A DNA stretch of 64,000 bases, from NCBI GenBank assembly GCA_902826565.1, contig CADEFF010000003.1, positions 42,588-106,587 on the forward strand. The letters are read 5' to 3'. The notes beneath the pieces are model-generated. The model had not been told where the DNA came from. It saw nothing but the letters and a program-made list of their open reading frames with translations, and did not search any database. Source of the stretch: an uncultured Rhodospirillaceae bacterium. GTDB lineage: Bacteria; Pseudomonadota; Alphaproteobacteria; Dongiales; Dongiaceae. Position numbers and translations under genes: made by a program. Numbering within the stretch: position 1 is the first letter of the stretch; each line of letters begins with the position of its first letter. Positions 1 through 64,000 of this stretch are shown here, piece after piece.

Positions 1-716
1 AATCGCCGGTGATGGTGTTCGAGGACGCGGACCTCGCGACCGCGACGGACGGCGTCGTCAGCGGCATCTTCGGCGCAAGCGGCCAGAGCTGTGTCGCCGG
101 ATCGCGGCTCTATGTGCAGGAGAAGATCGCCGACCGCCTGCTCGCCGAGCTCGTGGATCGCGCGAAATCGATCAAGATCGGCGATCCGCTCGCGGACACG
201 ACACAGATGGGGCCCCTCGCCACGCTGGGGCAGCTCAACCGCATCGAGGCCGCCGTCAGCATGGCGCAGAAGGAAGGCGCCCGTCTCCTGCATGGCGGCA
301 AGCAGCCGGCGCAGTTCAACGAAGGCTGGTTTTACGAACCGACCATCCTCGAATGCCCCGACCAGAAGCTCGGCATCGTCGATACCGAGCTCTTCGGGCC
401 CGTCCTGAGCGTGCTTCGCTTCAAGGACGAGGACGAGGTCGTGCGTCTCGCGAACGACACGCAATATGGCCTGGCGTCGGGCGTCTTCACCAAGGATGTC
501 GGTCGCGCCCTCAGGGTCGCCGAGCGCACCCAGGCGGGCGCCGTGTGGATCAATACCTACCGGATGGCCTCGACGCTGGCGCCGTTCGGCGGCTTCAAGA
601 ACAGCGGCTATGGGCGCGAGGGCGGCATGCAGTCGATCTACGACTACACCCGCTCCAAGACGATCTGGATCAGCACCTCGAGCGAACCGGTCGCGAACCC
701 GTTCGTGATGCGCTGA
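1..716 (+). CDS. Aldehyde dehydrogenase family protein, C-terminal part (5' end lies outside the window)
   Basis: Track ORF 9..716, with the frame open to the window edge. It has the ALDH catalytic-Cys region GASGQSCVAGSRLYV and the C-terminal NTYR..PFGGFKNSGYGREGG block. It is a paralog of CDS 4731..6215; both end in PFVMR. Confidence 0.9.
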   Translation, partial: SPVMVFEDADLATATDGVVSGIFGASGQSCVAGSRLYVQEKIADRLLAELVDRAKSIKIGDPLADTTQMGPLATLGQLNRIEAAVSMAQKEGARLLHGGKQPAQFNEGWFYEPTILECPDQKLGIVDTELFGPVLSVLRFKDEDEVVRLANDTQYGLASGVFTKDVGRALRVAERTQAGAVWINTYRMASTLAPFGGFKNSGYGREGGMQSIYDYTRSKTIWISTSSEPVANPFVMR

Positions 717-910
717 TGCCGGCCGGCGAAGGCCCCCGGGCGTCGAGGCCGCGGAGGCACGCAGGATCGTCGCCGCGCGCGTCCCGGGAACTTCCACGGC
801 GATGGCACGTTTTTCACCGAGCCGGCCGACCTACGGGATCTCCGCTTCGACGTCGCATCGCCGGCCGCCATTGAGGAAACGAGATCGACCGTCACGGCAC
901 GGAGCGATCG

Positions 911-2365
911 ATGCCCGATTCGCCGAAGATCCCCGAAACGCGACCGCTCGTCGAAACCGACACCCCGGCAAGGCTCGACCGCCTGCCCTGGGGCCGCTTC
1001 CACAGCCTCGTGGTGATCGCGCTCGGCATTACCTGGATTCTCGACGGTCTCGAGGTGACGCTGGCGGGGTCGGTCGCGGGCGCGCTGCGCGAAAGCCCGA
1101 CGCTGCATTTCGTCAGCGCGGATATCGGGTTCATCGGCAGCGCCTATCTGGCGGGCGCCGTGCTCGGCGCGCTCTTCTTCGGCGGGCTCACCGACAGGCT
1201 CGGACGCCGCACCCTCTTCTTCGTCACACTGCTCCTCTATATGAGCGCGACGACGGCCACGGCCTTCGCCGATAGCCTCTGGAGCTTCGCGCTGTTCCGA
1301 TTTCTGACCGGCGCCGGAATCGGCGGCGAATACAGCGCGATCAACTCGACCATCCAGGAGCTGATCCCCGCCCGCGTCCGGGGATGGACCGATCTCGTCA
1401 TCAATGGCAGCTTCTGGGTCGGTGCCGCCATCGGCGCGGCCGGATCGATCTATCTGCTCGATCCCGCGGTCCTCGGCGGCGATCTCGGCTGGCGCGCTTG
1501 CTTCCTGATCGGCGGCCTCTTCGGCCTGCCGATCCTGCTCATGCGGTTCTGGATTCCGGAAAGTCCACGCTGGCTCGTCACGCACGGCCATGCGGGGCGC
1601 GCAGCGAAGGTCGTCGAGACCATCGAAACGGATTTCCATCGCCGCGGCTTTCGCCCCGGGCCGGCGCCGCTGCCCTCGATCCGGCTGCGCGACCGGCGGT
1701 CTACCAGCCTCGGCGAAGTCTTCAGGACGCTCTTCCACACGCACCGCCAGCGAGCGCTTGTCGGCCTCAGCCTGATGACGGCGCAGGCGTTCTTGTACAA
1801 CGCCATCTTCTTCACCTATGCGCTGGTGCTGACCACCTTCTACGGCGTGCCCGCGGCCGAGGTGGGCTGGTACATCCTTCCCTTCGCGCTCGGAAACGTG
1901 CTGGGGCCGATCCTGCTCGGACGCTTCTTCGATACGATCGGCCGGCGCCGGATGATCGCCTTCACCTACGCGATGTCGGGGCTGCTGCTCGCCCTGACCG
2001 GCTGGCTCTTCCAGCAGGGCATGCTCGACGGCACCAGCCAGACGGTCGCCTGGATGGCGATCTTTTTCTTTGCGTCGGCGGCCGCGAGCTCGGCCTATCT
2101 CACGGTGAGCGAAACCTTCCCGCTCGAGATCAGGGCGCTCGCCATCGCGATCTTCTATGCGATCGGCACCGGCATCGGCGGCATCGCGGCGCCCTATGTC
2201 TTCGGGCTGCTCATCGAAACCGGCTCGCGCGACCGCCTGCTGCTGGGATATCTCTTCGGCGCCGCGCTCATGATCGCCGCCGCGGCGATCGCGGCCATCT
2301 GGGGAGTGGCGGCGGAGCGCAAGCCGCTGGAGACGGTGGCCAGGCCGCTATCCGCCGCCGATTGA
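911..2365 (+). CDS. MFS transporter (metabolite:H+ symporter-like)
   Basis: 484-aa ORF with about 12 hydrophobic segments. MFS loop motif GGLTDRLGRRTLFF, and PESPRWL after TM6. Confidence 0.85.
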   Translation: MPDSPKIPETRPLVETDTPARLDRLPWGRFHSLVVIALGITWILDGLEVTLAGSVAGALRESPTLHFVSADIGFIGSAYLAGAVLGALFFGGLTDRLGRRTLFFVTLLLYMSATTATAFADSLWSFALFRFLTGAGIGGEYSAINSTIQELIPARVRGWTDLVINGSFWVGAAIGAAGSIYLLDPAVLGGDLGWRACFLIGGLFGLPILLMRFWIPESPRWLVTHGHAGRAAKVVETIETDFHRRGFRPGPAPLPSIRLRDRRSTSLGEVFRTLFHTHRQRALVGLSLMTAQAFLYNAIFFTYALVLTTFYGVPAAEVGWYILPFALGNVLGPILLGRFFDTIGRRRMIAFTYAMSGLLLALTGWLFQQGMLDGTSQTVAWMAIFFFASAAASSAYLTVSETFPLEIRALAIAIFYAIGTGIGGIAAPYVFGLLIETGSRDRLLLGYLFGAALMIAAAAIAAIWGVAAERKPLETVARPLSAAD

Positions 2366-2386
2366 CGCGCGCTCGCGCGGCCCCCT

Positions 2387-3535
2387 TCAGTCGATCGTGC
2401 GGGTCACGATCCAGCTCGCGAGCTTGCTGACGCAGGGCTCGAGATGCGAGAACCGGCCCGGCCGGTAGCGGCCGGTCTCCATCCCGTCCTGCTGGCGCTC
2501 CAGCACGACGATGTCCTCGTCCATCGAGACCTTCCACCGCGTCCGGTAGGCTTCGAACCTGGCCTCGAAATCCGGCCGCGCGAGCGTCGAGGGCGGCACC
2601 AGCATGGTCATCGCGACGTTGGTTTTCGCGGGTCCGTCCGGATAGATCTCGAAGAACCACATGCAGTCGATCGTGCAGGCGAAGGCGAAGGACGGGTAGA
2701 GCAACACATAGCGCGTACCCAGCTCGCTCGGCTTCAATCCCGCGATGGGCGGCAGCGCCTTGTGGCGCTCGTCGGTCAGGAGCGCGCTCGTCCCCTCATG
2801 GGTATCCCAGATGGTGACGAAATCGCCATTCACCCCATCGGCCACTTCGGGCGCGTGCGAGGCATAGGTGCCGGCGATCGAGTTCTTGTGAACCGCGTTG
2901 AGGTGGTAGTCCTCCATGAAAACTTCGATGAAGAGCTTCCAGTTGCAGTTCACGGTGAATTCGCGGCTGCCGCCGATCCGCATGTTCGGCAGGTCGTAGC
3001 AGTCGAGCAGCGTGTCGAGCTCGCCGACCGTATCCTCGAAGGCGGGTCCGCCCGGCTCCAGCCGGACGAAGATGAAGCCCTGCCAGATCGCGATCTCGAA
3101 CTCGGCGAGGCCATATTCGCGCTTGTCGAAGCCCTCGGTGCGATCCATGTTCGGCGCCCCGCGCAGGCTGCCGTCGAGGCCGTAGCCCCAGCTATGGAAC
3201 GGGCAGAGGATACCGTTCACCCGGCCACTGCCCTTCAGCAGCACCATGCCGCGATGGCGGCAGACATTGTTGAGGGCACGCAGCTTCCCGTCCTGGCCGC
3301 GGATCAGGATCACCTTCGTGCCGCCGAGCTCGACGGTGCGGTAATCGCCGGCGTCGGGCAGCGCGTTCTCCCGTCCGACGCAAACCCACGACCGCGAAAA
3401 AACGCGCTCGATCTCGCGCCGGTGGAACGCCGGATCGGTGTAGCACCAGCCGGGTAGCGGCTCCGCCTGCAGCGGCGGGCGCGTGACCTTCGCGTAGCTC
3501 TTGCGATCGAAGATCGCCGCGTCGGGGTAGGCCAT
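2387..3535 (-). CDS. Rieske [2Fe-2S] ring-hydroxylating oxygenase, alpha subunit (alpha-only type)
   Basis: 382 aa. Rieske motif CRHRGMVL..(17)..CPFHSWGY. The C-terminal catalytic domain carries an EDYH-like mononuclear-iron motif (MEDYHLNAVH). Confidence 0.85.
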   Translation of the reverse strand: MAYPDAAIFDRKSYAKVTRPPLQAEPLPGWCYTDPAFHRREIERVFSRSWVCVGRENALPDAGDYRTVELGGTKVILIRGQDGKLRALNNVCRHRGMVLLKGSGRVNGILCPFHSWGYGLDGSLRGAPNMDRTEGFDKREYGLAEFEIAIWQGFIFVRLEPGGPAFEDTVGELDTLLDCYDLPNMRIGGSREFTVNCNWKLFIEVFMEDYHLNAVHKNSIAGTYASHAPEVADGVNGDFVTIWDTHEGTSALLTDERHKALPPIAGLKPSELGTRYVLLYPSFAFACTIDCMWFFEIYPDGPAKTNVAMTMLVPPSTLARPDFEARFEAYRTRWKVSMDEDIVVLERQQDGMETGRYRPGRFSHLEPCVSKLASWIVTRTID

Positions 3536-3586
3536 CGTCAGTCTCCGTTGTTCAGTTCCGGGGCAATTTCGGCCCAGGGTCGTCGA

Positions 3587-4717
3587 TCACATGGGGAACA
3601 GATGCAGGTCCGCCGCGCGCCAGGCGGCATAGGCCTCCTGGTCCGGCGCGAGCGGCGTCACCGGCGCCCGACCGAAGAACTCCCGGATGGAGAGCGCCTG
3701 TCCCCATTCCGTGGTGACGCTATATTGCACGCTCTCGCCAAGAAAGGTGCATTCCCGGACCCGCACCTTGATCTGGCAATCCGTCTCCGGATGTCCCGGC
3801 CGTTCCAGCAGCCGCATCCGCTCGGGCCGGATCATCAGCGAGATCGGCTTGTCCGTCCCGGACGCAACGGAGGTCCGGATCTCGCAGACGCTGAGGTCCG
3901 GAAGGCGGACGGCGCAGCTCTTGCCGTTCGCGGAAGCGACCGTGCCCGCAATGAAATTGGAGTTGCCGATGAAGCCTGCGACGAACGGGGTCTTGGGGGC
4001 ACCGTAGAGCTCGGCGCCGGTTCCCACCTGCTCGATGCGGCCGTGGCTGAAGACGGCGATGCGGTCGCTGAGGCGGAGCGCCTCCTCCTGGTCATGGGTG
4101 ACATAGAGGACCGTGACGCCGGTCTCGCGGTGGATGCGCCGGATCTCCTGCTGGATCTCCTCGCGGAGACGCTTGTCGAGCGCGGCCAGCGGCTCGTCCA
4201 TCAGGAGGAAGCGCGGACGATAGACGAGCGCGCGGGCGAGCGCCACGCGCTGCTGCTGTCCGCCCGAGAGCTGATGCGGCTTCCGCGCGGCGTAGTCCTC
4301 GAGCCGCACGAGCCGGAGCGTGTCGCGAACGCTCGTTTCGATCTCCGCCTTCGGCCGCCGCCGCACCGACAGCGGAAAGGCCACGTTCTCGAACACCGTC
4401 AGGTGCGGGAAGAGCGTATAGCGCTGGAACACCATGCCGATGTTGCGCTTGTGCGGCGGCACGGCGAGCACCGACTTGCCGTCCACCAGCACATCGCCGC
4501 TCGTCGGATCCTCGAAGCCGGCGACGATGAAGAGCGTCGTCGTCTTGCCGGAGCCCGAGGAGCCGAGGAAGGTGACGAACTCGCCTTCCGATACCTCCAG
4601 CGACACGCCGTCCACGGCCGCGGTCGCACCGAAGCGCTTCACGAGGTTGCGCAGGCTGACGACGCCCGTTCCCGGCGGGGCATGGACCGAAGGCGATGGC
4701 GGGCGGATATCCGTCAT
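3587..4717 (-). CDS. ABC transporter ATP-binding protein (PotA/spermidine-putrescine type)
   Basis: Walker A GSSGSGKTT, signature LSGGQQQRVALARAL, Walker B LLMDEP. The C-terminal TOBE-like extension is typical of PotA/MalK-type importer ATPases. Confidence 0.9.
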   Translation of the reverse strand: MTDIRPPSPSVHAPPGTGVVSLRNLVKRFGATAAVDGVSLEVSEGEFVTFLGSSGSGKTTTLFIVAGFEDPTSGDVLVDGKSVLAVPPHKRNIGMVFQRYTLFPHLTVFENVAFPLSVRRRPKAEIETSVRDTLRLVRLEDYAARKPHQLSGGQQQRVALARALVYRPRFLLMDEPLAALDKRLREEIQQEIRRIHRETGVTVLYVTHDQEEALRLSDRIAVFSHGRIEQVGTGAELYGAPKTPFVAGFIGNSNFIAGTVASANGKSCAVRLPDLSVCEIRTSVASGTDKPISLMIRPERMRLLERPGHPETDCQIKVRVRECTFLGESVQYSVTTEWGQALSIREFFGRAPVTPLAPDQEAYAAWRAADLHLFPM

Positions 4718-4730
4718 TCTTCCGTAAGCC

Positions 4731-6215
4731 TCACCGCATCACGAACGGGTCGCCGACCGGGGCGGTCGAGCTGTTGATCCAGACCGTCTTCGTCCGGGTG
4801 TAGTCGAGCAGGCTTTCCTGCCCGGCCTCGCGGCCGAAGCCGCTCGATTTATAGCCGCCGAAGGGGGCGATCGGCGAGACCGCGCGGTAGGTGTTGATCC
4901 AGACGATGCCGGCCCGAAGCTGGCGCATGACGCGGAGCGAACGGCTGCCGTCGCGCGTGAAAAGCCCTGCGGCGAGGCCGTATTCGGTGTCGTTGGCGGC
5001 GCGGATCGCGGCGGCTTCGTCGGTGAAGCGGAAGGCGCTCAGCACCGGCCCGAACAGCTCTTCCCGGGAGGCGGTCACGCCGCCCTGCGGGCAGGCGAGG
5101 ATCGTCGGCTCGTAGTACCAACCCTTGGAAAGGGCAGCCGGCCGACAGCCGCCATTGAGCAAGGTCGCGCCCTCGGTCAGCGAAGCGGCGACGGCCCGCT
5201 CGACATGATCGAGCTGGCCCCGCGTTGCGAGCGGCCCCATCTCGCTCGCATCGTCGAGCGGATCGCCGATGCGGATCCGCTTCGCGCGCTCGGCGACGCG
5301 GCCCATCACCTCGTCGAAGATCCCCGATTGCACGAAAACGCGGGTGCCGGCGACGCAGCTCTGGCCGCTTGCGCCGAAATTCCCCGCGACGATGCCGTTC
5401 GCGGCGCTCTCGGGGTCTGCGTCGTCGAACACCAGGATGGGCGACTTGCCGCCGAGCTCCAGCGTCACGACGGCGAAGTTCTCGGCGCTGTTGCGCACGA
5501 TGTGCCGGGCCGTCTCCGCGCCGCCGGTGAAGGAGATGCGCGCCACCAGCGGGTGCGTGGTGAGCGCCTTGCCGCAGGGGTCGCCGAGCCCGGTCACCAC
5601 ATTGACCACGCCCGGAGGAATGCCCGCCTCGAGGCAGAGCTTGCCGAATTCCAGCAGCGGCGTCGGCGCATGCTCGGACGCCTTCAGCACCACCGCGTTG
5701 CCGGCCGCCAGCGCCGGGCCGATCTTCACGGCGGCCAGCAGGAGTTGCGAATTCCAGGGGATCACCGCCGCGACCACGCCGATCGGCTCGCGCACGGTCA
5801 TGACGAAAAGGTCCGGCTTGTCGATCGGCAGGGTCGCGCCTTCGAGCTTGTCGGCCGCGCCCGCAAAGTAACGGAAATAGTCGGCGACGTAGCGGATCTG
5901 GCTGCGCGTCTCGCGGATGAGTTTGCCGGTATCCCGCGTCTCGACCTTGGCGAGCTCGTCCGCGCGCGATGCGAGAAGGTCGGCGAGACGGTAGAGCGCC
6001 TTGCCGCGTTCCGTCGCGGTGGTGCGCGCCCACGGCCCCTCGGTCATCGCCTGATGCGCGGCGCGCACCGCACGATCGACATCGGCGGCCGAGGCGGCGG
6101 GAAAGCTCGCCCAGGCGGCGCCGTTGGCGGGATCGAGGCTTTCCAGCCGGCGGCCGCCTTCGGCCTCGATCCATTCGCCGGCAATCAGCATGCGATAGGG
6201 GACGATCGCGCTCAT
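4731..6215 (-). CDS. NAD(P)-dependent aldehyde dehydrogenase
   Basis: Track ORF 4731..6929, trimmed to the ATG at 6215 (MSAIVPYRMLIAGEWIE). Motifs LELGGKSP and GASGQSCVAG. The 494-aa length is typical. The start overlaps the stop of the upstream hydrolase in ATGA. Confidence 0.9.
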   Translation of the reverse strand: MSAIVPYRMLIAGEWIEAEGGRRLESLDPANGAAWASFPAASAADVDRAVRAAHQAMTEGPWARTTATERGKALYRLADLLASRADELAKVETRDTGKLIRETRSQIRYVADYFRYFAGAADKLEGATLPIDKPDLFVMTVREPIGVVAAVIPWNSQLLLAAVKIGPALAAGNAVVLKASEHAPTPLLEFGKLCLEAGIPPGVVNVVTGLGDPCGKALTTHPLVARISFTGGAETARHIVRNSAENFAVVTLELGGKSPILVFDDADPESAANGIVAGNFGASGQSCVAGTRVFVQSGIFDEVMGRVAERAKRIRIGDPLDDASEMGPLATRGQLDHVERAVAASLTEGATLLNGGCRPAALSKGWYYEPTILACPQGGVTASREELFGPVLSAFRFTDEAAAIRAANDTEYGLAAGLFTRDGSRSLRVMRQLRAGIVWINTYRAVSPIAPFGGYKSSGFGREAGQESLLDYTRTKTVWINSSTAPVGDPFVMR

Positions 6216-7039
6216 CTTGCGGCCACCGCGACGCCGGGGCGGGCTTCCGCCAGGAAATCCTCGATCAGCATGGCAAGCTCCTCCGGAATTTCGAGCGGGG
6301 TCAGGTGGCGCTGGCCCGGGATGAGATGACAGCGGCCCTCCGGCAGCTTCGCCGCGAGCGCCTCGGCCATGGCCGCCGTCGAGCGCTGGTCCTCGGCGCC
6401 GGTCGCGACCAGCACCGGCATGGCGAGACGATGGATGCGCTCCGCGAGCTCCCGGTCGGCCGTGCCGAACACCGCATAGGCCGCGGCATAGGCTGGCAGG
6501 TCGTTCGCCCGCATGCGCTCCCGCACCGCCGCCAGGATCTCCGGCCGACGGCTGCGAAAGCCGGGGGTGAACCAGCGATCGATCGCGGCCTCGATGCTGG
6601 CGGCATAGCCACCCTTCAGCACTTCGCCGACCCGCGCCTCGATCGCGGCGCGCTCCGCCGGCGAGCGGTCGAACACGCCGTTCAGCAGCACGAGCCGGCG
6701 CACCCTGGCCGGAAAGGCGAGCGCGAAGCCCTGGGCGACGAGCGCCCCCATGGAGAATCCCACGAGATCGGTCGTTTCGACGCCGAGATCGTCGAGCAGC
6801 GTCTCGAGCTGCGTCACGAAATCGGCGAGCCTGTAGGGGCCTTGCGGCTTGGCGCTGCCGCCATGGCCTTGCATGTCGTAGCGGATGACGCTGCGGTCCG
6901 GCGCCAGATGCGCGACCACGGGATCCCACATGGCGAGATCCATGCCGACGCCATGGATCAGCACCAGCGGCTCGCCCTCGCCCTCCCGGCGCAGGCGCGT
7001 GCCATGGATCGTCCGCTCGAGGGCGCCGAGGCCGCTCAT
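6212..7039 (-). CDS. Alpha/beta-fold hydrolase (3-oxoadipate enol-lactonase-like)
   Basis: 275 aa. HG oxyanion motif LVLIHGVG and nucleophile elbow GFSMGA. ATGA overlaps at both ends. Confidence 0.8.
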   Translation of the reverse strand: MSGLGALERTIHGTRLRREGEGEPLVLIHGVGMDLAMWDPVVAHLAPDRSVIRYDMQGHGGSAKPQGPYRLADFVTQLETLLDDLGVETTDLVGFSMGALVAQGFALAFPARVRRLVLLNGVFDRSPAERAAIEARVGEVLKGGYAASIEAAIDRWFTPGFRSRRPEILAAVRERMRANDLPAYAAAYAVFGTADRELAERIHRLAMPVLVATGAEDQRSTAAMAEALAAKLPEGRCHLIPGQRHLTPLEIPEELAMLIEDFLAEARPGVAVAAR

Positions 7040-7635
7040 GCCTTCGGCTGCCCCTCGGTCACGCCCATTTCCTTCATGTCCTGATAGCGGTCGCCGATGC
7101 GCGGATGCATGCGGCCGCCGGTCGAGGCGCCGAGTGCGACGACGATTTCCTCCGGCCCGGGCGCATCGTTGATGGTGAATTCGACCGTCAGATAGTGCGA
7201 GCGCATGCCCGCATCCTTCTTGTGCATCATCGGCACGGCGATGGCGCAGCCCGGCCCGCCGCGCTTGTTGGTGAAGCTCAGATAGGAATCGCCGCCGACG
7301 GCGCTGCGGAAGATATTGCCGAAGCGGAGCGTATGGATCAGCGCCGAGGCATGCTCGATCTCCCCCGCGCTGCCGACCACGGCCGCCTTGCCATAGGCCT
7401 CGACAGCGGCAGCGCCGCCGCAGAGCTCGAGCAGGATCGGCACCATCTTCTCGGCGAGCGGCGGCGCCACGGCAAGGATCTCCGGCCGGAGATTCTCGAC
7501 GAAGCCGCGCCCCGCCCAGGGGTTGCGGACCACCGCCGCCACCGCCGCCATGCGGATCGGGTGCGTGCCGGCCTTGCCGCCCTCGATGAAGCTGTCCTCG
7601 GCATAGCGAACGATCTTGCGAATCTCACCGGTCAC
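7036..7635 (-). CDS. Amino acid synthesis family protein (AA_synth/DUF1185-like), function unknown
   Basis: Track ORF 7036..7782, trimmed to the GTG at 7635, preceded by AAAGGGG. The 199-aa product (VTGEIRKIVRYAEDSFIEGGK...GASTGGRMHPRIGDRYQD) matches my recollection of this family. The start choice is an inference. Confidence 0.65.
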   Translation of the reverse strand: MTGEIRKIVRYAEDSFIEGGKAGTHPIRMAAVAAVVRNPWAGRGFVENLRPEILAVAPPLAEKMVPILLELCGGAAAVEAYGKAAVVGSAGEIEHASALIHTLRFGNIFRSAVGGDSYLSFTNKRGGPGCAIAVPMMHKKDAGMRSHYLTVEFTINDAPGPEEIVVALGASTGGRMHPRIGDRYQDMKEMGVTEGQPKA

Positions 7636-7703
7636 GAACGACCCCTTTTTTTCCCGCCTGCAGCCCGGACCTCGTCGAGGGCCGGATAGCGCGGCGACCT
7701 GAA

Positions 7704-8414
7704 CTAGCGAACGGCGCCTACGCCGCCCCGCTTGATGACATCGAGCGCCGCCGCGCAGGCACGATCCACATGATCCTTGCAAGCGAGCTCTGCGGCATCG
7801 GGATCGCGCCGGACGATCGCCGCCACGATCCGCTGCATCTCGACCAGGCTGCCCGGGGCGCGGCCCGGCTGCGACATCGAGGTCGCGCGCAGGAAGACGA
7901 CGCGGGCATTGAGCGAGCGGATCAGGTCGCGGATCACCGCGTTGCCGCAGCCTTCGAGCAGGACCTCATAGAGCCGGTTGGTCTCGGCGACGATCTCCCG
8001 ACGATCCATGCCGGAAAAGGCCTCGCCGAGGCGTGCCAGCGCCGCTTCCAGCGCCTTTACCTGCGGGTCGGTCGCCCGCTCGGCGAAGAGCCGCCCGGCG
8101 AGACCTTCGAGCGCCCGCCGCACCTCGTAGATCTGCAGCGCCTCCTCGGCCGTGACGGTGGCGACGATCGGGCCCTTGTTCGGCAGATTGCGGACGAGCC
8201 CCTCCGATTCGAGGTGGCGCAGCGCCTCGCGGACGCTGGTACGGCTGACGCCCGTAAGCTCGCAGATTTCACGCTCGATCAGCCGGTCGCCCGGCTTGAA
8301 CCGGAATTCCAGGATCGCATTGCGCAGGATATCGAGCACCTGCTGGCGGAGCGTGACCGAGGCGCGCGCTACCCGAAGCGACGGCAGCGCCTCGCCCTCC
8401 TCCCTATCCGCCAT
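7704..8414 (-). CDS. GntR/FadR-family transcriptional regulator
   Basis: Track ORF 7704..8723, trimmed to the ATG at 8414 (MADREEG), preceded by GAGGTGG. Winged-HTH block ICELTGVSRTSVREALRHLESEGLV, with a FadR-type (FCD) C-terminal domain. Confidence 0.85.
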   Translation of the reverse strand: MADREEGEALPSLRVARASVTLRQQVLDILRNAILEFRFKPGDRLIEREICELTGVSRTSVREALRHLESEGLVRNLPNKGPIVATVTAEEALQIYEVRRALEGLAGRLFAERATDPQVKALEAALARLGEAFSGMDRREIVAETNRLYEVLLEGCGNAVIRDLIRSLNARVVFLRATSMSQPGRAPGSLVEMQRIVAAIVRRDPDAAELACKDHVDRACAAALDVIKRGGVGAVR

Positions 8415-8428
8415 GGTTCCACCTCTTC

Positions 8429-8445
8429 TATAATACGGTATTATA
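8429..8445. promoter_or_regulatory. Perfect 8-1-8 palindrome TATAATAC-G-GTATTATA, candidate GntR operator
   Basis: Read directly from the sequence. It sits 15 nt upstream of the GntR start codon. It contains the GT..AC-type half-sites used by GntR regulators. Confidence 0.45.
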
Positions 8446-8608
8446 CATCTAGCCGGTCGCGTGAAACCGCTCAAGCTCGGTTCGGCCCTCAAGCTCGGCT
8501 CGGCCACGGGGCACCGGCGTTTCGCGCTGCGAGAGAAGATGGCGGTCGGAAAGGCGGGCGGAGCCGGCATTTTGCGCCGCCCCCGCCCCGATTCATGCGG
8601 CGATCGGG

Positions 8609-9679
8609 TCAGGCCGCGCTGCGCTTCCGCCGGGAATCGGCGCGGAAGGCGGGCATGACCTCGTCGATGAAGAGCTTCAGCGACTTCTTCTGCTCGGCCA
8701 TGGGCAGGCCATAGCTGGCGCAATAGAGGAAGTTCTCGAAGCCCAGCGCCGCATATTGGTCGAGCTTGGCGATCACCTCGTCCGGCGTGCCGAACATGAG
8801 GTTGGTGCGCAGCATTTCGGGATCGTACTCCGCGCGATGCTGCAACGAAGCGAGGTCGATCTGCTCGGGGAAGCCATTATCGACGCTGCCGAGCTCGCGG
8901 AAGAGGTTCTCGAACTGGGCGCCCTGGCGTTGCACGGCGCGGATCGGGATCTCCCACTGCTCCGGCTTCGCATAGACCGCGGTGTAGCGCATGGTCAGGA
9001 GCCGCGGCCGCTTGGTGCCCGCCGGCGCCCGCGAGACGGCATCCTCGAAGCGCTGCTTGTAGAGCTCGACCTCGGACATCGGTCGCGACAGCGCCCAGGT
9101 CATGATGTTGCAGCCATTGGCCACGGCCCAGTCGAAGGAGACAGGGTTGCGCGCCGCGACCCAGACCGGCGGATGCGGCGATTGCAGGGGCTTCGGGCAG
9201 GCGGTCGATTTCGGGAAGGACCAGTAGGTCCCGTTATGCTCGTAGTCACCGGCCCAGAGCTTCTTCAGCACCGGCAGCATCTCGAGCATGTAGGGCACGG
9301 CCTCCTGCGCCTTGACGCCGCGGGCCATGCGGTTGAACTCGCGCTGATAGGCGCCGCAGCCGAGACCGAGCTCGAGGCGGCCGCCGGTGACGAGATCGAG
9401 CATGCCGGCTTCGCCCGCAAGCTTGATCGGGTGCCAGTAGGGCGCCACCGCCACCGCTGTGCCGAGCCGGATCTTGTCGGTGTGGGCGCCCCACCAGGCG
9501 AGCATCTGGAAGGGGCCGGGCGCGATCGTCATCTCGATCGCATGATGCTCAGCCGCCCAGGCGATCTCGAAGCCCGCCTCGTCAGCCATCTGCACCATCT
9601 CCAGCGTGTGCCGCGCGACATCGCGCATGTCGATGTCCGGGCTCATCCGCTCCATGTTGATCGCGAGGCTGAACTTCAT
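8609..9679 (-). CDS. LLM-class (luciferase-like) flavin-dependent oxidoreductase
   Basis: 356 aa. The N-terminus MKFSLAINMERMSP...AEEAGFEIAWAAEHH is typical of luciferase-like monooxygenases. Confidence 0.8.
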   Translation of the reverse strand: MKFSLAINMERMSPDIDMRDVARHTLEMVQMADEAGFEIAWAAEHHAIEMTIAPGPFQMLAWWGAHTDKIRLGTAVAVAPYWHPIKLAGEAGMLDLVTGGRLELGLGCGAYQREFNRMARGVKAQEAVPYMLEMLPVLKKLWAGDYEHNGTYWSFPKSTACPKPLQSPHPPVWVAARNPVSFDWAVANGCNIMTWALSRPMSEVELYKQRFEDAVSRAPAGTKRPRLLTMRYTAVYAKPEQWEIPIRAVQRQGAQFENLFRELGSVDNGFPEQIDLASLQHRAEYDPEMLRTNLMFGTPDEVIAKLDQYAALGFENFLYCASYGLPMAEQKKSLKLFIDEVMPAFRADSRRKRSAA

Positions 9680-9781
9680 GGCTCTCTCCCTGGGTCTCGT
9701 TCCGGGCGATCGCGCCCGCCCGGGAAAGCTAGGCTTCCCGCGGGTGCCAAGCTTCCTCCTATTCAGAGTAGGAGAGCAGGT

Positions 9782-11602
9782 TTATTTGCTCGAAATAGAG
9801 GAACCCTGCTCGGCGTCCGCCGCGAGACCCCGGCGCATGCGGAGCGCCAGTTCCAGCGCGATCCGGCTATCGGCGTCCTCGAGCGCGATACCGAAGAGCT
9901 CGGCCACGCGGCGCAGCCGGTAGCGCAAGGTCGTCACATGGATGCCGAGCGCGTCGGCGGCTGCCTGGTAGCGCCCGTGATGGGCGAAGAAGGCCTCCAG
10001 GGTCGGCAGCATCTCTCCGCCATGGCTGCGGTCATGGACCTCCAGCCGGCCGACCGTATCGGCAACGAAGCGCCGGAGCTCCTCCCGGTCTGCCGCCGCG
10101 ATGAGCCGCGCGAAGGGACCGAAATCGCCTTCCGCCACCACGCCGCCGCGGCCGAGCCGGCGCGCGAGATCGACAGTGCGCGCCACCGCCTGACGCGCGT
10201 CGCGATAGTCCCCGAGCGCCACGCAAGGCCGGCTCAGCACGGCGATCGGCCGGCGGCCCGTCTGGCGTTGCATCGCCTCGACGAGCCGCTGCATCAGGCG
10301 GTTGAGCGCTTTCTCGTCGAGCGCCGTGCCCGGCAGATGGAGGAGCTCCGCGCCGCCGTCGGCGAAGGCGCTCGCCTCCGGCAGACTGCGCTGGGCGACA
10401 CCGAGCAGGGCACGCTGGAGGGAAGCGCGCGACGCGGCATCCCCGGGTTTATCCGCATCGTCCTGCAGCAGGGCGAAACGCGCCGCCTCGAGCTTCAGGC
10501 CCAGATGACCCGCCCTCGCGAGCGTTTCCTCGCGGTCTCGCCAGTTGCCGGTGAAGAGCCGCTGGAAGAATTCGCCGTGGGTTTCCGCCTGGGTCGTGAA
10601 GCGCACCTGCGCCCGCAGCAGCGCCACCGAGAGCGCGGAGCGCAGCCCCTGCGCCGCCAGCGCCTCGAAGCTGTCGAGCGGCCGTCCGTCCGTGAAGAGG
10701 ATGATGCCGCCGAGAACCGCGCCCTCCACGAGGCAAGGCTCGAGAATAGCCGACAGGACGCTCTCGAAGCCGAGCGGCCGCAACGACAGATCGCGCGCGC
10801 GTGCGAAGGCGCCGGCCGGCGCGGAGGCCAGCATTTCGGCGAGATGGGCATAGCCGCGGCCTCGCACCGCAGCCTGCCAGTCGACATCGGCGACCGTCGC
10901 AAGCGGAGATTTTTCGGCGATCGCGCGATGGCTGGTGAAATCGAGGATCACGAGCGGCAGCGGCAGGTCGGACGCCACCAACCTCGCGAGCTCGGGGATC
11001 GGATGGCCGGCCAGCACCCGCTCCATGGCGGCCGCGTGGAGCTCCAGCACCTGCCGGAGGTGGGTCGTCTGCTGGCGCTCGAGCCGCAGCAGTTCCGCCT
11101 TCTCGACCGCCAGCGAAGCCAGCTCCGCGACGGCGGCGAGGAACGCGAGCTCGTCCTCGTCGATCTTGCGGACCTCATGCGCATGGACCGACATGACGAG
11201 CCCGCGGCCCTGCCCGTCCGCAGCGCGCAGCGGCAGCAGCACCACCGTCCGGTAGGCGCGCAGCCGCGCTTCCTCGCGATAATCCGCATAGTCGGCCGCT
11301 TCCTGCGCATCGCGAATGACCAGGAGCGTGCCGGTCGCCAGCACCGTCCGGGTGGGGCTCGTCTCCAGCGGCCAGCGGTCGCGATCACCGGGCGGCCTCG
11401 CATAAAGCGGGTCATAACGCGCCACGAGCTCGGAAAAGCCGCTGCGCTCGTCCACCGCCATGAGCGCGCTGCTCGACCAGGGCGAGCGCTGGCAGACGGC
11501 GACCGTTATGCGATCGAGGATCTCCGGCAGCGCGGTCCCCGAATTTACCAGGCTCGCGATCTGCGCGAGGCTTCGCAGCCGTTCTGCCAGGCTCTGCGTC
11601 AT
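9782..11602 (-). CDS. PucR-family transcriptional regulator with N-terminal GAF-like sensor domain
   Basis: Track ORF 9782..13027, trimmed to the ATG at 11602 (MTQSLAERL). The sequence upstream of that point belongs to the permease genes in another frame. The C-terminal PucR HTH is AADALGIHVTTLRYRLRRVAELFG. Confidence 0.75.
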   Translation of the reverse strand: MTQSLAERLRSLAQIASLVNSGTALPEILDRITVAVCQRSPWSSSALMAVDERSGFSELVARYDPLYARPPGDRDRWPLETSPTRTVLATGTLLVIRDAQEAADYADYREEARLRAYRTVVLLPLRAADGQGRGLVMSVHAHEVRKIDEDELAFLAAVAELASLAVEKAELLRLERQQTTHLRQVLELHAAAMERVLAGHPIPELARLVASDLPLPLVILDFTSHRAIAEKSPLATVADVDWQAAVRGRGYAHLAEMLASAPAGAFARARDLSLRPLGFESVLSAILEPCLVEGAVLGGIILFTDGRPLDSFEALAAQGLRSALSVALLRAQVRFTTQAETHGEFFQRLFTGNWRDREETLARAGHLGLKLEAARFALLQDDADKPGDAASRASLQRALLGVAQRSLPEASAFADGGAELLHLPGTALDEKALNRLMQRLVEAMQRQTGRRPIAVLSRPCVALGDYRDARQAVARTVDLARRLGRGGVVAEGDFGPFARLIAAADREELRRFVADTVGRLEVHDRSHGGEMLPTLEAFFAHHGRYQAAADALGIHVTTLRYRLRRVAELFGIALEDADSRIALELALRMRRGLAADAEQGSSISSK

Positions 11603-11697
11603 CGTCGGGTTTCGCCCCGCAAAACGCGCCGCAGGCCGGCGCGGGACCGCGATGCCCGCCGAACCGCCCGCGGGCTCCGCCGCAAGGATACTGCCGA

Positions 11698-12498
11698 TCA
11701 GCGGGCCTGTCTGCGCCGCAGCAGGGCCCCCGTGCCGAGCACGACGACGGTGAGCAGGATCAGCATGGTCGAGGCGGCCGCCATGACCGGGGAGAGATCG
11801 AGTCTGAGGGCCGACCACATGCGCACCGGCAGGGTCTGCATGGTCGGGCTCGCCATGAAGATCGCAACCACCACCTCGTCCCAGGAGGCGAGGAAGGAGA
11901 AGATCGCGCCGGCGAAGATGCCGAGCCGGATCGACGGGATGGTGATCCGCCAGATCGCCTGGAGCGGCGTCGCGCCGCAGACGATTGCCGCCTTCTCCAT
12001 GGATTCGTCGAAGCCCTCGAGCGCGTTGGTAATGCAGATCATGGCGAAGGGCAGCGCCAGGATCAGATGCGCCACGACGAAGCCGAGGAAGCTGCCATTG
12101 AGGCCGATGCGGAGCGACAGCGCGTAGAGCGCGATCGCGACGATCACCAGCGGCACGATCATCGGGCTGATGAAGAAGGCGCGCAGCAAACCGCGGCCGC
12201 GGAACCGGCCGCGCACCAGCGCGAAGGAAGCCGGGAGGGCCAGTGCCACCGAGAGGACCGTGACGGCGATGCCGATCTTGAAGCTCGTCCAGATCGCCTG
12301 GATCCAGCGCGGGTCGGCGAAGAATTCGACATACCATTTGATCGTCCAGTCCGGCGGCGGGAACTGGAGCCATTTGGAGGAGCCGAAGGAGAGCGCGCCG
12401 ATGAAGATGATCGGCAGCAGCAGGAAGGCGGCGACGGCGAGCCCGATGCCGTAGAGCACGAAGCGGCCGGGTCCCATCCGATGGAGCGAAAGCAGCAT
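11698..12498 (-). CDS. ABC transporter permease (PotC-like)
   Basis: 266 aa with 6 predicted TM segments and an EAA-like loop (EKAAIVCGATPLQAIWRITIP). Confidence 0.85.
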   Translation of the reverse strand: MLLSLHRMGPGRFVLYGIGLAVAAFLLLPIIFIGALSFGSSKWLQFPPPDWTIKWYVEFFADPRWIQAIWTSFKIGIAVTVLSVALALPASFALVRGRFRGRGLLRAFFISPMIVPLVIVAIALYALSLRIGLNGSFLGFVVAHLILALPFAMICITNALEGFDESMEKAAIVCGATPLQAIWRITIPSIRLGIFAGAIFSFLASWDEVVVAIFMASPTMQTLPVRMWSALRLDLSPVMAAASTMLILLTVVVLGTGALLRRRQAR

Positions 12499-12507
12499 CG
12501 GCGCCGC

Positions 12508-13374
12508 CTATTTCAGCCGGCCGAGGCCGATGCCGCGCACATAGACGGCATAGAGCGCGAGCGTGACCGCGAGAAGGATGAAGGCGCCGGCGCTGCCGAG
12601 CCCCCAGTTGAGCTGGGTCTGCACATGCTGGGCGATGAGCTCGGCCAGCATCATGTTGCTGGCGCCCCCGAGCATGGCGGGCGTCACGTAGTAGCCGAGC
12701 GCCATGACGAAGACCATCAGCGCGCCGGTGCCGAGCCCGGGCAGGGAGAGCGGCAGCATCACCCGGAAAAACACCTGCCTCGGGCGCGCGCCGGAGATGG
12801 ACGCCACTTGCATCAGCGACGGATCGAGCCCCGAAAGGCTCGCATGGAGCGGCAAGATGATGAAGGGCAGCATGATGTAGGTCATGCCGATGGTCACGCC
12901 GGTGAGGTTGTTGAGCAGCGGCAGCGGCGCATCGATGAGACCGATGTTCATCAGCATGCGGTTGATGACGCCGGTCTTCTGCAGCAGCACCACCCAGGCG
13001 AAGGTGCGCGCCAGAAGATTGGTCCACATCGAGAGCAGGATGATGGCGAAGAGCCAGCGCGCCACGCGCGAGGGCAGGATCACCAGGAGCCAGGCGACCG
13101 GATAGCCGAGCAAGAGCGTGACAATGGTGACGACCGTGGCCACGGCGAAGGTGTTGAACAGCACCCGCGCATAGGTTTCGTCGGTGAGCAGCCGGACATA
13201 GTTCCCGATGCCGGGCTCGGGATCGGTCACGCTCCGCAGCAGCAGCGCGGAGAGCGGCACGACGAAGAACACGAAGAGGAAAATGAGCGCGCCGAGCGCC
13301 GGCCCGACGCCGTGCTTGCGGCGGGCGGCGGGCGGCGCCGCGGACTGGCCGCCCGGCAGGGCTAGATCGACCAT
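12508..13374 (-). CDS. ABC transporter permease (PotB-like)
   Basis: 288 aa, polytopic, with EAA-like loop MQVASISGARPRQVFFRVMLP. Confidence 0.85.
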   Translation of the reverse strand: MVDLALPGGQSAAPPAARRKHGVGPALGALIFLFVFFVVPLSALLLRSVTDPEPGIGNYVRLLTDETYARVLFNTFAVATVVTIVTLLLGYPVAWLLVILPSRVARWLFAIILLSMWTNLLARTFAWVVLLQKTGVINRMLMNIGLIDAPLPLLNNLTGVTIGMTYIMLPFIILPLHASLSGLDPSLMQVASISGARPRQVFFRVMLPLSLPGLGTGALMVFVMALGYYVTPAMLGGASNMMLAELIAQHVQTQLNWGLGSAGAFILLAVTLALYAVYVRGIGLGRLK

Positions 13375-13452
13375 GGCGGTCTCATGCGGCTCCGGCCTCG
13401 CGGGATCGGCTCGGGGCGGCGGAAAACTCCCGCTGCCCCGGCCGTCATGATG

Positions 13453-14490
13453 TTACTGGGCCTGCCAAGCGTACCAGCGCTCGCTGATCGCATCCATGTT
13501 CTTCACCCAGTAATCCAGATCGATGACGACCTGGCTGTCGGGATAGTTCGAAGGCAGCGCGGGCTGAACTTCCTCCGGCACCATCGCCGTCGATTTGAGG
13601 TTGACCGGCCCATAGGCGGTCAGCGCCGAGTGATCGGCCTGGCCCTGGGCGCTCACGACCTGGGCGATCAGCTTCATCGCCGCGTCCTTGTTGGCCGTGC
13701 CCTTCGGCACCACCACATAGTCCGCGGTCAAGAGGTTCTGGTTCCACTGCACGCCGATATTCATGCCGTCGCGCTGCAGCATGTAGGTGCGGCCGTTCCA
13801 GAACATGCCCATGACCGCTTCGCCGGAGACCAGCGCCTGCTGCGATTCGGCGCCGCTGTTCCACCAGACGATGTCCTTCTTGATCGTATCGAGCTTCTTG
13901 AAGGCGCGATCGACATCGAGCGGATAGAGCTTGTCGGGCGCAACGCCATCGGCGAGCAGCGCAACCTCGAGGATGCCGGGAGCAAACCACTTCACCACCG
14001 CGCGACCGCCCGGATAGGTCTCGGTGTCGAACATCGCGGCCCAGCCTTCCGGCACCTTGTCGCCGAGCGCGTCCTTGCTGTAGCCGAGCACCCAGGACCA
14101 GGTGAGCGAGCCGATGCCGTGATCGAACACGAAGCGCGGATCGACGTCCTTGGTGTCGATGACGGAGAAGTCGAGCGGCTCGAGGAGGCCCTCGCCGGCC
14201 GCCTTGTAGGCGAAGCTGCCTTCGACGTCGACGACGTCCCAGCTCACATTGCCGCTCTCGACCATGGCCTTGAACTTGCCGTAGTCGGTCGGCCCGTCCT
14301 GCAGTACGGTGGTGCCGCTCGCCGCCTGGAACGGATCGGTCCAGGCCTTCTGCATCGCATCCTGGCCCTCGCCGCCCCAGCCAACGAAGGTCAGGCTGCT
14401 GGCCGCCGCCGCGCCGTAGGCGACGCCGGCCGCGAGAATCGTCGCCACGCCGCCGAGCCAAATCCGCCTTGTTTTCCTGATCCCTGACAT
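13453..14490 (-). CDS. ABC transporter periplasmic substrate-binding protein (PotD/PotF family)
   Basis: 345 aa with an N-terminal signal peptide (MSGIRKTRRIWLGGVATILAAGVAYGAAA). A paralog of the SBP at 55540..56631 (shared LTxVGWGG.. block). Confidence 0.85.
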   Translation of the reverse strand: MSGIRKTRRIWLGGVATILAAGVAYGAAAASSLTFVGWGGEGQDAMQKAWTDPFQAASGTTVLQDGPTDYGKFKAMVESGNVSWDVVDVEGSFAYKAAGEGLLEPLDFSVIDTKDVDPRFVFDHGIGSLTWSWVLGYSKDALGDKVPEGWAAMFDTETYPGGRAVVKWFAPGILEVALLADGVAPDKLYPLDVDRAFKKLDTIKKDIVWWNSGAESQQALVSGEAVMGMFWNGRTYMLQRDGMNIGVQWNQNLLTADYVVVPKGTANKDAAMKLIAQVVSAQGQADHSALTAYGPVNLKSTAMVPEEVQPALPSNYPDSQVVIDLDYWVKNMDAISERWYAWQAQ

Positions 14491-14716
14491 GTTCAGACTC
14501 CTCCCATCGATGCCCGGCCGAGCGATCGGCCGCGGTTCTCCCGCCGGGACGACCGTGATGGTCGTGTCCCGCTTCGTCTAATCTTGCATACCCTATTCTG
14601 TAATACAATTTGAAGCGAAAATGGCGGGGTGACAAAGATCCCATGCCGTTGCGGGCTGCATGGGGTAACTGGACCCACCTCTACTCTCAGGAAGAAACGG
14701 CGGGGAAACGCGGCCG

Positions 14717-14906
14717 TCAGCCTGCCAAGCCTCCGAGCGCCGAACCATGCCGACCCTCGGCGATCTCCTCGGATCGTCCTGGCGCTGAAGGCATCGAGAT
14801 CCTGCGGGACGCGGCTCGCGACGATGCCCGCATCGACGACGACCGGCTCGTCCAGCACCGTGGCGCCCGCATTGCGCAGGTCGGTGCGGATGGATTTGCA
14901 GGAAGT
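14717..14906 (-). pseudogene. Remnant of the C-terminus of a DJ-1/PfpI-family protein (truncated, probable frameshift)
   Basis: Minus-strand translation gives SIRTDLRNAGATVLDEPVVVDAGIVASRVPQDLDAFSARTI, which resembles the conserved PfpI/YhbO C-terminus. A -1 shift then continues as EEIAEGRHG...*. No N-terminal two-thirds exists, because the acyl-CoA ligase 3' end occupies that space. Coordinates are approximate. Confidence 0.45.
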
Positions 14907-14974
14907 CGCGCGCCCGCCGCGCAACGGCCCCGCCCAAGACCGGCGGCTTCCCCGAACGCCGGAGGAAGCCGGCT

Positions 14975-16714
14975 TCAGGCGGTGTTCGCCTCGTGGCGCG
15001 CCAACTCCTTCGCCATCGCTTCGCGCATCAGATATTTCTGCACCTTGCCGGTCACCGTCATCGGGAAGGCCTCGACGAAGCGGATATGGGCCGGCACCTT
15101 GTAATGCGCGATGCGCTCGCGGCAGAAGGCGACGATCTCGACATCGGTCGCCTGCTCGCCCGGCTTCAGACGGATCCAGGCGCAAAGCTCCTCGCCATAT
15201 TTCTCATGCGGGATGCCGAAGACCTGCACGTCCTGAATCTTGGCGTGGCCATAGAGGAACTCCTCGATCTCCCGCGGATAGATGTTCTCGCCGCCGCGGA
15301 TCACCATGTCCTTGATCCGGCCGACGATGTTGCAATAGCCCTCCTCGTCGATGGTCGCGAGATCGCCGGTATGCATCCACCCCGCATCGTCGATCGATTC
15401 CGCGGTGCGTTCCGGTTCGCCCCAATAGCGCTGCATCACCGAATAGCCCCGGGTCAGGAGCTCGCCCGGCTGGCCGCGCGGCAGGATGCGGCCCTCCGCA
15501 TCCACGATCTTCACCTCGACATGCGGATGGATGCGTCCGACCGTGGAGACGCGGCGCTCCAGCGGATCGCCGGTGGAAGACTGGAAGCTGACCGGGCTCG
15601 TCTCGGTCATGCCGTAGGCGATGGTGATCTCGGAGAGATGCATCTCCGCGACGACGCGCCGCATGACCTCGATCGGACAGGGCGATCCCGCCATGATGCC
15701 GGTGCGCAGGCTCGAGACGTCGAACTCCTTGAAGCGCGGATGGCCGAGCTCGGCGATGAACATGGTCGGCACGCCGTGGAGGCCGGTGCAGCGCTCCGCC
15801 GCGACCGTCTCCAGCACCGCCAGCGGATCGAAGCCTTCGCCCGGGATCACCATGCAGGACCCGTGGGTCACGCAGGCGAAATTGCCCAGCACCATGCCGA
15901 AGCAATGATAGAACGGCACGGGGATGCAGAGCCGGTCCTGCTCGGTCAGCCGCATCGCCTCGCCGATGAAGTAGCCGTTATTGAGGACGTTGTGGTGGGT
16001 GAGGGTGGCGCCCTTGGGATTGCCGGTGGTGCCGGAGGTGAACTGGATGTTGATCGGGTCGTCGAACTGCAGGCTGCCGGCGAGCGCGGCCAGCCGCCGG
16101 CGAGCGGCATCGGTTCCCGCGGCCGCAATCGCGGCGAAGGGCATCATGCCCGGCTCCGGGTTCCCGTCGATCACGGCGAGGAGCCGGAGCGCCGGCAGTT
16201 TCGCCGCGCGCAGCTTCCCCGGCGCCGAGCCGGCAAGCTCCGGCGCCAGGCCGCGGATCATCCCGACATAGTCCGAGCTCTTGAAGGCGCGCGCGAGCAC
16301 GAGCGCCTTGCAGCCCGATTTCGCCAATGCGTATTCGAGCTCGTGCGAGCGATAGGCGGGATTGATATTGACGAGAATGAGCCCCGCCTTGGCGCTGGCG
16401 AACTGCAGCACCACCCATTCGGCCTTGTTCGGCGACCAGATGCCGATGCGATCCCCAGGTTCGAGGCCCAACGCCATGAGGCCCGCCGCGACGCGATCCA
16501 CCTCCGCCAGGAACTCGGCATAGCTCCAGCGCACGCCCTGGTCCCGGACGACGAGCGCGGGGCGGTCGGGCCAGCGCGCGGCGATCCGGTCGATGAGCTG
16601 GCCGATGGTCTCGCCGATGAGCGGGACGTCACTCGCCCCATGGACATAGCTCGGCAGGGACATGAGAGGCTCCTTCATCGCAAGACCGCGTCGCTTGTCA
16701 TCTGTCGCCATCAT
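14975..16714 (-). CDS. AMP-dependent acyl-CoA synthetase/ligase
   Basis: 579 aa. AMP-binding motif [14 protein letters not shown], then YGMTE and GDLA...GRIKD. The start is uncertain; alternative ATGs lie at 16678 and 16663. Confidence 0.9.
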
Positions 16715-16717
16715 GGC

Positions 16718-17722
16718 TCAGCCGAAGCGGGTCAGATAGTCCTCGGCCAGCCGGCAGGTGTCGCCGGCGAAGCGCGGCGCCAGATTCCGCGCGAAAGCGA
16801 CATGCTGGGTCGAGGCGAGCCAGCCGATCTCGGCGATGCGACGCAGCATGAGGAAGCTCGGGATCTCGGCCTCGAGATCGTGCGGGAACCGGGCGACGCG
16901 CCCGTACCCCGCGAGCCAGGCCTCGATCAGCGCCGGCAGGTCGGGTCGCTCCTGGATGAAGCTCACCGCCGTGGCAAGGTCGTAGGCAAGCCAGCCGAAG
17001 CCGCAATCGTCGAAATCGATGACCTTGGTGCGATCGCCCTCGACCAGGAGATTGGCGAGGCGCATATCGGCATGAATGAGGCCGAAGCGATCGCCGTCGC
17101 GCGGCAGGCTCCGCAGGCGTTTCTCGATCGCGGCCGCCATCCGCCCGACAAGGCGCACCGCCGGCGCGTCCATGCCGATGCCGGTCTGCCATGGCCCCCA
17201 CAGCGGCCGGTCGCCGAGGATCGTCTCCGCTGTCCAGCCATGCCGCTGAAAGCCGGCCGGCAGCGTCCAGCCGCGCGCGTGGCGATGCATCCGCGCCGTG
17301 ATCTCGCCAAGCCGCTCGAAGCCCGGCAGCAGGGCTTCCTCGGCGGGCTCGCTGCCCGAAAGGTAGGTGAACATCACCGCAAGCCGCGGCCGGTCGGGAT
17401 GGGCGGTCGCAAACCACTGCACCAGCGAGCCGTCCGTTGCGGCGACGACGGCCGGCGTTTCGATTCCGGCATCGGCGCGCAATGCCGACATCCATTGCAG
17501 CTCGGAACGGATCGAAGGCTCGGTGTGATAGGCCATCCGATGCGAATGAACGCGAAGCACGAGCGGCGCCGCGCGCGCCGGATCCCGCACCAGGAACATC
17601 GTGTTCTCGGACTGGTGCAGCAGCGACAGCTTCGCTGCCGGCGACAGGGTGTAGCGGCCGAGCAGCGCGCGGGCCTCGGCAAGGCTCGCGGAGGGGCCGG
17701 CGATGGCGGCGATCTCGTTCAT
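16718..17722 (-). CDS. Phosphotransferase (APH/choline-kinase-like kinase fold)
   Basis: 334 aa. Catalytic loop LIHADMRLANLLV and the metal-binding VIDFDDCGFGW (Brenner/APH motifs). Confidence 0.8.
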   Translation of the reverse strand: MNEIAAIAGPSASLAEARALLGRYTLSPAAKLSLLHQSENTMFLVRDPARAAPLVLRVHSHRMAYHTEPSIRSELQWMSALRADAGIETPAVVAATDGSLVQWFATAHPDRPRLAVMFTYLSGSEPAEEALLPGFERLGEITARMHRHARGWTLPAGFQRHGWTAETILGDRPLWGPWQTGIGMDAPAVRLVGRMAAAIEKRLRSLPRDGDRFGLIHADMRLANLLVEGDRTKVIDFDDCGFGWLAYDLATAVSFIQERPDLPALIEAWLAGYGRVARFPHDLEAEIPSFLMLRRIAEIGWLASTQHVAFARNLAPRFAGDTCRLAEDYLTRFG

Positions 17723-17952
17723 GGCGGCACGAACCTAGCAGCTTCCGTTCCGCTGCCGGTAGCGGATCCTCGATGGCGAAGGGCGCCCGCACCGGCCGCG
17801 CCGGCGCGGACTGCAATCACCGGCGCGATGCAGTGCATTGACGGGATGACCCGTCCGGCCGCACCGCCACAGGGCGAAAGCGATTGCCGGAAATCCGGGC
17901 AATGCGCAGAATTCTTTCCGGAAGGCGGCCATTCCGGCCTGGCGGTTCGCCC

Positions 17953-18903
17953 ATGACCTCGAAGAACGCCAAGTTCGAGCGGAATCTCGATTGGAACCTG
18001 CTGAAGGTGTTCAACGAGATCGCGAGCTCGCGCGGCGTGAGCCGGGCCGCCAACAGCCTCGCGCGGCAGCAACCCGCCGTCAGCAGCGCACTCAAGCGTC
18101 TCGAGGAGCATATCGGCGTCGTGCTCTGCCGGCGCGGACCGCGCGGCTTCGAGCTGACCGACGAGGGAAAGGCGGTCGCGGATCTCTGCCAGCGCATCGG
18201 CGAGCTGGTGGCGCAGATCCCGGGACGGGTCGAGGATTCGACCGAAACCCTGACCGGGCACCTGCGCCTCATCATGGTGCAGAACCTCGTGAGCCCGATC
18301 CTCGATCAGACCATCGCCGATTTCAGTCGCCAGCACCCCAATCTGGAACTGCTGATCAATATCGCGCTCTTGCAGGAGATCGAGGAGGTGCTGGTCCGCC
18401 AGGAAGCGGAGATCGGCGTTGCCCCGATCGCCAGCATGAACGGCGCGCTTCGCTACGATTTCCTTTACCGCGAGCAGCACCGCCCCTTCTGCGGCCGCTC
18501 GCACCATCTCTTCAGCCGCACCTTCAACGACCCGCAGGATCTGGGCGACGAGATCTTCGTGCTGCCCGGACTCGAGGAGGCCGAGGCGGTGCGGAACTAT
18601 CGGGCGAAATATGGCTGGGGCCGGAAATCCATCGCGCAATCCGCCTATCTCGACGAGGTGAAGCGGCTCGTCGTCGCGGGACTCGGCATCGGTTTCCTGC
18701 CGGAGGAGATGCTCGAGACCGACGTCAAGCTCGGGCTGCTCTGGCCGCTCATGCTGCCCCAGGCCGATGCGCAGGCCGACGTCTCGGTCATCACCAATCC
18801 GCAGGCGCCGCGCACGCGCGCCGTGCAGCGCTTCCTCGACCTGCTCCATGCGAACCGGGAGAACGCGCCCGCCCGCGCGAAGAACCAGGCGGGCGGACGA
18901 TAG
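17953..18903 (+). CDS. LysR-family transcriptional regulator
   Basis: Track ORF 17884..18903, trimmed to the ATG at 17953 (MTSKNAKF). HTH block LKVFNEIASSRGVSRAANSLARQQPAVSSALKRLE. Confidence 0.85.
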   Translation: MTSKNAKFERNLDWNLLKVFNEIASSRGVSRAANSLARQQPAVSSALKRLEEHIGVVLCRRGPRGFELTDEGKAVADLCQRIGELVAQIPGRVEDSTETLTGHLRLIMVQNLVSPILDQTIADFSRQHPNLELLINIALLQEIEEVLVRQEAEIGVAPIASMNGALRYDFLYREQHRPFCGRSHHLFSRTFNDPQDLGDEIFVLPGLEEAEAVRNYRAKYGWGRKSIAQSAYLDEVKRLVVAGLGIGFLPEEMLETDVKLGLLWPLMLPQADAQADVSVITNPQAPRTRAVQRFLDLLHANRENAPARAKNQAGGR

Positions 18904-18970
18904 GCGCCAGGTTCGACTTCGCCTGCAACCGACCAAATCCATCCCCCATCGATCTTTCCGGAGAACCGCC

Positions 18971-19750
18971 ATGCCCTCCCACGATTTCAGCGGCCAGCGC
19001 GTGCTGGTCACCGGCGCCAGCCGCGGCATCGGCTATGCGATCGCCGCCGCCTTCGCCCGCGCCGGCGCCGAGCTCACAATCTTCGCCGAGGACGAAGACG
19101 TGACGGGCGCGGCCGAGCGCATCGGCGCGACAGCGGGCCGGCGGGTCACGGGAGTCCGCTGCGACATCACCGACCGCGGGCAGGTCGACAAGGCCATCGA
19201 CACGATCGATCGCCTCGATGTGCTGATCAACAATGCGGGCTTCGAGCGGATCACGCCGCTCTTCTCGGAGGATCCGGAGACGGAAACCACCTTCCGCCGC
19301 GTGATCGAGGTGAACGTGATCGGCACCTATCTGGTGACGCGCGCGGCGGTGCGGCGCATGGGAGAAGGCGGACGCATCGTCTTCACCGCGTCGGTCTGGG
19401 GCAAGACGGCGGAGGGCGGATTCTCGGCCTATTGCGCGAGCAAGCACGCGAATGTCGGCTTCATGCGCTCGGTCGCGCGCGAGCTCGGGCCGCGCGGCAT
19501 CGCGGTGAACGCCGTCTGCCCGGGCTGGACCAAGACCGAGACCTCCCTGCGCTCGCTCCGCGACGAGGCGAAGACTCTCGGCATCACCGAGGAGGCGCAG
19601 GCGCGCAAGATGCTGGCGAAGCAGGCCTTCGACGGGCTGATGGAACCGGACGACCTGACCGATGCCTATCTTTTCCTCTCGTCGCCGAAAGTCGCGCGCA
19701 ACATCACCGGCCAGACGCTGCATGTCGATCGCGGCGAGTTCATGGACTGA
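18971..19750 (+). CDS. SDR-family oxidoreductase (classical short-chain dehydrogenase)
   Basis: Track ORF 18767..19750, trimmed to the ATG at 18971 (MPSHDFSGQRVLVTGASRGIG). TGxxxGIG cofactor motif, NNAG, and catalytic YxxxK (YCASK). Confidence 0.9.
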   Translation: MPSHDFSGQRVLVTGASRGIGYAIAAAFARAGAELTIFAEDEDVTGAAERIGATAGRRVTGVRCDITDRGQVDKAIDTIDRLDVLINNAGFERITPLFSEDPETETTFRRVIEVNVIGTYLVTRAAVRRMGEGGRIVFTASVWGKTAEGGFSAYCASKHANVGFMRSVARELGPRGIAVNAVCPGWTKTETSLRSLRDEAKTLGITEEAQARKMLAKQAFDGLMEPDDLTDAYLFLSSPKVARNITGQTLHVDRGEFMD

Positions 19751-19776
19751 TCTGCCGTGCGACGGCGCCGTCCACT

Positions 19777-20550
19777 CTACCCGCGATAGCGCGTCGCCCG
19801 CAGCCCGACGAGGCTGATGCCGATCGAGAGCAGCATCAGCAGCACGGCGATCACATTGATCGTCGGATCCACGCCCTTGCGCAGCATGCCCCACATGAAG
19901 ATGGGAAGCGTGCTGCCGCCGCCGATGGTGAAGAGGGTCACCACGAAATCGTCGAGCGACAGCGCCATGGCGATGAGCGCCGCGCCGATCACGCTCGGCC
20001 GGATGATCGGCAGGGTCACATTGAAGAAAGCGCGTAGCCGCGAGGCGCCGAGATCACGCGCGCTTTCGACCGCCGCATGATCGAAGGAGGCCATGCGCGC
20101 GGCCACGATCGCCACCACGAAAGGCTGGGTGAAGACGAGATGGCTCATGATGACGGTCGGGAGCCCGAGCCGCATGCCGATCGAAGCGAAGTAGGAAAGC
20201 AGCGCCACGCCCAGCATGAGAGGCGGCAGCATGACCGGCAGAGTCACCAGCAAGGTCAGCGAAATCGACCAGGCACGCCGCAGCCGGGCGGTGGCGAGCG
20301 CGGCCATGGTTCCGGCGACCGTCGAGACGACCCCGACCGTGACGGTGATGATCAGACTGTTGCGCAGCGACGGCCAGAACTGCGGATGTTCGAAGAGCTT
20401 GCGGAACCAGTCGAGGGTGAAGCCGGCGATCGGGAAGCTCAGCAACGCGTTCCTGCTGAAGCAGAACAGCACCAGGATGAAGAGCGGCGTCAGCATGAAG
20501 AGGAGCACCAGGCCGGCAAACCCGTGCCAGAGGATGCCGCCGCGTCGCAT
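19777..20550 (-). CDS. ABC transporter permease (PotC-like)
   Basis: 257 aa, polytopic, with EAA-like loop ESARDLGASRLRAFFNVTLP. Confidence 0.85.
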   Translation of the reverse strand: MRRGGILWHGFAGLVLLFMLTPLFILVLFCFSRNALLSFPIAGFTLDWFRKLFEHPQFWPSLRNSLIITVTVGVVSTVAGTMAALATARLRRAWSISLTLLVTLPVMLPPLMLGVALLSYFASIGMRLGLPTVIMSHLVFTQPFVVAIVAARMASFDHAAVESARDLGASRLRAFFNVTLPIIRPSVIGAALIAMALSLDDFVVTLFTIGGGSTLPIFMWGMLRKGVDPTINVIAVLLMLLSIGISLVGLRATRYRG

Positions 20551-20553
20551 GGC

Positions 20554-21399
20554 TCAACGCACCCGTGTGAAGTAGCGCGTCGTCCCGGCGAAGCCGAGGA
20601 TGACGGCGAGGCTGAGGGCGATGACGGTGAAGGACATGGCGGAGCCGAGCGGCGCGTCGACGCGATGGCCGAACTGGCTCTGGATGAAGACGCCGATCAT
20701 CGAGGTGTTCGGGCCGCCGACGAGCATCGGCGTGACATAGTCCCCCGCCGCGAAGAGGAAGGTGAGGGCGAAAGCGGTGACGAGGCCGGGCCAGGCCTGG
20801 GGCAGCACCACGTCGCGAAAGCTGCGGCAGGGCCCGGCGCCGAGATCGCGCGCCGCATCGAGCGGCACCTCGTCGATGCCGCGGAGCGAGCCGAAGATCG
20901 GCAGGATCGCGATCGGCAGAGTGTAGTGGGCGAGCGTGATGACGACCGCGACCGGATTGAAGAGAAAGGCCGTGATCGGCGCATCGGTGAGGCCGGTCAG
21001 CATCAGCGCCGAGTTGAGGATGCCTTCGGCGCCGAGGATGGTTTTCCAGGTATAGATCTTGGTGAGGTAGCCGCCGAAGAGGGTAAGCAGCGCCAGAAAC
21101 AGCAGCGGCATGCCGTAGCGGCCGGCGCGGAAGCGGCAATAGAAGGCGAAGCCGAACGCGATCAGCGTGACGGCCAGCGCGATCGCGAGCGCCACGGCGA
21201 AGGTGTAGAGCAGCGGCACCCAGTAGCCGGTGAAGACCTCGACATACTGGTCGAGGGTGGCGTCCGCCTGCAGCTTGTAGCTGCGCACACGCCAGAAACT
21301 GACCACGAAGAAGTAGGAGACCGGCAGCAGGAAGAAGGCGACGAGGATGAGGCCGCTCGGAAGCAGCATCAGGTTGGCGAGCGATCGCGCGTCGCGCAT
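20554..21399 (-). CDS. ABC transporter permease (PotB-like)
   Basis: 281 aa, polytopic, with EAA-like loop DAARDLGAGPCRSFRDVVLP. Confidence 0.85.
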   Translation of the reverse strand: MRDARSLANLMLLPSGLILVAFFLLPVSYFFVVSFWRVRSYKLQADATLDQYVEVFTGYWVPLLYTFAVALAIALAVTLIAFGFAFYCRFRAGRYGMPLLFLALLTLFGGYLTKIYTWKTILGAEGILNSALMLTGLTDAPITAFLFNPVAVVITLAHYTLPIAILPIFGSLRGIDEVPLDAARDLGAGPCRSFRDVVLPQAWPGLVTAFALTFLFAAGDYVTPMLVGGPNTSMIGVFIQSQFGHRVDAPLGSAMSFTVIALSLAVILGFAGTTRYFTRVR

Positions 21400-21403
21400 T
21401 CCC

Positions 21404-22525
21404 TCATGCCTCCGCGATCACCCGATGGCTGCGCTGCGGCCAATGCACCGTGACCGGCACGCCGACCTCGAGTCGCCGCCTGAGTTCGCTGTCGGAATCG
21501 GTGACATGGAGAAGCGTCCCGCCCTCGATCGCGATCGCATAGCGCGTGACCGCGCCCAGGAAGACGATGTCCCGAACCTGGCCTCTGAGCGCGAGGCTGT
21601 CGATGCCGACGACAGGCGACTCGCCGGTCGCGACACGGGCCGCCTCGGGCCGCAGCATCAGGGTGATCGGTCCGTCCGGCCCGGGATCCGGAAAGCAGAG
21701 GCTGCCATTGACCCGCACGAGCCCCCGCTCCCGCCGGCCCGGCAGCATGTTCGCCTCGCCGATGAAACCCGAGACGAAGCGGGTTTTCGGCTCGGCATAG
21801 ATTTCCTCCGGCGTTCCGTCCTGGACGATGCAGCCCCGCTCCATCACCACGATGCGACTGGCGAGGCCCATCGCCTCCTCCTGGTCATGGGTGACGAAGA
21901 TGAAGGTGCCGCCGATCGAGCGGTGGATGCGGCGAAGCTCCTCTTGCATCGCTTTTCTGAGCTTGAGGTCGAGCGCCGCAAGGGGCTCGTCGAGCAGCAG
22001 CACCTTCGGCCGCATCACCAGCGCGCGCGCCACCGCCACGCGCTGCTGCTGCCCGCCGGAAAGCGCCGTCACCGGTCGCGCGTCGAAACCTTCGAGCGCC
22101 CCCAGACGCAAGGCTTCGGCGACACGCTCGGCGACTTCCCCGGCCGGCCGCTTTTGCAGCCGGAGCCCATAGGCGACGTTCTGCGCCACGGTCATGTGCG
22201 GGAAGAGACCGTAGCCCTGGAACACCATGTTGGTCGGCCGCCGCTCCGGTCCGAGCCGGGTCACGTCGGCGCCGCCGATGCGGATGGTGCCGGTGCTGGG
22301 CGCGAGGAACCCCCCGATCATCTTGAGGAGCGTGGTCTTGCCGCAGCCCGACGGACCGAGGATCGCCAGAAACTCGCCATGACCGACGGCGAGATCGAGC
22401 GGCTCGACCGCGGTCATGGCACCATAGCTCTTGCCGACGCCGGCAAGCAGGACGAGCGGCGATGCCGCGCGAACCGCCGCCGTCCTCCCCGCGCGCGGCG
22501 CGCCCATCTCGATCCGGCTCCCCAT
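21404..22525 (-). CDS. ABC transporter ATP-binding protein (PotA-like)
   Basis: Walker A GPSGCGKTT, signature LSGGQQQRVAVARAL, Walker B LLLDEP. Confidence 0.9.
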   Translation of the reverse strand: MGSRIEMGAPRAGRTAAVRAASPLVLLAGVGKSYGAMTAVEPLDLAVGHGEFLAILGPSGCGKTTLLKMIGGFLAPSTGTIRIGGADVTRLGPERRPTNMVFQGYGLFPHMTVAQNVAYGLRLQKRPAGEVAERVAEALRLGALEGFDARPVTALSGGQQQRVAVARALVMRPKVLLLDEPLAALDLKLRKAMQEELRRIHRSIGGTFIFVTHDQEEAMGLASRIVVMERGCIVQDGTPEEIYAEPKTRFVSGFIGEANMLPGRRERGLVRVNGSLCFPDPGPDGPITLMLRPEAARVATGESPVVGIDSLALRGQVRDIVFLGAVTRYAIAIEGGTLLHVTDSDSELRRRLEVGVPVTVHWPQRSHRVIAEA

Positions 22526-22535
22526 CGGCCGGCTC

Positions 22536-23717
22536 CTAAGCCTTCAGGAACCGCTCCCATCCGTTCAACATATCGTCCATCGAGACGATGTCGCCCTCGC
22601 GCTCCATCGGCCAGAGCGGGAAAGGGCCGCCGCCGGTCTTGGAGAAGAAGCCCGGGATGTCGTCATAGGGGTAGATGCCGCGTGCGCGCTCGGTCAGCAG
22701 CGGCACCGCGCTCGCGACCGTGACGCCGGTGTTGTTGATGTTGGCGACATGGGCCTGCGCTTCCGCGGTCAGGCCGTGATTGAGCAGGATGTAGCTCGCA
22801 TCGACGTCCGGCGCGTCCGTCACCAGCGCGAGGCAGTCGCAGAGCGTGTGGGTCCCTTCCTTCGGCACCACCCAGTCGAGCTTGGCGCCCTTGTCGAGCG
22901 CCCAGATCGCGACCGGCTCCCAGGCCTGGGCAATCGCCACTTCGCCGCTCGCGAAGAGGTCCGCAAGCTCGCCATAGCCCGACGCGATGGTGCGGGCGTG
23001 ATTCTTCTTGATCTCGATCAGCAGATCGATCGTCGCGTCGAGCTCGGGCTGGGTGATGCGCGTCGGGGTCTTCGTGCCGGTCGCCGCCATGGCGAAGGGG
23101 ATCATGACGCTGATCACGTCGTTTGTGAGGGCGACCTTGCCCTTGTATTCGGGCTTCAGCAGATCGAGCCAGGAGGTCGGCGTCTCGGTGACGACCGCAG
23201 GATTGTACATGAGCGGGATCGAGCCCCAGACATAGGGCAGCGAATATTGCGTGCCGTCCAGGCTGGTGCCGTTGATCGTCTGGAACTCGGGAAAGAGGTT
23301 CGAGAAATTCGGCACGCGCGACATGTCGAGCGGCTCCAGCATCCCGATGCCGGCCATCATCGGCGTATAGGACGTGTCCGGCGTGATGATGTCCATGTTG
23401 CCCATTCCGCCGCCCGTGGCGGTCGCGATGAGCTGGTTGTTGTCGTTCATGTAGGTCGGATTGATGCTGATGTCGTTCTTCGCGAGGACGTCGCCCGTCG
23501 CGAGCCCTTCCTCGTACCCCTGCCAGCCCATGAACTTGACCTCGGCCGCCGCCCGGGCGCTCCGTCCTCCGAGCAGCGACGTCGCGACCCCGGCCGCGAG
23601 CGCACCTTTCGTGAACTGGCGGCGCGTGATGCCGCCGCTGCCGCGCAGCCGGACGATGCCGCTGCGGCCGAGTTTCACGATGCCGTGACGCTGCATTCTT
23701 TCGATCATCCGGTTCAT
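22536..23717 (-). CDS. ABC transporter substrate-binding protein with Tat-type signal peptide
   Basis: Track ORF 22536..23942, trimmed to the ATG at 23717 (MNRMIERM), preceded by GGGAGG. Twin-arginine signal TRRQFTKGALAAGVA...ARAAA. Confidence 0.8.
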   Translation of the reverse strand: MNRMIERMQRHGIVKLGRSGIVRLRGSGGITRRQFTKGALAAGVATSLLGGRSARAAAEVKFMGWQGYEEGLATGDVLAKNDISINPTYMNDNNQLIATATGGGMGNMDIITPDTSYTPMMAGIGMLEPLDMSRVPNFSNLFPEFQTINGTSLDGTQYSLPYVWGSIPLMYNPAVVTETPTSWLDLLKPEYKGKVALTNDVISVMIPFAMAATGTKTPTRITQPELDATIDLLIEIKKNHARTIASGYGELADLFASGEVAIAQAWEPVAIWALDKGAKLDWVVPKEGTHTLCDCLALVTDAPDVDASYILLNHGLTAEAQAHVANINNTGVTVASAVPLLTERARGIYPYDDIPGFFSKTGGGPFPLWPMEREGDIVSMDDMLNGWERFLKA

Positions 23718-23745
23718 TTGCGCCTCCCAGGGCTCTGTTTGCGGC

Positions 23746-24657
23746 TCATTCGCCGGAGGAACCGTCCGCGGCCGCGGCGCGGACGGATCCCGTTTCGTCG
23801 ATTGCGGGTTCTTCGAGCAGCCGTCGCCAGTCGGATTGCGGGGCGAAGCCCAGCACCGTGCGCGCATGGGCGATGTCCCACATGCTGGCGAAAGGATTGC
23901 TGCGATAGATCTCCGGCTTGCGGATTTCGGGCAGCGAGCCATAGACGCGCGTCAGGAACTCCAGCGTCGGCTCGGGCGCGAAGGTGTCCGCCGCGCTCAG
24001 GTAGAAGGCATCGAAGCCCGGGCGGTCGAGCAGCAGGGATTTCCGGACGCCCTGCACGACGTCCTTGGCCTCGACATAGGACCAGAGGTCGGGATCGTCG
24101 ATCCCCCGCACCCGACGCACATAATCCTGCATCCAGGGCATGACGATGAGGGTCGGCCGCAGGACGACCACCTCCATGCCGCGCCGCGCATAGCTGCGGC
24201 CCAGCGTCTCGAGGACCTGCTTGCTGAGCCCGTAGGCCTCGATCGAGGCGAGCGGATGGTTTTCGTCGATCGGCAGATAATCGGGCCGCATGCGGGGCAC
24301 GCGCCGCACCGTGATGACGCCGGTCGTGGTCTCGCTCGAGAGCAGCACGACCCGCCGGATGCCAAGGCGATGCGCCGCCTCCAGCAGGTTCCAGGTGCCC
24401 TGGACATTGACGCTGAAGATGCGCTCCTCGGAATGTTCGAGCGTCAGGAGCGCCGCCAGATGGACGGCCGCATCATGCCCCTTGAGGGCATCCAGCACCG
24501 CTTCGAAGCTCAGGATGTCGAGATAGCGCGAACGTATGCTGCGCGGGCCCGGCCGGAGATCGAGCGCCGTCACCTCGGCATGGCGCATCAGGTCGCCGAC
24601 CACGAGCTTGCCGAGCGCGCCATTGCCCCCCGTCACCGCGACGTTGCCGAAGCGCAT
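23746..24657 (-). CDS. NAD-dependent epimerase/dehydratase (extended SDR)
   Basis: 303 aa. N-terminal Rossmann motif VAVTGGNGALG, and YGLSK (YxxxK) in the catalytic region. Confidence 0.8.
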   Translation of the reverse strand: MRFGNVAVTGGNGALGKLVVGDLMRHAEVTALDLRPGPRSIRSRYLDILSFEAVLDALKGHDAAVHLAALLTLEHSEERIFSVNVQGTWNLLEAAHRLGIRRVVLLSSETTTGVITVRRVPRMRPDYLPIDENHPLASIEAYGLSKQVLETLGRSYARRGMEVVVLRPTLIVMPWMQDYVRRVRGIDDPDLWSYVEAKDVVQGVRKSLLLDRPGFDAFYLSAADTFAPEPTLEFLTRVYGSLPEIRKPEIYRSNPFASMWDIAHARTVLGFAPQSDWRRLLEEPAIDETGSVRAAAADGSSGE

Positions 24658-24832
24658 CAGCGCGGCTTCCGCACCGGCTCCGCGCCGCAGGGCAGGCGGA
24701 TCGGTTTCAAAGGAGAAGGGCTCATTGGCATCGCAATCCGGGCTGTGACCGTATGGGGTCCGGTCACGGTCGCGGATGTCGGGTTTCCCGCAAAGCCGAG
24801 GAATCGCAATTCAGAACATTGACGCGATCAAT

Positions 24833-25342
24833 TCACTCGGGGGTCCGGGCGGCTGGCTCGGGTCGGGGTTGTTCGCCGGCGACCGCCGGCGCGCCGAGGG
24901 CGGCAAGCCAGCGGCGCGCCCAGTCGAGCGCCCGCGCATCCTGCCCCTCATCGCCGAGCGCGTCGATCAGGAAGAGCTCCGAGACTTCCCGCGCGCCGAG
25001 CTTCAGCAGCAGGGCGCGCCAGCGACGGCCGCCGAAGCCGTAAGTCCGGATGTAGCTGCTGTCGCCGAGCCCGATCACGCCGAAGCGGGTCCCGGTCATG
25101 GAAGGTTGCGCCCGCAGCAGCTCGGCGAAGAGGCGCTGGCCCATCTCCGGAAGGTCGCCGGCGCCGAAGGTGCTGCTGACCATCAGCAGATTGCGCGCGG
25201 CGGCGAATTCCACCATGGCGAGGGTCTCGGTCGAGCGGACGCGAAAGCGCGCTTCGGACGCCAGGGCGTTTGCGACCGCCTCTGCGATCCGCTGCGCCTT
25301 GCCGGTCATGCTGGCAAAGAAAAGATCGATCTCGAGGGCCAC
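24833..25342 (-). CDS. Flavodoxin-like domain protein
   Basis: 169 aa. N-terminal FMN-phosphate loop IDLFFASMTGKAQRIAE and VIGLGDSSY, typical of flavodoxin_1 domains. Confidence 0.7.
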   Translation of the reverse strand: MALEIDLFFASMTGKAQRIAEAVANALASEARFRVRSTETLAMVEFAAARNLLMVSSTFGAGDLPEMGQRLFAELLRAQPSMTGTRFGVIGLGDSSYIRTYGFGGRRWRALLLKLGAREVSELFLIDALGDEGQDARALDWARRWLAALGAPAVAGEQPRPEPAARTPE

Positions 25343-25458
25343 GGCCGTTCACCGCCCCTTTGACTTGCGATTGCCTGGCCCCGACGAAAGATCTGCGGAA
25401 GGAAAGGCGGCCGCGCTCCCTGCGCCGGTCGCTTCACGCCCTGGGTCGCTCAGGCGCT

Positions 25459-25608
25459 CTAGGCTGGAGTCGAGATTCCGCTCGCATTTTTCGAAGCAGC
25501 GGCGACCTGCGAGAGCCGCTCGCGCCTGATCAGGACCGGCGTCTTGTAAGGGCGGCGCCCGGTCGAGGGTGCGAGCGTAAGGTTGCGGGAGGGATCAATC
25601 TCGATCAT
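25459..25608 (-). CDS. RiPP precursor-like peptide P1 (49 aa), variant copy with Ala at -2
   Basis: Own translation: MIEIDPSRNLTLAPSTGRRPYKTPVLIRRERLSQVAA|ASKNASGISTPA. GGAG lies 5 nt upstream of the ATG. It shares the Y-x2-P-x-L-x2-[KR]RERLS block with three neighbours. The track ORF 25459..25653 is a 5'-extended form. Confidence 0.65.
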   Translation of the reverse strand: MIEIDPSRNLTLAPSTGRRPYKTPVLIRRERLSQVAAASKNASGISTPA

Positions 25609-25678
25609 GACAGCTCCAGAGCTGAGGGTCTGCGGAGATGCTTCCGCCGGCACTTGCCTTACTTTGCGGAAACCGGAA

Positions 25679-25855
25679 TCAGATCGGATTCTGTCCGTCG
25701 GCCGAAACGCCGCTCGGGCCCTGCGACGTGGCTGTCACCTGCGAGAGCCTTTCGCGGCGGCTCAGCGTCGGCGCCTTGTAGGCGCGTCGCGTGGAGGCGG
25801 CAGGCCCGTTGCCCTTGTCGGTATCATTGCGCCGGGGTGACGTCTCTTCGCTCAT
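25679..25855 (-). CDS. RiPP precursor-like peptide P2 (58 aa)
   Basis: Not in the track (under 60 aa). Own translation: MSEETSPRRNDTDKGNGPAASTRRAYKAPTLSRRERLSQVTA|TSQGPSGVSADGQNPI. GGGAG lies 6 nt upstream of the ATG. Y(-17), P(-14), L(-12), T(-2) spacing. Confidence 0.75.
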   Translation of the reverse strand: MSEETSPRRNDTDKGNGPAASTRRAYKAPTLSRRERLSQVTATSQGPSGVSADGQNPI

Positions 25856-25923
25856 CGCAAGCTCCCTATCCGCACCGCGCCATCAGGTTCGCGGAGATAT
25901 CCTCTGAAGATTCTGACCTCGGG

Positions 25924-26103
25924 TTATCCCGGCGCGCTGTCGGTCGAAACCCCGCTCGCATTCTTGGAAGAGGCGGTCACCTCGGAAAGTCGTTCGCGCT
26001 TCACCAGGATGGGCGCAGCATATGACCGGCTCTTGCCGCTTAAAACCGGCGCTGCATCGGTGCCGAGCTCGCGCCGGCCGCCGTTCCTGTCATTCCGCAC
26101 CAT
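25924..26103 (-). CDS. RiPP precursor-like peptide P3 (59 aa)
   Basis: Not in the track. Verified codon by codon: MVRNDRNGGRRELGTDAAPVLSGKSRSYAAPILVKRERLSEVTA|SSKNASGVSTDSAPG. A purine-rich GGGGAA lies upstream of the ATG. Same leader spacing as P2. Confidence 0.75.
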   Translation of the reverse strand: MVRNDRNGGRRELGTDAAPVLSGKSRSYAAPILVKRERLSEVTASSKNASGVSTDSAPG

Positions 26104-26139
26104 TGTGGTTCCCCAATCTTCCCGGTTGCCCGGTCGCTC

Positions 26140-26301
26140 TTACGTGATCGCCACGCCGCTGGCAGCCTTCGAATCTTCGGCGGTAATCGCCGAAAGCCGC
26201 TCGCGCTTCGTGATGGACGGTGCCCGATAGGGCCGCCGCGCACCGGTCCTTGCGGATGCTACGCCTGTCTCGGACCGTTCGGAATTCTCCGGCTTTCTCA
26301 T
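26140..26301 (-). CDS. RiPP precursor-like peptide P4 (53 aa)
   Basis: C-terminal part of track ORF 26140..26562. The internal ATG at 26301 is preceded by GAGGGGAA. Sequence: MRKPENSERSETGVASARTGARRPYRAPSITKRERLSAITA|EDSKAASGVAIT. Same leader spacing, with Ile at -12. Confidence 0.7.
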   Translation of the reverse strand: MRKPENSERSETGVASARTGARRPYRAPSITKRERLSAITAEDSKAASGVAIT

Positions 26302-26680
26302 CGATTTCCCCTCGTAGTTCGGACCACCGCGCCATGCGCGACGGCGCCCTGCGCTCGATCTCTTCGGGTCTGGTATCCCCCCGCATCCTGCCCGCCGGAT
26401 TGTCGAAACCGCCACACCGCGCCCAAGCGCGCCGAGCCCGGTTCCGCATCCCGGACGGAGATGAAACCTAACATCCCTGCGAAGGCCATGGCCAGACCGC
26501 ATTTCCCGGTTGGGCCGACGATTCGGCTGGCATCGGGTCGACATTATCGACATGGAATCCAAGGGTTCCGGCGGCGCGGACTATCAATGATTGCCGGGCT
26601 GCGGCAGAGTGGGCCCCTATCGTGCCACGGCCCCCCGAGAGTCCGGCCGAACCTGTTCCCCCACCGTCCGATTGCCTGCC
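26302..26680. promoter_or_regulatory. Divergent intergenic region between the precursor array and the maturation operon (presumed bidirectional promoter region)
   Basis: 379 nt with no convincing ORF, flanked by divergently oriented starts at 26301 (-) and 26681 (+). No specific promoter boxes were identified. Confidence 0.4.
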
Positions 26681-28603
26681 ATGGACCTGGTCACGATCCT
26701 CACGCCGACGCTGCCGGCCCTGGCCTGGGTCGCCGAGCGGCGCCGGGGCAGCCGCGAGGTGCAACTGCGCCATGGGACCGCCGTCGAGCTGGATCCCGAG
26801 GGGGCGATCGCCGGCGCCTGGGCCGGAAGCTTCGCGAAACGGGACATGACCGGCGCCGCCACCTCCATCGGCACGGCGCTGCGAAGGAACGGCGATCGAC
26901 TGCTGGCGCTGGTCGGCACCGCGACCGCCTCCACGATGCAGATTCTCTGGACTCCCAACCGCCTCGTGGTCTCCAACAGCTTTGCCCTAGCCCTCGCCGC
27001 GGGCGATGACCGGCTGGAGCCCGGCTACGCCTTCTATCCCCAAGATCTCTACACCTTCACGCTCGGCGCAAATCGCTATCGACAAACCATCCCGACGCAG
27101 CGCGGCCGGCTCGGAGTCTACTATGCCTCGGTCGAGATCGACGCCAGCGGCGAGCTCCGCATGATGCCGCCGCCCTCGCCGCCCCGCTTCACCGACTATC
27201 GGAGCTATTGCGCGATGCTGGAAGGCGAGATGGCGGCGGTCTTCGCCAATGCCGCCGATCCGGCGCGGCATCGCCACTACCGTCCCGTCGTGAGCATCTC
27301 GGCGGGTTATGATTCGCCCGCAGCCGCCGTGCTGGCGAAACGTAACGGGTGCAGCGATGCCATCACCTTTCCGCAGCCGATCGATCGGCGCGACCGGCCG
27401 GAGGATGACGGCACCGCGATCGCGCGGCAACTCGGCCTCTCCGTCGTCTCGCGCAACACCTTCGACTACCGGCGTCGCGCCGATCAGCCCGAGATCGAAT
27501 TCCTCGCGGCGAGCTTCGGCGGCGGGCAGGTCTACCTCGCCGGCACCGAGGCGCTGCTCTCCGGACGGCTCGTGGTGTCGGGCGGCGGCGGCGACACGCT
27601 CTGGGACATCGCGCTCGGGCAACGCCGCCGGCCACGTTTCCCGATGATGCTCGGCGGCTACAGCGCCATCGATTTTTTTCTCCGGCTTCCGGCGCTGGAG
27701 CTCGCGGTGCCGGCGATCGCGTCGGCGCGATGGGCGGAGATCGCCGCGCTTTCGCGCTCCGGGGCGATGCGGTCCTGGTCCATCGGCGGAACCTACGATC
27801 GACCGATCCCCCGCCGCCTTCTCGAGGAAGCCGGCGTCGCACGAGGCAGCTTCGCCGACCGCAAGCGGCAGGTGACGCCGGTCTATGACAGCATCACGCG
27901 CCGCGCGCCTTCGATCGACAGCTTCCTCTCGCCCGCCACGAGAAAGGTCTTCGCCGACTGGTTCTCCGCCCAGACGCCGCTTCGCGGAGGCGCCGCGCGA
28001 CGACACAAGCTCGCGGTCGACAGCTACGGGCGCATCGTCTGGTCCGGCAAGCTTGCCCGGCTTGCGCGCCGCCTCGGCGGAAGCTGGCCGCCCTTCCCGG
28101 CAAAGGTCTGGCATCTGCGCATGCCGATGCGCGAAAACGCCTTCCTCTTCAACTGGGCTGTCGAGCGCCAGCGCACGCGCTATAAGGACGCGCTCGCGGG
28201 CAAGAATGACGATATGCCGATGCCCGCTCCCGAAGCCGGCCTGAAGGAACCGCCGATGGCCCCGTCCGACGCCGACGATACCGCGCCCTTGCCGACGCAG
28301 TTCGCGCCGGTCGATCGCCGCGCCGTGCTCCGGCTCTCGCCCAAGGTCACGCTGCGGCGTCTCGGCGAGGATCAGGGCGCCGTGGTGCTTCGGCTGGCCG
28401 ACGGGCAGCTCTATACCTGCAACGATACGACCGTCGATTTCCTCGAGGCGGTCGACGGCGAACGCGATCTGGCGGCGATCATCGCGCGGCTCGAATGCGT
28501 CTATGATGCTTCGCCCACGCGGCTGCGGATGGATCTCGTCGCGTTGGCCGAACAGCTTCTGGCCGAAGGCCTGATTCGGATCGAGGATGCAACGGCGCGC
28601 TGA
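26681..28603 (+). CDS. Asparagine-synthetase/PP-loop-like enzyme (lasso-cyclase-like) fused to a C-terminal PqqD-type RiPP recognition element
   Basis: Track ORF 26591..28603, trimmed to the ATG at 26681 (MDLVTIL). Central PP-loop-like motif VVSISAGYDSPAAAVLA (compare SGGxDS). The last ~95 aa (VLRLSPKVTLRRLGEDQGAVVLRLADGQLYTCNDTTVDFLEAVDGERDLAAIIARLECVYDASPTRLRMDLVALAEQLLAEGLI) look like PqqD/B1. No stop codon separates the two parts. Confidence 0.6.
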   Translation: MDLVTILTPTLPALAWVAERRRGSREVQLRHGTAVELDPEGAIAGAWAGSFAKRDMTGAATSIGTALRRNGDRLLALVGTATASTMQILWTPNRLVVSNSFALALAAGDDRLEPGYAFYPQDLYTFTLGANRYRQTIPTQRGRLGVYYASVEIDASGELRMMPPPSPPRFTDYRSYCAMLEGEMAAVFANAADPARHRHYRPVVSISAGYDSPAAAVLAKRNGCSDAITFPQPIDRRDRPEDDGTAIARQLGLSVVSRNTFDYRRRADQPEIEFLAASFGGGQVYLAGTEALLSGRLVVSGGGGDTLWDIALGQRRRPRFPMMLGGYSAIDFFLRLPALELAVPAIASARWAEIAALSRSGAMRSWSIGGTYDRPIPRRLLEEAGVARGSFADRKRQVTPVYDSITRRAPSIDSFLSPATRKVFADWFSAQTPLRGGAARRHKLAVDSYGRIVWSGKLARLARRLGGSWPPFPAKVWHLRMPMRENAFLFNWAVERQRTRYKDALAGKNDDMPMPAPEAGLKEPPMAPSDADDTAPLPTQFAPVDRRAVLRLSPKVTLRRLGEDQGAVVLRLADGQLYTCNDTTVDFLEAVDGERDLAAIIARLECVYDASPTRLRMDLVALAEQLLAEGLIRIEDATAR

Positions 28604-29030
28604 ACGCCTGTCCGATCTCCGCTTCCGTTGCCATCTCTGGCTGGCGGCGCGATGGCTGACGGTACGCGCCAAAGGTCGGCCGATCGAAACCCTGCTGCAG
28701 GCGGCGACGCCCGTCCCCGGCTTCGAACCCTATCGCGGCCTTTCGGCCGAACGCATCGTGGAGGCGGTCCGGCGCACGCTCGCCCGCCCCTGGCGCATGC
28801 GCGGCCGGCGCTGCCTCCGCGAGGGGCTGCTCGCCTTTCGGTTCCTTCGCCTCGCCGGCTATCCGGCCGTGCTGCATTTCGCCGTCGCGTCCCCCTCGCC
28901 GACCGATCGCATGCGCGCCCATTGCTGGGTGACGCTGGAGGGAAGGCTCATTCACGAATCGCCGCGCGAGGGAATGGTGCCGCTCCTCGAGTGGGACGGC
29001 GAGGCGCGACCCGCGACGCAGAATGGCTGA
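28587..29030 (+). CDS. Lasso peptide biosynthesis B2 protein (transglutaminase-like Cys protease, leader peptidase)
   Basis: 147 aa. Family-typical block RCLREGLLAFRFLRLAGYPAVLHFAV...RAHCWVTLEGRLI containing the Cys and His of the catalytic triad. The start overlaps the upstream gene by 17 nt. Confidence 0.8.
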   Translation: MQRRAERLSDLRFRCHLWLAARWLTVRAKGRPIETLLQAATPVPGFEPYRGLSAERIVEAVRRTLARPWRMRGRRCLREGLLAFRFLRLAGYPAVLHFAVASPSPTDRMRAHCWVTLEGRLIHESPREGMVPLLEWDGEARPATQNG

Positions 29031-30018
29031 CCGCCGCATGGCGGCGCGCCACTACGACCTCAACGGCGTCACGCTGGCGGTGGCGGCGGATCGCCCGGAA
29101 GCGGCCGGTTTCCTCGATTTCGTCCTGTCGCCGCTGGCGATCGACCCCACCGAGAAACCCGATTGCCGGATCGCGATCGAGACCCGCGGCACCCTGCCGC
29201 CGGCGGCTCGAGGCCTGCTCCAGTTCGAGGGAGCGCTTCCGGAATCGCTGCCGGCGCAGCTCGTTCGGGACGGCGACCTGAGGACGCTCGACGCGCCCGG
29301 GCATTATCAGGCCGAGAGCCTGCGCGGATCGGATTTCGTGCGCGTTCTCGTCGCGCCGGGAAGCGACCGCTGGCTCACCGGAACGCTGGCGTTCTGGCTG
29401 CTCGACGAGCTGCTGGTCGGGAAAGGCCGCATCTTCCTGCATGCCGCCTGCCTGGCGCGGCCCGCGGGCGATGCGATCCTCATCTTCGCCGCGAGCGGCA
29501 CGGGCAAGACGACGACGGCGCTGGCCCTCGCACGCAACGGCTACGGGTTGATGGGCGACGACGTGGCGCTGCTGGAATTCCGCGATGGCCGACCGTGGGT
29601 CTGGGGGCTGCCGCGCCCGATCAACCTGCATCGCCGAACCGCGGCCATGCTGTCCTGGATCGATCCCATCCTGCGGCCATGGCGCGGCGAGGAACAATCC
29701 GTGCCGTTCGACAAGCTCGCCACCTGCATCGACCGTGCGGCGGCAAAGGCCCGGCCCTGCGGCGCCATGGTCATGCTGCAGCCGCCGAACCCTGAGGGCC
29801 ACCGTGCGGCGCCGATGGCAAGGACGGAGGCGATGGTGCAGGCCGCGGCGGACAACCTCCGCGTCGCGCCGGGCGGGCTCGACGAAGACGGCGAGCTCGC
29901 CTTCGACGCGCTGGCGCGGCTGATCGCGGCGGTGCCCGTGCTGCAGCTCGAAGTCGGACCCGATCCCGATTCCCTGCGGCCCGATATCCTGGAGAGCGCC
30001 GGCGTTACCGCGCGATGA
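29023..30018 (+). CDS. HPr-kinase-related (HprK-like) serine kinase of the lasso-peptide kinase type
   Basis: 331 aa. P-loop plus downstream acidic motif IFAASGTGKTTTALALARNGYGLMGDDVALL, as in the HprK C-terminal domain. The ATG overlaps the B2 stop (ATGGCTGA); an alternative ATG lies at 29038. Confidence 0.7.
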   Translation: MADRRMAARHYDLNGVTLAVAADRPEAAGFLDFVLSPLAIDPTEKPDCRIAIETRGTLPPAARGLLQFEGALPESLPAQLVRDGDLRTLDAPGHYQAESLRGSDFVRVLVAPGSDRWLTGTLAFWLLDELLVGKGRIFLHAACLARPAGDAILIFAASGTGKTTTALALARNGYGLMGDDVALLEFRDGRPWVWGLPRPINLHRRTAAMLSWIDPILRPWRGEEQSVPFDKLATCIDRAAAKARPCGAMVMLQPPNPEGHRAAPMARTEAMVQAAADNLRVAPGGLDEDGELAFDALARLIAAVPVLQLEVGPDPDSLRPDILESAGVTAR

Positions 30019-30982
30019 GCGGGCGTGTGGTGAGGCGGCGATAGAACTGCGCGATCCTTCGCCGCTTGCCGTCGCCCGGCAGCCGGCGCCGGAGCCGCAC
30101 CCGGGCATCCGCAAGATCGAGTTCGATCCGTCGCCAGCCGATCCGGGGCGGCGCGCCAGTCGTGGGTCCGAGCCGCTGCACCAGATCCATGATGCGGTAG
30201 TCGCGTCCGGCGATTCGCATGACGAGTTGCCGCAACTGCCCGACCGTGCCGCAGAGCCAGGCGACCCGATCGGCCGTTTCCGCCGGTGTCAGCCGGAAGG
30301 CTGCCGTCGTCGGACGAGCGAGGGTCGCCGCCGCCTCGTCCTGCGGCACCGCCCCGATCTCGCCGCGCAGATAGCGCGGGACAGCCTGCACGGCGAGGGT
30401 CGCGGCCGCCTCGGCCAGCGACAGCTCCCACCGGCGGACATCGCCACCCGATTCGAGCGGCACCGGGACGGCGGCGATGACCGGCCCCTTGTCCATACCC
30501 GCCGTGATCGCATGGAGCGTGACGCCGCCATAGCGATCGGCCGTGCCATCCAGCAGCATGGCCATCAAGGGATAGGGGCCGCGGAACCGCGGCAGCAGCG
30601 CCGGATGCAGGTTCAGCACCGGCATGGCGAGGCTATCCAGGAACGATCGCGGCAGGAGGCGCGGAAAATGCACGCTGAGGACGAGATCGGGCCGCAGCGC
30701 CGCGGCGCGCGCGGCTGCCTGGTGCCAATCGGCCGCCGCGGACAGGACATGCGGCGCGATGCGACCTCGCCTGATCGCCGCCGAGACGGACCATTGCGGC
30801 GTGCATATCCCCGTATGGCGATCGCGGCGCCAGTCGGACGGACCCGATGCATCGACCGTCCAGAACTCGAGGATTTCGTGGCCCGCCGCAAGCCAGGCAT
30901 GGGCAACGAGCGCGGGCGTCGGCCCGGTCGCGCCGAGGAAGAGAGCGCGATATCGGCGGAAAGGCTGTTTCGCCTCCCTCAC
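30005..30982 (-). CDS. Methionyl-tRNA-formyltransferase-like (Fmt/ArnA-N-type) formyltransferase
   Basis: Track ORF 30005..31486, trimmed to the GTG at 30982, which overlaps the upstream stop as GTGA. The product is 325 aa. Formyl_trans_N motif VLNLHPALLPRFRGPYP plus AGMDKGPVIA. The 3' end overlaps the kinase 3' end by 14 nt (convergent). Confidence 0.7.
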   Translation of the reverse strand: MREAKQPFRRYRALFLGATGPTPALVAHAWLAAGHEILEFWTVDASGPSDWRRDRHTGICTPQWSVSAAIRRGRIAPHVLSAAADWHQAAARAAALRPDLVLSVHFPRLLPRSFLDSLAMPVLNLHPALLPRFRGPYPLMAMLLDGTADRYGGVTLHAITAGMDKGPVIAAVPVPLESGGDVRRWELSLAEAAATLAVQAVPRYLRGEIGAVPQDEAAATLARPTTAAFRLTPAETADRVAWLCGTVGQLRQLVMRIAGRDYRIMDLVQRLGPTTGAPPRIGWRRIELDLADARVRLRRRLPGDGKRRRIAQFYRRLTTRPLIAR

Positions 30983-32073
30983 GAGAGCCGGACCAGCAAT
31001 TCGCGATAGAGCTGCCGGCGCCAGGCGTGGCGCGAGCGCTGCGAATTGTGGGCAGTGAGGATCGGCGACCGTCCGAAAACCCGGGCGAGGCCGCGCGTCC
31101 GCCGATCGCGTACGACGGCGGCCGCGAGCGCGCGCATCGCCGGATCGCCCGTGAGCCTGCCGGCGATGACGAGCGCGCTGCGCAAGGCGAGCCCGCCGCC
31201 GGTTTCCGCCGCCAGCCGTTCGAGCGCGTCGCGATCGATAGGGCCGGCGGCGCCTCGCGCCGCCTGCACCATGTCGAAGATCTGCTGCAGCCGGTCGAAG
31301 CCGTGGCCGGCCGCCGCATGGATCGCCGCGATATAGAGCAGGGCCCCTGCGGTCGGCCTTCCGTCCGCCATGCCGAACCGCTCGAGCTGCGCAAAATCGA
31401 GCGACACCCGGCGGCGCAGCTTCGGCGAGTTTACCAGATCCCAATGCAGCTCGACCGGTGAGGTGCCGAGCACCGGGTGCGCCCATTTCTCCTCGGCATA
31501 GTGCCCTGCATGCCGTCCCGAGGTCTGCGGCACATGGCGGTAGCCGAGCTCGGTCAGCACGGCCCGCGCGGCGGGAAATTCCTCGTCCGGCAGCATGAGG
31601 TCGATGTCGTCGAAGGGCCGGAGCGCCGGATCCGGATAAAGCCGGTCCGCAAAGCTCGAGCCCTTGAGGACCGCCGCCGACACGCCCGTCGCCGCGAGCC
31701 TTTCCAGCAACGCCTGCTGCATCGCGCGAAGCAGCTCCGCCCGCCCGACGAGATGCGCCACGCCGAAATCGAGCCGTTCCAGCATCGCCGCCACGGCGGC
31801 CTCGGGATTGCTTGCCCGCAAGACCGCCGCGAGCCCGCGCTCGGCCGTCACCCGCCGGATGTTGCGTGCGATCGCCGGCGACACACGGTGCCGGTCGCCT
31901 TCGACCGCAAGCCGTTCGAGATCCTCGTCATCGAGCGGTGCCGCCGGCGCGGAACCGTGCGGCGCCGGATCGCCGAGCCAGAGCAGCCAGGCATGGAAGC
32001 GGTCGGGCAAGGGGCAAAAATCCTGCAATCCCAAGACAGCGCCAGCATAGGGGCCGGAAGGCGGATCGGCCAT
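30979..32073 (-). CDS. Nucleotidyltransferase family protein (PF14907/NTP_transf_5-like)
   Basis: 364 aa. VLKGSSFADRLYPDPALRPFDDIDLMLP and VELHWDL match the pol-beta-like nucleotidyltransferase family that frequently accompanies lasso clusters. Confidence 0.7.
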   Translation of the reverse strand: MADPPSGPYAGAVLGLQDFCPLPDRFHAWLLWLGDPAPHGSAPAAPLDDEDLERLAVEGDRHRVSPAIARNIRRVTAERGLAAVLRASNPEAAVAAMLERLDFGVAHLVGRAELLRAMQQALLERLAATGVSAAVLKGSSFADRLYPDPALRPFDDIDLMLPDEEFPAARAVLTELGYRHVPQTSGRHAGHYAEEKWAHPVLGTSPVELHWDLVNSPKLRRRVSLDFAQLERFGMADGRPTAGALLYIAAIHAAAGHGFDRLQQIFDMVQAARGAAGPIDRDALERLAAETGGGLALRSALVIAGRLTGDPAMRALAAAVVRDRRTRGLARVFGRSPILTAHNSQRSRHAWRRQLYRELLVRLS

Positions 32074-32226
32074 TGGCCAGAACCCACCCCTTCAGAATCC
32101 GGTCCCGGGGGCAGGATTGGCTAATCCCCGCGACGCGCCTATGCTCGCGTCGATCCAACGGCATCGCGGCATTCGCGACACAGGGCGAACACTCGGAAAA
32201 TCAGCAAGAGCGAGGGAGGTCAACCA

Positions 32227-32793
32227 ATGGCAATCTCGATTCATCCGGCCGTCGATAACGGCATCAAACCGAAGGCGGAGAATTTCGCCGGCGGCAAGCT
32301 GAGCTGCAACTGCGCGCAAGGCGCGGTCGAAGTCACGGTCACGGGCCAGAGCGCGCACAACCATGTCTGCGGCTGCACAAAATGCTGGAAGCCGAAGGGC
32401 GCGACCTTCTCGCAAGTGGCGGTCGTGCCGCGCGACAACCTCAAGGTCAGCGCGAACGAGAACAAGCTCAAGGTCGTCGACTCGTCCGCAGCGATCCAGC
32501 GTCATGCCTGCAAGGATTGCGGCGTGCATATGTATGGCCGGATCGAGAACAAGAACCACCCGCTCTACGGCTTCGACTTCATCCATACGGAGCTTTCGAA
32601 GCAGAGCGGCTGGTCGCCGCCGGAATTCGCGGCCTTCGTCTCGTCCGTCATCGAGTCCGGCACCAAGCCCGACCAGATGCCGGCGATCCGCAGCCGGCTG
32701 AAGCAGATCGGGCTCGAGCCCTATGACGCGCTCTCGCCGCCGCTGATGGATTTCATCGCGACCCACGTCGCCAAGCAGAAGGGCGTGCTCTAG
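32227..32793 (+). CDS. gfa: S-(hydroxymethyl)glutathione synthase (glutathione-dependent formaldehyde-activating enzyme)
   Basis: 188 aa. Near-colinear with Paracoccus Gfa as I recall it: [11 protein letters not shown]..., [58 protein letters not shown]. Confidence 0.9.
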
Positions 32794-32841
32794 CCCGACC
32801 GGATCGGGCGGGACGACGCTGGTCCCGCCCCTCCGCCTCGC

Positions 32842-34698
32842 CTACTTTCGAGACGGCGTAGCCGCCCTGCCGGCGGCATCATCCTCGCTATGCCGGCGCA
32901 ACAGCGCGAGGAAGGCCGGCCCGTATTTCGCGAGCTTGGTCTGGCCGATGCCGTAGAGCCCCGCCATGGCATCGAGGCTTTGCGGGCGGTGCGCCACCAT
33001 CTCCAACAAGGTGCGGTCCGGAAACACGACATAGGTCGGCTGGCGCAGCCTGCCGGCGATCTCGCGTCGGAGCTCCTTGAGCGCCCCGAACAGGACCTGA
33101 TCCTCCGGCGACCCCGCTGCCGCCGCGGCCGGCGCCGCCTTCGCCTTGCGACCGCGGCCCGCCGTCGGCAGGGAATCCTTGCGCAGTTCGATCCGCTCGG
33201 CGCCGCGCAGCACCTGACGGCCGCGCTCCGTCACCACCCAGCGTCCATGCTCGGCGATGTCGAGATGCAGCAGGCCTGCCGCATAGAGCTGGCGGAAGAG
33301 CGAACGCCATTCGTTGGCGCTGCGGTCCTTGCCGACGCCGAAGGTCGGCAATGTGTCGTGGCGATAGCGCCGGATCGCGTCGCTCGTGCCGCCGGTCAGA
33401 ATCTGGACCAGATGCTCGGTGCCGAATCGCTCGCCCGTCCGCAGGATGGCGGACATCGCCTTTTGCGCCTCGACCGTCCCGTCGAAGAGCTCGACGCCAC
33501 CGCTGCAGAGGTCGCAATTGCCGCAGGGCAGCGCGCTCTCGCCGAAATAGGCGAGCAGGGTCTGCCGGCGGCAGCGCGGCGCCTCGCAGAGCGCGATGAG
33601 GGCGTTCAGCTTCTGCCGCTCGATACGCTGGCGCTCGCTGGACGCGGCACCCTCCTCGATCTGCAATCGCCGCAGCTTCATGTCGTCGAGCCCGTAGAGG
33701 GTCAGCGTCTCCGCCGGAAGCCCGTCACGTCCCGCGCGCCCGATCTCCTGATAATAGGCCTCGACGTTCTGCGGCATGTCGGCATGGCAGACGAAGCGCA
33801 CATCGGGCTTGTCGATCCCCATGCCGAAGGCGACCGTCGCCACCATCACCACCCCGTCCTCTTCGAGGAACCTGTCCTGGTGCCTGTTGCGCTGCGCCGT
33901 CTCCATGCCGGCATGGTAGGGCAGCGCCCGATAGCCGCCGTCGACGAAGCTGGTGGCGAGTTCCTCGGTGCGCTTGCGCGAGGCGCAATAGACGATGCCG
34001 CTGCTGCCGCGATGGCGCCCGAGGAATTCGCCGAGCTGACGACGCGCCCCCGCCTTGGGCTGCATGGCAAGGCGGATGTTCGGACGGTCGAAGGAGCTGA
34101 CGAAGACGCGCGGCGGGGCCGTGAACAGCCGCTGCACGATATCGGCCCGGGTCGCCGGATCGGCCGTCGCGGTGAGGGCGATGGTCTGCACCCCGCCCAG
34201 CCGTTCCCGCACCGCGCCCAGCGCCAGATATTCGGGCCGGAAATCATGGCCCCATTGCGAGACGCAATGCGCTTCGTCGATGGCGAGCAGGCTCGTCCCG
34301 GCCGAACACAGCAGCTCGATCGTGTCCTCGCGCGCGATGCGCTCTGGTGCCACATAGAGGAGGCGCAAGCTGCCGTCGCGGAGCGCATCGTGCGCCGCCC
34401 TCGCCTCGCCCGGCTCGTTCGCCGAATTGAGGCTCGCGGCCGCGATCCCGTAGGACCGAAGCTGGCCGACCTGGTCGCGCATGAGGGCGATGAGCGGCGA
34501 GACCACGACCGTCAGCCCCGGCCGCAGCAGCGCCGGAAGCTGAAAGCAGAGCGACTTGCCGCTGCCGGTCGGCATGACCGCGAGCACGTCGCCGCCGCCC
34601 AGCACGACCTTGATGACTTCCGCCTGGCCGGCCCGGAACTCGGCAAAGCCGAAAGTCCGCTGCAGGGTGGATCGCGCCTCGTCGAGCGACAGGGTCAT
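32842..34698 (-). CDS. recQ: ATP-dependent DNA helicase RecQ
   Basis: Track ORF 32842..36528, trimmed to the ATG at 34698 (MTLSLDEARSTLQRTFGF). Motif I MPTGSGKSLCFQLP, DEAH box AIDEAHCVSQWGHDFRPEY, Zn-binding CDLC region, and a C-terminal HRDC domain. 618 aa. Confidence 0.95.
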   Translation of the reverse strand: MTLSLDEARSTLQRTFGFAEFRAGQAEVIKVVLGGGDVLAVMPTGSGKSLCFQLPALLRPGLTVVVSPLIALMRDQVGQLRSYGIAAASLNSANEPGEARAAHDALRDGSLRLLYVAPERIAREDTIELLCSAGTSLLAIDEAHCVSQWGHDFRPEYLALGAVRERLGGVQTIALTATADPATRADIVQRLFTAPPRVFVSSFDRPNIRLAMQPKAGARRQLGEFLGRHRGSSGIVYCASRKRTEELATSFVDGGYRALPYHAGMETAQRNRHQDRFLEEDGVVMVATVAFGMGIDKPDVRFVCHADMPQNVEAYYQEIGRAGRDGLPAETLTLYGLDDMKLRRLQIEEGAASSERQRIERQKLNALIALCEAPRCRRQTLLAYFGESALPCGNCDLCSGGVELFDGTVEAQKAMSAILRTGERFGTEHLVQILTGGTSDAIRRYRHDTLPTFGVGKDRSANEWRSLFRQLYAAGLLHLDIAEHGRWVVTERGRQVLRGAERIELRKDSLPTAGRGRKAKAAPAAAAAGSPEDQVLFGALKELRREIAGRLRQPTYVVFPDRTLLEMVAHRPQSLDAMAGLYGIGQTKLAKYGPAFLALLRRHSEDDAAGRAATPSRK

Positions 34699-34887
34699 GA
34701 ATGCTGGAATCCCGGAAGGGCGATCGGATGGCGGCATTATAGGCGGCGGCGCGAAGGAACGAAGCGATTCGGGGGCGCCTGGACGGCGTCTGCTTGACAG
34801 GCCGGAGAAGCCGAAGGGATAACAGATTCGTTCGGCAGACAGCGCCGCATGAACGGTGCCCCGCGCACCGAGATCCGAGGGAACCCC

Positions 34888-36432
34888 ATGACCGACGTTC
34901 CCGGCATCCTCGTCGCCAAGGGCGCTTCGCCGATCGAGCTGCTGCCCCGCTACGCGAACCGGCACGGCCTCATCACCGGCGCCACCGGCACCGGCAAGAC
35001 GGTGACGCTCCAGGTCATCGCCGAAGGGCTGGCTGCGCGCGGTGTGCCGGTCTTCATGGCCGACGTGAAAGGCGACCTCGCGGGTCTGAGCCAGGCCGGC
35101 GCGATGACCCCGAAGCTCCGGGAGCGCCTCGCGAAGCTCGGCATCGCCGGTCCCGCCTTCCGCGCCTATCCGACGATCTTCTGGGATCTCTTCGGCGAGC
35201 AGGGCCACCCGGTGCGCGCCACCGTTTCCGATCTCGGCCCGCTCCTCTTCGGGCGGCTGCTCGATCTGAACGAGGTACAGGCCGGTGTGCTCAACATCGT
35301 CTTCAAGCTGGCCGACGATCAGGGCCTGCTGCTGCTCGATCTCAAGGATCTGCGCGCGATGCTGGGCTTCGTCGGGGAGAACGCGAAGGCGCTCACGACG
35401 AGCTACGGCAATGTCAGCACCGCCTCGATCGGCGCGATCCAGCGCGGCCTGCTGCAGCTCGAAAGCCAGGGCGGCGAGAAATTCTTCGGCGAGCCGGCGC
35501 TCGAGCTTGCCGACCTGATGATGACCGATCCGCAGGGCGTCGGCGCGATCAACATTCTCGCCGCCGACCGGCTGATGCAGAGCCCGCGGCTCTACGCGAC
35601 CTTCCTGCTCTGGCTGCTGGCCGAGCTCTTCGAGACGCTGCCGGAAGCGGGCGATCTCGAGAAACCGAAGCTCGTCTTCTTCTTCGACGAGGCGCATATC
35701 CTCTTCGAGGATGCGCCGAAGGCGCTGCTCGACAAGATCGAGCAGGTGGTGCGGCTGGTAAGATCCAAGGGCGTCGGCGTGTTCTTCGTCACGCAGAACC
35801 CGCTCGACGTGCCGGACACCGTGCTGGGGCAGCTCGGCAACCGCGTGCAACATGCGCTCCGTGCCTATACCCCGCGCGACCAGAAAGCGGTGAAGGCGGC
35901 GGCCGATACCTTCCGGCAGAACCCGGGGATCGATACCACGACCGCGATTCTCGAGCTCGGAGTCGGCGAGGGGCTGATCTCGTTCCTCGAGCCCGGCGGC
36001 ACGCCCGCCATCGTCGATCGCGCTTTCGTCCTCCCCCCGACCTCGCGGCTCGGTCCGATCACGCCCGCCGAACGCACGGCGGTGCTCGGGACGAGCCCCG
36101 TCGGCGGGCGCTACGACCAGACGGTCGATCGGCCGTCCGCCTTCGAGACGCTGCGCGAGCGCGCACCGGGACAGGCGGCGGAGACCGCGCCTCCGTCCGG
36201 TCCGGGCGGCTGGCGTCGTCCCGCCGACGTTCCGACGCGCGGCCCGCGGGAGACGACGCCGCGCAGCCGGGCCCCGCGCGAGGAAAAGAGCACGATCGAG
36301 AAGATCATCCTCGGCGACGGGCGGCGGCAGGGCATGGCCGAGGCGATGGCGAAGAGCGCCGCCCGCCAGATCGGCAGCTCGCTCGGCCGCAAGATCCTGC
36401 GGGGCATGCTCGGCTCGATCCTCAAAGGCTAG
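34888..36432 (+). CDS. HerA-like ATPase, DUF853 (YjgR) family
   Basis: Track ORF 34849..36432, trimmed to the ATG at 34888, preceded by GAGGGAA. Walker [13 protein letters not shown], Walker B FFFDEAH. Basic, low-complexity C-terminal tail. Confidence 0.8.
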
Positions 36433-36613
36433 CCTGCCGGCGCGGCGCTCCTTCAAACGCGTCCTACCACCCTCGGCTGCGTTCTTGCCGCTGCTCCCAT
36501 GCGAGGAGCGCATGACGCTTTCTGCCACCCGCTCTCTTCGCTACGCTGTCTCCGCGATACAAGCCATCGCGCCTGGCGGCGCATCAGCACGGCAATCGAG
36601 GACGGAAATTTCC

Positions 36614-37963
36614 ATGGACACGGCACAGGCACTCGTCGAGACGGACAAGCGTTTCCTCATCCACCCGCTGCATCATCCGAAGGACCACGAGCATCCGATG
36701 CTGATGGTGGAAGGCCGCGGCGCGATGCTTAAGGACGCCGCCGGGAAGGAATATATCGACGGCCTTTCGAGCCTGTGGAACGTGAATGCGGGTCATGGCC
36801 GGAAGGAGCTGGCGGACGCCGCCTCGGCGCAGCTCGCGAAGCTCGCCTTCGCCTCGGCCTATGCGGGCGCCTCCAATGTGCCCTCGATCAAGCTTGCCGA
36901 GAAGCTCATGAAGATCGCCTATCCGAGCACGGCAGCGGTCTATTTCACCACGGCCGGCGCGGAGTCGAACGAGTCCGCCTTCAAGATCGCGCGCTATTAC
37001 TGGAAGCTGCGCGGCAAGCCGAACAAGGTGAAGATCTTCTCGCGGGTCCACGCCTATCACGGCCTCACCATGGCCGCGATGAGCGCAACGGGCATGGCCG
37101 TCTATCACAAGATGTTCGGCCCTCTGGTGCCGAACTTCCTTCAGGTCGCGGCCCCCTACCCCTATCGCTGGCCGGGCAACGAGGATGCCGGCGTCGGCGC
37201 GGCGGAAGCGCTGGAACAGGCGATCCTGAAGGAAGGCGCGGATTCGGTGGCCGCCGTGATCGCCGAGCCGGTCATGGGCGCGGGCGGCGTGATCGTGCCG
37301 CCGGCGAGCTACTTCCCGAAGCTCCGCGAGATCTGCGACCGGCACGAGATACTGCTCATCACCGACGAGGTCATCACCGGCTTCGGCCGCACCGGAAAAT
37401 GGTTCGCCCTCGGCCATTGGGGCGTGGAGCCGGATATCACCTCCTTCGCGAAGGGCGTGACCAGCGCCTATCTGCCGCTCGGCGGCGTGCTGATCTCGCG
37501 CAAGGTGCATGACACGATGCTGGCGGCGCCGGCCGACCAGAAATTCATGCATGCCGCGACCTATTCGGCGCATCCCGCCTGCTGTGCGGTCGGGCTCCGC
37601 AATGTCGAGCTGATCGAGCAGGAAGGGCTGGTGGAGAACGCGGCCGTCATGGGCCGGCGGCTGCTCGCCGGCCTCGAGACGCTGCGCGACCTGGCGCCCG
37701 TCGGCGACGTGCGCGGGCTCGGGCTCATGTGCGGCGTGGAACTCGTCGAGAACAAGGAAACCCGCAAGCCGGCGATCGGGCTCGGCGGCAAGATCGTGCG
37801 CGAGGCGCTGTCGCGCGGCCTCCTCACTCGCATCCGCGGCGGCGGTGCCGATCCGGCCATCGGCGACACCATCTGCGTCGCGCCGCCGCTCATGACGCCG
37901 CCGGAAACCATCGACCGGATCGTCTCGATCGTCCGGGATTCGATCCTGGCCGCCAGCCGATAG
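36614..37963 (+). CDS. Class-III (omega) aminotransferase, PLP-dependent
   Basis: Track ORF 36485..37963, trimmed to the ATG at 36614 (MDTAQALVETDKRFLIHP). DEVITGFGRTG and SFAKGVTS (PLP lysine) motifs. Confidence 0.9.
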   Translation: MDTAQALVETDKRFLIHPLHHPKDHEHPMLMVEGRGAMLKDAAGKEYIDGLSSLWNVNAGHGRKELADAASAQLAKLAFASAYAGASNVPSIKLAEKLMKIAYPSTAAVYFTTAGAESNESAFKIARYYWKLRGKPNKVKIFSRVHAYHGLTMAAMSATGMAVYHKMFGPLVPNFLQVAAPYPYRWPGNEDAGVGAAEALEQAILKEGADSVAAVIAEPVMGAGGVIVPPASYFPKLREICDRHEILLITDEVITGFGRTGKWFALGHWGVEPDITSFAKGVTSAYLPLGGVLISRKVHDTMLAAPADQKFMHAATYSAHPACCAVGLRNVELIEQEGLVENAAVMGRRLLAGLETLRDLAPVGDVRGLGLMCGVELVENKETRKPAIGLGGKIVREALSRGLLTRIRGGGADPAIGDTICVAPPLMTPPETIDRIVSIVRDSILAASR

Positions 37964-38619
37964 ACGGGCGGGCGCCGGCAGGGCCTGAGCGACCGCCGCG
38001 ACGAGCGGCGATCGACACCCGTCAGCCTGGCTCCAGCAGCCTGGTCGGCGCGCCGATAATGTCCGCTTCGCGACAGAGCTTGCCCCAGCGGATGCGATTG
38101 ATCCGGGGGAAACGCAAGGCACACATCAGCATCGCATCGATGAGGTAAGGGATCGCGCTCTATTTGAACCAAATGTTCTTCGGTCGCCGGCGACACAGGG
38201 ACTGTCCTTCCGCTTCAGCAGGATCCCTTCGACACCGGCTTCGCGGTTCCCGAGCCGTAGCCGTGCACGCTCCGCCCAGCTCGCGAAAGGAACGAGCGGA
38301 ACGGCGTACCAAGGGCCGAGTTCCTCGCAGAACCGAAGCCGGCCAGCGCTGAAGATCGTGGAAGTTCAATAGACGCGACTTGGATTGGATCCTGCTCACC
38401 CCTGCACCAAACTGCGCACCGCGGGCGGCGGCCAAGGAGCAGCTAGGCACAATGCCGAGCTTGTCGCTAGTATTGGGTGATCGCGGATGTGCTTCGGCGG
38501 TTCTGCCGCTCGCCCTCGTTTTGCGACCTGCTGGATGTCGAAGAAGACGATTCGGTCGCGATTTGAGCAGCCGAAGTGCATCTTGAAGATCTTCGATGTA
38601 GTTACCTTCGGTCCCCTTC

Positions 38620-39294
38620 TTGCGCCGTACGACGAAATCGCCTGCCAAGCTCGACGTGGGCTCCCCTTCGCGGCGCTCTCCAAAGCGCGGCTTGCGGGAG
38701 CGTAAGCGGCTAGAGCGTCGCCACCAGATTCTGGAAGCGGCCGCAGAGATATTCCATCGTCGCAGCTTCGACGGAACGCGCATCGAGCAGATTGCCGAGG
38801 AGGCCGACGTCTCTGTCGGCACGGTCTATAACTACTTTCCCACCAAGGACGCACTACTGCTCGGTCTTGCTGATCATTATCGCTCACGCACGCCCGAACT
38901 GATCTCGGCTCTGGTCGAAAGCCCACCTTCCGATCCGGTGAAGGCGTTCGTGCAGTTCTATTCGATCATGACGCGGGAGAGCATGCGCTATCTCGACAAG
39001 CCGCTGTGGCGCCATGTTCATGCAGCCACGACCGTCAGCGGATGGAACCAGTATGGCAGCCAACGCTGGCAGCATGAAGAGGGCCTGATCGAGTTCCAAT
39101 GCGCCCTGATCCGCGCTTTACAGCGGCTGGGAAGCGTCTCAAGCACGATTGACATTCGACCGCTCGCCGAGGTGATCCATGCGAGCGCATTCTTCTGGTG
39201 GCAGAGATTCCTCGTGCAGGAACCGATGACTCGGTCCGACTTCATGGCAAAGCTGAAGCGCGACCTGGCATTCATTCTCGGTCGCTCGCGCTAG
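38620..39294 (+). CDS. TetR-family transcriptional regulator
   Basis: HTH block ILEAAAEIFHRRSFDGTRIEQIAEEADVSVGTVYNYFPTKDAL. The start is uncertain: the track uses the TTG at 38620, and in-frame GTG 38656 and TTG 38692 are alternatives. Confidence 0.8.
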   Translation: MRRTTKSPAKLDVGSPSRRSPKRGLRERKRLERRHQILEAAAEIFHRRSFDGTRIEQIAEEADVSVGTVYNYFPTKDALLLGLADHYRSRTPELISALVESPPSDPVKAFVQFYSIMTRESMRYLDKPLWRHVHAATTVSGWNQYGSQRWQHEEGLIEFQCALIRALQRLGSVSSTIDIRPLAEVIHASAFFWWQRFLVQEPMTRSDFMAKLKRDLAFILGRSR

Positions 39295-39314
39295 TTGCGG
39301 CGCGCCGCGTGTTA

Positions 39315-40034
39315 CTAGCCCGAGGTTTCCATTGACCAGCTATGCAGGTCATCGAGCTCGGCGACGTCGAAGTTCGGGGAGAGACAGAAACGCTTCACCT
39401 TCTCCTCGGCTGCCAGCACGCCGGCAGTAATGCGCAGCAACTCTTCCAGGTCGATTTCGGCAGGAATGATGAGCGCGCCATGTTCGTCGGCATGAACGAG
39501 ATCGCCGGGCCGGACGACCAGGCCGCCGACCTTGACCGGGGTGCCCATCTCCACGAATCGCACATTGGCATGGCCGACCGTCGGGCCGCCAGCGAACAGG
39601 CCGAATCCGATCGCACCCATCTCGGGCAGATCTCGAACGCTCCCATTCGTGATGGCGGCAACGCAACCGAGCGCCTTGAAGATCGTCGCCGATACGTCGC
39701 CCCAAGCGCAGCCGCGTCCCGGTGCCTGATCGAGATCCTGCACCACTGCGATGCTGGGTCGCGGCGCGATGGCCACACTTTCCCACACAGCCCGCCATGA
39801 AAGCACCGCCTCGCCCGGCGCCTCGGGCAGTTCGCCCACAATCTTCCCGGTCCAAGCATAGCCGACAAAGACCCCGAGCGACGGCAGCATGCAGCGGACA
39901 GTATGGTCGGTATAGCCCTCGCTCTTCGGCCGCAGGTTGAAGCGCTCTATCGAGTCATAGACGGTCGGCGTCCGATAGGCGCGCAGCCGCCCCAGGACGT
40001 CGCTTCCCTGTCCAGCTGAATGTGCCTTGTTCAT
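39315..40034 (-). CDS. RraA-family protein (4-hydroxy-4-methyl-2-oxoglutarate aldolase/oxaloacetate decarboxylase-like)
   Basis: Track ORF 39315..40064. I prefer the ATG at 40034 (MNKAHSAG). RraA-like core AWGDVSATIFKALGCVAAITNGSVRD and VRPGDLVHADEHGALIIP. Confidence 0.7.
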   Translation of the reverse strand: MNKAHSAGQGSDVLGRLRAYRTPTVYDSIERFNLRPKSEGYTDHTVRCMLPSLGVFVGYAWTGKIVGELPEAPGEAVLSWRAVWESVAIAPRPSIAVVQDLDQAPGRGCAWGDVSATIFKALGCVAAITNGSVRDLPEMGAIGFGLFAGGPTVGHANVRFVEMGTPVKVGGLVVRPGDLVHADEHGALIIPAEIDLEELLRITAGVLAAEEKVKRFCLSPNFDVAELDDLHSWSMETSG

Positions 40035-40078
40035 GAGCTTGACTCGCTTCAGTGGAAACGACAATGGAGGTGCCGCGG

Positions 40079-41188
40079 CTAGATCTTCAGATCCTGAAGA
40101 TGCTGCCGATAGCGGATCTGGAAATCCTGCATGACCTTTTCGCTGCCAAGGAAGATCGGGCCTTCCTCGAAGCGTCCGCCCATGATGTTCCTCGCAACGC
40201 CCTCGCAGACGACGCGATCCTCCCCATAGACGAGCTTGTGATACCAGTCGGCCGCTTCCTCCACCTCGGGCTCGCCGATCGTCGGCGGAGCAAAGAAATC
40301 GGTACGAACCCGGATCCGATTGGCGTTGACGATTTCAAGGATTCGAATGTTCGACACCCGGCCCTGCATGGCTTGGAGCGTCCAGTTGGGCCATACCCCA
40401 CATGCCATCCATGCCGGCATATTGGCGTGATTCTCGCGAGAGTGCGAAATGTGGAATGCGAAGGTGTCGTAGCTCTCGTTAACGTAGTCGTCGGGATCGG
40501 TCTTGTGGGTGGTGCCCATAGTTGGATGGACCAGCCGGCAGTGGTAGCAATCCGCCGTGTTGTCCATGAAGGTCTTCCAGTTGCAGGCCTGTTCCCAGAC
40601 GAGCGTCTTGCGATAGCTCATCTTGGCGATGCCGATCTGATTTTCCTCAGCGATGCGGATGAGTGTCGCGAACTCCTCCTCGAAGGCCGGGCCGTCAAAT
40701 TGGAGATTTGCAAAGCCGAGATCCCCCCAAAGGCCGACTCGAATGGGTAGCAAACCGTAGTTCGCAGGATCGAAGGCGGCCTCCCTCTCGGAGCGAGGCG
40801 CCTTGATCAGCGAACCATCCTGACGATAGGTCCAGCCGTGATAGCGGCACATGAAGACGGTGCAATTGCCCGAGTCTTTAGCGACAGGATGACCGCGATG
40901 CCGGCACATATTGACGAAGCCACGCAGCGTGCCGTCCTTGTCGCGGATGACGACGATCGGCACTTCGGCGACCGTCGCGGTCAGGTAGTCGCCTGGATTG
41001 ACGAGGCCGTTGACCGGACCGATCGGCTGCCATCGACGCGCCATGACGTATTTCTGCTCGAAACGAGAAATTTCCTCATCCCCGTACCAATAACCAGGGA
41101 ACGACACCTTCCTTTCGATGGCAGAGTCGATCTCCGCCAGCATTTGCACCCGAAGCGCGCGGTCATCATGCATGAGAGCCTCCAGCAT
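40079..41188 (-). CDS. Rieske [2Fe-2S] ring-hydroxylating oxygenase, alpha subunit (alpha-only type)
   Basis: 369 aa. Rieske motif CRHRGHPV..(15)..CRYHGWTY. The catalytic domain has NTADCYHCRLVH. Confidence 0.85.
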   Translation of the reverse strand: MLEALMHDDRALRVQMLAEIDSAIERKVSFPGYWYGDEEISRFEQKYVMARRWQPIGPVNGLVNPGDYLTATVAEVPIVVIRDKDGTLRGFVNMCRHRGHPVAKDSGNCTVFMCRYHGWTYRQDGSLIKAPRSEREAAFDPANYGLLPIRVGLWGDLGFANLQFDGPAFEEEFATLIRIAEENQIGIAKMSYRKTLVWEQACNWKTFMDNTADCYHCRLVHPTMGTTHKTDPDDYVNESYDTFAFHISHSRENHANMPAWMACGVWPNWTLQAMQGRVSNIRILEIVNANRIRVRTDFFAPPTIGEPEVEEAADWYHKLVYGEDRVVCEGVARNIMGGRFEEGPIFLGSEKVMQDFQIRYRQHLQDLKI

Positions 41189-41617
41189 TCAGAGCTCCGG
41201 TTCGGTTACCGTCTGCCTCACCAAGATACACTATGGCCTTCGAGCCCGCGGTTACCGTCATCCGATCTATCGGCATTCCGTCTGCCCTCGCCGCGGATCG
41301 CTGTCCGCTCGGTAAGGGAGACGAGTGTCGGTCAAAGTCGAGGGCAACAGATAGTCTCATTGGCGTGAACGGCAGTCCGGTATGCCTTTCTGCGGCCGAC
41401 CGCGGAATCTCAGATATCCGCGACAACCAAAATATTGTGCTAGACTATAATATTGAGTTTTGTTCAATAAAAGCGGTAAAACCGATCGACCTATGCGGAT
41501 CGCATGCGGCTGCTAGAACTCTCTGCATCGCGTTCTCAACTACCGAGACGTCAGGGGCTCATAGGCGGCCGAACGAAGTATAGGCAATCAGCGATCGGGG
41601 AAATCTGGGAGGTAACA

Positions 41618-42616
41618 ATGAAAAAGCTTCTATTTGCATTACTGGCTGTCGGCGTCGCGTTAGCGGCGAGACCGGCCTGGTCGGCGGATAAGGTGACCTT
41701 TGCGCTCAACTGGAACGTGCCTTATTCCGGCTGGGCCGGCTTCTACGTCGCTCAGGACAAGGGATACTTTGCGGCCGAGGGTCTTGACGTGGAGTTCCTC
41801 TTGGTGAAGGGGTCAAATCCTGCTAATCAGGCCATCGCCGCCGGCAACGCGCAGCTCGGCGTATCAACTGCGAGTTCGGTGATGGTGGCAGCGAGTCAAG
41901 GTCTGCCCCTCGTCGCAGTCTCGGCCTATATGCAGTCCAATCCAGAAGGCGTGATCGCCCGCAAGGATCGCGGCATCGAGAACATCACTGACTTCGCCGG
42001 CAAGAAGGTCGGCTACAACGTCTCGAACCCGACGGTCTACCTGTTCGAGGCAAAGCTGAAGCGCGCCGGCGTCAATAAGGACGACATTACTTGGGTGACG
42101 GTGCAACCTGAAGCGATGGTGCCGTTACTCCTTTCCGGCGAGATCGACGCCGCGATGGGATACTGGGATTGGGAAGCGATCAACGTCGAGCAGCAGGGCC
42201 TGGGCACCAACGTGTTCGTGATGAGCGACGACAAGGTGCAGATCTATGGCGGCATCGTCTCGGCGAATGCCGATTGGGCAAAGGATCATGGCGACGTAAT
42301 TCGCCGCTTCCTGCGCGCTTCGGTGAAGGGCTGGATCGATGCGGCGGCAGATCTCGACGCTACCTTGGCCGTCATGATGAAGGCCAATCCCGAGGAGGAC
42401 GAGGCCTTCATGCGCCAGGCGCTCGCGATCTCCACCAAGCTCATCGGGAGTTCCGATGCCGACACGCATGGGTTCGGATGGATGGACAAGGCCGATTGGC
42501 AGGGCCTCCAGGAAGCCCTCCTGCAGGGCAAGGTGATCGAGAAGGAAGTCGACCTGGACACACTTTTCACCAACGACTACATGCCCGATAACGCCACGGA
42601 CTGGAAATCTCAGTGA
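41618..42616 (+). CDS. ABC transporter substrate-binding protein (NMT1/THI5-like, NitT/TauT family)
   Basis: Track ORF 41504..42616, trimmed to the ATG at 41618, preceded by GGGAGG. Sec signal MKKLLFALLAVGVALAARPAWSA, followed by KVTFALNWNVPYSGWAGFYVAQDKGYF. Confidence 0.85.
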   Translation: MKKLLFALLAVGVALAARPAWSADKVTFALNWNVPYSGWAGFYVAQDKGYFAAEGLDVEFLLVKGSNPANQAIAAGNAQLGVSTASSVMVAASQGLPLVAVSAYMQSNPEGVIARKDRGIENITDFAGKKVGYNVSNPTVYLFEAKLKRAGVNKDDITWVTVQPEAMVPLLLSGEIDAAMGYWDWEAINVEQQGLGTNVFVMSDDKVQIYGGIVSANADWAKDHGDVIRRFLRASVKGWIDAAADLDATLAVMMKANPEEDEAFMRQALAISTKLIGSSDADTHGFGWMDKADWQGLQEALLQGKVIEKEVDLDTLFTNDYMPDNATDWKSQ

Positions 42617-42631
42617 ACAGCCGACCTTTTC

Positions 42632-43444
42632 ATGGCAGAGCGTGACAACGGCAGCGGCAGCGAAGGGAGGCCCCTGGTTTCCCTTCGCAACGTTGCCAAG
42701 ACTTACGAAGTCGATGGCGGCTCAACCGTGGCCGCGCTCCAGAGCGTCTCGATCGATATTGCGGACAAGCAGTTCGTCAGTCTGATCGGCCCCAGCGGTT
42801 GCGGCAAATCGACGATCATGTCGATAGTCGCCGGATTGCTCGAACCTAGCACCGGCGAGGTGCTGATCGACGGCCATCCTCCGGCACGAGCGCGCGAGGC
42901 ACACGAGCTCGGGATCGTATTCCAGCAGCCGGTTCTGCTGCCCTGGCGGACGATTAGGGCGAACTGCCGCCTCCTGCTCGAGGTGGCGGGCCTTCGGAGC
43001 GCCGAAACCGAGACGCGAATCCAAGAGCTGCTCGAACTTGTCGGGCTCCAGGATTTCGCCGACCTGCATCCGAACCAGCTTTCGGGCGGCATGCGCCAGC
43101 GCGCCGCAATTGCACGGGCACTTTGCCTCGATCCGCTGCTTCTGCTGATGGACGAACCCTTCGCGGCGCTCGACGAGTTCACCCGGCTGCAACTCAACAA
43201 GGAGCTATTGCGCGTCTGGGCGCAGCGCCGCAAGACGATCATCTTCGTGACGCACAACATTGCCGAGGCGGTGTTCCTCTCCGACCGTGTTATTGCGATG
43301 AGCCCTCGCCCTGGTTGCGTGATTGAGGATTTGGCGATTCCGCTACCTCGCCCGCGGCATCCAGATGTGCGTTACACCAAGGACTATACCGACTGCGTCG
43401 TGCATCTCCAGCGGCTGCTGGAGAGCGCGATTCCGGTGGGTTGA
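42632..43444 (+). CDS. ABC transporter ATP-binding protein (NitT/TauT family)
   Basis: Walker A GPSGCGKST, signature LSGGMRQRAAIARAL, Walker B LLMDEP. Confidence 0.9.
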   Translation: MAERDNGSGSEGRPLVSLRNVAKTYEVDGGSTVAALQSVSIDIADKQFVSLIGPSGCGKSTIMSIVAGLLEPSTGEVLIDGHPPARAREAHELGIVFQQPVLLPWRTIRANCRLLLEVAGLRSAETETRIQELLELVGLQDFADLHPNQLSGGMRQRAAIARALCLDPLLLLMDEPFAALDEFTRLQLNKELLRVWAQRRKTIIFVTHNIAEAVFLSDRVIAMSPRPGCVIEDLAIPLPRPRHPDVRYTKDYTDCVVHLQRLLESAIPVG

Positions 43445-44229
43445 GGGATGCTTCTATGGTGTTGAAAAGCACAATCGTAAGGTGGCGTATCCTTGGAGCG
43501 GCCCTTCTGCTGGTGATGCTCCTTGTGAGCTGGCAAGCAGGCGTGGTGCTTTTCGATGTGCCGGGCTACCTGCTGCCGAGCCCTCTTGAGATTGCGCAAG
43601 CACTTTGGAACAACCACACCACCTTCGCCGAGCATACCCTCGTCACGCTCGGCGAGGTGCTGATCGGCTTGGGAGTGGGCATCCTGCTTGGGCTCGCGCT
43701 CGCGGTTCTCATGAGCTGGTCACCTTTGCTTAACAATGCGCTTTATGCGCCTGTTCTCGCGACGCAGACCACGCCAATCGTCGCTATCGCGCCGATTCTC
43801 ATTATCTGGTTCGGGGTAGGGCTCACGCCGAAGGTAATCATCATTGCCATCTTTTCCTTCTTTCCGGTGCTGGTGAATACCCTCTCCGGCCTGCAGGCGA
43901 CCAGCCGACAGATGGTGCAGCTCATGAAGTCGGTCGCGGCGAGCGACTGGCAGATCTATCGCTATGTCCGCATTCCCATGGCGCTACCGCATGTCTTCGC
44001 CGGGCTTCGGCTCGCGGCGGCAGCGGCAGTGGTGGGCGCGATCGTGGTGGAATGGGTTTCCTCGACCGCGGGCCTCGGCTATCTCCTGATCCTTTACCAA
44101 TCACGTCTCAACATAGACGAGGCGTTCGCAACGTTGGTGATCCTTATGCTACTCGGCGTCACGGTCTTCGCGCTCTTCGCTTGGCTCGAGCGCCGCTTCT
44201 CCTGGCAGAAACGCCTCGGGATCGAATAG
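43441..44229 (+). CDS. ABC transporter permease (NitT/TauT family)
   Basis: 262 aa, polytopic. The TTG start at 43441 overlaps the ATPase stop (TTGA); an alternative ATG lies at 43456. Confidence 0.8.
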   Translation: MRDASMVLKSTIVRWRILGAALLLVMLLVSWQAGVVLFDVPGYLLPSPLEIAQALWNNHTTFAEHTLVTLGEVLIGLGVGILLGLALAVLMSWSPLLNNALYAPVLATQTTPIVAIAPILIIWFGVGLTPKVIIIAIFSFFPVLVNTLSGLQATSRQMVQLMKSVAASDWQIYRYVRIPMALPHVFAGLRLAAAAAVVGAIVVEWVSSTAGLGYLLILYQSRLNIDEAFATLVILMLLGVTVFALFAWLERRFSWQKRLGIE

Positions 44230-44378
44230 CCGATCGAGATCGGTCGCAACCCCCCTGGCCAATGACGCGGCACCCTGCTCCTTCCGCCCGCACCGCTATT
44301 CCTTTCGGTTGCACATTCGCTGTAAAAAAACGGGCGCGGAGGTCGACCTTTCGAAACGTCGCAGCATGGGAGCGGCAG

Positions 44379-44993
44379 ATGAGTAAGATAATCTTCGAGA
44401 CAGTGGAAGTACCGGGCTATTCCGGGCGGGCCGTCTTCGCGAAGAAGGGCGACCATATTCGTGTCACGGACGTCGAGGGAAAGCAGATCGGGGATGTTTT
44501 CGCGCTTTCTACCGCCGATCATTCCGAGTTCCTGAGCGCTTCGGTCACGCGGGCCACGATCTGGAAGCTCTTCCCCGAGGTCGGCGAATGCTTCTACAGC
44601 ACGCTCCGGCGACCGATCCTGACCTTCGTCGAAGACAGCTCGCCCGGCGTTCACGACATGCTGTTCGCGCCCTGCGACCTGCCGCTGTTCCAGACGCTTG
44701 GCTGCACCGACTATCACCCGAACTGCCGCGACAATTATCTGAAGGCTTCGGCCGAGATCGGCATCCAGCATCGCGTCGTGCCGGATCCCGTCAACATCTT
44801 CGAGAACACGCCGCCGCGCAGCGACGGGAAGCTCATCGCAGGCCCGATGCCGACCAAGCCCGGCGACCATGTCGTTTTCCGCGCGGAGATGGATCTGGTG
44901 TTCGTTCTCACCGCCTGCTCCTGCGATATCGGCATGAACGACATCAACGGCGGAAAATCGACCCCGCTCCGGATCGAGGTGCTGCGCGGATAG
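44379..44993 (+). CDS. DUF1989 (urea-carboxylase-associated-like) family protein
   Basis: Track ORF 44052..44993, trimmed to the ATG at 44379, preceded by GGGAG. 204 aa. It shares a V.V.G.Q..D..A.. N-terminal beta-barrel-type signature and a C-terminal ..C....N.....TP..IEV with the second copy at 52568..53272. Confidence 0.65.
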   Translation: MSKIIFETVEVPGYSGRAVFAKKGDHIRVTDVEGKQIGDVFALSTADHSEFLSASVTRATIWKLFPEVGECFYSTLRRPILTFVEDSSPGVHDMLFAPCDLPLFQTLGCTDYHPNCRDNYLKASAEIGIQHRVVPDPVNIFENTPPRSDGKLIAGPMPTKPGDHVVFRAEMDLVFVLTACSCDIGMNDINGGKSTPLRIEVLRG

Positions 44994-45006
44994 CGACGGC
45001 AAGCGG

Positions 45007-46644
45007 TCAGGGCCGGCTTGCGTTCGCGACCTTGAAGACCGCGCGCTCATAACGATCGAGCCGGCCCACCAGCCCCTTTTCCCACGCGAGATATTCCCGC
45101 GAGGCCGCCAGATTGCCGGCATGGCGGTCATAGGCGAAGGCGGCGAAATCCACGCGATCGGCATCGGGCGGATCCTCGGGCGTGCCGAGGGTCGCAAGAC
45201 CGGCAGCCTGCCAGTCCGCCGCATCGCTCGAGAGCCATTGCGGCCTGAAACCGAGCGCCGTCAGATCGGCGGCGGCGAGGCCGGCCAGGACCCCGTCGGC
45301 CGCGACGAGGATCACCGGCAGGTCCGCGGTCGCGCTCGCGAGAAGCTGCGGAAGCTGCGCACGCACGGCCCAGCGCGCGCCTTCGAGATGCACCGCGCGG
45401 AAGTCGAGGCTCGGGCGAAGGTCGAAGATCGAGAGCGACGGCGCCTTCGCACGCAGCGCCGCGAGCTCCGCCGGCAAAATCCGCGGCAGATGGTCGAAGC
45501 GATGGGCGCGCGGCTCCTCGAGCGCGGCGAGCGCCGGCCAGGCCGCGGTGCCGCCGGCGAGCGCCACCGCATCCCACCCCATCTGACGCAGCCAGTTCGC
45601 GGTGACGACCGCGCGGATTTCCGTGTCGTCCAGCAGAACCACGCGGGCGCCGCGCACGGCGAGCCAGCGATCCGTCGCCTGGACGAGCTGGCCGCCCGGC
45701 GCGTTCTGGATCGCGGCGGCCCGGCGCGTCGCGAATTCCTCGGGGCTCCGCACGTCGAGCAGATAGGTCGTGCGCGCGCTTTCTCGGGTCCAGGCGAGAA
45801 GCGTCTCGACATCGAGCCGCGGCACGCCCCAACGCTCGGCATAGCGGCGAGCCTGCGCGAACTGCGCGCGCCGCAGCTCCTTGTCGGGCATGTCGCGCAC
45901 AAGCCGTTCAGACCCATGTTCCAAGGCTAGGCCGGCGAGCCGCCAGCCCTGCGTGCCGTCCTCCAGCGCGGCGATCGGATTGGGAAGCTCGAGATTGCGC
46001 AGGGTCTGCGCGCCGACGATGCCGCGCGTGCGCCCCGCGCAATGCACCACGATCGGCGTCGCATCGGCGTCCAGCGCCGCGCCGATCCGATAGGCGAGGT
46101 CGCCGTTCGGCAGGCAGAGGCTGTCCGGAATGCACATCCGGCGATGCTCCTCGAAGGGCCGTCCGTCGAGCAGAAGGATTTTCTCCCCCTGCTTCCGGCG
46201 GCTGTCGAGCGCCGCCGCCGAGACGGTCGGAACTTCGCAAGCTTCCTGCAGCAGCTCGCCGAAGGTTTTGCTCGGCAGATGCTCGCCCTCGAAGAGCGCA
46301 TAGCCGGCGGCGCGCCAAGCCACCGCGCCGCCCGTCATGACCGCCAGGTCGCGATAGCCGAGCGTCCTTGCGATCCGGGCCGCCCGGGCGGCGCGCAGGC
46401 CCGCGCCCTCATCGTAGAGAACGAGATGCGCCGCGGGATTGGGCGCGAGGCGCAGCAGCTCGGGCTCGAACCGGCTCAGCGGCGCCGAGGTCGCAAGGAA
46501 CGGGTGCCCGGCAACGAACTCGCCATGCTCCCGGACATCGAGCAGCGCGGTTTCCCGCCCGCCATGGAGCCCGAGCTTGACGGTCGCCGCCGAAATCGCC
46601 GGAACGGCATCCGCGTCCGACGCCGGCACCGGGATCGAGCTCAT
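45007..46644 (-). CDS. Multi-domain rhodanese-like sulfurtransferase
   Basis: Track ORF 45007..47244, trimmed to the ATG at 46644, which overlaps the upstream stop (ATGA). 545 aa with repeated rhodanese-like modules (LLDVREHGEF, LLDGRPFEEH..., VVHCAGRTRG active-site-like loop, LLDVRSPEEF). Confidence 0.75.
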   Translation of the reverse strand: MSSIPVPASDADAVPAISAATVKLGLHGGRETALLDVREHGEFVAGHPFLATSAPLSRFEPELLRLAPNPAAHLVLYDEGAGLRAARAARIARTLGYRDLAVMTGGAVAWRAAGYALFEGEHLPSKTFGELLQEACEVPTVSAAALDSRRKQGEKILLLDGRPFEEHRRMCIPDSLCLPNGDLAYRIGAALDADATPIVVHCAGRTRGIVGAQTLRNLELPNPIAALEDGTQGWRLAGLALEHGSERLVRDMPDKELRRAQFAQARRYAERWGVPRLDVETLLAWTRESARTTYLLDVRSPEEFATRRAAAIQNAPGGQLVQATDRWLAVRGARVVLLDDTEIRAVVTANWLRQMGWDAVALAGGTAAWPALAALEEPRAHRFDHLPRILPAELAALRAKAPSLSIFDLRPSLDFRAVHLEGARWAVRAQLPQLLASATADLPVILVAADGVLAGLAAADLTALGFRPQWLSSDAADWQAAGLATLGTPEDPPDADRVDFAAFAYDRHAGNLAASREYLAWEKGLVGRLDRYERAVFKVANASRP

Positions 46645-47216
46645 CGCGTCGTGGTCACCCCGATCGAGTTCGCGAAGGCCAGGTTCTTCACCGGATCGAA
46701 CATGATGCCGCCCGAAACCGCCTCGAGGGCGAGCCCGTAAAAGTGCAAATGGCGGACGATGCGGTCGCCTTTGACCTCGACCGAATGGATGTCGTCGGCC
46801 AGCATGGCGATGCCCCGCCCCGGCTCCACCACGATCTCCTCGATCTTGCGCAGCTTCGCCGGCCCGATGCGAAGCCCACCCTCGGTAATTTCGTGCAGCG
46901 CGTTGTGCTCCTGTCCGGCGACCGCCGCGACGCAGGCCCAGGTGGTGTGGTTGTGCGGAAAGATCTTCTTCCCCGGCCGCAGCACGTTGAGATAGAGCGC
47001 GAAGCTCTGGTCCGGATCCTCGCGCACGAAATGCCGCACCTGGAGCTCGTCCGGCTTCGGATCGTGGAACCGGTCGCTCGTCCAGAGCTCGGTCTGCTTC
47101 GCCAGCACCTCCAGCGAACTCAAGACCTCTTTCATGCCGGCGCGCGTGACGCCATGGCGCCGGATCGCGTCCTTCGCCTCGCGGACCATCGTTTCGGCTT
47201 CCGGATGCTTGCTCAT
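46641..47216 (-). CDS. Cupin-fold, cysteine-dioxygenase-type-I-like metalloprotein
   Basis: 191 aa. PHNHTTWACV...H motif in a double-stranded beta-helix context. This family typically sits next to rhodanese proteins. Confidence 0.6.
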   Translation of the reverse strand: MSKHPEAETMVREAKDAIRRHGVTRAGMKEVLSSLEVLAKQTELWTSDRFHDPKPDELQVRHFVREDPDQSFALYLNVLRPGKKIFPHNHTTWACVAAVAGQEHNALHEITEGGLRIGPAKLRKIEEIVVEPGRGIAMLADDIHSVEVKGDRIVRHLHFYGLALEAVSGGIMFDPVKNLAFANSIGVTTTR

Positions 47217-47263
47217 CGCCCGTTCCTCCTTGGGCCGCGGCCATGCGCCGCGAGCCCTTCCTG

Positions 47264-48979
47264 CTAAAGCGTCTCGGGATCGACTCCGTAATCCCGCCGC
47301 GCGCCTTCCGGCGTCACATAACCGTCGATCAGATCGTCGCGCAGCCGCTCGCGGCTCCGCCCAGCCGGCGGGCCATAACCGCCCGAGCCCGGCGCCTCCA
47401 TGACCACCCGCGCGTCGGCCGGCGCCACGAAGCCGCCCTTGCTCGGCAAGCGTTCGGTGGGCTTGCCCGCCTGCTCCAAAGTGAGGCGGGTCGGGCTGCC
47501 CGGGAGACCACCCGCGAGGCCGAAGGGCGGCGTCACGCTGCGCTCGCAGCAGCTAGCCGAGTTCGAGTCCCGGCCGAGAATTCGCCAGGTGCGCTTCACG
47601 CCGAGCCCGCCGCGCCAGGTTCCGGCGCCGCCGCTATCCGGAATCAGCGCATATTCCTCGACCCGCAGCGGGAAGCTCATCTCCAGCATCTCGATCGGCG
47701 TGTTCATCATGTTGGCGACCGTGCTGGCGAGGCCGTTGATGCCATCCTTCGCCGGCCGCGCGCCGAAGCCGCCCTTGGTCGATTCGTAGCTCACATAACG
47801 CTCGGCGGTCCGGTAATCGACGCCGCCGAAGGTCACGATCGCCGAGGTCCCCTGTGACCCGGCCATCACATTCTCCGGCGATATCTTGTGCATCGCGGCG
47901 AAGATCATGTCGGCGACCCGGGCCGACATCTCGTGATTGGCATAGACGACAGGCGCCGGGCTTTGCGCGTTCACGACCGAGCCGGTGGGCGCCTCGATGG
48001 CGATCGGCCGCCAGCAGCCGCTATTGGCCGGAATGAGGCTCTTCGGATCGGCGATCATCTTCAGGGCGCAATAGACGCCGGACGCGGTCACCGTGAGGGG
48101 CGCGTTCATCGGACCCGCGACCTGCGGGTCGGAGCCAGCGAAGTCGGCCGTGATCCGGTCCCCGCGCTTCACCAGCGTGAGCTTCACGATGAAGGTCTCG
48201 TCCGCGTTGGCACCCGGCGCGAGGATACCGTCGCCGTCGATCGTGTCGGTGAAGCTCGCTTCACCGTCCGGCAGCTTGCGGAAGGCGAGCCGCATCATCG
48301 CCTCGGAGTAGTCCTGCACCTCTTGCATGATCTGCAGCAGCGTGTCGGCGCCGTATTTCCTGGCCAGGGCTTCGAGGCGCGCCGCGCCGCGCCGGTTGGC
48401 CGCGACCTGGGCGCGGAGATCGCCCATGCGTTCCGCCGGCATGCGGATGTTGGCGCAGATCAGCGCCTCGACGTTGCGGTCGATCTCCCCGTCGCGATAG
48501 AGGCGGATCGGCGGGATCTGCAGCCCCTCGCCGAAGATCTCGGTGACGGCGCCGTAGCTCCCCGGGCTGGCGCTGCCGATATCGGGCCAGTGCGCCCGCA
48601 CGCAGCAGAAGCCGAGCAGCCGGCTGCCGAGGAAGGCCGGGGTGACCACGTTCACGTCCGGCAGATGCGAGCCGCCATTGTAGGGATCGTTGTGGATGAA
48701 GACGTCCCCCGCCGCGGCATCGGGGAAGGCCTTCACCACCGCCCGCACCGCATCGGGCATCGACCCCAGATGGATCGGCAGATCGGGCCCCTGCGCCACC
48801 ATGCCGCCAGCGAGGTCGAACACGCCGCAGGAATAGTCGCCCGCGACCTTCAGCAGCGGCGAATAGGCGGTCTTCGCCACGATGATCTTCATCTCCTCGG
48901 CCGTGGAATAGAGCGCGTTCTTCACGACCTCGAAGCGCGCCGGGTCCGTCTTGATGCGCAAGGGGCTCTCGTCGGGCAT
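47264..48979 (-). CDS. Hydantoinase B/oxoprolinase family protein (HyuB-like)
   Basis: 571 aa. The N-terminus DPARFEVVKNALYSTAEEM and the DYSCGVFD / HNDPYNGGSHLPD blocks are typical of Hydantoinase_B. Confidence 0.9.
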   Translation of the reverse strand: MPDESPLRIKTDPARFEVVKNALYSTAEEMKIIVAKTAYSPLLKVAGDYSCGVFDLAGGMVAQGPDLPIHLGSMPDAVRAVVKAFPDAAAGDVFIHNDPYNGGSHLPDVNVVTPAFLGSRLLGFCCVRAHWPDIGSASPGSYGAVTEIFGEGLQIPPIRLYRDGEIDRNVEALICANIRMPAERMGDLRAQVAANRRGAARLEALARKYGADTLLQIMQEVQDYSEAMMRLAFRKLPDGEASFTDTIDGDGILAPGANADETFIVKLTLVKRGDRITADFAGSDPQVAGPMNAPLTVTASGVYCALKMIADPKSLIPANSGCWRPIAIEAPTGSVVNAQSPAPVVYANHEMSARVADMIFAAMHKISPENVMAGSQGTSAIVTFGGVDYRTAERYVSYESTKGGFGARPAKDGINGLASTVANMMNTPIEMLEMSFPLRVEEYALIPDSGGAGTWRGGLGVKRTWRILGRDSNSASCCERSVTPPFGLAGGLPGSPTRLTLEQAGKPTERLPSKGGFVAPADARVVMEAPGSGGYGPPAGRSRERLRDDLIDGYVTPEGARRDYGVDPETL

Positions 48980-48982
48980 GGC

Positions 48983-51058
48983 TCAACGCCTCTTCATGCG
49001 AATATAGCCTTGCGCATCGATCGCCGCCTGCCATCCCGGCGGCAGCAATGTCGTCGAATCCACCGCCTCGATCACCGCCGGACCGTCGATCACCGTGCCG
49101 GCCGACAGGCCCGGACGCCAATGGACCGGCGTGCGCACGAAGCCCTCGCCCGCAAACCATATGTCGCGGGGGCCGGTGCGGCCAGCCGCGGTTCCATTGG
49201 CGCGCTGCGCAAGCGTGACGCCGGGGATGCGCCCCACCGCCGTGAGACGGAGATTGACGAGCTGCACCGCGTCCTTGTTGCTCGCATGACCGTAGGTCTG
49301 GCGATGCTTGTCGTGAAAGGCGGCGACGAGGCCCTTCAGCGTCTCCTGCGTGACCGGCCCGTCGGCGACCGGGACGGTGAGCTCGTAGGCCTGGCGGCGG
49401 TAGCGGATATCGGCGAAACGCAGCAGGCCGCGCCGCCCGGGGGCGACATTGGCGGCGGTCAGCATGGCGCGCCCCTCCGTCTCCATGGCGTCGAAGGCCG
49501 CGGCGATCACGGCCGGCTCGACGCTGCCGAGATCGGCATAGAGCGTGCGGGAATAGTCGCGGCGAAGATCGGTCGCGACGAGCCCGAGCGCCGAGAACAC
49601 GCCCGGCGCCGGCGGTACGACGACTTCGGGAATCTGCAGTTCGCCCGCGAGCGACGCGGCATGGATCGGGCCTGCGCCGCCGAAGGCGACGAGACTGAAT
49701 TCGCGCGGGTCGTGGCCGCGTTCGATCGAGACGATGCGGAGCGCTTCCGCCATGTTGCTGTCGACGATCTCGATGATCCGCGCCGCGGCTTCCGGCACGG
49801 AGAGGCCGAGCGGTTCGCCGACCGACCGCGCGATGGCGGCCTCGGCGGCGGCGAGGTCGATCTTGAGGTCCCCACCGAGCAGCGCTTCGCGATTGAGATA
49901 GCCGAGCACGACATTCGCGTCGCTCACCGTCGCCGCGATGCCGCCGCGCCCATAGGCGGCGGGGCCCGGCGCGCTGCCTGCGCTGCCCGGCCCGACCTTG
50001 AGCGCGCCGCCGGGATCGACCCAGGCGATGCTGCCGCCGCCGGCACTCACCTCGGCGAGATCGATCACCGGCACCCGGATCGGATGGCCCGAACCGTGCT
50101 GCCAGCGATTGACGTGGCCGGAGCCACCCACTTCGTACTCGGCCGTCACCGCGACCTCGCCCTCGGCGATCAGGCTCGCCTTGGCCGTAGTGCCGCCCAT
50201 GTCGAAAGAGATCACGTTGGCGAGGCCGAGCTGCCTGCCGACGAGCGCCGCCGCGATCACGCCCGCGGCCGGGCCCGACTCCACCGCCATCGCCGGCATG
50301 CGGAGCCCCTCGGCGATGTCGAACACGCCCCCGCTCGAGCCCATCACATAGAGCTTGGGCAGGCCGAGCTCCGTCACCGCCTTCTGCAGCCGGCCGAGAT
50401 AGCTCTCCAGCACCGGCGCCACATAGGCGCAGACGGCGGTGGTGCTGGTGCGCTCGAACTCGCGTACCTCCGGCAGCACCTCGCAGGAGAGAAAGATCTT
50501 CACCTGCGGCAAGGCCTTGCGGAGCCGATCGCCGACGATCCGCTCATGCCGGTCGTTGAGGAAGGAGAAGAGGAAGGACACCGCGACCGCTTCGAGGCCC
50601 GCGTCGCGGATCGCGGCAATGACGCCGTCGATCTCGGATTCCGCGAGCGGTGTCACCACGGCACCCTGCGCGTCGATCCGCTCGGTGACCTCGTAGCGCC
50701 AGCGACGCGGCACCAGAATCGCCGGCCCGTCCTGGAACAGATCGTAGAGGTCGGAACGGGAGGAGCGGCGCAGCTCCAGCACGTCGCGGAAGCCGCGGGT
50801 GGTAACGAGGCCCGCCTTCGCGCCCTTGTGCTCCAGCAGCGCGTTGGTGACGACGGTCGTCGCATGGGCCAGCAGCGACACATCGGCAGGCGCGATCTTC
50901 TCCCGCGCCAGCCCCTGCCGGATCCCGTCGATGACGGCTTCGCTGAAGTCGTGCGGCGTGGTCAGGACCTTGGCGATCCCGATACGGCCGGTCGCCTCCT
51001 CCACCATCGCGACGTCGGTGAAGGTTCCGCCGATATCGACGCCGACACGCCACGCCAT
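48983..51058 (-). CDS. Hydantoinase A/oxoprolinase family protein (HyuA-like)
   Basis: 691 aa. The N-terminus VGVDIGGTFTDV (ASKHA-fold ATPase) and FDMGGTTAK are typical of Hydantoinase_A. Confidence 0.9.
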   Translation of the reverse strand: MAWRVGVDIGGTFTDVAMVEEATGRIGIAKVLTTPHDFSEAVIDGIRQGLAREKIAPADVSLLAHATTVVTNALLEHKGAKAGLVTTRGFRDVLELRRSSRSDLYDLFQDGPAILVPRRWRYEVTERIDAQGAVVTPLAESEIDGVIAAIRDAGLEAVAVSFLFSFLNDRHERIVGDRLRKALPQVKIFLSCEVLPEVREFERTSTTAVCAYVAPVLESYLGRLQKAVTELGLPKLYVMGSSGGVFDIAEGLRMPAMAVESGPAAGVIAAALVGRQLGLANVISFDMGGTTAKASLIAEGEVAVTAEYEVGGSGHVNRWQHGSGHPIRVPVIDLAEVSAGGGSIAWVDPGGALKVGPGSAGSAPGPAAYGRGGIAATVSDANVVLGYLNREALLGGDLKIDLAAAEAAIARSVGEPLGLSVPEAAARIIEIVDSNMAEALRIVSIERGHDPREFSLVAFGGAGPIHAASLAGELQIPEVVVPPAPGVFSALGLVATDLRRDYSRTLYADLGSVEPAVIAAAFDAMETEGRAMLTAANVAPGRRGLLRFADIRYRRQAYELTVPVADGPVTQETLKGLVAAFHDKHRQTYGHASNKDAVQLVNLRLTAVGRIPGVTLAQRANGTAAGRTGPRDIWFAGEGFVRTPVHWRPGLSAGTVIDGPAVIEAVDSTTLLPPGWQAAIDAQGYIRMKRR

Positions 51059-51114
51059 CCTTGTGATCCTCCAGCTTGCCTTGAGGCTTCGTCAGACCGG
51101 CATGCGGGCCCGGC

Positions 51115-52422
51115 TCACCGCAGGTCCGCTTTCAGCAACTCTTCCACCGTGCCCACCGTGCGGTCGATATCGGCATCGCTATGGGCGAGCGACAGGTAGA
51201 TCTTGGTGACGAGGTGAGTGAGGAAGCCGCGCTTCAGGAGCTCGCGGCCGAGCGCTCTGCTGCGCGCCGCATCCTGGGTCTCGGCGGTCCGATAATCCGT
51301 GATCGGGGTGGCGGTGAAATAGATGTTGGCCATGGGGCCGACACCGAGCACCTGCGCCGCGACGCCGGCGCGCGATGCCGCCTGGCGCAGGCCCGAGCGC
51401 ATCCGCTCGCCGATCGCGCGGAGCCGCTCGTAGGCGCCGGGCTTCTCGAGCTCGGTCAGGGTCGCGAGGCCGGCGGCGGCGGCCACGGCATTGCCGTTCA
51501 GCGTGCCGCTCATATAGGCATAGTCGGCCTGCCCCTTGTGGCGCGGGTTGCAGAGCTGCATGAGCGGCCGGCTCGCGGCGACAGCCGCCAGCGGATAGCC
51601 GCCGCCCAGCACCTTGCCGAAGCAGGCGATGTCGGGGATCACGCCATAGAGCTCCTGCGCCCCGCCGCGGGCGACGCGAAAACCCATCACCACCTCGTCG
51701 AACACCAGGATCACGCCGGCTTCATGGGCCAGCCGCCGCAGCCCCTCGAGGAAGCCGGGCTTGGGATCCACCAGCCGGCTTTGCGGCTCAACGATGATGG
51801 CGGCGAGATCGTCCTTGTGCGCCTTCACGATCTCGGCGGTCCGCTCCAGATCGTTGAAGGGCGCCACCAGCACATCGCCGCGCACGTTCTGCGGAATGCC
51901 GGCGGAATCCGGCGTCGCCGCCGGATAGGTCTCGTTCGGCAGCTTGCCCGGCCAGGTGCCCATCAGCGTGGCATCGAAATGGCCGTGATAGGCGCCCTCG
52001 AACTTGAGGATCTTGTTCCGCCGGGTGGCGGCGCGCGCGATGCGCAGCGCGAAGAAGCAGGCTTCCGAGCCAGAGCTGCAGAACTTCACCTGCTCGGCGC
52101 AGGGCACGGACTCGCGCAGCTTCTCCGCGAGCAGCACCGCCGGCTCGTTCAGCGCATAGAAGGAGCTGCCGCGCTGGAGCTGCGCCGTCACCGCCGCCAC
52201 GACGGCCGGATGCGCGTGGCCCAGCACCATGGGGCCGGACCCCAGCACGTAATCGATATATTCCTTCCCGGCCGTATCGAAGACGCGCGCGCCTTCGCCC
52301 CGGGCGATGACGAACTCCTGCCCATCGGCAGGAAAATAGGTGCCGAGCGAGCCGCCCGGGATCGCATCATGGGCGCGACGGACGAAATCCTCCTGGACCG
52401 AAGCCATGATATCTCCGCTCAA
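51115..52422 (-). CDS. Class-III aminotransferase (glutamate-1-semialdehyde aminomutase-like)
   Basis: 435 aa. SGSEA, FDEVVMGFR and CFGKVLGGG (PLP lysine) motifs. An alternative ATG lies at 52407. Confidence 0.85.
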   Translation of the reverse strand: MSGDIMASVQEDFVRRAHDAIPGGSLGTYFPADGQEFVIARGEGARVFDTAGKEYIDYVLGSGPMVLGHAHPAVVAAVTAQLQRGSSFYALNEPAVLLAEKLRESVPCAEQVKFCSSGSEACFFALRIARAATRRNKILKFEGAYHGHFDATLMGTWPGKLPNETYPAATPDSAGIPQNVRGDVLVAPFNDLERTAEIVKAHKDDLAAIIVEPQSRLVDPKPGFLEGLRRLAHEAGVILVFDEVVMGFRVARGGAQELYGVIPDIACFGKVLGGGYPLAAVAASRPLMQLCNPRHKGQADYAYMSGTLNGNAVAAAAGLATLTELEKPGAYERLRAIGERMRSGLRQAASRAGVAAQVLGVGPMANIYFTATPITDYRTAETQDAARSRALGRELLKRGFLTHLVTKIYLSLAHSDADIDRTVGTVEELLKADLR

Positions 52423-52466
52423 TTCGAACCGACCGGGAAGGCGATTGCAGGGTACTTCGGATTATA

Positions 52467-52480
52467 TGTCCAATGCATAA
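52467..52480. promoter_or_regulatory. Copy 1 of shared 14-nt motif TGTCCAATGCATAA (candidate regulator site upstream of the aminotransferase operon)
   Basis: Identical 14-mer at 56941..56954 in the same orientation. It lies 45-58 nt upstream of the start codon at 52422. Confidence 0.4.
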
Positions 52481-52567
52481 TACACCTTCATTCCGATAGC
52501 GTGACTGCATAAATCCAGGGCAGCCGCCTGCCGCCGGAAAGCCGCCGGCAGCAGGCAAGCCGTCCCT

Positions 52568-53272
52568 CTAGCCCGCGCGGGCGCGCAGCTCCGCCGCCGA
52601 CCAGTATTCGACGTCATAGACCTCGAGCTTGAGAGGCGTGATCACCCAGTTGTTGGTCGCCCAGGTGAAGGGGCAGACCGACAGACCCACGATCACATCC
52701 ATCTCGGCAAGCAGCTCGAAATAGTCGCCCGGGCGCGTAACGGGAGGCTCGAAGCGCCACTGCGATTCCGCCGGATAGTGACGGAGATTGGCGAACACAT
52801 CGAACGTGTCCGGAATATCCTCGGGCGTGATCCCATAAGGCTTCAGTACCGCCGACAGGATCTCCCAGCAACCGCCGTTCGGCGGCGGTTCGAGGCCCAT
52901 GCGCTTGTACATATCCGTGTTGCAGGAATGCAGCTCGATCTCATGCACCCCGCCGGGAACTGCCGTATCGGCCACGATCGTCATCATCGGCCGGTAGCCG
53001 GTCGAGTAGATCACATCGCCTACATCGAAGTGATCCTTGATGATGTAAGGCTCGCCCGGCTTGAACTGCCGGGAGCGCGACAGGTTCTGGCAGTGCTTCT
53101 CCTTGATGTTGTGCCGGTTGAAGAAGGCAAGATCGCCACATTGCTTGCCGTCCACGTCGATGACCCGCACATGCTGTCCCTGCTTGACCTCAATCGCGCG
53201 ACCCTGCTTCGGAGGGATCACCTCCTCGAACGCCAGTTTTCTCGATTTTATGCTTTGCACGCCCTTATTCAT
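52568..53272 (-). CDS. DUF1989 (urea-carboxylase-associated-like) family protein, second copy
   Basis: 234 aa, a distant paralog of 44379..44993. Confidence 0.65.
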   Translation of the reverse strand: MNKGVQSIKSRKLAFEEVIPPKQGRAIEVKQGQHVRVIDVDGKQCGDLAFFNRHNIKEKHCQNLSRSRQFKPGEPYIIKDHFDVGDVIYSTGYRPMMTIVADTAVPGGVHEIELHSCNTDMYKRMGLEPPPNGGCWEILSAVLKPYGITPEDIPDTFDVFANLRHYPAESQWRFEPPVTRPGDYFELLAEMDVIVGLSVCPFTWATNNWVITPLKLEVYDVEYWSAAELRARAG

Positions 53273-53342
53273 CGTTTCCTCCTCGTTGCATGGCTTGCTC
53301 GAAATCTCGTCGTGGCCGACGCTGTCTCCTGGGCCTGGCGCA

Positions 53343-54203
53343 TCAGGTGGCGCCCCGCAGGCGCGCCGAGCGGCGCTTCAGCAGCTCGACGGCAATCAGC
53401 AGCAGAACCGACATCGCGACCAGTATCGTCGCCACCGCCAGGATGGCCGGACTCAGCTCCTCGCGAAGACCGGACCACATCTGGCGCGGCACCGTCTGCT
53501 GATGGACCGAACCGATGAAGAGAACCACGATGATCTCGTCGAAGGAATTACCGAAAGCGAACACGGCCCCCGACGCGATACCCGGAAGGATCAGCGGTGC
53601 GGTGATACGACGAAAGACCGTCACCGGGTTCCCGCCGAGGCTGGCGCCCGCCCGTGACAGGGACCGGTCGAATCCTGCGAGCGTCGCGGTCACCGTGATC
53701 ACGACGAAAGGTGCGCCCAGCGCCGCATGGGCGAGCACCACCCCGGCAAAGCTGCCGACCAGCCCGAGCTTGGCGTAGACGAAATAGATCCCCGCGCCGG
53801 TAATGATCAGCGGCACGATGAGCGGCGAGATCAGCAGCGCCATGATCGTGTTGCGCCCGGGCAGATCGGCGCGGGCCAGCCCGAGCGCGGCGAGCGTTCC
53901 CAGCAGGGTGGCGATGGCGGTAGAGACGGCGGCGATCGCTACACTGTTGAGGATCGCGTCGCGCCATATGTCGCTGCCGGCCACAGCGCGGTACCAGCGG
54001 AACGAGTAGGCGGCGGGATCGAGGGTCAACATGCCCTCGCTGAAGGAAAAATAGGCGTGCGCGTTGAAGCTCAGGGGAACGATCACGAGGATCGGCGCGA
54101 TCAGGAACAGGAGAAACCCGCCGCAAAGCCCGAGAAACAGAACGTGCCAGAGCCGGTCGAACGGCGTGGCATGAGCCGGAAGGCGGAGCATTTCCATCGT
54201 CAT
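53343..54203 (-). CDS. ABC transporter permease (PotC-like)
   Basis: 286 aa, polytopic, with EAA-like loop SRAGASLGGNPVTVFRRITAP. It overlaps the upstream permease stop. Confidence 0.85.
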   Translation of the reverse strand: MTMEMLRLPAHATPFDRLWHVLFLGLCGGFLLFLIAPILVIVPLSFNAHAYFSFSEGMLTLDPAAYSFRWYRAVAGSDIWRDAILNSVAIAAVSTAIATLLGTLAALGLARADLPGRNTIMALLISPLIVPLIITGAGIYFVYAKLGLVGSFAGVVLAHAALGAPFVVITVTATLAGFDRSLSRAGASLGGNPVTVFRRITAPLILPGIASGAVFAFGNSFDEIIVVLFIGSVHQQTVPRQMWSGLREELSPAILAVATILVAMSVLLLIAVELLKRRSARLRGAT

Positions 54204-55369
54204 CCGAGCCGGAAACGATCGAGGCCGACGAAGCGACTATAAACCTGGAACAGAATTACGATTGCTGCGAGCAGCATCGTGGCCAACGCCGCCGCGAGGC
54301 CCCAGTTCAAGGTCTCCCGCATGTGATAGGCGATCATGTTGGATATCATCTGTCCGCTGTCGCCGCCGACCAGCGCCGGCGTGATGTAGTACCCGGTCGC
54401 AAGAATGAAGACGAGCAAACAACCCGCATTGATGCCGGGGCGCGTGCTCGGCACATAAACCCGCCAGAAGGCCACGATCCGGCCGGCGCCCAATGACTGC
54501 GCGGCACGCATGTAGTTGTCCGGAATCGCTTTCATGACGCTGTAGAGCGTGAGGACCATGAAGGGCAGCAGAATGTGAATCATGGCGACGACGGTCCCGA
54601 AGGCGTTGAAGATAAGCTTGATCCGACCGGCGTCCGAAGTCACGCCGGACCAGACCAGCAGATCGTTGAGCACGCCCTGCGTCTGCAGCAGCACGATCCA
54701 CGCGGCGGTGCGCACAAGCAGCGAGGTCCAGAGCGGCACGAGCACGACGATCCGAAGGATGTTCGAGAGCCGTTCGGGCAAGTTCGCGAGGAAGTAAGCG
54801 AGCGGATAGGCGATCGCCAGGCAGGCGGCGGTAACGAGCGCGCTCATCCACAGGGTGCGTCCGAAGAGCGCCAGATAGATCCTGCGATCCGCCGGCTTGG
54901 GCACGATCCGCCCCTCGGCATCGAGCTGCAGGTCGGCCGCGGCGAGATAGTTGAGGGGTGTGACCCGCCAGCCCAGCCGCTGCACCGCCCGCCAACTTTC
55001 CGGCTCGCCCCACCGCTCGTCGAGCGCGACGACGGCATTTCGATAGGGGCCGTGGCCGAGCGTTTCCGCCTGACGCGCCACACGATCGACCGAACGACGC
55101 AAACCCGCGACTTCGATATTGAGCCGACTGCCGATCTTCGTCGCCATCTTGTCGGCGCGCGCCGCGGCAAGGTCGGCGACCAGGGCCGCGAAGGCGGACT
55201 CCCCCGGCAAACTGCGACCGTCCCAATCGCGCAGCGCCTCGATCGTCCGCGGCATGGTGTCGGCGATCAGCGGATCGTGAACGGAACGCCAGAGCAGAAG
55301 CGCGATCGGATACAGAAACATGACGCCGAGAAAGAGCAGCAACGGCGCGACGAGCAGCAGGGCGGTCAT
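54200..55369 (-). CDS. ABC transporter permease (PotB-like) with a large extra loop after TM1
   Basis: Track ORF 54200..55978, trimmed to the ATG at 55369 (MTALLLVAPLLLFLG). EAA-like loop MRAAQSLGAGRIVAFWRVYVP. About 150 hydrophilic residues lie between TM1 and TM2. The start is uncertain; an upstream alternative start is possible. Confidence 0.75.
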   Translation of the reverse strand: MTALLLVAPLLLFLGVMFLYPIALLLWRSVHDPLIADTMPRTIEALRDWDGRSLPGESAFAALVADLAAARADKMATKIGSRLNIEVAGLRRSVDRVARQAETLGHGPYRNAVVALDERWGEPESWRAVQRLGWRVTPLNYLAAADLQLDAEGRIVPKPADRRIYLALFGRTLWMSALVTAACLAIAYPLAYFLANLPERLSNILRIVVLVPLWTSLLVRTAAWIVLLQTQGVLNDLLVWSGVTSDAGRIKLIFNAFGTVVAMIHILLPFMVLTLYSVMKAIPDNYMRAAQSLGAGRIVAFWRVYVPSTRPGINAGCLLVFILATGYYITPALVGGDSGQMISNMIAYHMRETLNWGLAAALATMLLAAIVILFQVYSRFVGLDRFRLG

Positions 55370-55539
55370 CCGGCGCCGCAGCTTCGCGGTGGCAAGGCGG
55401 CGCTTCGGTCGCCTTCGGCTCCGTCGCGCGGGCGTTTCCTTGCCGCTGTCGGTGCCCAAGCGGCTCTCTCCGGCCGGCGCAACAGCGGGCCGCGGGCGAA
55501 AGCCGGAGGGCTCGCCCGCGCGACCGGCGGGTCCGCTGG

Positions 55540-56631
55540 CTACTGCGCCAGCCAGGCGGCAAACCGCTCGTTCAACACGTCGCCATGCGTCGCCCAGAAC
55601 TCTGGATCGAGCTGCACCACATTGGCCAGATGGTCCGGCGCAGTCGGCAGATAGGGCGCCATCTCGATGCCGGTATCCGGATTCTTCCCGACGAGCGCGC
55701 TGGCCGATCGGCGCGACGGTCCGTACGGGATGTAGGTCGCCACCCGCGCGAGGCTCGCCGGACTGCTGGCGAAGACGACGAAATCCTCCGCGGCCTGCCG
55801 GTTCGGCGCATCCTTGGCGATCACCCAGGCGCTGAGTTCCAGCACCTGCGCGTCCCAGAGTATCTCGAAGGGCTGCTTCTCCTTCACCTGCGCATTGAAG
55901 ATCCGCCCGTTCCAGGCAATCGCCATGGTCGCTTCCTTGTCGGCGAGGAGTTGGGGCGCCTGGGCACCGGCTTCCCACCAGACGATGGAGGAACGGATGC
56001 TGTCGAGCTTTGCGAAGGCGCGATCCTGACCTTCCTTCGTGGCCAGCACCTCATAGACCTTGTCGCCCGGAACCCCGTCGGCAAGCAGCGTGAGCTCGAG
56101 GGTGCGCGAGGGGTTCCGGTAAAGCGCCCGCTTGCCCGGAAACCGCTCGAGATCGAAGAAATCGGCGACCTGCGTCGGCTTATCCCCGGCAAAAGCGCTG
56201 GCGTTGTAGGCGATGATCGCGCTCACATAGCTGGTGCCGACACCGCATTCGAAGAGCCCGCCCGGCAGGTAGTCCTCCGCGGCCGGCGTGCCGTCGGCAG
56301 CCGGCACCAGGGCGAGACCGCCAACCGGCTCCAGCAACCCGTCGTCGCAGGCGCGCACGGCGTCGCTCAGCTCCATGTCGATGACGTCCCAGGTAACCGC
56401 CCCGGACTCGACCTGCGCCTTCAGCTCCGCAACGCCGCCGGAGTAGCTCTCCGTTGTCACATCCACGCCCGTTTCCGCCTCGAAAGGCTCGATCTGCGCC
56501 TTCAACTGCGCTTCGGAATAGGCGCCGCCCCAGCCCACGACCGTGAGGTTTCCCTCGGCGACGGCCGGCGGAGCGGCCAACATCGCCAGCAATCCGGCGA
56601 TCCAGACACCGTGCCGATTTCTTTTCGTCAT
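55540..56631 (-). CDS. ABC transporter periplasmic substrate-binding protein (PotD/PotF family)
   Basis: Track ORF 55540..56772, trimmed to the ATG at 56631, preceded by AGGAG. Signal peptide MTKRNRHGVWIAGLLAMLAAPPAVA. Confidence 0.85.
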   Translation of the reverse strand: MTKRNRHGVWIAGLLAMLAAPPAVAEGNLTVVGWGGAYSEAQLKAQIEPFEAETGVDVTTESYSGGVAELKAQVESGAVTWDVIDMELSDAVRACDDGLLEPVGGLALVPAADGTPAAEDYLPGGLFECGVGTSYVSAIIAYNASAFAGDKPTQVADFFDLERFPGKRALYRNPSRTLELTLLADGVPGDKVYEVLATKEGQDRAFAKLDSIRSSIVWWEAGAQAPQLLADKEATMAIAWNGRIFNAQVKEKQPFEILWDAQVLELSAWVIAKDAPNRQAAEDFVVFASSPASLARVATYIPYGPSRRSASALVGKNPDTGIEMAPYLPTAPDHLANVVQLDPEFWATHGDVLNERFAAWLAQ

Positions 56632-56940
56632 TTCCGATCTCCTGTCGGGAACTGCGCGTCCGGTTGTCGCGAGACGCTTCGGCGAAATCGCCGGTGGGAA
56701 TGATTCGGGTCTCTCCGCAAGATTCCTTTCAAATCCGGGGCGAAACTTCGCCAGAGCGCCGGCCGGCCGCAAAGAAGTTTAACTCGCGCACGATTCAAGA
56801 TCGGCTTGCTCCTCCGGCCCGTCCCGGCCGCAAACGAAAGCCGATTCGCCCGATCGATCGAGGCCTTCCCGGTTCGCTCCCAGTCGATCGCTTCGACGAC
56901 GCTTCGGCAGCGATCAACCACACCATCGGTATGAATCATC

Positions 56941-56954
56941 TGTCCAATGCATAA
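56941..56954. promoter_or_regulatory. Copy 2 of shared 14-nt motif TGTCCAATGCATAA, in the LysR/SBP divergent region
   Basis: Identical to 52467..52480. It lies 40 nt upstream of the LysR start at 56994 and overlaps an ATGCAT...ATGCA inverted repeat. Confidence 0.4.
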
Positions 56955-56993
56955 AATCTTTCATTGTTCATGCAGTAGAGACATAATCGGCCC

Positions 56994-57989
56994 ATGGATC
57001 TGAAGCGTCTTCGAACCTTCATCGCGATCGCCGACCAGGGCACCATGTCCAAGGCAGCGGCGCGGCTTCACATCAGCCAGCCCGCGCTCTCGCGCCAGAT
57101 CGCGAACCTGCAGGAGGAACTCGGCGTCGATCTTTTCGAGCTCGTCGGGCGCCGCCTGTCCCTGACCGGTGCGGGCGAGGAGCTCCTGGCCGAGGTACGG
57201 GACCTGCTCATGCGGGTCGAGGCGCTCGGCGAGCGAGCGCGATCCCTGAGGCGCGGCGATTCCGGCGTCCTCCGCGTCGCGGCCTCGCCGCAGATGATCG
57301 AGGGCGCCTTTCCGGACTTCCTGCGGCTCTATCGCGAGCAGCATCCGCAGGTCCGCGTGAAGCTGACCGAAGCCGCCGACGCCGATCAGCTCGCCATCCT
57401 GGATCGGGGCGAAGTGCATCTCGCGCTCAACGTCGTGGAAGCCGACGCGTCGCGCTTCGTGATCCGACCGCTGCCGCCGATGGAGCTGCTCGTCGCCTGG
57501 CATCGCAGCCTCGGGCTCGCGGGCGCGGGCACGATCGATGTCGGCAGCCTGCGGGAGGTCCCGCTGCTGCTGCTGAAGCCCGCCTACACCACCCGCAAGC
57601 TTTTCGATGCCGCCTGTCGTCTCGCGCGGTTCGAGCCCACCATCTATGTCGAGAGCGGGGCGCCGCATACGCTGACGGCCCTCGCGGAGTCCGGCTTCGG
57701 CGCCGCCGTCGTGCCCTCGACGCTCCGTATCGAAAGCCGCCGCCTGCAGATCGCGCGGCTCGCCTATCGCGGTCAGCCGCTACAGGTGGCACTGGCGATG
57801 CTGTGGGACAAGCGACGTCCGCTGCCGCGCTATGCCGAGGCTTTCGTCGAAGGCTTTGCCGAGCATCTCGCGCGCGTCATGCCGCTGGCGCGGCCGCGCG
57901 GCGGGCTGCCGGGCGAGAAGGTGCGCGCGCAGGCGGACTCGAGCCGCGCGGGCTCGGTGCGACGCGTCCGGAAACGACCTACCAGGTGA
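56994..57989 (+). CDS. LysR-family transcriptional regulator
   Basis: HTH block LRTFIAIADQGTMSKAAARLHISQPALSRQIANLQEELG. 331 aa. Confidence 0.9.
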   Translation: MDLKRLRTFIAIADQGTMSKAAARLHISQPALSRQIANLQEELGVDLFELVGRRLSLTGAGEELLAEVRDLLMRVEALGERARSLRRGDSGVLRVAASPQMIEGAFPDFLRLYREQHPQVRVKLTEAADADQLAILDRGEVHLALNVVEADASRFVIRPLPPMELLVAWHRSLGLAGAGTIDVGSLREVPLLLLKPAYTTRKLFDAACRLARFEPTIYVESGAPHTLTALAESGFGAAVVPSTLRIESRRLQIARLAYRGQPLQVALAMLWDKRRPLPRYAEAFVEGFAEHLARVMPLARPRGGLPGEKVRAQADSSRAGSVRRVRKRPTR

Positions 57990-58416
57990 CGTAAAGCGCG
58001 ACCTTTCCGGGCCTTCCCTCCTTGTCGAACTCGCAGACCTCGGCCCGCAGATGGAAGCCCTTCGCGGCCAGTTCCTTCTCGAAATAGGCATAGCCCCGCT
58101 CCGCCCAACCCTGCAGCGTCTTCGGCCAGTCGGGTTCGGAATTGTTGATCGCGCGACCGCGATCGGAGAGAAACTCGGCTGGAAACTCCATCACCTTGAG
58201 GACACTCGAACCATTCTCCGCGGCCCGCCGCATCGCCTGGTTCAGCAGTTCGCCCACATTGGGGCGAACGTCCCGCTTCATGAACTCTTCCTGGAAATTC
58301 TTGCGCGCTTCGTCGGCCGCCGTCATGTGAGCCAAGGCTTCCTTGGCTTTGGCCATTTCGGCGTCATTCGAGACCTTCTTGAGATCGGTCGGCTTCAGGA
58401 TTTCGGTTGCGCTCAT
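57979..58416 (-). CDS. Hypothetical protein (145 aa, no recognisable family, no signal peptide)
   Basis: The ORF is not G+C-shadow-like in composition (K/E-rich and balanced). It lies downstream of and co-directional with the RND pump gene. Its 3' end overlaps the LysR 3' end by 11 nt. Confidence 0.5.
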   Translation of the reverse strand: MSATEILKPTDLKKVSNDAEMAKAKEALAHMTAADEARKNFQEEFMKRDVRPNVGELLNQAMRRAAENGSSVLKVMEFPAEFLSDRGRAINNSEPDWPKTLQGWAERGYAYFEKELAAKGFHLRAEVCEFDKEGRPGKVALYVTW

Positions 58417-58527
58417 GTTCGACTCCCTGCTTCGAGATTCCTGTGGCTTGCCTTTCCTTCCCGTTGAATGCCTGGCCCGGATCGAACATCGGTCCAGGTT
58501 TCGTCCGTCGCGCTCGTCCTTGGCTGT

Positions 58528-61500
58528 TCACTTGGCGACACCCGGCGTCTCCGCCGCAGGCATTTCCGCCACCGTCACCGGCTTCGGCCGTGCGCCCGGC
58601 CGCAGCTTCTCGCGCACCGCCTGGAAGACGACATAGAGCGGCGGGATCGCGAAGATGCCGACGAAGGAGGCGAGGATCATCCCGCCGAAAACCGGGGTTC
58701 CCACGTCGCGCCGCGCGAGCTCCGAGGCGCCTTGCGCGACCACGAGCGGATAGAGGCCGAGGATGAACGCAAAGGAGGTCATCATGACCGGCCGGAAGCG
58801 CAGCCGCGCCCCTTCGGTCGCCGCATGGAGCAATGGCACGCCGCGTTCGCGCTGCGCTTTGGCGAACTCGACGATCAATATGCCGTTCTTCGCGGCAAGG
58901 CCGATCAGCACGACCATGCCGATCTGGGCATAAAGATCGAGCGTCAGGCCGCCGAGATAGAGGGCCCCGAACGCACCCAGCATCCCGACGCTGACCGACA
59001 GCAGCACAGGAACCGGGATCGTCCAGCTCTCATAGAGCGCCACCAGGAAGAGATAGGCGAAGAGCACCGCGAAACCGAGAATGATCGCCGTCTTGCCCTC
59101 GGCGCGCTTCTCCTGGAAGGCGGTGTCCGTCCATTCGCCGGCGAAGCCGACCGGCAGCGTGCCGGCCGCCACGCTCTCCATCGACGCCAGCGCCTGGCCC
59201 GAGGAAACGCCGGGCGCCGGGCTTCCCTGAATCGTCACCGCGCGACGGTTGTTGTAGCGGATGAGAGACGGCGGCCCCACGATCACGCGGGCTTCGAGCA
59301 GGCTCCGCAGCGGAATCATCGTGCCGTCGGCGCTGCGGACATTGATCCGGTAGATGTCGTCGATGCTGTCTCGATCCACCGCTTCGGCCTGGACATTGAC
59401 CTGCCATGTCCGCCCATAGAGGTTGATGTCGTTCACGTAATAGCCGCCGAGCGCCGTCTGCAGCGCCTGGAAAACGTCGCTGAGATCGACACCCAGCACC
59501 TGCACCTTGTCGCGGTCGATATCGAGATAAATCGACGGGCTGGTGGCGGAGAAGGTGCTGAACACCCGCCGGAGGCCGGGCTCTTGGTTCGCCGCGACGA
59601 CGAGGCCGCGCATGGCCTGGGCGAGGACTTTGGGGTCGCCACCGCTCAGGTCCTGCAGGACATAGGTGAAGCCGCCGCCGGTGCCGAGACCGATGATCGG
59701 CGGCGGCGCCAGCGGTACGACCGTGCCGCCGCCGATCTCCCGGAATTTGGCGCCGAGCCGGGCCATCACGCCGGTCACGCTCAGCGCGTCGTCGCGGCGC
59801 TCCTCGAACGGCTTCAGCGTCACCACGACGAAGGCGGAGTTGCTCTGGCTGTAATTGTCGATGAAGTTCAGGCCGATCACCGAGGTGTAGTCCTCGACGG
59901 CCTCTTCCTCGCCCAGGATCTTCTCGATCTGCCCGATCACCGCGGCCGTGCGCGACACGGAGGCGCCCTCGGGCAACTGCGCCACGACGAAGAGCGCGCC
60001 CTGATCGTCCTCGGGGAGGAACCCCGTCGGCGTGCCCTTCCCCAGCGCCACGATGCCCGCCGCGGCCACCGCCACCATGACCAGACCCAGGATCGAGACC
60101 CGGACGAGACGCGCGACCACCCTGCCGTAGCCGTCGCGCACCCCGTCGATCCAGCGCATCACCTTGCCCATGATTCCGCGCCGCGGCCCGTGATGCGGTC
60201 GCAGCAGGATGGCGCAGAGCGCAGGGGAGAGCGTCAAGGCGTTGATTGCCGAAAGGAACATCGCAACGGCGACGGTGACCGCGAACTGCCGGAAGAGCTC
60301 GCCGGAGATGCCCGGGATGAAGGCGACCGGAACGAACACCGAGAGGAGCACCAGGGTGATGGCGATGATCGGCGCCGTGATCTCCTGCATCGCCTTCTTG
60401 GTGGCGGCCGCGGGCGAGAGCTCGGGATGCTCTTCCATCACCCGCTCGACGTTTTCCACGACGACGATGGCGTCGTCCACCACGATGCCGATCGCCAGCA
60501 CCACGGCGAGGAGCGACACGGAATTGGCGGAATAGCCAATCGCGATCAGCGCGATGAAGGTGCCGATCAGGCTCACCGGCACGGCGAGCGTCGGAATGAG
60601 CGTCGCCCTCATGCTGCCGAGGAAGAGGAACACCACGATCACGACCAGCAGGAAGGCCTCGATGAGGGTCTTCTGCACCTCGTGAATGGTCTCCTTGACG
60701 AAGATGGTCGGGTCGTAGGTGACCTTCCAGACGAGATCCTCCGGGAAGCTCCGCTGCAGCTCCACGAGCCGCGCGCGAACGGCATCGAGCGTCGTGATCG
60801 CATTGGCGCCCGGCGCCTGATAGATTGCGAGCGCTGCCGCCGGCGCGCCGTTGAACCGGGTGTCGCGGTCGAGGCTGGAAGCGCCGAGCTCGATGCGGGC
60901 GACGTCGCCGAGGCGGAGCACGGAGCCATCCGGATTGGTGCGCAGCACGATATTCTCGAATTCGGCCACGCTGGTAAGCCTGCCCAGCGTCTGGATGTTC
61001 AACTGCAGCTGCTGGTCGTCGAAGATCGGCCGGGCGCCGATCCGGCCGACCGCCGCCTGCACGTTCTGCGCCTGGACGGCGGCGATGATGTCCTTCGCCG
61101 TGAGACCGAGTCCGGTCAGGCGATCGAGCCGGACCCAGACGCGCATGGCGTAATCCTGCGGCCCCCACAAGATCGCGTCGCCGACGCCGGGCGTGCTCTT
61201 CACCTGATCGAGAATGTTGATGGTCACATAGTTCGAGATGAAAAGCGGGTCGTATGTCTGGTCCGGCGAATAGACGGCGATCACGCCGAGCAACGCCGAT
61301 GATTTCTTCTTGACCGTGACGCCCTGGCGCTGCACGTCCTGCGGCAGCTTGGAAAGAGCCACCTGTACTCGGTTGTTGACGTTGACCGTGTTGATGTCGG
61401 GATTGGTGCCGAGCTCGAAGGACGCGAGCAGCGAATAGCTGCCGTCGTTTCCGCTCACGCTCTTCATGTAGATCATCTGATCGACGCCGACGACCTGCGC

Positions 61501-61701
61501 CTCGATCGGCTGCGCGACCGTCGCGTCCACGATCGAAGCTGAGGCCCCCGGGTAGTTCGCGGTTACGGAGACCTGCGGCGGCACGATATCGGGATACTGG
61601 GCGATCGGGATTGCCAGGAGCGACAGCAGCCCGGCGATCGTGGTCACGATCGAGATGACGATCGCGAGGCGTGGCCGATCGACGAAGATGGCCGAAAGCA
61701 T
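58528..61701 (-). CDS. RND efflux transporter, inner-membrane permease (AcrB/HAE1 family)
   Basis: 1057 aa. The N-terminus [23 protein letters not shown] and the 12-TM, two-large-loop architecture are typical of AcrB-like pumps. Confidence 0.95.
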
Positions 61702-61704
61702 GAA

Positions 61705-62814
61705 TCAGCTCGGATTGAGGGACGCCGGCAGCGGCGCTGCCTCGATCGCCTGACCGGGCCGCACCGATTGCAGCCCCTCGACAATGACCTGCTCGCCCTC
61801 GGTCAAGCCCTCGACCACGATGTTCACGCCGCTTTCGCCTGTGGCCTTGATCCGCCGGACGGTCGCCTTGCCGGCTTCGGCTACGAAGACGTAAGTGCCC
61901 GCCTGGTCGGCCAGGATGGCCGCCTGCGGAACCACGATCTTCTCTTCGGGCTGCCCGACCTCCACCTGCACCTGCACGAGTTGTCCGTCGACGAGCCCGC
62001 CCTGCGAATTCGGCATCACCGCCCGCACCGATATGGTGTCGGTCGCGCGATCGACCGCCGGCGCGACGAAATCGATCCGACCGAGTTCGGGATAGACCGT
62101 TCCGTCGGCAAACCGGACCTGCACCTTGATAGAGGAAAGGTCCGGCCTGCTCCCCGATTGCTGGCTCTTCAGGAACTCCCGCTGGCTGACGGGGAAGGTG
62201 ATGTAGATGGGGTCTTCGCTCACGATGACCGTGAGGACGCCACTGTCGGGCCCGACCACATTGCCCTCGGTGACGCTGGTCCGGCCGATGCGGCCCGAGA
62301 TCGGCGCGAAGATCTCGGTATAGCCGAGGTTGATGCGGGCATCCGCCAGCCCGGCCTCGTTGATCATGATCGCGCCCTTCGCCTGCTGCTCCAGCGCCAC
62401 GGCCTGATCCAGCGAGACGTCGGTCGCGAAACCCTTCGCGGAAAGCTCGGCCGCACGCACGCGCTGCCGCGTCGCCAGGGTGAGCGCGGCCTGACTCTGC
62501 TCCAGCTTGCCTTGCGCTTCCTGCACGGAGGCTTCGAAGGAACCCCGCTCGATGCGGTAGAGCAGGTCGCCTTCCTTCACGAACTGCCCGTCCTTGAACA
62601 GCACCTCCTCCAGATAGCCGGTTATGCGCGCATGGATCTCGACGCGGCCGATCGCCTCGACGCGGCCGACGAAGGAGAGCGATTGGGAGACGGGCGCCAG
62701 CCGGGCCTCGACCGTGCCGACGGGGACCGCGTTCGTGTCCGCCTGCTGGGCATGGGCGGGGAGCGAAAGCCCGCAGAGCAGGACTGCCGCGCAGACGCCA
62801 TACCGCATACGCAC
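61705..62814 (-). CDS. RND efflux periplasmic adaptor (membrane fusion protein, AcrA-like)
   Basis: 369 aa with a signal peptide. HlyD/AcrA-type lipoyl and hairpin segments (GDLLYRIE..., LGYTEIFAPISGRIG). Confidence 0.9.
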   Translation of the reverse strand: MRMRYGVCAAVLLCGLSLPAHAQQADTNAVPVGTVEARLAPVSQSLSFVGRVEAIGRVEIHARITGYLEEVLFKDGQFVKEGDLLYRIERGSFEASVQEAQGKLEQSQAALTLATRQRVRAAELSAKGFATDVSLDQAVALEQQAKGAIMINEAGLADARINLGYTEIFAPISGRIGRTSVTEGNVVGPDSGVLTVIVSEDPIYITFPVSQREFLKSQQSGSRPDLSSIKVQVRFADGTVYPELGRIDFVAPAVDRATDTISVRAVMPNSQGGLVDGQLVQVQVEVGQPEEKIVVPQAAILADQAGTYVFVAEAGKATVRRIKATGESGVNIVVEGLTEGEQVIVEGLQSVRPGQAIEAAPLPASLNPS

Positions 62815-63100
62815 CTCCCTCCCCCTCCGATCGTCAAACCCGCAGGCCGCGAAACGATCGAGTTTTGGCCGCCATACAGCCGCCCGGCCGTAGAATTATC
62901 GTCGAAAACCGAACCCGTGCGCCGATGCGATCGGGCACCATCCGACTGATATCTTATACCTTTTTCTCCCGCCAACCAAGCGCGACAGGCCGCATTGCCG
63001 ACGCCGGCGGATACCCGGCGGATGCAATGTCGATTGCCGCGCGATAGGCGGTGATGCACCCTAAAGCCCGTGAGCGTGGTACGGAGGGGGATCTGGACCG

Positions 63101-64000
63101 ATGGACAAGGAACTCAACCGGATCATCGAAGTCGCGAGAAACGTCTCGCGGCCCTATCGCGTCAAGAAGGGGAAGACGTTCAAGCTAAAGGACTATTCTC
63201 CCGGCGACCTCGGCGATTTCGACAAGGCCGACAAGCAGCGCTTCCAGGAAGGTCTGAAGAGTGGCGTCGAGGCGCTCTCGCGCCTGCAGGAAATGCTTTA
63301 CGCGCAATCGCGATGGGGCCTGCTGGCAGTGTTCCAGGCGATGGATGCCGCCGGCAAGGACGGCTCGATCAAGCATGTGATGTCGGGCGTCAATCCGCAG
63401 GGTTGTAACGTGCATAGTTTCAAGGCGCCGTCGTCGGAAGAGCTGCGGCACGATTTCCTGTGGCGCTGCTCCAAGCTGCTGCCCGAGCGCGGCATGATCA
63501 GCATCTTCAACCGTTCCTATTATGAGGAGGTGCTGGCGGTACGGGTGCATCCGGAATATCTCCAGAAGCAGCAGCTCCCTCCCCAGCTCGTCTCGAAGGA
63601 CGTATGGGAAGAGCGCTATGAGGCGATCCGGAACATGGAATCCCATCTGGCGCGGAACGGGTTCGTGGTCCGAAAGATCTTTCTGCATCTTTCGAAGGGG
63701 GAGCAGAAGCGGCGCTTCCTCGGGCGGCTCGAGGAAGCGGATCGCCACTGGAAGTTCTCGATCGCGGACACCACCGAACGGCAGTATTGGGATCAGTATC
63801 AGCACGCCTACGAGAAGGCCATCCGGGCGACGGCGACACCCGATGCGCCCTGGTACGTGGTGCCTGCCGACAACAAATGGTATGCGCGCATCGTCGTCGC
63901 CGGGGCACTCATCGACGCACTCTCCGAGTTGGATCTAGCCTTCCCCGAGGTGGATGCCGCGAAGCGCAAGCAGCTCGCGGCTGCACGCAGGGCTCTGCAG
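63101..64000 (+). CDS. Polyphosphate kinase 2 family protein (3' end outside the window)
   Basis: Not in the track because the ORF runs off the window end. Own translation from the ATG at 63101: MDKELNRIIEV...FQAMDAAGKDGSIKHVMSGVNPQG (Walker-A-like), FNRSYYEEVL, VVPADNKWYAR. These are PPK2 hallmarks. Confidence 0.85.
   Translation, partial: MDKELNRIIEVARNVSRPYRVKKGKTFKLKDYSPGDLGDFDKADKQRFQEGLKSGVEALSRLQEMLYAQSRWGLLAVFQAMDAAGKDGSIKHVMSGVNPQGCNVHSFKAPSSEELRHDFLWRCSKLLPERGMISIFNRSYYEEVLAVRVHPEYLQKQQLPPQLVSKDVWEERYEAIRNMESHLARNGFVVRKIFLHLSKGEQKRRFLGRLEEADRHWKFSIADTTERQYWDQYQHAYEKAIRATATPDAPWYVVPADNKWYARIVVAGALIDALSELDLAFPEVDAAKRKQLAAARRALQ

Follow-up and report, generated by a model that had tools for sequence, protein, structure and literature searches.

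Positions 25459–32073 of the window (the whole 64-kb stretch of DNA analysed) encode four tandem precursor peptides, an enzyme (X) fused to a PqqD-type RRE, a B2 protease, an HprK-type kinase (K), an Fmt-like formyltransferase (Fmt), and a PF14907 nucleotidyltransferase (NT). On balance, we favor the view that this is a functional RiPP cluster of an undescribed family, which descends from lasso machinery and makes no lasso product. Lasso ancestry is indicated by the leader spacing, a B2 protein that scores above the lasso cutoff, the superposition of the RRE on lasso B1 proteins, and homology to a genuine phospho-lasso cluster. The cores are incapable of forming the lasso ring, and the cluster therefore probably yields a modified peptide of a kind not yet described; we found no account of this family in the published literature. 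The first-pass annotation had proposed a new maturation logic built on lasso leader-recognition and cleavage hardware, and both the conserved related loci and the non-lasso cores support this proposal.

Organization of the locus and its precursor peptides

Every gene previously placed within this interval was found at its reported position. The precursor genes (minus strand) and the enzyme operon (plus strand) diverge from an intergenic region (26302–26680) that presumably contains their promoters; a sigma-70 consensus scan found no promoter in this region, and no promoter or terminator was detected at the locus. The predicted overlaps of gene ends were measured at 17 nt for X and B2 and at 8 nt for B2 and K (ATGGCTGA), and the predicted coupling of NT and Fmt proved to be a GTGA shared between the NT stop and the GTG start of Fmt. 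The 3′ ends of the K and Fmt genes also overlap, by 14 nt. One flank encodes a flavodoxin, an NAD-dependent epimerase, and a solute-binding protein, and the other GFA, RecQ, and a HerA-like protein; inspection of these flanking genes bore out the claim that no ABC exporter or isopeptidase gene is adjacent.

The four precursor ORFs were confirmed on the minus strand (25459–25653, 25679–25855, 25924–26103, and 26140–26562); the lengths given here rest on their likely true starts. A1 (25459–25608; 49 aa) comprises the leader MIEIDPSRNLTLAPSTGRRPYKTPVLIRRERLSQVAA and the core ASKNASGISTPA, which lacks any acidic residue, and is identical to a protein found in public assemblies (P0069). The leader of A2 (25679–25855; 58 aa) ends in YKAPTLSRRERLSQVTA and is followed by the core TSQGPSGVSADGQNPI; this gene carries the shared leader motif and belongs to the DNA-level repeat family D1/D2. 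A3 (25924–26103; 59 aa; YAAPILVKRERLSEVTA followed by the core SSKNASGVSTDSAPG) carries the same motif and has an ortholog in a related locus, L005. A4 (26140–26301; 53 aa; ATG at 26301) has a leader ending in YRAPSITKRERLSAITA and the core EDSKAASGVAIT; compared with its L005 ortholog, the C-terminal half of the leader and the core are conserved and the N-terminus is variable. The four genes are paralogous at the DNA level, with copies spaced 207–242 nt apart, and a GGAG-like ribosome-binding site lies upstream of each start. All share the motif Y-x-x-P-x-[LI]-x-[KR]-R-E-R-L-S-x-[VI]-[TA]-A, followed by 12–16 variable residues. None matched a curated family (Pfam and NCBIfam profiles), and a search of the locus for a hidden canonical lasso precursor showed that none exists.

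The leader motif returned 60 matches in related loci, and its spacing (Y0-P3-L5-T/A15-x16) is that of canonical lasso precursors such as P0085. About 20 independent loci, drawn from different taxa, show this leader and core pattern, always beside the same enzymes and in up to eight copies. Homologous loci retain the small ORFs, whose leaders are alike and whose cores are likewise of the non-lasso kind. We compared 59 distinct cores of 6–16 aa (median 11 residues). The lasso ring rule, i.e., Gly, Ala, Ser, or Cys at residue 1 together with Asp or Glu at positions 7–9, was satisfied by four of the 59 cores and by none of the four in the window, in agreement with the earlier claim that a 7–9-membered macrolactam cannot form. 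Likewise, the C-terminal Ser reported missing is absent from all four window cores and present in only 4/59 across the family. No constraint is visible at residue 1, which may be A, E, D, G, Q, V, I, T, S, K, L, or N; Lys is missing from several cores.

The cores do contain a conserved Ser/Thr-Gly anchor that the first-pass annotation had not noticed. An [ST][GA] pair occurs at core position 4–8 in 47/59 cores, against 17.5 ± 3.4 in shuffles. The anchor is usually accompanied by a carboxylate (Asp/Glu or the C-terminus) 4–6 residues downstream: 46 of the 50 short cores end 3–6 residues past the anchor, and all nine long cores have Asp or Glu at anchor +4 to +6 (null 4.2 ± 1.4; P ~4e-4, uncorrected for ancestry), with Asp recurring at core position 10–12. 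Acidic residues are present in 30/36 cores associated with X and 2/12 without it (Fisher 6e-5), a correlation uncorrected for shared ancestry and with an X-less sample of four loci. The six X-associated cores that have no side-chain carboxylate are A1 and five others.

Enzymes of the locus and their distribution

X (26681–28195, plus strand; the ORF, 26591/26681–28603, includes the RRE) combines an N-terminal Ntn-like domain lacking the Cys nucleophile with a PP-loop synthetase domain (motif S-A-G-Y-D-S). The N-terminal ~520 aa of the fusion protein had no Pfam, NCBIfam, or PDB-sequence match. Its AF2 model (pLDDT 88) matched beta-lactam synthetase (1mbz/1jgt, E 3e-11), carbapenam synthetase, AsnB, and TsnB9 in Foldseek, with values of 3e-11 to 1e-5 for the three synthetase types. 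The PP-loop is kept among relatives, and G209-Y210-D211, K395, and other residues are invariant. The Asn-synthetase-like description of X therefore holds at the level of fold only, as judged from the model; we rejected X as a PF00733 lasso cyclase, as it has no PF00733 match and aligns to a genuine cyclase with an hhalign probability of 8.5%. The 64-kb window as a whole contains no PF00733-type gene.

The fused RRE, as had been recognized, is a PqqD-type domain at the C-terminus of the X ORF (28325–28600, plus strand; PF05402, E 1.5e-9) and is the equivalent of lasso B1. It is joined to X through a low-confidence linker, and its model superposes on lasso B1 proteins (Foldseek TM 0.78 for 6jx3_B and 0.76 for TbiB1, 5v1v). 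B2 (28587–29030, plus strand) is a transglutaminase-like Cys protease and predicted leader peptidase, an assignment strengthened by PF13471 (1.2e-13) and by NF033537, lasso_biosyn_B2 (59.5 bits, cutoff 33); Cys76 and His112 are invariant, and the third position of the triad shows some variation.

The assignment of K (29023–30018, plus strand) as an HPr-kinase-like enzyme was not confirmed by profiles (sub-threshold on TIGR04352, 43 bits with a cutoff of 200, E 2.5e-11, and on PF07475, E 1.4e-3) and stands on its fold and residues: the AF2 model (pLDDT 95.8) has the PEPCK/HprK-superfamily P-loop fold (Foldseek to PEPCK, E 1.6e-10), and H140, K162, D179, and D180 are invariant. The kinase family numbers 309 representatives at E ≤ 1e-30. 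This His-Lys-Asp-Asp set is reported to be catalytic in lasso kinases (PMC9266682). NT (30979–32073, minus strand) is a PsmN-like member of PF14907 (NTP_transf_5, 7.5e-32), as proposed, with invariant K137-G138 and D156-x-D158; the equivalents of this D-x-D in PsmN, D134 and D136, are essential (PMC6993621). The additional formyltransferase is also real (PF00551, Formyl_trans_N, 8.8e-19). Its gene is 30005–30982 (minus strand; 325 aa, with the GTG start in GTGA), which replaces a 493-aa ORF; the Fmt/ArnA-like product scored below cutoff on TIGR00460 (4e-23), scored also on ArnA and sugar N-formyltransferase models, and has invariant N124, H126, and D164. Judged by the retained motifs of K, NT, X (PP-loop), and Fmt (N-H-D), the enzymes look active.

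Relatives sharing at least 41% identity with X form one clade (16/155 in a neighbour-joining tree), and on most contigs of sufficient length this clade co-occurs with PqqD, B2, K, and NT (L001, L003, L005, L087, L089, L091, L092, and L096) and with precursors bearing the same leader; the exceptions, L009, L094, and L098, have X but none of B1, B2, K, and NT on its contig. X and the RRE are fused in the window, L005, L087, and L096, whereas the RRE is a separate gene in L001, L003, L091, and L092. Partners such as TauD, GNAT, and AMP-binding enzymes are variable. Four sampled loci (L169–L172) contain B1, B2, kinase, nucleotidyltransferase, and the same kind of precursors without any AsnB-like gene, and so X and Fmt look like accessories to a common set of PqqD, B2, kinase, and PF14907 proteins. 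The B2, K, and NT of the phospho-lasso cluster L173 are homologous at 30–33% local identity (30% for NT).

Proposed pathway and competing explanations

From the domains, catalytic residues, gene co-occurrence, and leader and core conservation, we infer the following chemical steps and their order. The RRE, fused to X here, would bind the lasso-like leader (Y-x-x-P-x-L), and B2 would cleave past the T/A-x dipeptide to release cores of 12–16 residues. Class-defining chemistry would then take place on the lone conserved core feature, the Ser/Thr-Gly/Ala at position 4–8. K may phosphorylate this anchor and NT elaborate the phosphate, on the precedent of paeninodin and pseudomycoidin, yet at an internal residue; the anchor as kinase target is a guess, because the C-terminal Ser on which characterised lasso kinases act is absent here. 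In this subclade, the glutaminase-less X could use ATP to adenylate a core carboxylate, either the Asp about five residues after the anchor or the C-terminus, yielding an amide or ester as a non-lasso ring or cap. AsnB-like enzymes that modify RiPP carboxylates have precedents in PesC and TsrC (PMC13060819). Finally, Fmt may add a formyl group to a free amine, the simplest candidate being the N-terminus that B2 exposes.

A linear phospho-glycosylated or phospho-nucleotidylated peptide, whose attached sugar or phosphate moiety, and not the peptide itself, is what X, Fmt, and the variable partners modify, is an unlikely though reasoned alternative. On this reading, the substrates would be a uronic-acid carboxylate for amidation by X and an amino sugar for formylation by Fmt, as for their relatives in polysaccharide pathways. 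X might indeed act on a sugar, given that its nearest large family (hundreds of matches, 27–38% identity) lies in polysaccharide clusters, with flippases, Wzy, glycosyltransferases, and canonical AsnB genes as neighbors; the scores of Fmt on sugar-modifying models, the documented PsmN-dependent addition of hexose to phosphoserine (PMC6993621), the GT2 and FemAB-like gene beside the precursors and X in L009, and the dispensability of X and Fmt in some family members point the same way. However, the RiPP-associated X proteins are a clade apart, X is covalently joined to a leader-binding RRE, and acidic core residues track its presence. Moreover, the window locus itself contains no glycosyltransferase or sugar-nucleotide biosynthesis gene, and the only nearby sugar-nucleotide candidate, the epimerase (23746–24657), is not conserved in L005. 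The RRE fusion, the acid-core correlation, and the adjacency to precursors (direct in L009 and L098, though other genes are missing from those contigs) make it most likely that X acts on these peptides rather than on sugar.

We consider it improbable that the product is a true, very divergent lasso, for which X would join the new N-terminus to an available Asp/Glu (e.g., Asp11) or to the C-terminus and so close a ring that is unusually large or head-to-tail. The order X-B1-B2 mirrors C-B1-B2, the recurrent Asp at position 10–12 offers a partner, and X is fused to B1 and shares the cyclase superfamily fold without the glutaminase Cys, as in cyclases and beta-lactam synthetase. Against this, X has no sequence relation to real cyclases, core residue 1 is unconstrained, six X-associated cores lack an acidic residue, cores of 9–12 residues are too short for threading, related clusters work without an AsnB-like enzyme, and the presence of a formyltransferase, which would compete for the N-terminal amine, sits badly with this reading. 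That the small ORFs are chance products of GC-rich DNA, where spurious ORFs abound, or remnants of a decayed locus with no peptide product is highly implausible despite the lack of a detected promoter or terminator, an adjacent exporter, or a curated precursor family, as the pattern is repeated beside the same enzymes in about 20 independent loci, conservation covers the C-terminal half of the leader and the core but not the drifting leader N-terminus, every ORF has a ribosome-binding site, and all enzymes keep their catalytic residues.

Comparison with known systems

The undescribed RiPP family that we favor is closest to the phosphorylated and phosphoglycosylated lasso clusters (paeninodin, pseudomycoidin, and ThcoK/SyanK). 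These likewise have split B1 (PqqD RRE) and B2 proteins, an HprK-type kinase with His-Lys-Asp-Asp, a PF14907 nucleotidyltransferase with D-x-D, and a YxxPxL leader with a penultimate Thr. In contrast, the window family has no PF00733 cyclase, mostly lacks Asp/Glu at core positions 7–9, has cores of 6–16 residues, and is missing the C-terminal Ser that is the sole known target of their kinases; K and NT are present in every sampled B1/B2 cluster here and are optional tailoring enzymes there, and the window has a formyltransferase and no adjacent ABC exporter. Canonical lasso clusters (B or B1/B2 plus C) share the same leader-recognition and cleavage logic and proteins, and their cyclases, like X, have an AsnB-superfamily fold that has lost the glutaminase Cys; yet X is unrelated to them in sequence and profile and is missing from part of the family, and the class-defining macrolactam is impossible in 55/59 cores. 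The TIGRFAMs cassette of TIGR04352 and its partners similarly pairs an HprK-like kinase, HprK-related kinase A, with a PqqD-family peptide chaperone, but the kinases of the window, L170, and L172 are not members (27–29 bits for the latter two, cutoff 200).

X itself resembles TsrC (amidation), PesC (nitrile synthetase), and the beta-lactam and carbapenam synthetases in its two-domain AsnB fold and PP-loop, which implies ATP-dependent carboxylate adenylation; as in the TsrC and PesC systems, the peptide substrate would be encoded next door. PesC and TsrC are glutamine-dependent and recognised by PF00733, whereas X lacks both the N-terminal Cys and any match in Pfam. The cores here offer no conserved C-terminal residue for recognition, and X, unlike TsrC and PesC, is fused to an RRE.

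Gene organization and conserved enzymes of the locus

Inspection of positions 25459–32073 confirmed exactly the genes claimed in the first-pass annotation, in a window with a GC content of approximately 68%. Four precursor genes lie in tandem on the minus strand, i.e., A1 (25459–25608; 49 aa), A2 (25679–25855; 58 aa), A3 (25924–26103; 59 aa), and A4 (26140–26301; 53 aa), each called from the most plausible start with a GGAG-like ribosome-binding site. The four copies are paralogous at the DNA level, are spaced 207–242 nt apart, and have no matches in Pfam or NCBIfam. Across a gap of 380 nt lies a divergent operon on the plus strand whose three genes overlap: the gene for enzyme X and its fused RRE domain (26681–28603) overlaps by 17 nt with that of the leader protease B2 (28587–29030), which overlaps by 8 nt with that of the kinase K (29023–30018). 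Convergent with this operon is a minus-strand pair encoding the nucleotidyltransferase NT (30979–32073) and the formyltransferase Fmt (30005–30982), with the GTG start of the latter overlapping the TGA stop of the former. No promoter or terminator was detected in a scan of the precursor region, tRNA and Rfam scans were empty, and the 64-kb window contains no PF00733-type gene and, besides X, no AsnB-like gene. A separate region of the window (38000–44000) has a GC content of 0.575–0.62, compared to about 0.67–0.70 elsewhere, and encodes the alpha subunit of a Rieske ring-hydroxylating oxygenase and an RraA-like aldolase, along with ABC transporter components and an NMT1-type binding protein. 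This stretch, which is unrelated to the peptide locus, may have been acquired as a catabolic island.

Profile and structural searches bore out the proposed RRE and leader protease. The C-terminal PqqD domain of the X protein (PF05402, E = 1.5e-9) superposes on lasso B1-leader complexes (6jx3_B, 5v1v; Foldseek TM 0.76–0.78) and is predicted to be a lasso B1 equivalent that binds the leader. B2 matches PF13471 (1.2e-13) and exceeds the cutoff of the lasso B2 model NF033537 (59.5 bits vs. 33); its Cys76 and His112 are invariant, with the third triad residue variable. The description of K as HPr-kinase-like held for its fold and catalytic residues but not for its profile matches, which were below threshold for HprK-type models. 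Membership of TIGR04352 (HprK-related kinase A) was rejected, given a score of 43.2 bits against a curated cutoff of 200 with only profile positions 95–184 matching. The K model (pLDDT 95.8) adopts a PEPCK/HprK-superfamily fold and residues His140, Lys162, Asp179, and Asp180 are invariant across 41 sequences; this His-Lys-Asp-Asp set is reported to be catalytic for lasso-tailoring kinases (PMC9266682).

The remaining two enzymes were also correctly placed. NT is a PF14907 nucleotidyltransferase (E = 7.5e-32) with the conserved motif G-S...D156-x-D158, in which both Asp residues are invariant and equivalent to the essential D134 and D136 of PsmN (PMC6993621). Fmt contains a formyltransferase N-domain (PF00551, 8.8e-19) with an invariant catalytic set of Asn124, His126, and Asp164, and scores under the equivalog cutoffs of the Fmt, ArnA, and PurN models. 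It is found in the window, in the related loci L005, L087, L001/L002, and L101, and also in L170, a locus that lacks X. Comparison by eye of Fmt presence with core residue 1 or Lys content revealed no pattern, and several cores from clusters containing Fmt have no Lys.

Enzyme X and its relatives

The first ~520 residues of X have no match in Pfam or NCBIfam, including PF00733 and PF13537, and a 36-sequence X profile found nothing relevant among PDB sequences; the sole hit, to MenD (E = 0.045), was judged spurious. Since sequence and profile searches were uninformative, structure prediction was needed. An AlphaFold2 model built on the 36-sequence alignment (pLDDT 88) matched beta-lactam synthetase in Foldseek (1mbz/1jgt; E = 3e-11) over ~580 columns and both domains, with further matches to carbapenam synthetase, human and E. 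coli asparagine synthetases, and TsnB9. The modeled structure thereby places X in the AsnB superfamily, with its two-domain fold. X also contains a PP-loop (S-A-G-Y-D-S) in which G209, Y210, and D211 are invariant. Hence, its earlier description as an Asn-synthetase/PP-loop-like enzyme stands for fold and PP-loop, but not for the PF00733 and PF13537 families. Class II amidotransferases hydrolyze glutamine with an N-terminal Cys nucleophile; beta-lactam synthetase and lasso cyclases adenylate carboxylates without glutamine. As Cys is missing from position 2 of the N-terminal consensus of X (MxxxLxxxRxxxLPALAW), X is predicted to perform glutamine-independent carboxylate adenylation like beta-lactam synthetase.

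X belongs to a wider family of AsnB-fold proteins of ~510 aa, with a PP-loop and no Pfam or NCBIfam model, that spans many phyla (361 matches among species-representative genomes and 329 among metagenomes, sharing 27–38% identity). The genes of this family lie in polysaccharide clusters that also encode flippases, Wzy, glycosyltransferases and, in many cases, a canonical AsnB; examples include L006 (2838–4358), L007 (72–1601), and most of L010–L086 and L102–L166. An iterative search of >140 such loci detected no PqqD, B2, K, or NT, except for one K-like match in L112. Certain distant homologues are considerably longer. P0052, with 975 aa, includes a fatty-acid hydroxylase domain (PF04116), and similar fusions may explain ~2.8-kb matches in L032, L044, and L066 (Dongia sedimenti, Pisciglobus, and Desemzia).

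In a collection of 5.8 billion proteins, X has 63 detectable relatives. Relatives sharing at least 41% identity form one clade in a neighbor-joining tree (16 of 155 sequences), here termed the RiPP clade, from alphaproteobacterial MAGs and metagenomes representing Rhodospirillaceae/Dongiaceae (92% identical and syntenic), Hyphomicrobiales, and Xanthobacteraceae. Among the contigs of this clade long enough to show neighbors, PqqD, B2, K, and PF14907 genes flank X in L001, L003, L005, L087, L089, L091, L092, and L096, the exceptions being L009, L094, and L098. Gene order differs among these loci, the X-PqqD fusion occurs in four loci, and some partners vary, with a TauD dioxygenase in place of Fmt in L003 and GNATs in L001. 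In the latter locus, from a Xanthobacteraceae MAG, B2 and K are fused into one protein of 479 aa (6605–8044), a fusion that speaks for joint action of the two in a complex. An NRPS-like region with AMP-binding, condensation, and GNAT genes adjoins this locus.

A precursor family with lasso-type leaders and short cores

The precursors of the related loci carry a leader of the form Y-x-x-P-x-[LI]-x-[KR]-[RKG]-x-x-L-x-x-[IVL]-[TAC]-x, in which the Y0-P3-L5-T15 spacing is the same as in the canonical lasso leader YxxPxLx3Gx5Tx (e.g., in the precursor P0085). Position −2 is Thr in three of the four window precursors and Ala in the fourth; given the shared spacing, cleavage by B2 after T/A-x is the natural inference. 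Homologous loci retain small ORFs of this type, as expected from the earlier reading: a regular expression for the leader detects precursors in RiPP-clade loci, and a profile of the precursors recovers 23 small proteins, among them, from public assemblies, a peptide identical to A1. The profile also retrieves, weakly, two canonical lasso precursors through a common RRPYxxPxL segment.

We defined 59 distinct cores as the residues after T/A-x of the leader. These are 6–16 residues long (median 11) and are unconstrained at residue 1, which may be A, E, D, G, Q, V, I, T, S, K, L, or N. The lasso ring rule, i.e., a small residue 1 with Asp/Glu at positions 7–9, is matched by four of the 59 family cores and none of the four window cores, in line with the claim that the latter cannot form a 7–9-membered macrolactam; core A1 (ASKNASGISTPA) lacks any acidic residue. 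A C-terminal Ser is equally rare (4/59), and its reported absence from the window cores holds, as their final residues are A, I, G, and T. Scanning 24.8–32.4 kb for a hidden canonical lasso precursor yielded none, with three frame artefacts that lacked a leader.

The conserved feature is a Ser/Thr-Gly/Ala anchor ([ST][GA]) at core position 4–8, which was observed in 47 of the cores compared to 17.5 ± 3.4 in shuffles; the remaining 12 still have Ser/Thr at position 4–8. In exploratory counts that ignore kinship, a carboxylate tends to follow the anchor: the C-terminus lies 3–6 residues past it in 46 of 50 short cores, and Asp/Glu is found at +4 to +6 in all nine of the longer ones (null 4.2 ± 1.4; P ~4e-4). 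Acidic residues occur in 30 of 36 cores associated with X, compared to two of 12 from loci without it (Fisher 6e-5), a difference confounded by phylogeny.

Distant K homologues (28–37% identity) identify loci that combine PqqD, B2, K, and NT with the same kind of precursors and no AsnB-like gene (L169–L172). The B2 proteins of these loci also score above the lasso B2 cutoff. L170 encodes eight tandem precursors of ~30 aa (e.g., MKKTYTKAAAAKRQPLAAVTA|QVVSGKNPA) with Fmt and no AsnB-like enzyme, and the L172 precursor is YRKPVLEKHHKLTDVTE|GNVIVVTGRPT. In L170 (11180–12313), the precursors have near-identical leaders and cores of 7–9 residues (QVVSGKNPA, QVLSGPANQ, and others), and are sited between NT and Fmt, with an MFS transporter after Fmt. 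Conversely, X adjoins one to three precursors on contigs with no RRE, B2, K, or NT (L009, 4260–6566; L098, 8001–9600); in L009, a GT2 glycosyltransferase and a FemAB-like gene lie on the far side of the precursors from X. Across loci with and without X, the common element is thus the precursor family. Judged by gene content, this family apparently relies on a B1-B2-K-NT module and, within one subclade, also on X, such that X and Fmt would be accessories rather than the core of the system. Two tandem genes with the same leader, each encoding 31 aa, are also present in Mesorhizobium sp. NZP2298 (CP033365; L167, 10001–10096 and 10174–10269). The first, MKKTYVKPALVKRDKLSVVTANCTPSHPCIG, is named "putative RiPP precursor" by NCBI, and no PqqD, B2, kinase, NT, or X was found within 10 kb of this precursor (P0084), so any modifying genes would lie elsewhere.

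Proposed pathway and comparison with known systems

We infer the most likely chemistry and order of steps from what the sequences show, namely the domain identities, the preserved catalytic residues, the co-occurrence of the genes, and the conserved sequence features. The RRE would bind the leader, after which K would phosphorylate the anchor Ser/Thr and NT would elaborate the phosphate. Following removal of the leader by B2, X would adenylate a carboxylate, that of the Asp around +5 or that of the C-terminus, giving an amide or ester, and Fmt would transfer a formyl group to a free amine, in the simplest case that of the newly exposed N-terminus. Two alternatives remain. X and Fmt may instead tailor an appended sugar, like their relatives in polysaccharide pathways. 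X may otherwise be a highly divergent lasso cyclase that makes unusual rings; a RiPP-clade X profile aligned to a genuine lasso cyclase with an hhalign probability of 8.5%, which shows no kinship at the sequence level, the likeness to AsnB being one of fold only. That the locus is inert is contradicted by its conservation.

A further reading, which we consider rather unlikely, is that the locus represents a new RiPP class in which K and NT activate the internal Ser/Thr as a phospho- or NDP-ester that is then captured to form a new linkage, with X recruited from polysaccharide pathways. Candidate linkages would be a ring closed onto the N-terminus or another residue through a phosphoramidate or phosphodiester bond or, if X takes part, a lactone joining Ser/Thr to the carboxylate 4–6 residues downstream.

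In this locus the lasso leader apparatus (B1/B2) has parted from the lasso cyclase and is paired instead with a kinase and a nucleotidyltransferase; the presumed substrates are very short cores in which an internal Ser/Thr-Gly is the sole constant. What sets one RiPP class apart from another is its signature modification. If confirmed, the system would constitute a new class, with an upper size bound of approximately 300 kinase-family representatives at 50% identity (309 at E ≤ 1e-30 in a 50%-clustered library), and a sister family missed by lasso-style genome mining that requires a PF00733 cyclase. It would also provide the first function for an unannotated AsnB-fold family widespread in polysaccharide loci and, possibly, a case of enzymatic N-formylation in a RiPP. 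The compact 6.6-kb cluster is directly testable by heterologous expression and should interest natural-product biochemists. The first-pass interpretation is supported overall, with three refinements: the fold-level likeness of X, the accessory role of X and Fmt, and the Ser/Thr-Gly anchor. Full-text literature searches, covering only a minority of subscription journals, turned up nothing on B1/B2/K/NT clusters that lack a cyclase, on the X family, or on a formyltransferase in this setting.

Among known systems, a genuine phospho-lasso cluster (L173, 3797–12194) encodes PqqD, an ABC exporter, B2, a PF00733 cyclase, the precursor GGGGSNADKEGPQQ, K, and NT. Local identity between the window proteins and the B2, K, and NT of this cluster is 30–33%, such that common ancestry of the leader-handling and K/NT parts is well supported. 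The core of this precursor has no C-terminal Ser, though the cluster is a canonical lasso cluster with kinase and PF14907; the kinase target in true lasso clusters may not always be a C-terminal Ser. Known lasso-tailoring kinases phosphorylate the C-terminal Ser of the precursor, and PsmN attaches a hexose to the resulting phosphate (PMC8498205, PMC9266682, PMC6993621). The window shares the HprK-like His-Lys-Asp-Asp kinase of the paeninodin type, but its cores lack the C-terminal Ser site, and it shares with the phosphoglycosylated pseudomycoidin type a PF14907 NT with a metal-binding D-x-D. The AsnB-like enzymes TsrC and PesC turn RiPP C-terminal carboxylates into amides or nitriles (PMC13060819); both are glutamine-dependent PF00733 members, whereas X has no PF00733 match and is predicted to be glutamine-independent. 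With lasso clusters in general, the locus shares a PqqD-type RRE, B2, and a YxxPxL leader. However, the PF00733 cyclase and a ring-forming core were both absent in the tests run, so it is not a lasso cluster, and it is best filed as a putative RiPP biosynthesis locus derived from lasso hardware.

Follow-up and report, generated by a model that had tools for sequence, protein, structure and literature searches.

In linear gramicidin synthetase (LgrA), a PF00551 domain, the F domain, is known to N-formylate a peptide natural product at its first residue. This domain is embedded in an NRPS and acts on Val-S-carrier protein before elongation. To our knowledge, no RiPP has been described in which a dedicated formyltransferase carries out N-formylation post-translationally; N-formylation of this kind is known in NRPS assembly, as for linear gramicidin. 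The closest described ribosomal pathways are those of paeninodin and pseudomycoidin in Firmicutes, in which split B1 and B2 proteins are combined with an HPr-kinase homologue and a PF14907-type enzyme acting on a precursor Ser (PMC8498205; PMC9266682). The phospho-Ser of pseudomycoidin receives one or two hexoses through the nucleotidyltransferase PsmN (PMC8498205; PMC9266682). The preliminary description of the present locus knew of no formyltransferase in described lasso pathways, and the literature agrees: neither a formyltransferase nor formylation was found for lasso or other RiPP pathways in the publications searched, including reviews of lasso modification from 2022 and 2026.

The window, by which we mean the whole stretch of 64,000 nucleotides analysed here, carries a gene set like that of paeninodin and pseudomycoidin, with a formyltransferase gene added (Table 1). 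The kinase and formyltransferase genes are convergent and their 3' ends overlap by 14 nt (30005..30018). Homologues of the kinase showed faint matches to PF27840 (ScmC, a name that refers to the uncharacterised "SynChlorMet cassette" protein of Haft). Literature searches on "ScmC" returned unrelated acronyms only, and PF14907 was found in a single paper, on an unrelated subject. A gene for an SDR epimerase/dehydratase lies near the precursor genes. When positions 25300..32400 were scanned for sigma-70 promoters and terminators, nothing exceeded the shuffled expectation.

Table 1. Features of the lasso-derived gene cluster in the window
Feature	Position	Strand	Description and evidence
Precursor 1	25459..25653	-	Leader ...RRPYKTPVLIRRERLSQVAA, core ASKNASGISTPA; ORF list, precursor HMM (E=8e-21; not independent evidence, as the HMM was built from four peptides including this one)
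Precursor 2	25679..25855	-	Leader ...RRAYKAPTLSRRERLSQVTA, core TSQGPSGVSADGQNPI; ORF list, precursor HMM
Precursor 3	25924..26103	-	Leader ...SRSYAAPILVKRERLSEVTA, core SSKNASGVSTDSAPG; ORF list, precursor HMM
Precursor 4 (ATG start, MRKPEN..., assumed)	26140..26301	-	Leader ...RRPYRAPSITKRERLSAITA, core EDSKAASGVAIT; ORF list, precursor HMM
AsnB-fold/B1 fusion protein	26681..28603	+	640 aa; PqqD PF05402, AlphaFold2, Foldseek
Lasso-type leader peptidase B2 (transglutaminase-like)	28587..29030	+	PF13471, 51 bits
HPr-kinase-related P-loop kinase (ASGTGKTT...GDD)	29023..30018	+	331 aa; weak TIGR04352 (HprK_rel_A) and PF07475 matches
Fmt/ArnA-like formyltransferase	30005..30982	-	325 aa, GTG start; PF00551, TIGR00460, alignment, AlphaFold2, Foldseek
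PF14907 (NTP_transf_5) nucleotidyltransferase-fold protein	30979..32073	-	364 aa; PF14907, 111 bits
GTGA stop/start overlap, nucleotidyltransferase/formyltransferase	30979..30982	-	Sequence read

As modelled, the formyltransferase gene product is a two-domain, Fmt/ArnA-type formyltransferase-like protein with an intact catalytic triad. It matched PF00551 (Formyl_trans_N) with 69.4 bits against a gathering threshold of 26.1, the sequence match spanning profile positions 71-180 only. The folate-site motif HxxLLPxxRG reads NLHPALLPRFRG (N124-L-H126-P-A-L-L-P-R-F-R-G), so that the catalytic motif reported earlier is present, and the Asn-His-Asp triad (N124, H126 and D164) is unchanged across the 26 members of the family alignment. 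In Foldseek, the AlphaFold2 model (pLDDT 94.3) gave its best matches to full-length Fmt and to the ArnA formyltransferase domain (TM about 0.71), the alignments spanning some 300 columns. Fmt came first (PDB 1fmt/2fmt, 5uai; E 9e-17, TM 0.71-0.74), and shares with the protein a Rossmann-type catalytic domain, the triad, HxxLLPxxRG and a basic C-terminal beta-barrel domain. The two are nevertheless only 19-24% identical, and a Pfam search found no PF02911 match in the C-terminal domain of the window's protein. That domain instead carries a family motif, LGPxTGxPPRxG...D-x-ADARVRLRR, and its net charge ranges from +4 to +18 over the family. The protein would be expected to transfer formyl from N10-formyl-THF to an amine.

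When the family profile was compared with solved structures, the formyltransferase domain of ArnA (UDP-Ara4N formyltransferase; PDB 1yrw, 2bln, 8gjh), which has the same fold and motif, gave the best match (1.2e-33, covering profile positions 21-247), followed by Fmt (3.8e-30) and the LgrA F domain (1e-19). As ArnA scored marginally above Fmt, the fold would accommodate an amine linked to a nucleotide equally well. In contrast to ArnA, the 325-aa protein has no second enzyme domain (the fused UDP-GlcA decarboxylase), and it differs from the LgrA F domain in being stand-alone, in belonging to a ribosomal pathway and in keeping an Fmt-like C-terminal domain.

The formyltransferase scored below the cutoffs for both the fmt equivalog TIGR00460 (83.5 bits, cutoff 201.5) and the ArnA model NF005998 (61 bits, cutoff 777). 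In a word-indexed search its relatives were found at E<=1e-26 and generic formyltransferases at E>=1e-13, more than 13 orders of magnitude apart. A profile search of 1.84 billion representatives yielded about 330 family clusters (50% identity) at E<=1e-30, and the 150 best matches listed aligned mostly end to end with the family profile. At the level of sequence, the Fmt-like proteins thus form a distinct and rare family of their own, and the closest relatives of the window's protein are not genuine housekeeping fmt. A contig scan with the full-length family alignment, keyed on the generic N[LVF]HPALLP, returned ordinary fmt or purN loci almost exclusively, with L001 and L002 as the sole family members recovered. 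For a pattern of the C-terminal domain, an 18-sequence alignment was too diverse, and a 10-sequence subset was usable.

The PF14907 gene lies upstream of the formyltransferase gene and overlaps its start, as had been claimed. Read on the minus strand, the nucleotidyltransferase ORF ends in ...CTC TCG TGA, with the TGA at 30981..30979, and a GTG at 30982..30980 opens the formyltransferase frame, whose protein begins V-REAKQPFRRYRALFLGATGP... Because this reading offers no alternative in-frame ATG, GTG or TTG ahead of the conserved N-terminal beta-strand, the 4-nt overlap of stop and start in GTGA is genuine. Such overlaps are by themselves common in operons. This one recurs in L086 (97% identical and of the window's own lineage) and L082 (46% identity) in the form GTGA, and L093 (59%) has it in the form ATGA; L002 (35%) has a 7-nt gap instead. 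The overlap is therefore conserved in two independent lineages (L082 and L093) beyond that of the window, and the earlier proposal that the two genes are coupled is supported.

Fmt-like genes were found beside the same gene set in more than 12 independent loci, at 31-60% identity. This set comprises PqqD (B1), the B2 protease, the HPr-kinase-like kinase, homologues of the PF14907 nucleotidyltransferase, and precursors with lasso-type leaders and short cores bearing a conserved Ser. Synteny with PqqD, B2, kinase and PF14907 genes was seen in the window, L086, L081, L082, L002, L091-L098, L109, L110 and L111, with Fmt identity as low as 33%, kinase identity as low as 30% and the clusters embedded in many unrelated flanking contexts. 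A precursor ORF lies immediately upstream of the Fmt-like gene in L087, L091, L095-98, L099 and L111. The minimal clusters L002 (of Mesorhizobium sp. CA8) and L098 consist of five genes and precursors only, flanked by housekeeping genes, and the gene table of L110 is alike. In a neighbour-joining tree of the family, cluster contexts fall on either side of the deepest split. Across deep divergence, the Fmt-like gene thus recurs in a small lasso-derived gene cluster of Alphaproteobacteria, in keeping with the association proposed in the preliminary description.

Two observations count against a dedicated tailoring role. L107 is a fully syntenic cluster with a TauD gene in place of the Fmt-like gene; of the four informative clusters found by way of the kinase or the AsnB-like protein, the other three have it. 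In addition, an internal clade of the family (Oricola P0049, P0034 and Mesorhizobium P0035) has no cluster genes within 10 kb.

Members located outside such clusters would also suit a diverged paralogue from housekeeping or folate metabolism (fmt, or a purN/purU-like hydrolase) that simply neighbours the cluster. The Asn-His-Asp triad is shared with formyl-THF hydrolases, and the FDH hydrolase domain reached TM 0.70 in Foldseek. We nonetheless regard this explanation as very improbable, given scores far under every equivalog cutoff, a separate family with its own C-terminal motif, synteny retained amid unrelated flanks and the conserved stop/start overlap. Housekeeping fmt itself was rejected as the identity of the gene on score, distinct clade and synteny.

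The four precursors of the window and more than 30 in related loci share the leader Y-x-x-P-x-L-x-K/R-x-x-L-S/T-x-V/I-T-A. As in paeninodin and pseudomycoidin, this is a lasso-type leader with Thr at -2. The cores differ from those of both peptides. They are 7-16 aa long and have no lasso-type Asp/Glu acceptor at any of positions 7 to 9. Their last residue is Ala, Ile, Gly or Thr, and the conserved Ser lies inside the core, in a hydrophobic-Ser-Gly/Ala/Asn context, rather than at its C-terminus. Acidic residues in the window cores are limited to Asp11 in cores 2 and 3 and Glu1/Asp2 in core 4, core 1 having none, and other loci are similar. Lys occurs in three of the four window cores, and several cores across loci have none; in the latter the alpha-amine freed by B2 is the sole peptide amine. 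Several cores start with Gln, which could form pyroglutamate, a point against alpha-amine formylation.

The clusters differ further from those of paeninodin and pseudomycoidin in having no canonical PF00733 cyclase; many have no AsnB-type protein at all, and that of the window is very divergent. At the sequence level, the N-terminal 540 aa of the B1 fusion matched nothing in Pfam or PDB, PF00733 included; their relationship was revealed by structure prediction alone. The AlphaFold2 model (pLDDT 87.5) is confident to about residue 510, followed by a disordered linker at 513-533, and the N-terminal ~510 aa are predicted to have a divergent asparagine-synthetase B/beta-lactam-synthetase fold with a PP-loop-like motif, SISAGYDS. 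Foldseek matched it to the beta-lactam synthetase 1mbz (4.9e-11), and also to carbapenam synthetase and AsnB. The C-terminus is a PqqD/B1 leader-binding domain resembling the lasso B1 structures 6jx3 and 5v1v. The AsnB-like gene is absent from L002, L098 and L110, and none was called in L081, L082 or L109. The preliminary description had argued that N-formylation would exclude macrolactam closure; this part is complicated by the AsnB-fold/B1 fusion of the window and by the occurrence of the Fmt-like gene both with and without such a protein.

B2 is retained although most clusters have no cyclase, which suggests that the amine it exposes serves a purpose. The Fmt-like enzyme probably formylates a short ribosomal peptide. 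We tentatively favour, at slightly less than even odds, a role as the dedicated tailoring formyltransferase of a lasso-derived RiPP pathway, capping the core alpha-amine released by B2. In this pathway the PqqD/B1 domain would bind the lasso-type leader of the precursors. By analogy with paeninodin and pseudomycoidin, the HPr-kinase-like and PF14907 enzymes would modify the conserved core Ser, first by phosphorylation and then by placing a group on the phosphate. B2 would remove the leader after Thr-Ala, and the Fmt-like enzyme (Asn124/His126/Asp164), using N10-formyl-tetrahydrofolate, would formylate the newly exposed amine. Its basic C-terminal domain probably recognises an anionic phospho- or nucleotidyl-peptide handle, much as Fmt and ArnA act on nucleotide-carried amines. 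Both Fmt and the Fmt-like protein would then formylate an alpha-amine, the acceptor being Met-tRNA in the one and presumably the leader-cleaved peptide in the other.

The main alternative is that the amine sits on a group that the kinase and PF14907 protein install on Ser, such as an amino sugar, formylated either as the NDP-sugar or after attachment. In its favour, ArnA leads among solved structures, and its nucleotide-carried acceptor fits the conserved coupling to the PF14907 gene; PsmN, which puts the hexoses on pseudomycoidin phospho-Ser, is a homologous nucleotidyltransferase, and the SDR gene is close at hand in the window. We consider this unlikely, however. The margin of ArnA over Fmt is marginal and is reversed in Foldseek, and the Fmt-like gene is not next to PF14907 in L081, L096-98, L109, L110 and L111; in L096-98 and L111 it directly follows a precursor gene. 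No amino-sugar aminotransferase (arnB-like ones included) or dehydratase is conserved with the clusters, and no amino-sugar pathway genes occur in or around L002, L098 and L110, whose flanks are unrelated housekeeping genes. Of the two targets suggested in the preliminary description, amino-sugar formylation is weakened by these minimal clusters, its ArnA-type fold remaining compatible, while N-formylation after B2 cleavage is favoured by the same clusters and by the many cores with no other amine.

In L081, L082, L109 and L111 the Fmt-like gene occurs together with genes for an AMP-binding enzyme, a PP-binding protein of ~75 aa and a GNAT. This set, or the AsnB-fold enzyme in some clusters, could compete for the same amine. 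Together with the detectable relationship to the LgrA F domain and the Lys residues of the window cores, the set also accords with formylation of a carrier-bound or activated amino acid, as by LgrA, or of a Lys side chain, in place of the peptide N-terminus. Such a target seems distinctly improbable, as the window, L093, L002, L098 and L110 keep the Fmt-like gene without the adenylation/carrier/GNAT set, and Lys formylation is given low weight because many cores have no Lys.

If alpha-amine capping is correct, RiPP biosynthesis would gain both a tailoring reaction and an enzyme family that are new to it, and it would become apparent what lasso B1/B2 machinery does where a cyclase is absent or cannot be recognised. 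It would also explain a five-gene cassette that recurs, unannotated, in Hyphomicrobiales, including Mesorhizobium and Xanthobacteraceae. For genome mining, the family's C-terminal D-x-ADARVRLRR motif and the precursor leader offer a simple handle in combination. A further reading, which we regard as doubtful, is that the clusters define a new, cyclase-independent RiPP class derived from lasso machinery. Its product would be a linear peptide of 7-16 residues with a phosphorylated and then nucleotidylated or phospho-glycosylated Ser, capped at its N-terminus by the Fmt-like enzyme, whose basic C-terminal domain would read the nucleotide/phosphate handle. The resulting N-formyl peptidyl-phospho-nucleotide would be reminiscent of microcin C, and would represent the first formyltransferase-dependent post-translational N-formylation in a ribosomal natural product.

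Two co-directional minus-strand genes were placed in window 30005..32073 by GC3-based gene calling and ORF lists: a PF14907 nucleotidyltransferase gene and, downstream of it, a gene for a formyltransferase-like (Fmt-like) protein. The TGA of the former (30981..30979) overlaps the GTG of the latter (30982..30980). This GTGA overlap had been proposed in the preliminary description, and it is real, because the conserved N-terminal strand RALFLGATG is preceded by no other in-frame start. The Fmt/ArnA-type identity and motif were likewise borne out by the PF00551 match and the presence of NLHPALLPRFRG. Among related loci in other genomes (L numbers), the stop/start overlap is GTGA in L086 and L082 and ATGA in L093; in L002 the genes are separated by 7 nt, and in the other loci they lie apart. 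Three plus-strand genes converge on the Fmt-like gene, encoding an AsnB-fold protein fused to a PqqD leader-binding domain (B1), the leader peptidase (B2) and an HPr-kinase-related protein. The 3' ends of the Fmt-like and kinase ORFs share 14 nt (30005..30018) in the window and likewise in L086; in L081 and L082 the two genes lie about 15 nt apart. No terminator-like element was detected at this convergence.

Coordinates of features in the window and in related loci
Feature	Position	Strand	Remarks
Four tandem precursor genes	25459..26301	-	
AsnB-fold/B1 fusion	26681..28603	+	640 aa; C-terminus PqqD/B1
B2 protease	28587..29030	+	PF13471
HPr-kinase-related P-loop protein	29023..30018	+	Weak matches to TIGR04352 and PF07475
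Fmt-like gene	30005..30982	-	325 aa; GTG start; PF00551 Formyl_trans_N, 69 bits
PF14907 NTP_transf_5 gene	30979..32073	-	364 aa; 111 bits; upstream of Fmt-like gene
Low-G+C region	38000..44000		G+C 0.58-0.62 (~0.68 elsewhere)
Extended precursors	L087:9565-9936; L095:1244-1615; L096:627-1076 (likewise L097, L098)		Each immediately upstream of Fmt-like gene
Fmt-like paralogues	L088:2753-3700; L088:10001-10948		6 kb apart
Region with TauD-family Fe/2OG dioxygenase and PF14907 genes, no Fmt-like gene	L107:11014-13148		TauD and PF14907 genes overlap by 4 nt
B2/HprK-like kinase fusion; separate precursor, Fmt-like and GNAT unit	L111:6605-8044; L111:1156-2991		Fusion protein 479 aa

Against curated models the Fmt-like protein stayed far under the cutoffs: 83.5 against 201.5 for fmt, 61 against 777 for ArnA, and likewise for PurN and the rest. 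It had no sequence match to PF02911. In a search of 5.8 billion proteins, 56 relatives reached E<=1e-26, and generic PurN/Fmt proteins followed after a gap, at E>=1e-13. When 1.84 billion 50%-identity representatives were searched exhaustively with a profile, ~330 family representatives scored E<=1e-30; the best 150 were all at E<=1e-49 and mostly matched the profile end to end. The family is rare but genuine, and its closest relatives are not housekeeping fmt; the preliminary description had named the opposite outcome as one that would refute its reading. The formyltransferase triad (N124, H126, D164) was invariant among the 26 members of alignment A1, and a family-specific motif, LGPPTGxPPRxG...D-x-ADARVRLRR, occupies the C-terminal third. 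The confident AlphaFold2 model (pLDDT 94.3) was matched by Foldseek over ~300 columns to full-length Fmt (5uai, 1fmt) and the ArnA formyltransferase domain (TM ~0.71), and the family profile gave a near tie between ArnA (1.2e-33) and Fmt (3.8e-30). The C-terminal domain is strongly basic across the family (net charge +4 to +18).

In loci reached from Fmt-like homologues, the Fmt-like gene was surrounded by PqqD, B2, HprK-like kinase and PF14907 genes. Identities to the window's Fmt-like protein were 97% (L086), 59% (L093, with complete synteny including the AsnB-fold fusion), 50% (L081), 46% (L082), 38-51% (L091, L092, L094, L095), 45% (L096-98) and 35% (L002, Mesorhizobium sp. CA8). When the kinase or AsnB-fold protein was the starting point, an approach unbiased towards Fmt, L109, L110 and L111 (kinase identity 30-41%) were seen to carry the Fmt-like gene and L107 to lack it. 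Synteny in L107 is complete (AsnB-fold protein, PqqD, B2, kinase, PF14907 and five precursors), and a TauD dioxygenase gene is found there. L108 is truncated by a contig edge and is uninformative here.

No cluster genes lay within 10 kb of Fmt-like members in L084/85 (Oricola), L088 and L090 (Mesorhizobium), or near those in L087 (±10 kb) and L099 (6.8-kb contig). The two L088 paralogues have no RiPP genes nearby, and the L090 gene adjoins GT25, pyruvyl transferase and Mur-ligase genes; the clade of L088, L084 and L090 may act on a different substrate. In a neighbour-joining tree without support values, both branches of the deepest split include cluster contexts, and the members that lack such a context form one internal clade, so the association looks ancestral. 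A housekeeping or hitch-hiking paralogue was ruled out by the distinct family and the synteny.

Accessory genes differ from cluster to cluster. The AsnB-fold protein occurs in the window, L086, L093, L107 and L111, TauD in L107, and an adenylating (AMP-binding) enzyme with a ~75-aa PP-binding protein and a PF13302 GNAT in L081, L082, L109 and L111. The latter set points to a second acyl or aminoacyl group being transferred to an amine of the same peptides. Minimal clusters (L002, L098; the L110 gene table reads alike) contain nothing but precursors, PqqD, B2, kinase, PF14907 and the Fmt-like gene; the DNA on either side of L002 and L098 carries unrelated housekeeping genes (for instance PTS/Dak, acetyl-CoA synthetase, ABC transporters and an OMP). 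In L111, a Xanthobacteraceae MAG, a 41-aa precursor, the Fmt-like gene and the GNAT form a separate co-directional unit, and the cluster adjoins an NRPS gene. An RraA-like aldolase, a Rieske ring-hydroxylating oxygenase alpha subunit and an NMT1/THI5-like binding protein are among the products encoded in the window's low-G+C region, which may have been acquired as a catabolic island.

Lasso cyclases belong to the asparagine synthetase B/beta-lactam synthetase superfamily. The N-terminal ~540 aa of the AsnB-fold fusion had no sequence-level match in Pfam or PDB, and its likeness to these cyclases is by predicted structure only (pLDDT 87.5), which resembles beta-lactam synthetase, carbapenam synthetase, TsnB9 and asparagine synthetase B; the C-terminus matches lasso B1 structures. 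A PP-loop-like SISAGYDS motif is present, the N-terminal Cys is absent, and none of ~63 homologues is annotated. As modelled, the protein would be a lasso-cyclase-like enzyme that has diverged very far, though the cores have no Asp/Glu acceptor of the usual kind.

The window precursors, encoded opposite to the AsnB-fold-B1/B2/kinase operon, share the leader Y-x-x-P-x-L-x-K/R-R-E-R-L-S-x-V/I-T/A-A and have cores ASKNASGISTPA, TSQGPSGVSADGQNPI, SSKNASGVSTDSAPG and EDSKAASGVAIT. The cluster has the leader, B1 and B2 of lasso clusters, but Asp/Glu is absent from positions 7-9 of all four cores. Each core has a conserved internal Ser in (A/P)-S-G-(V/I) context; the kinase and nucleotidyltransferase module resembles that of paeninodin/pseudomycoidin, whereas the acceptor Ser there is C-terminal. 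A hydrophobic-Ser-Gly/Ala/Asn motif recurs in >30 precursors of other loci. Precursor ORFs lie directly upstream of the Fmt-like gene in L087, L099, L091, L095-98 and L111. In some precursors the short core is followed by a conserved C-terminal stretch of ~60-90 aa, which starts CW(I/V)ARAAFGE(S/T)DIRW(M/I)IFRAWL and has no Pfam match.

HPr-kinase homologues phosphorylate Ser of lasso precursors, and PsmN, of PF14907 type, attaches hexoses to the resulting phosphate or may nucleotidylate it (PMC8498205; PMC9266682). Here the kinase and PF14907 enzyme would target the invariant internal Ser, B2 would free the alpha-amine, and the Fmt-like enzyme, which very probably belongs to the pathway, would formylate residue 1. 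Clusters without any cyclase still retain B2, so the freed amine is presumably used; it is the sole amine in several cores (for example QIASGPTAG, GNGVSAPPV, LASGPIG and window core 2). N-formylation of residue 1, one of two roles suggested in the preliminary description, is therefore the simplest for a formyltransferase whose catalytic residues are intact. We assign the alpha-amine as acceptor only tentatively: L107 lacks the Fmt-like gene, one Fmt-like clade lies outside clusters, some cores begin with Gln, and GNAT or AsnB-fold enzymes could vie for the same amine. The other suggested role, ArnA-like amino-sugar formylation, is possible but unsupported by any conserved amino-sugar genes among the clusters compared, and formylation of a carrier-bound amino acid or Lys fits only some clusters. 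Fmt and ArnA act on nucleotide-carried amines (Met on A76 of tRNA, Ara4N on UDP). Given that these are the closest structural relatives, that the C-terminal domain is basic and that the gene is coupled to PF14907, we speculate that the enzyme might recognise its peptide through a handle, either phosphate or nucleotide.

No publication connecting formyltransferases with lasso peptides, PqqD or RiPP leaders turned up in full-text searches. The word 'formyl' is absent from two reviews, one on unusual lasso modifications (2022) and one on mechanically interlocked peptides, lasso peptides included (2026). This agrees with the preliminary description, whose author was aware of no formyltransferase in described lasso pathways. 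We classed the window cluster as a RiPP family that derives from lasso peptides and has its own dedicated Fmt-like tailoring enzyme. The RiPP modification proposed here is specific, testable and apparently undescribed, and the enzyme family behind it is conserved but rare.
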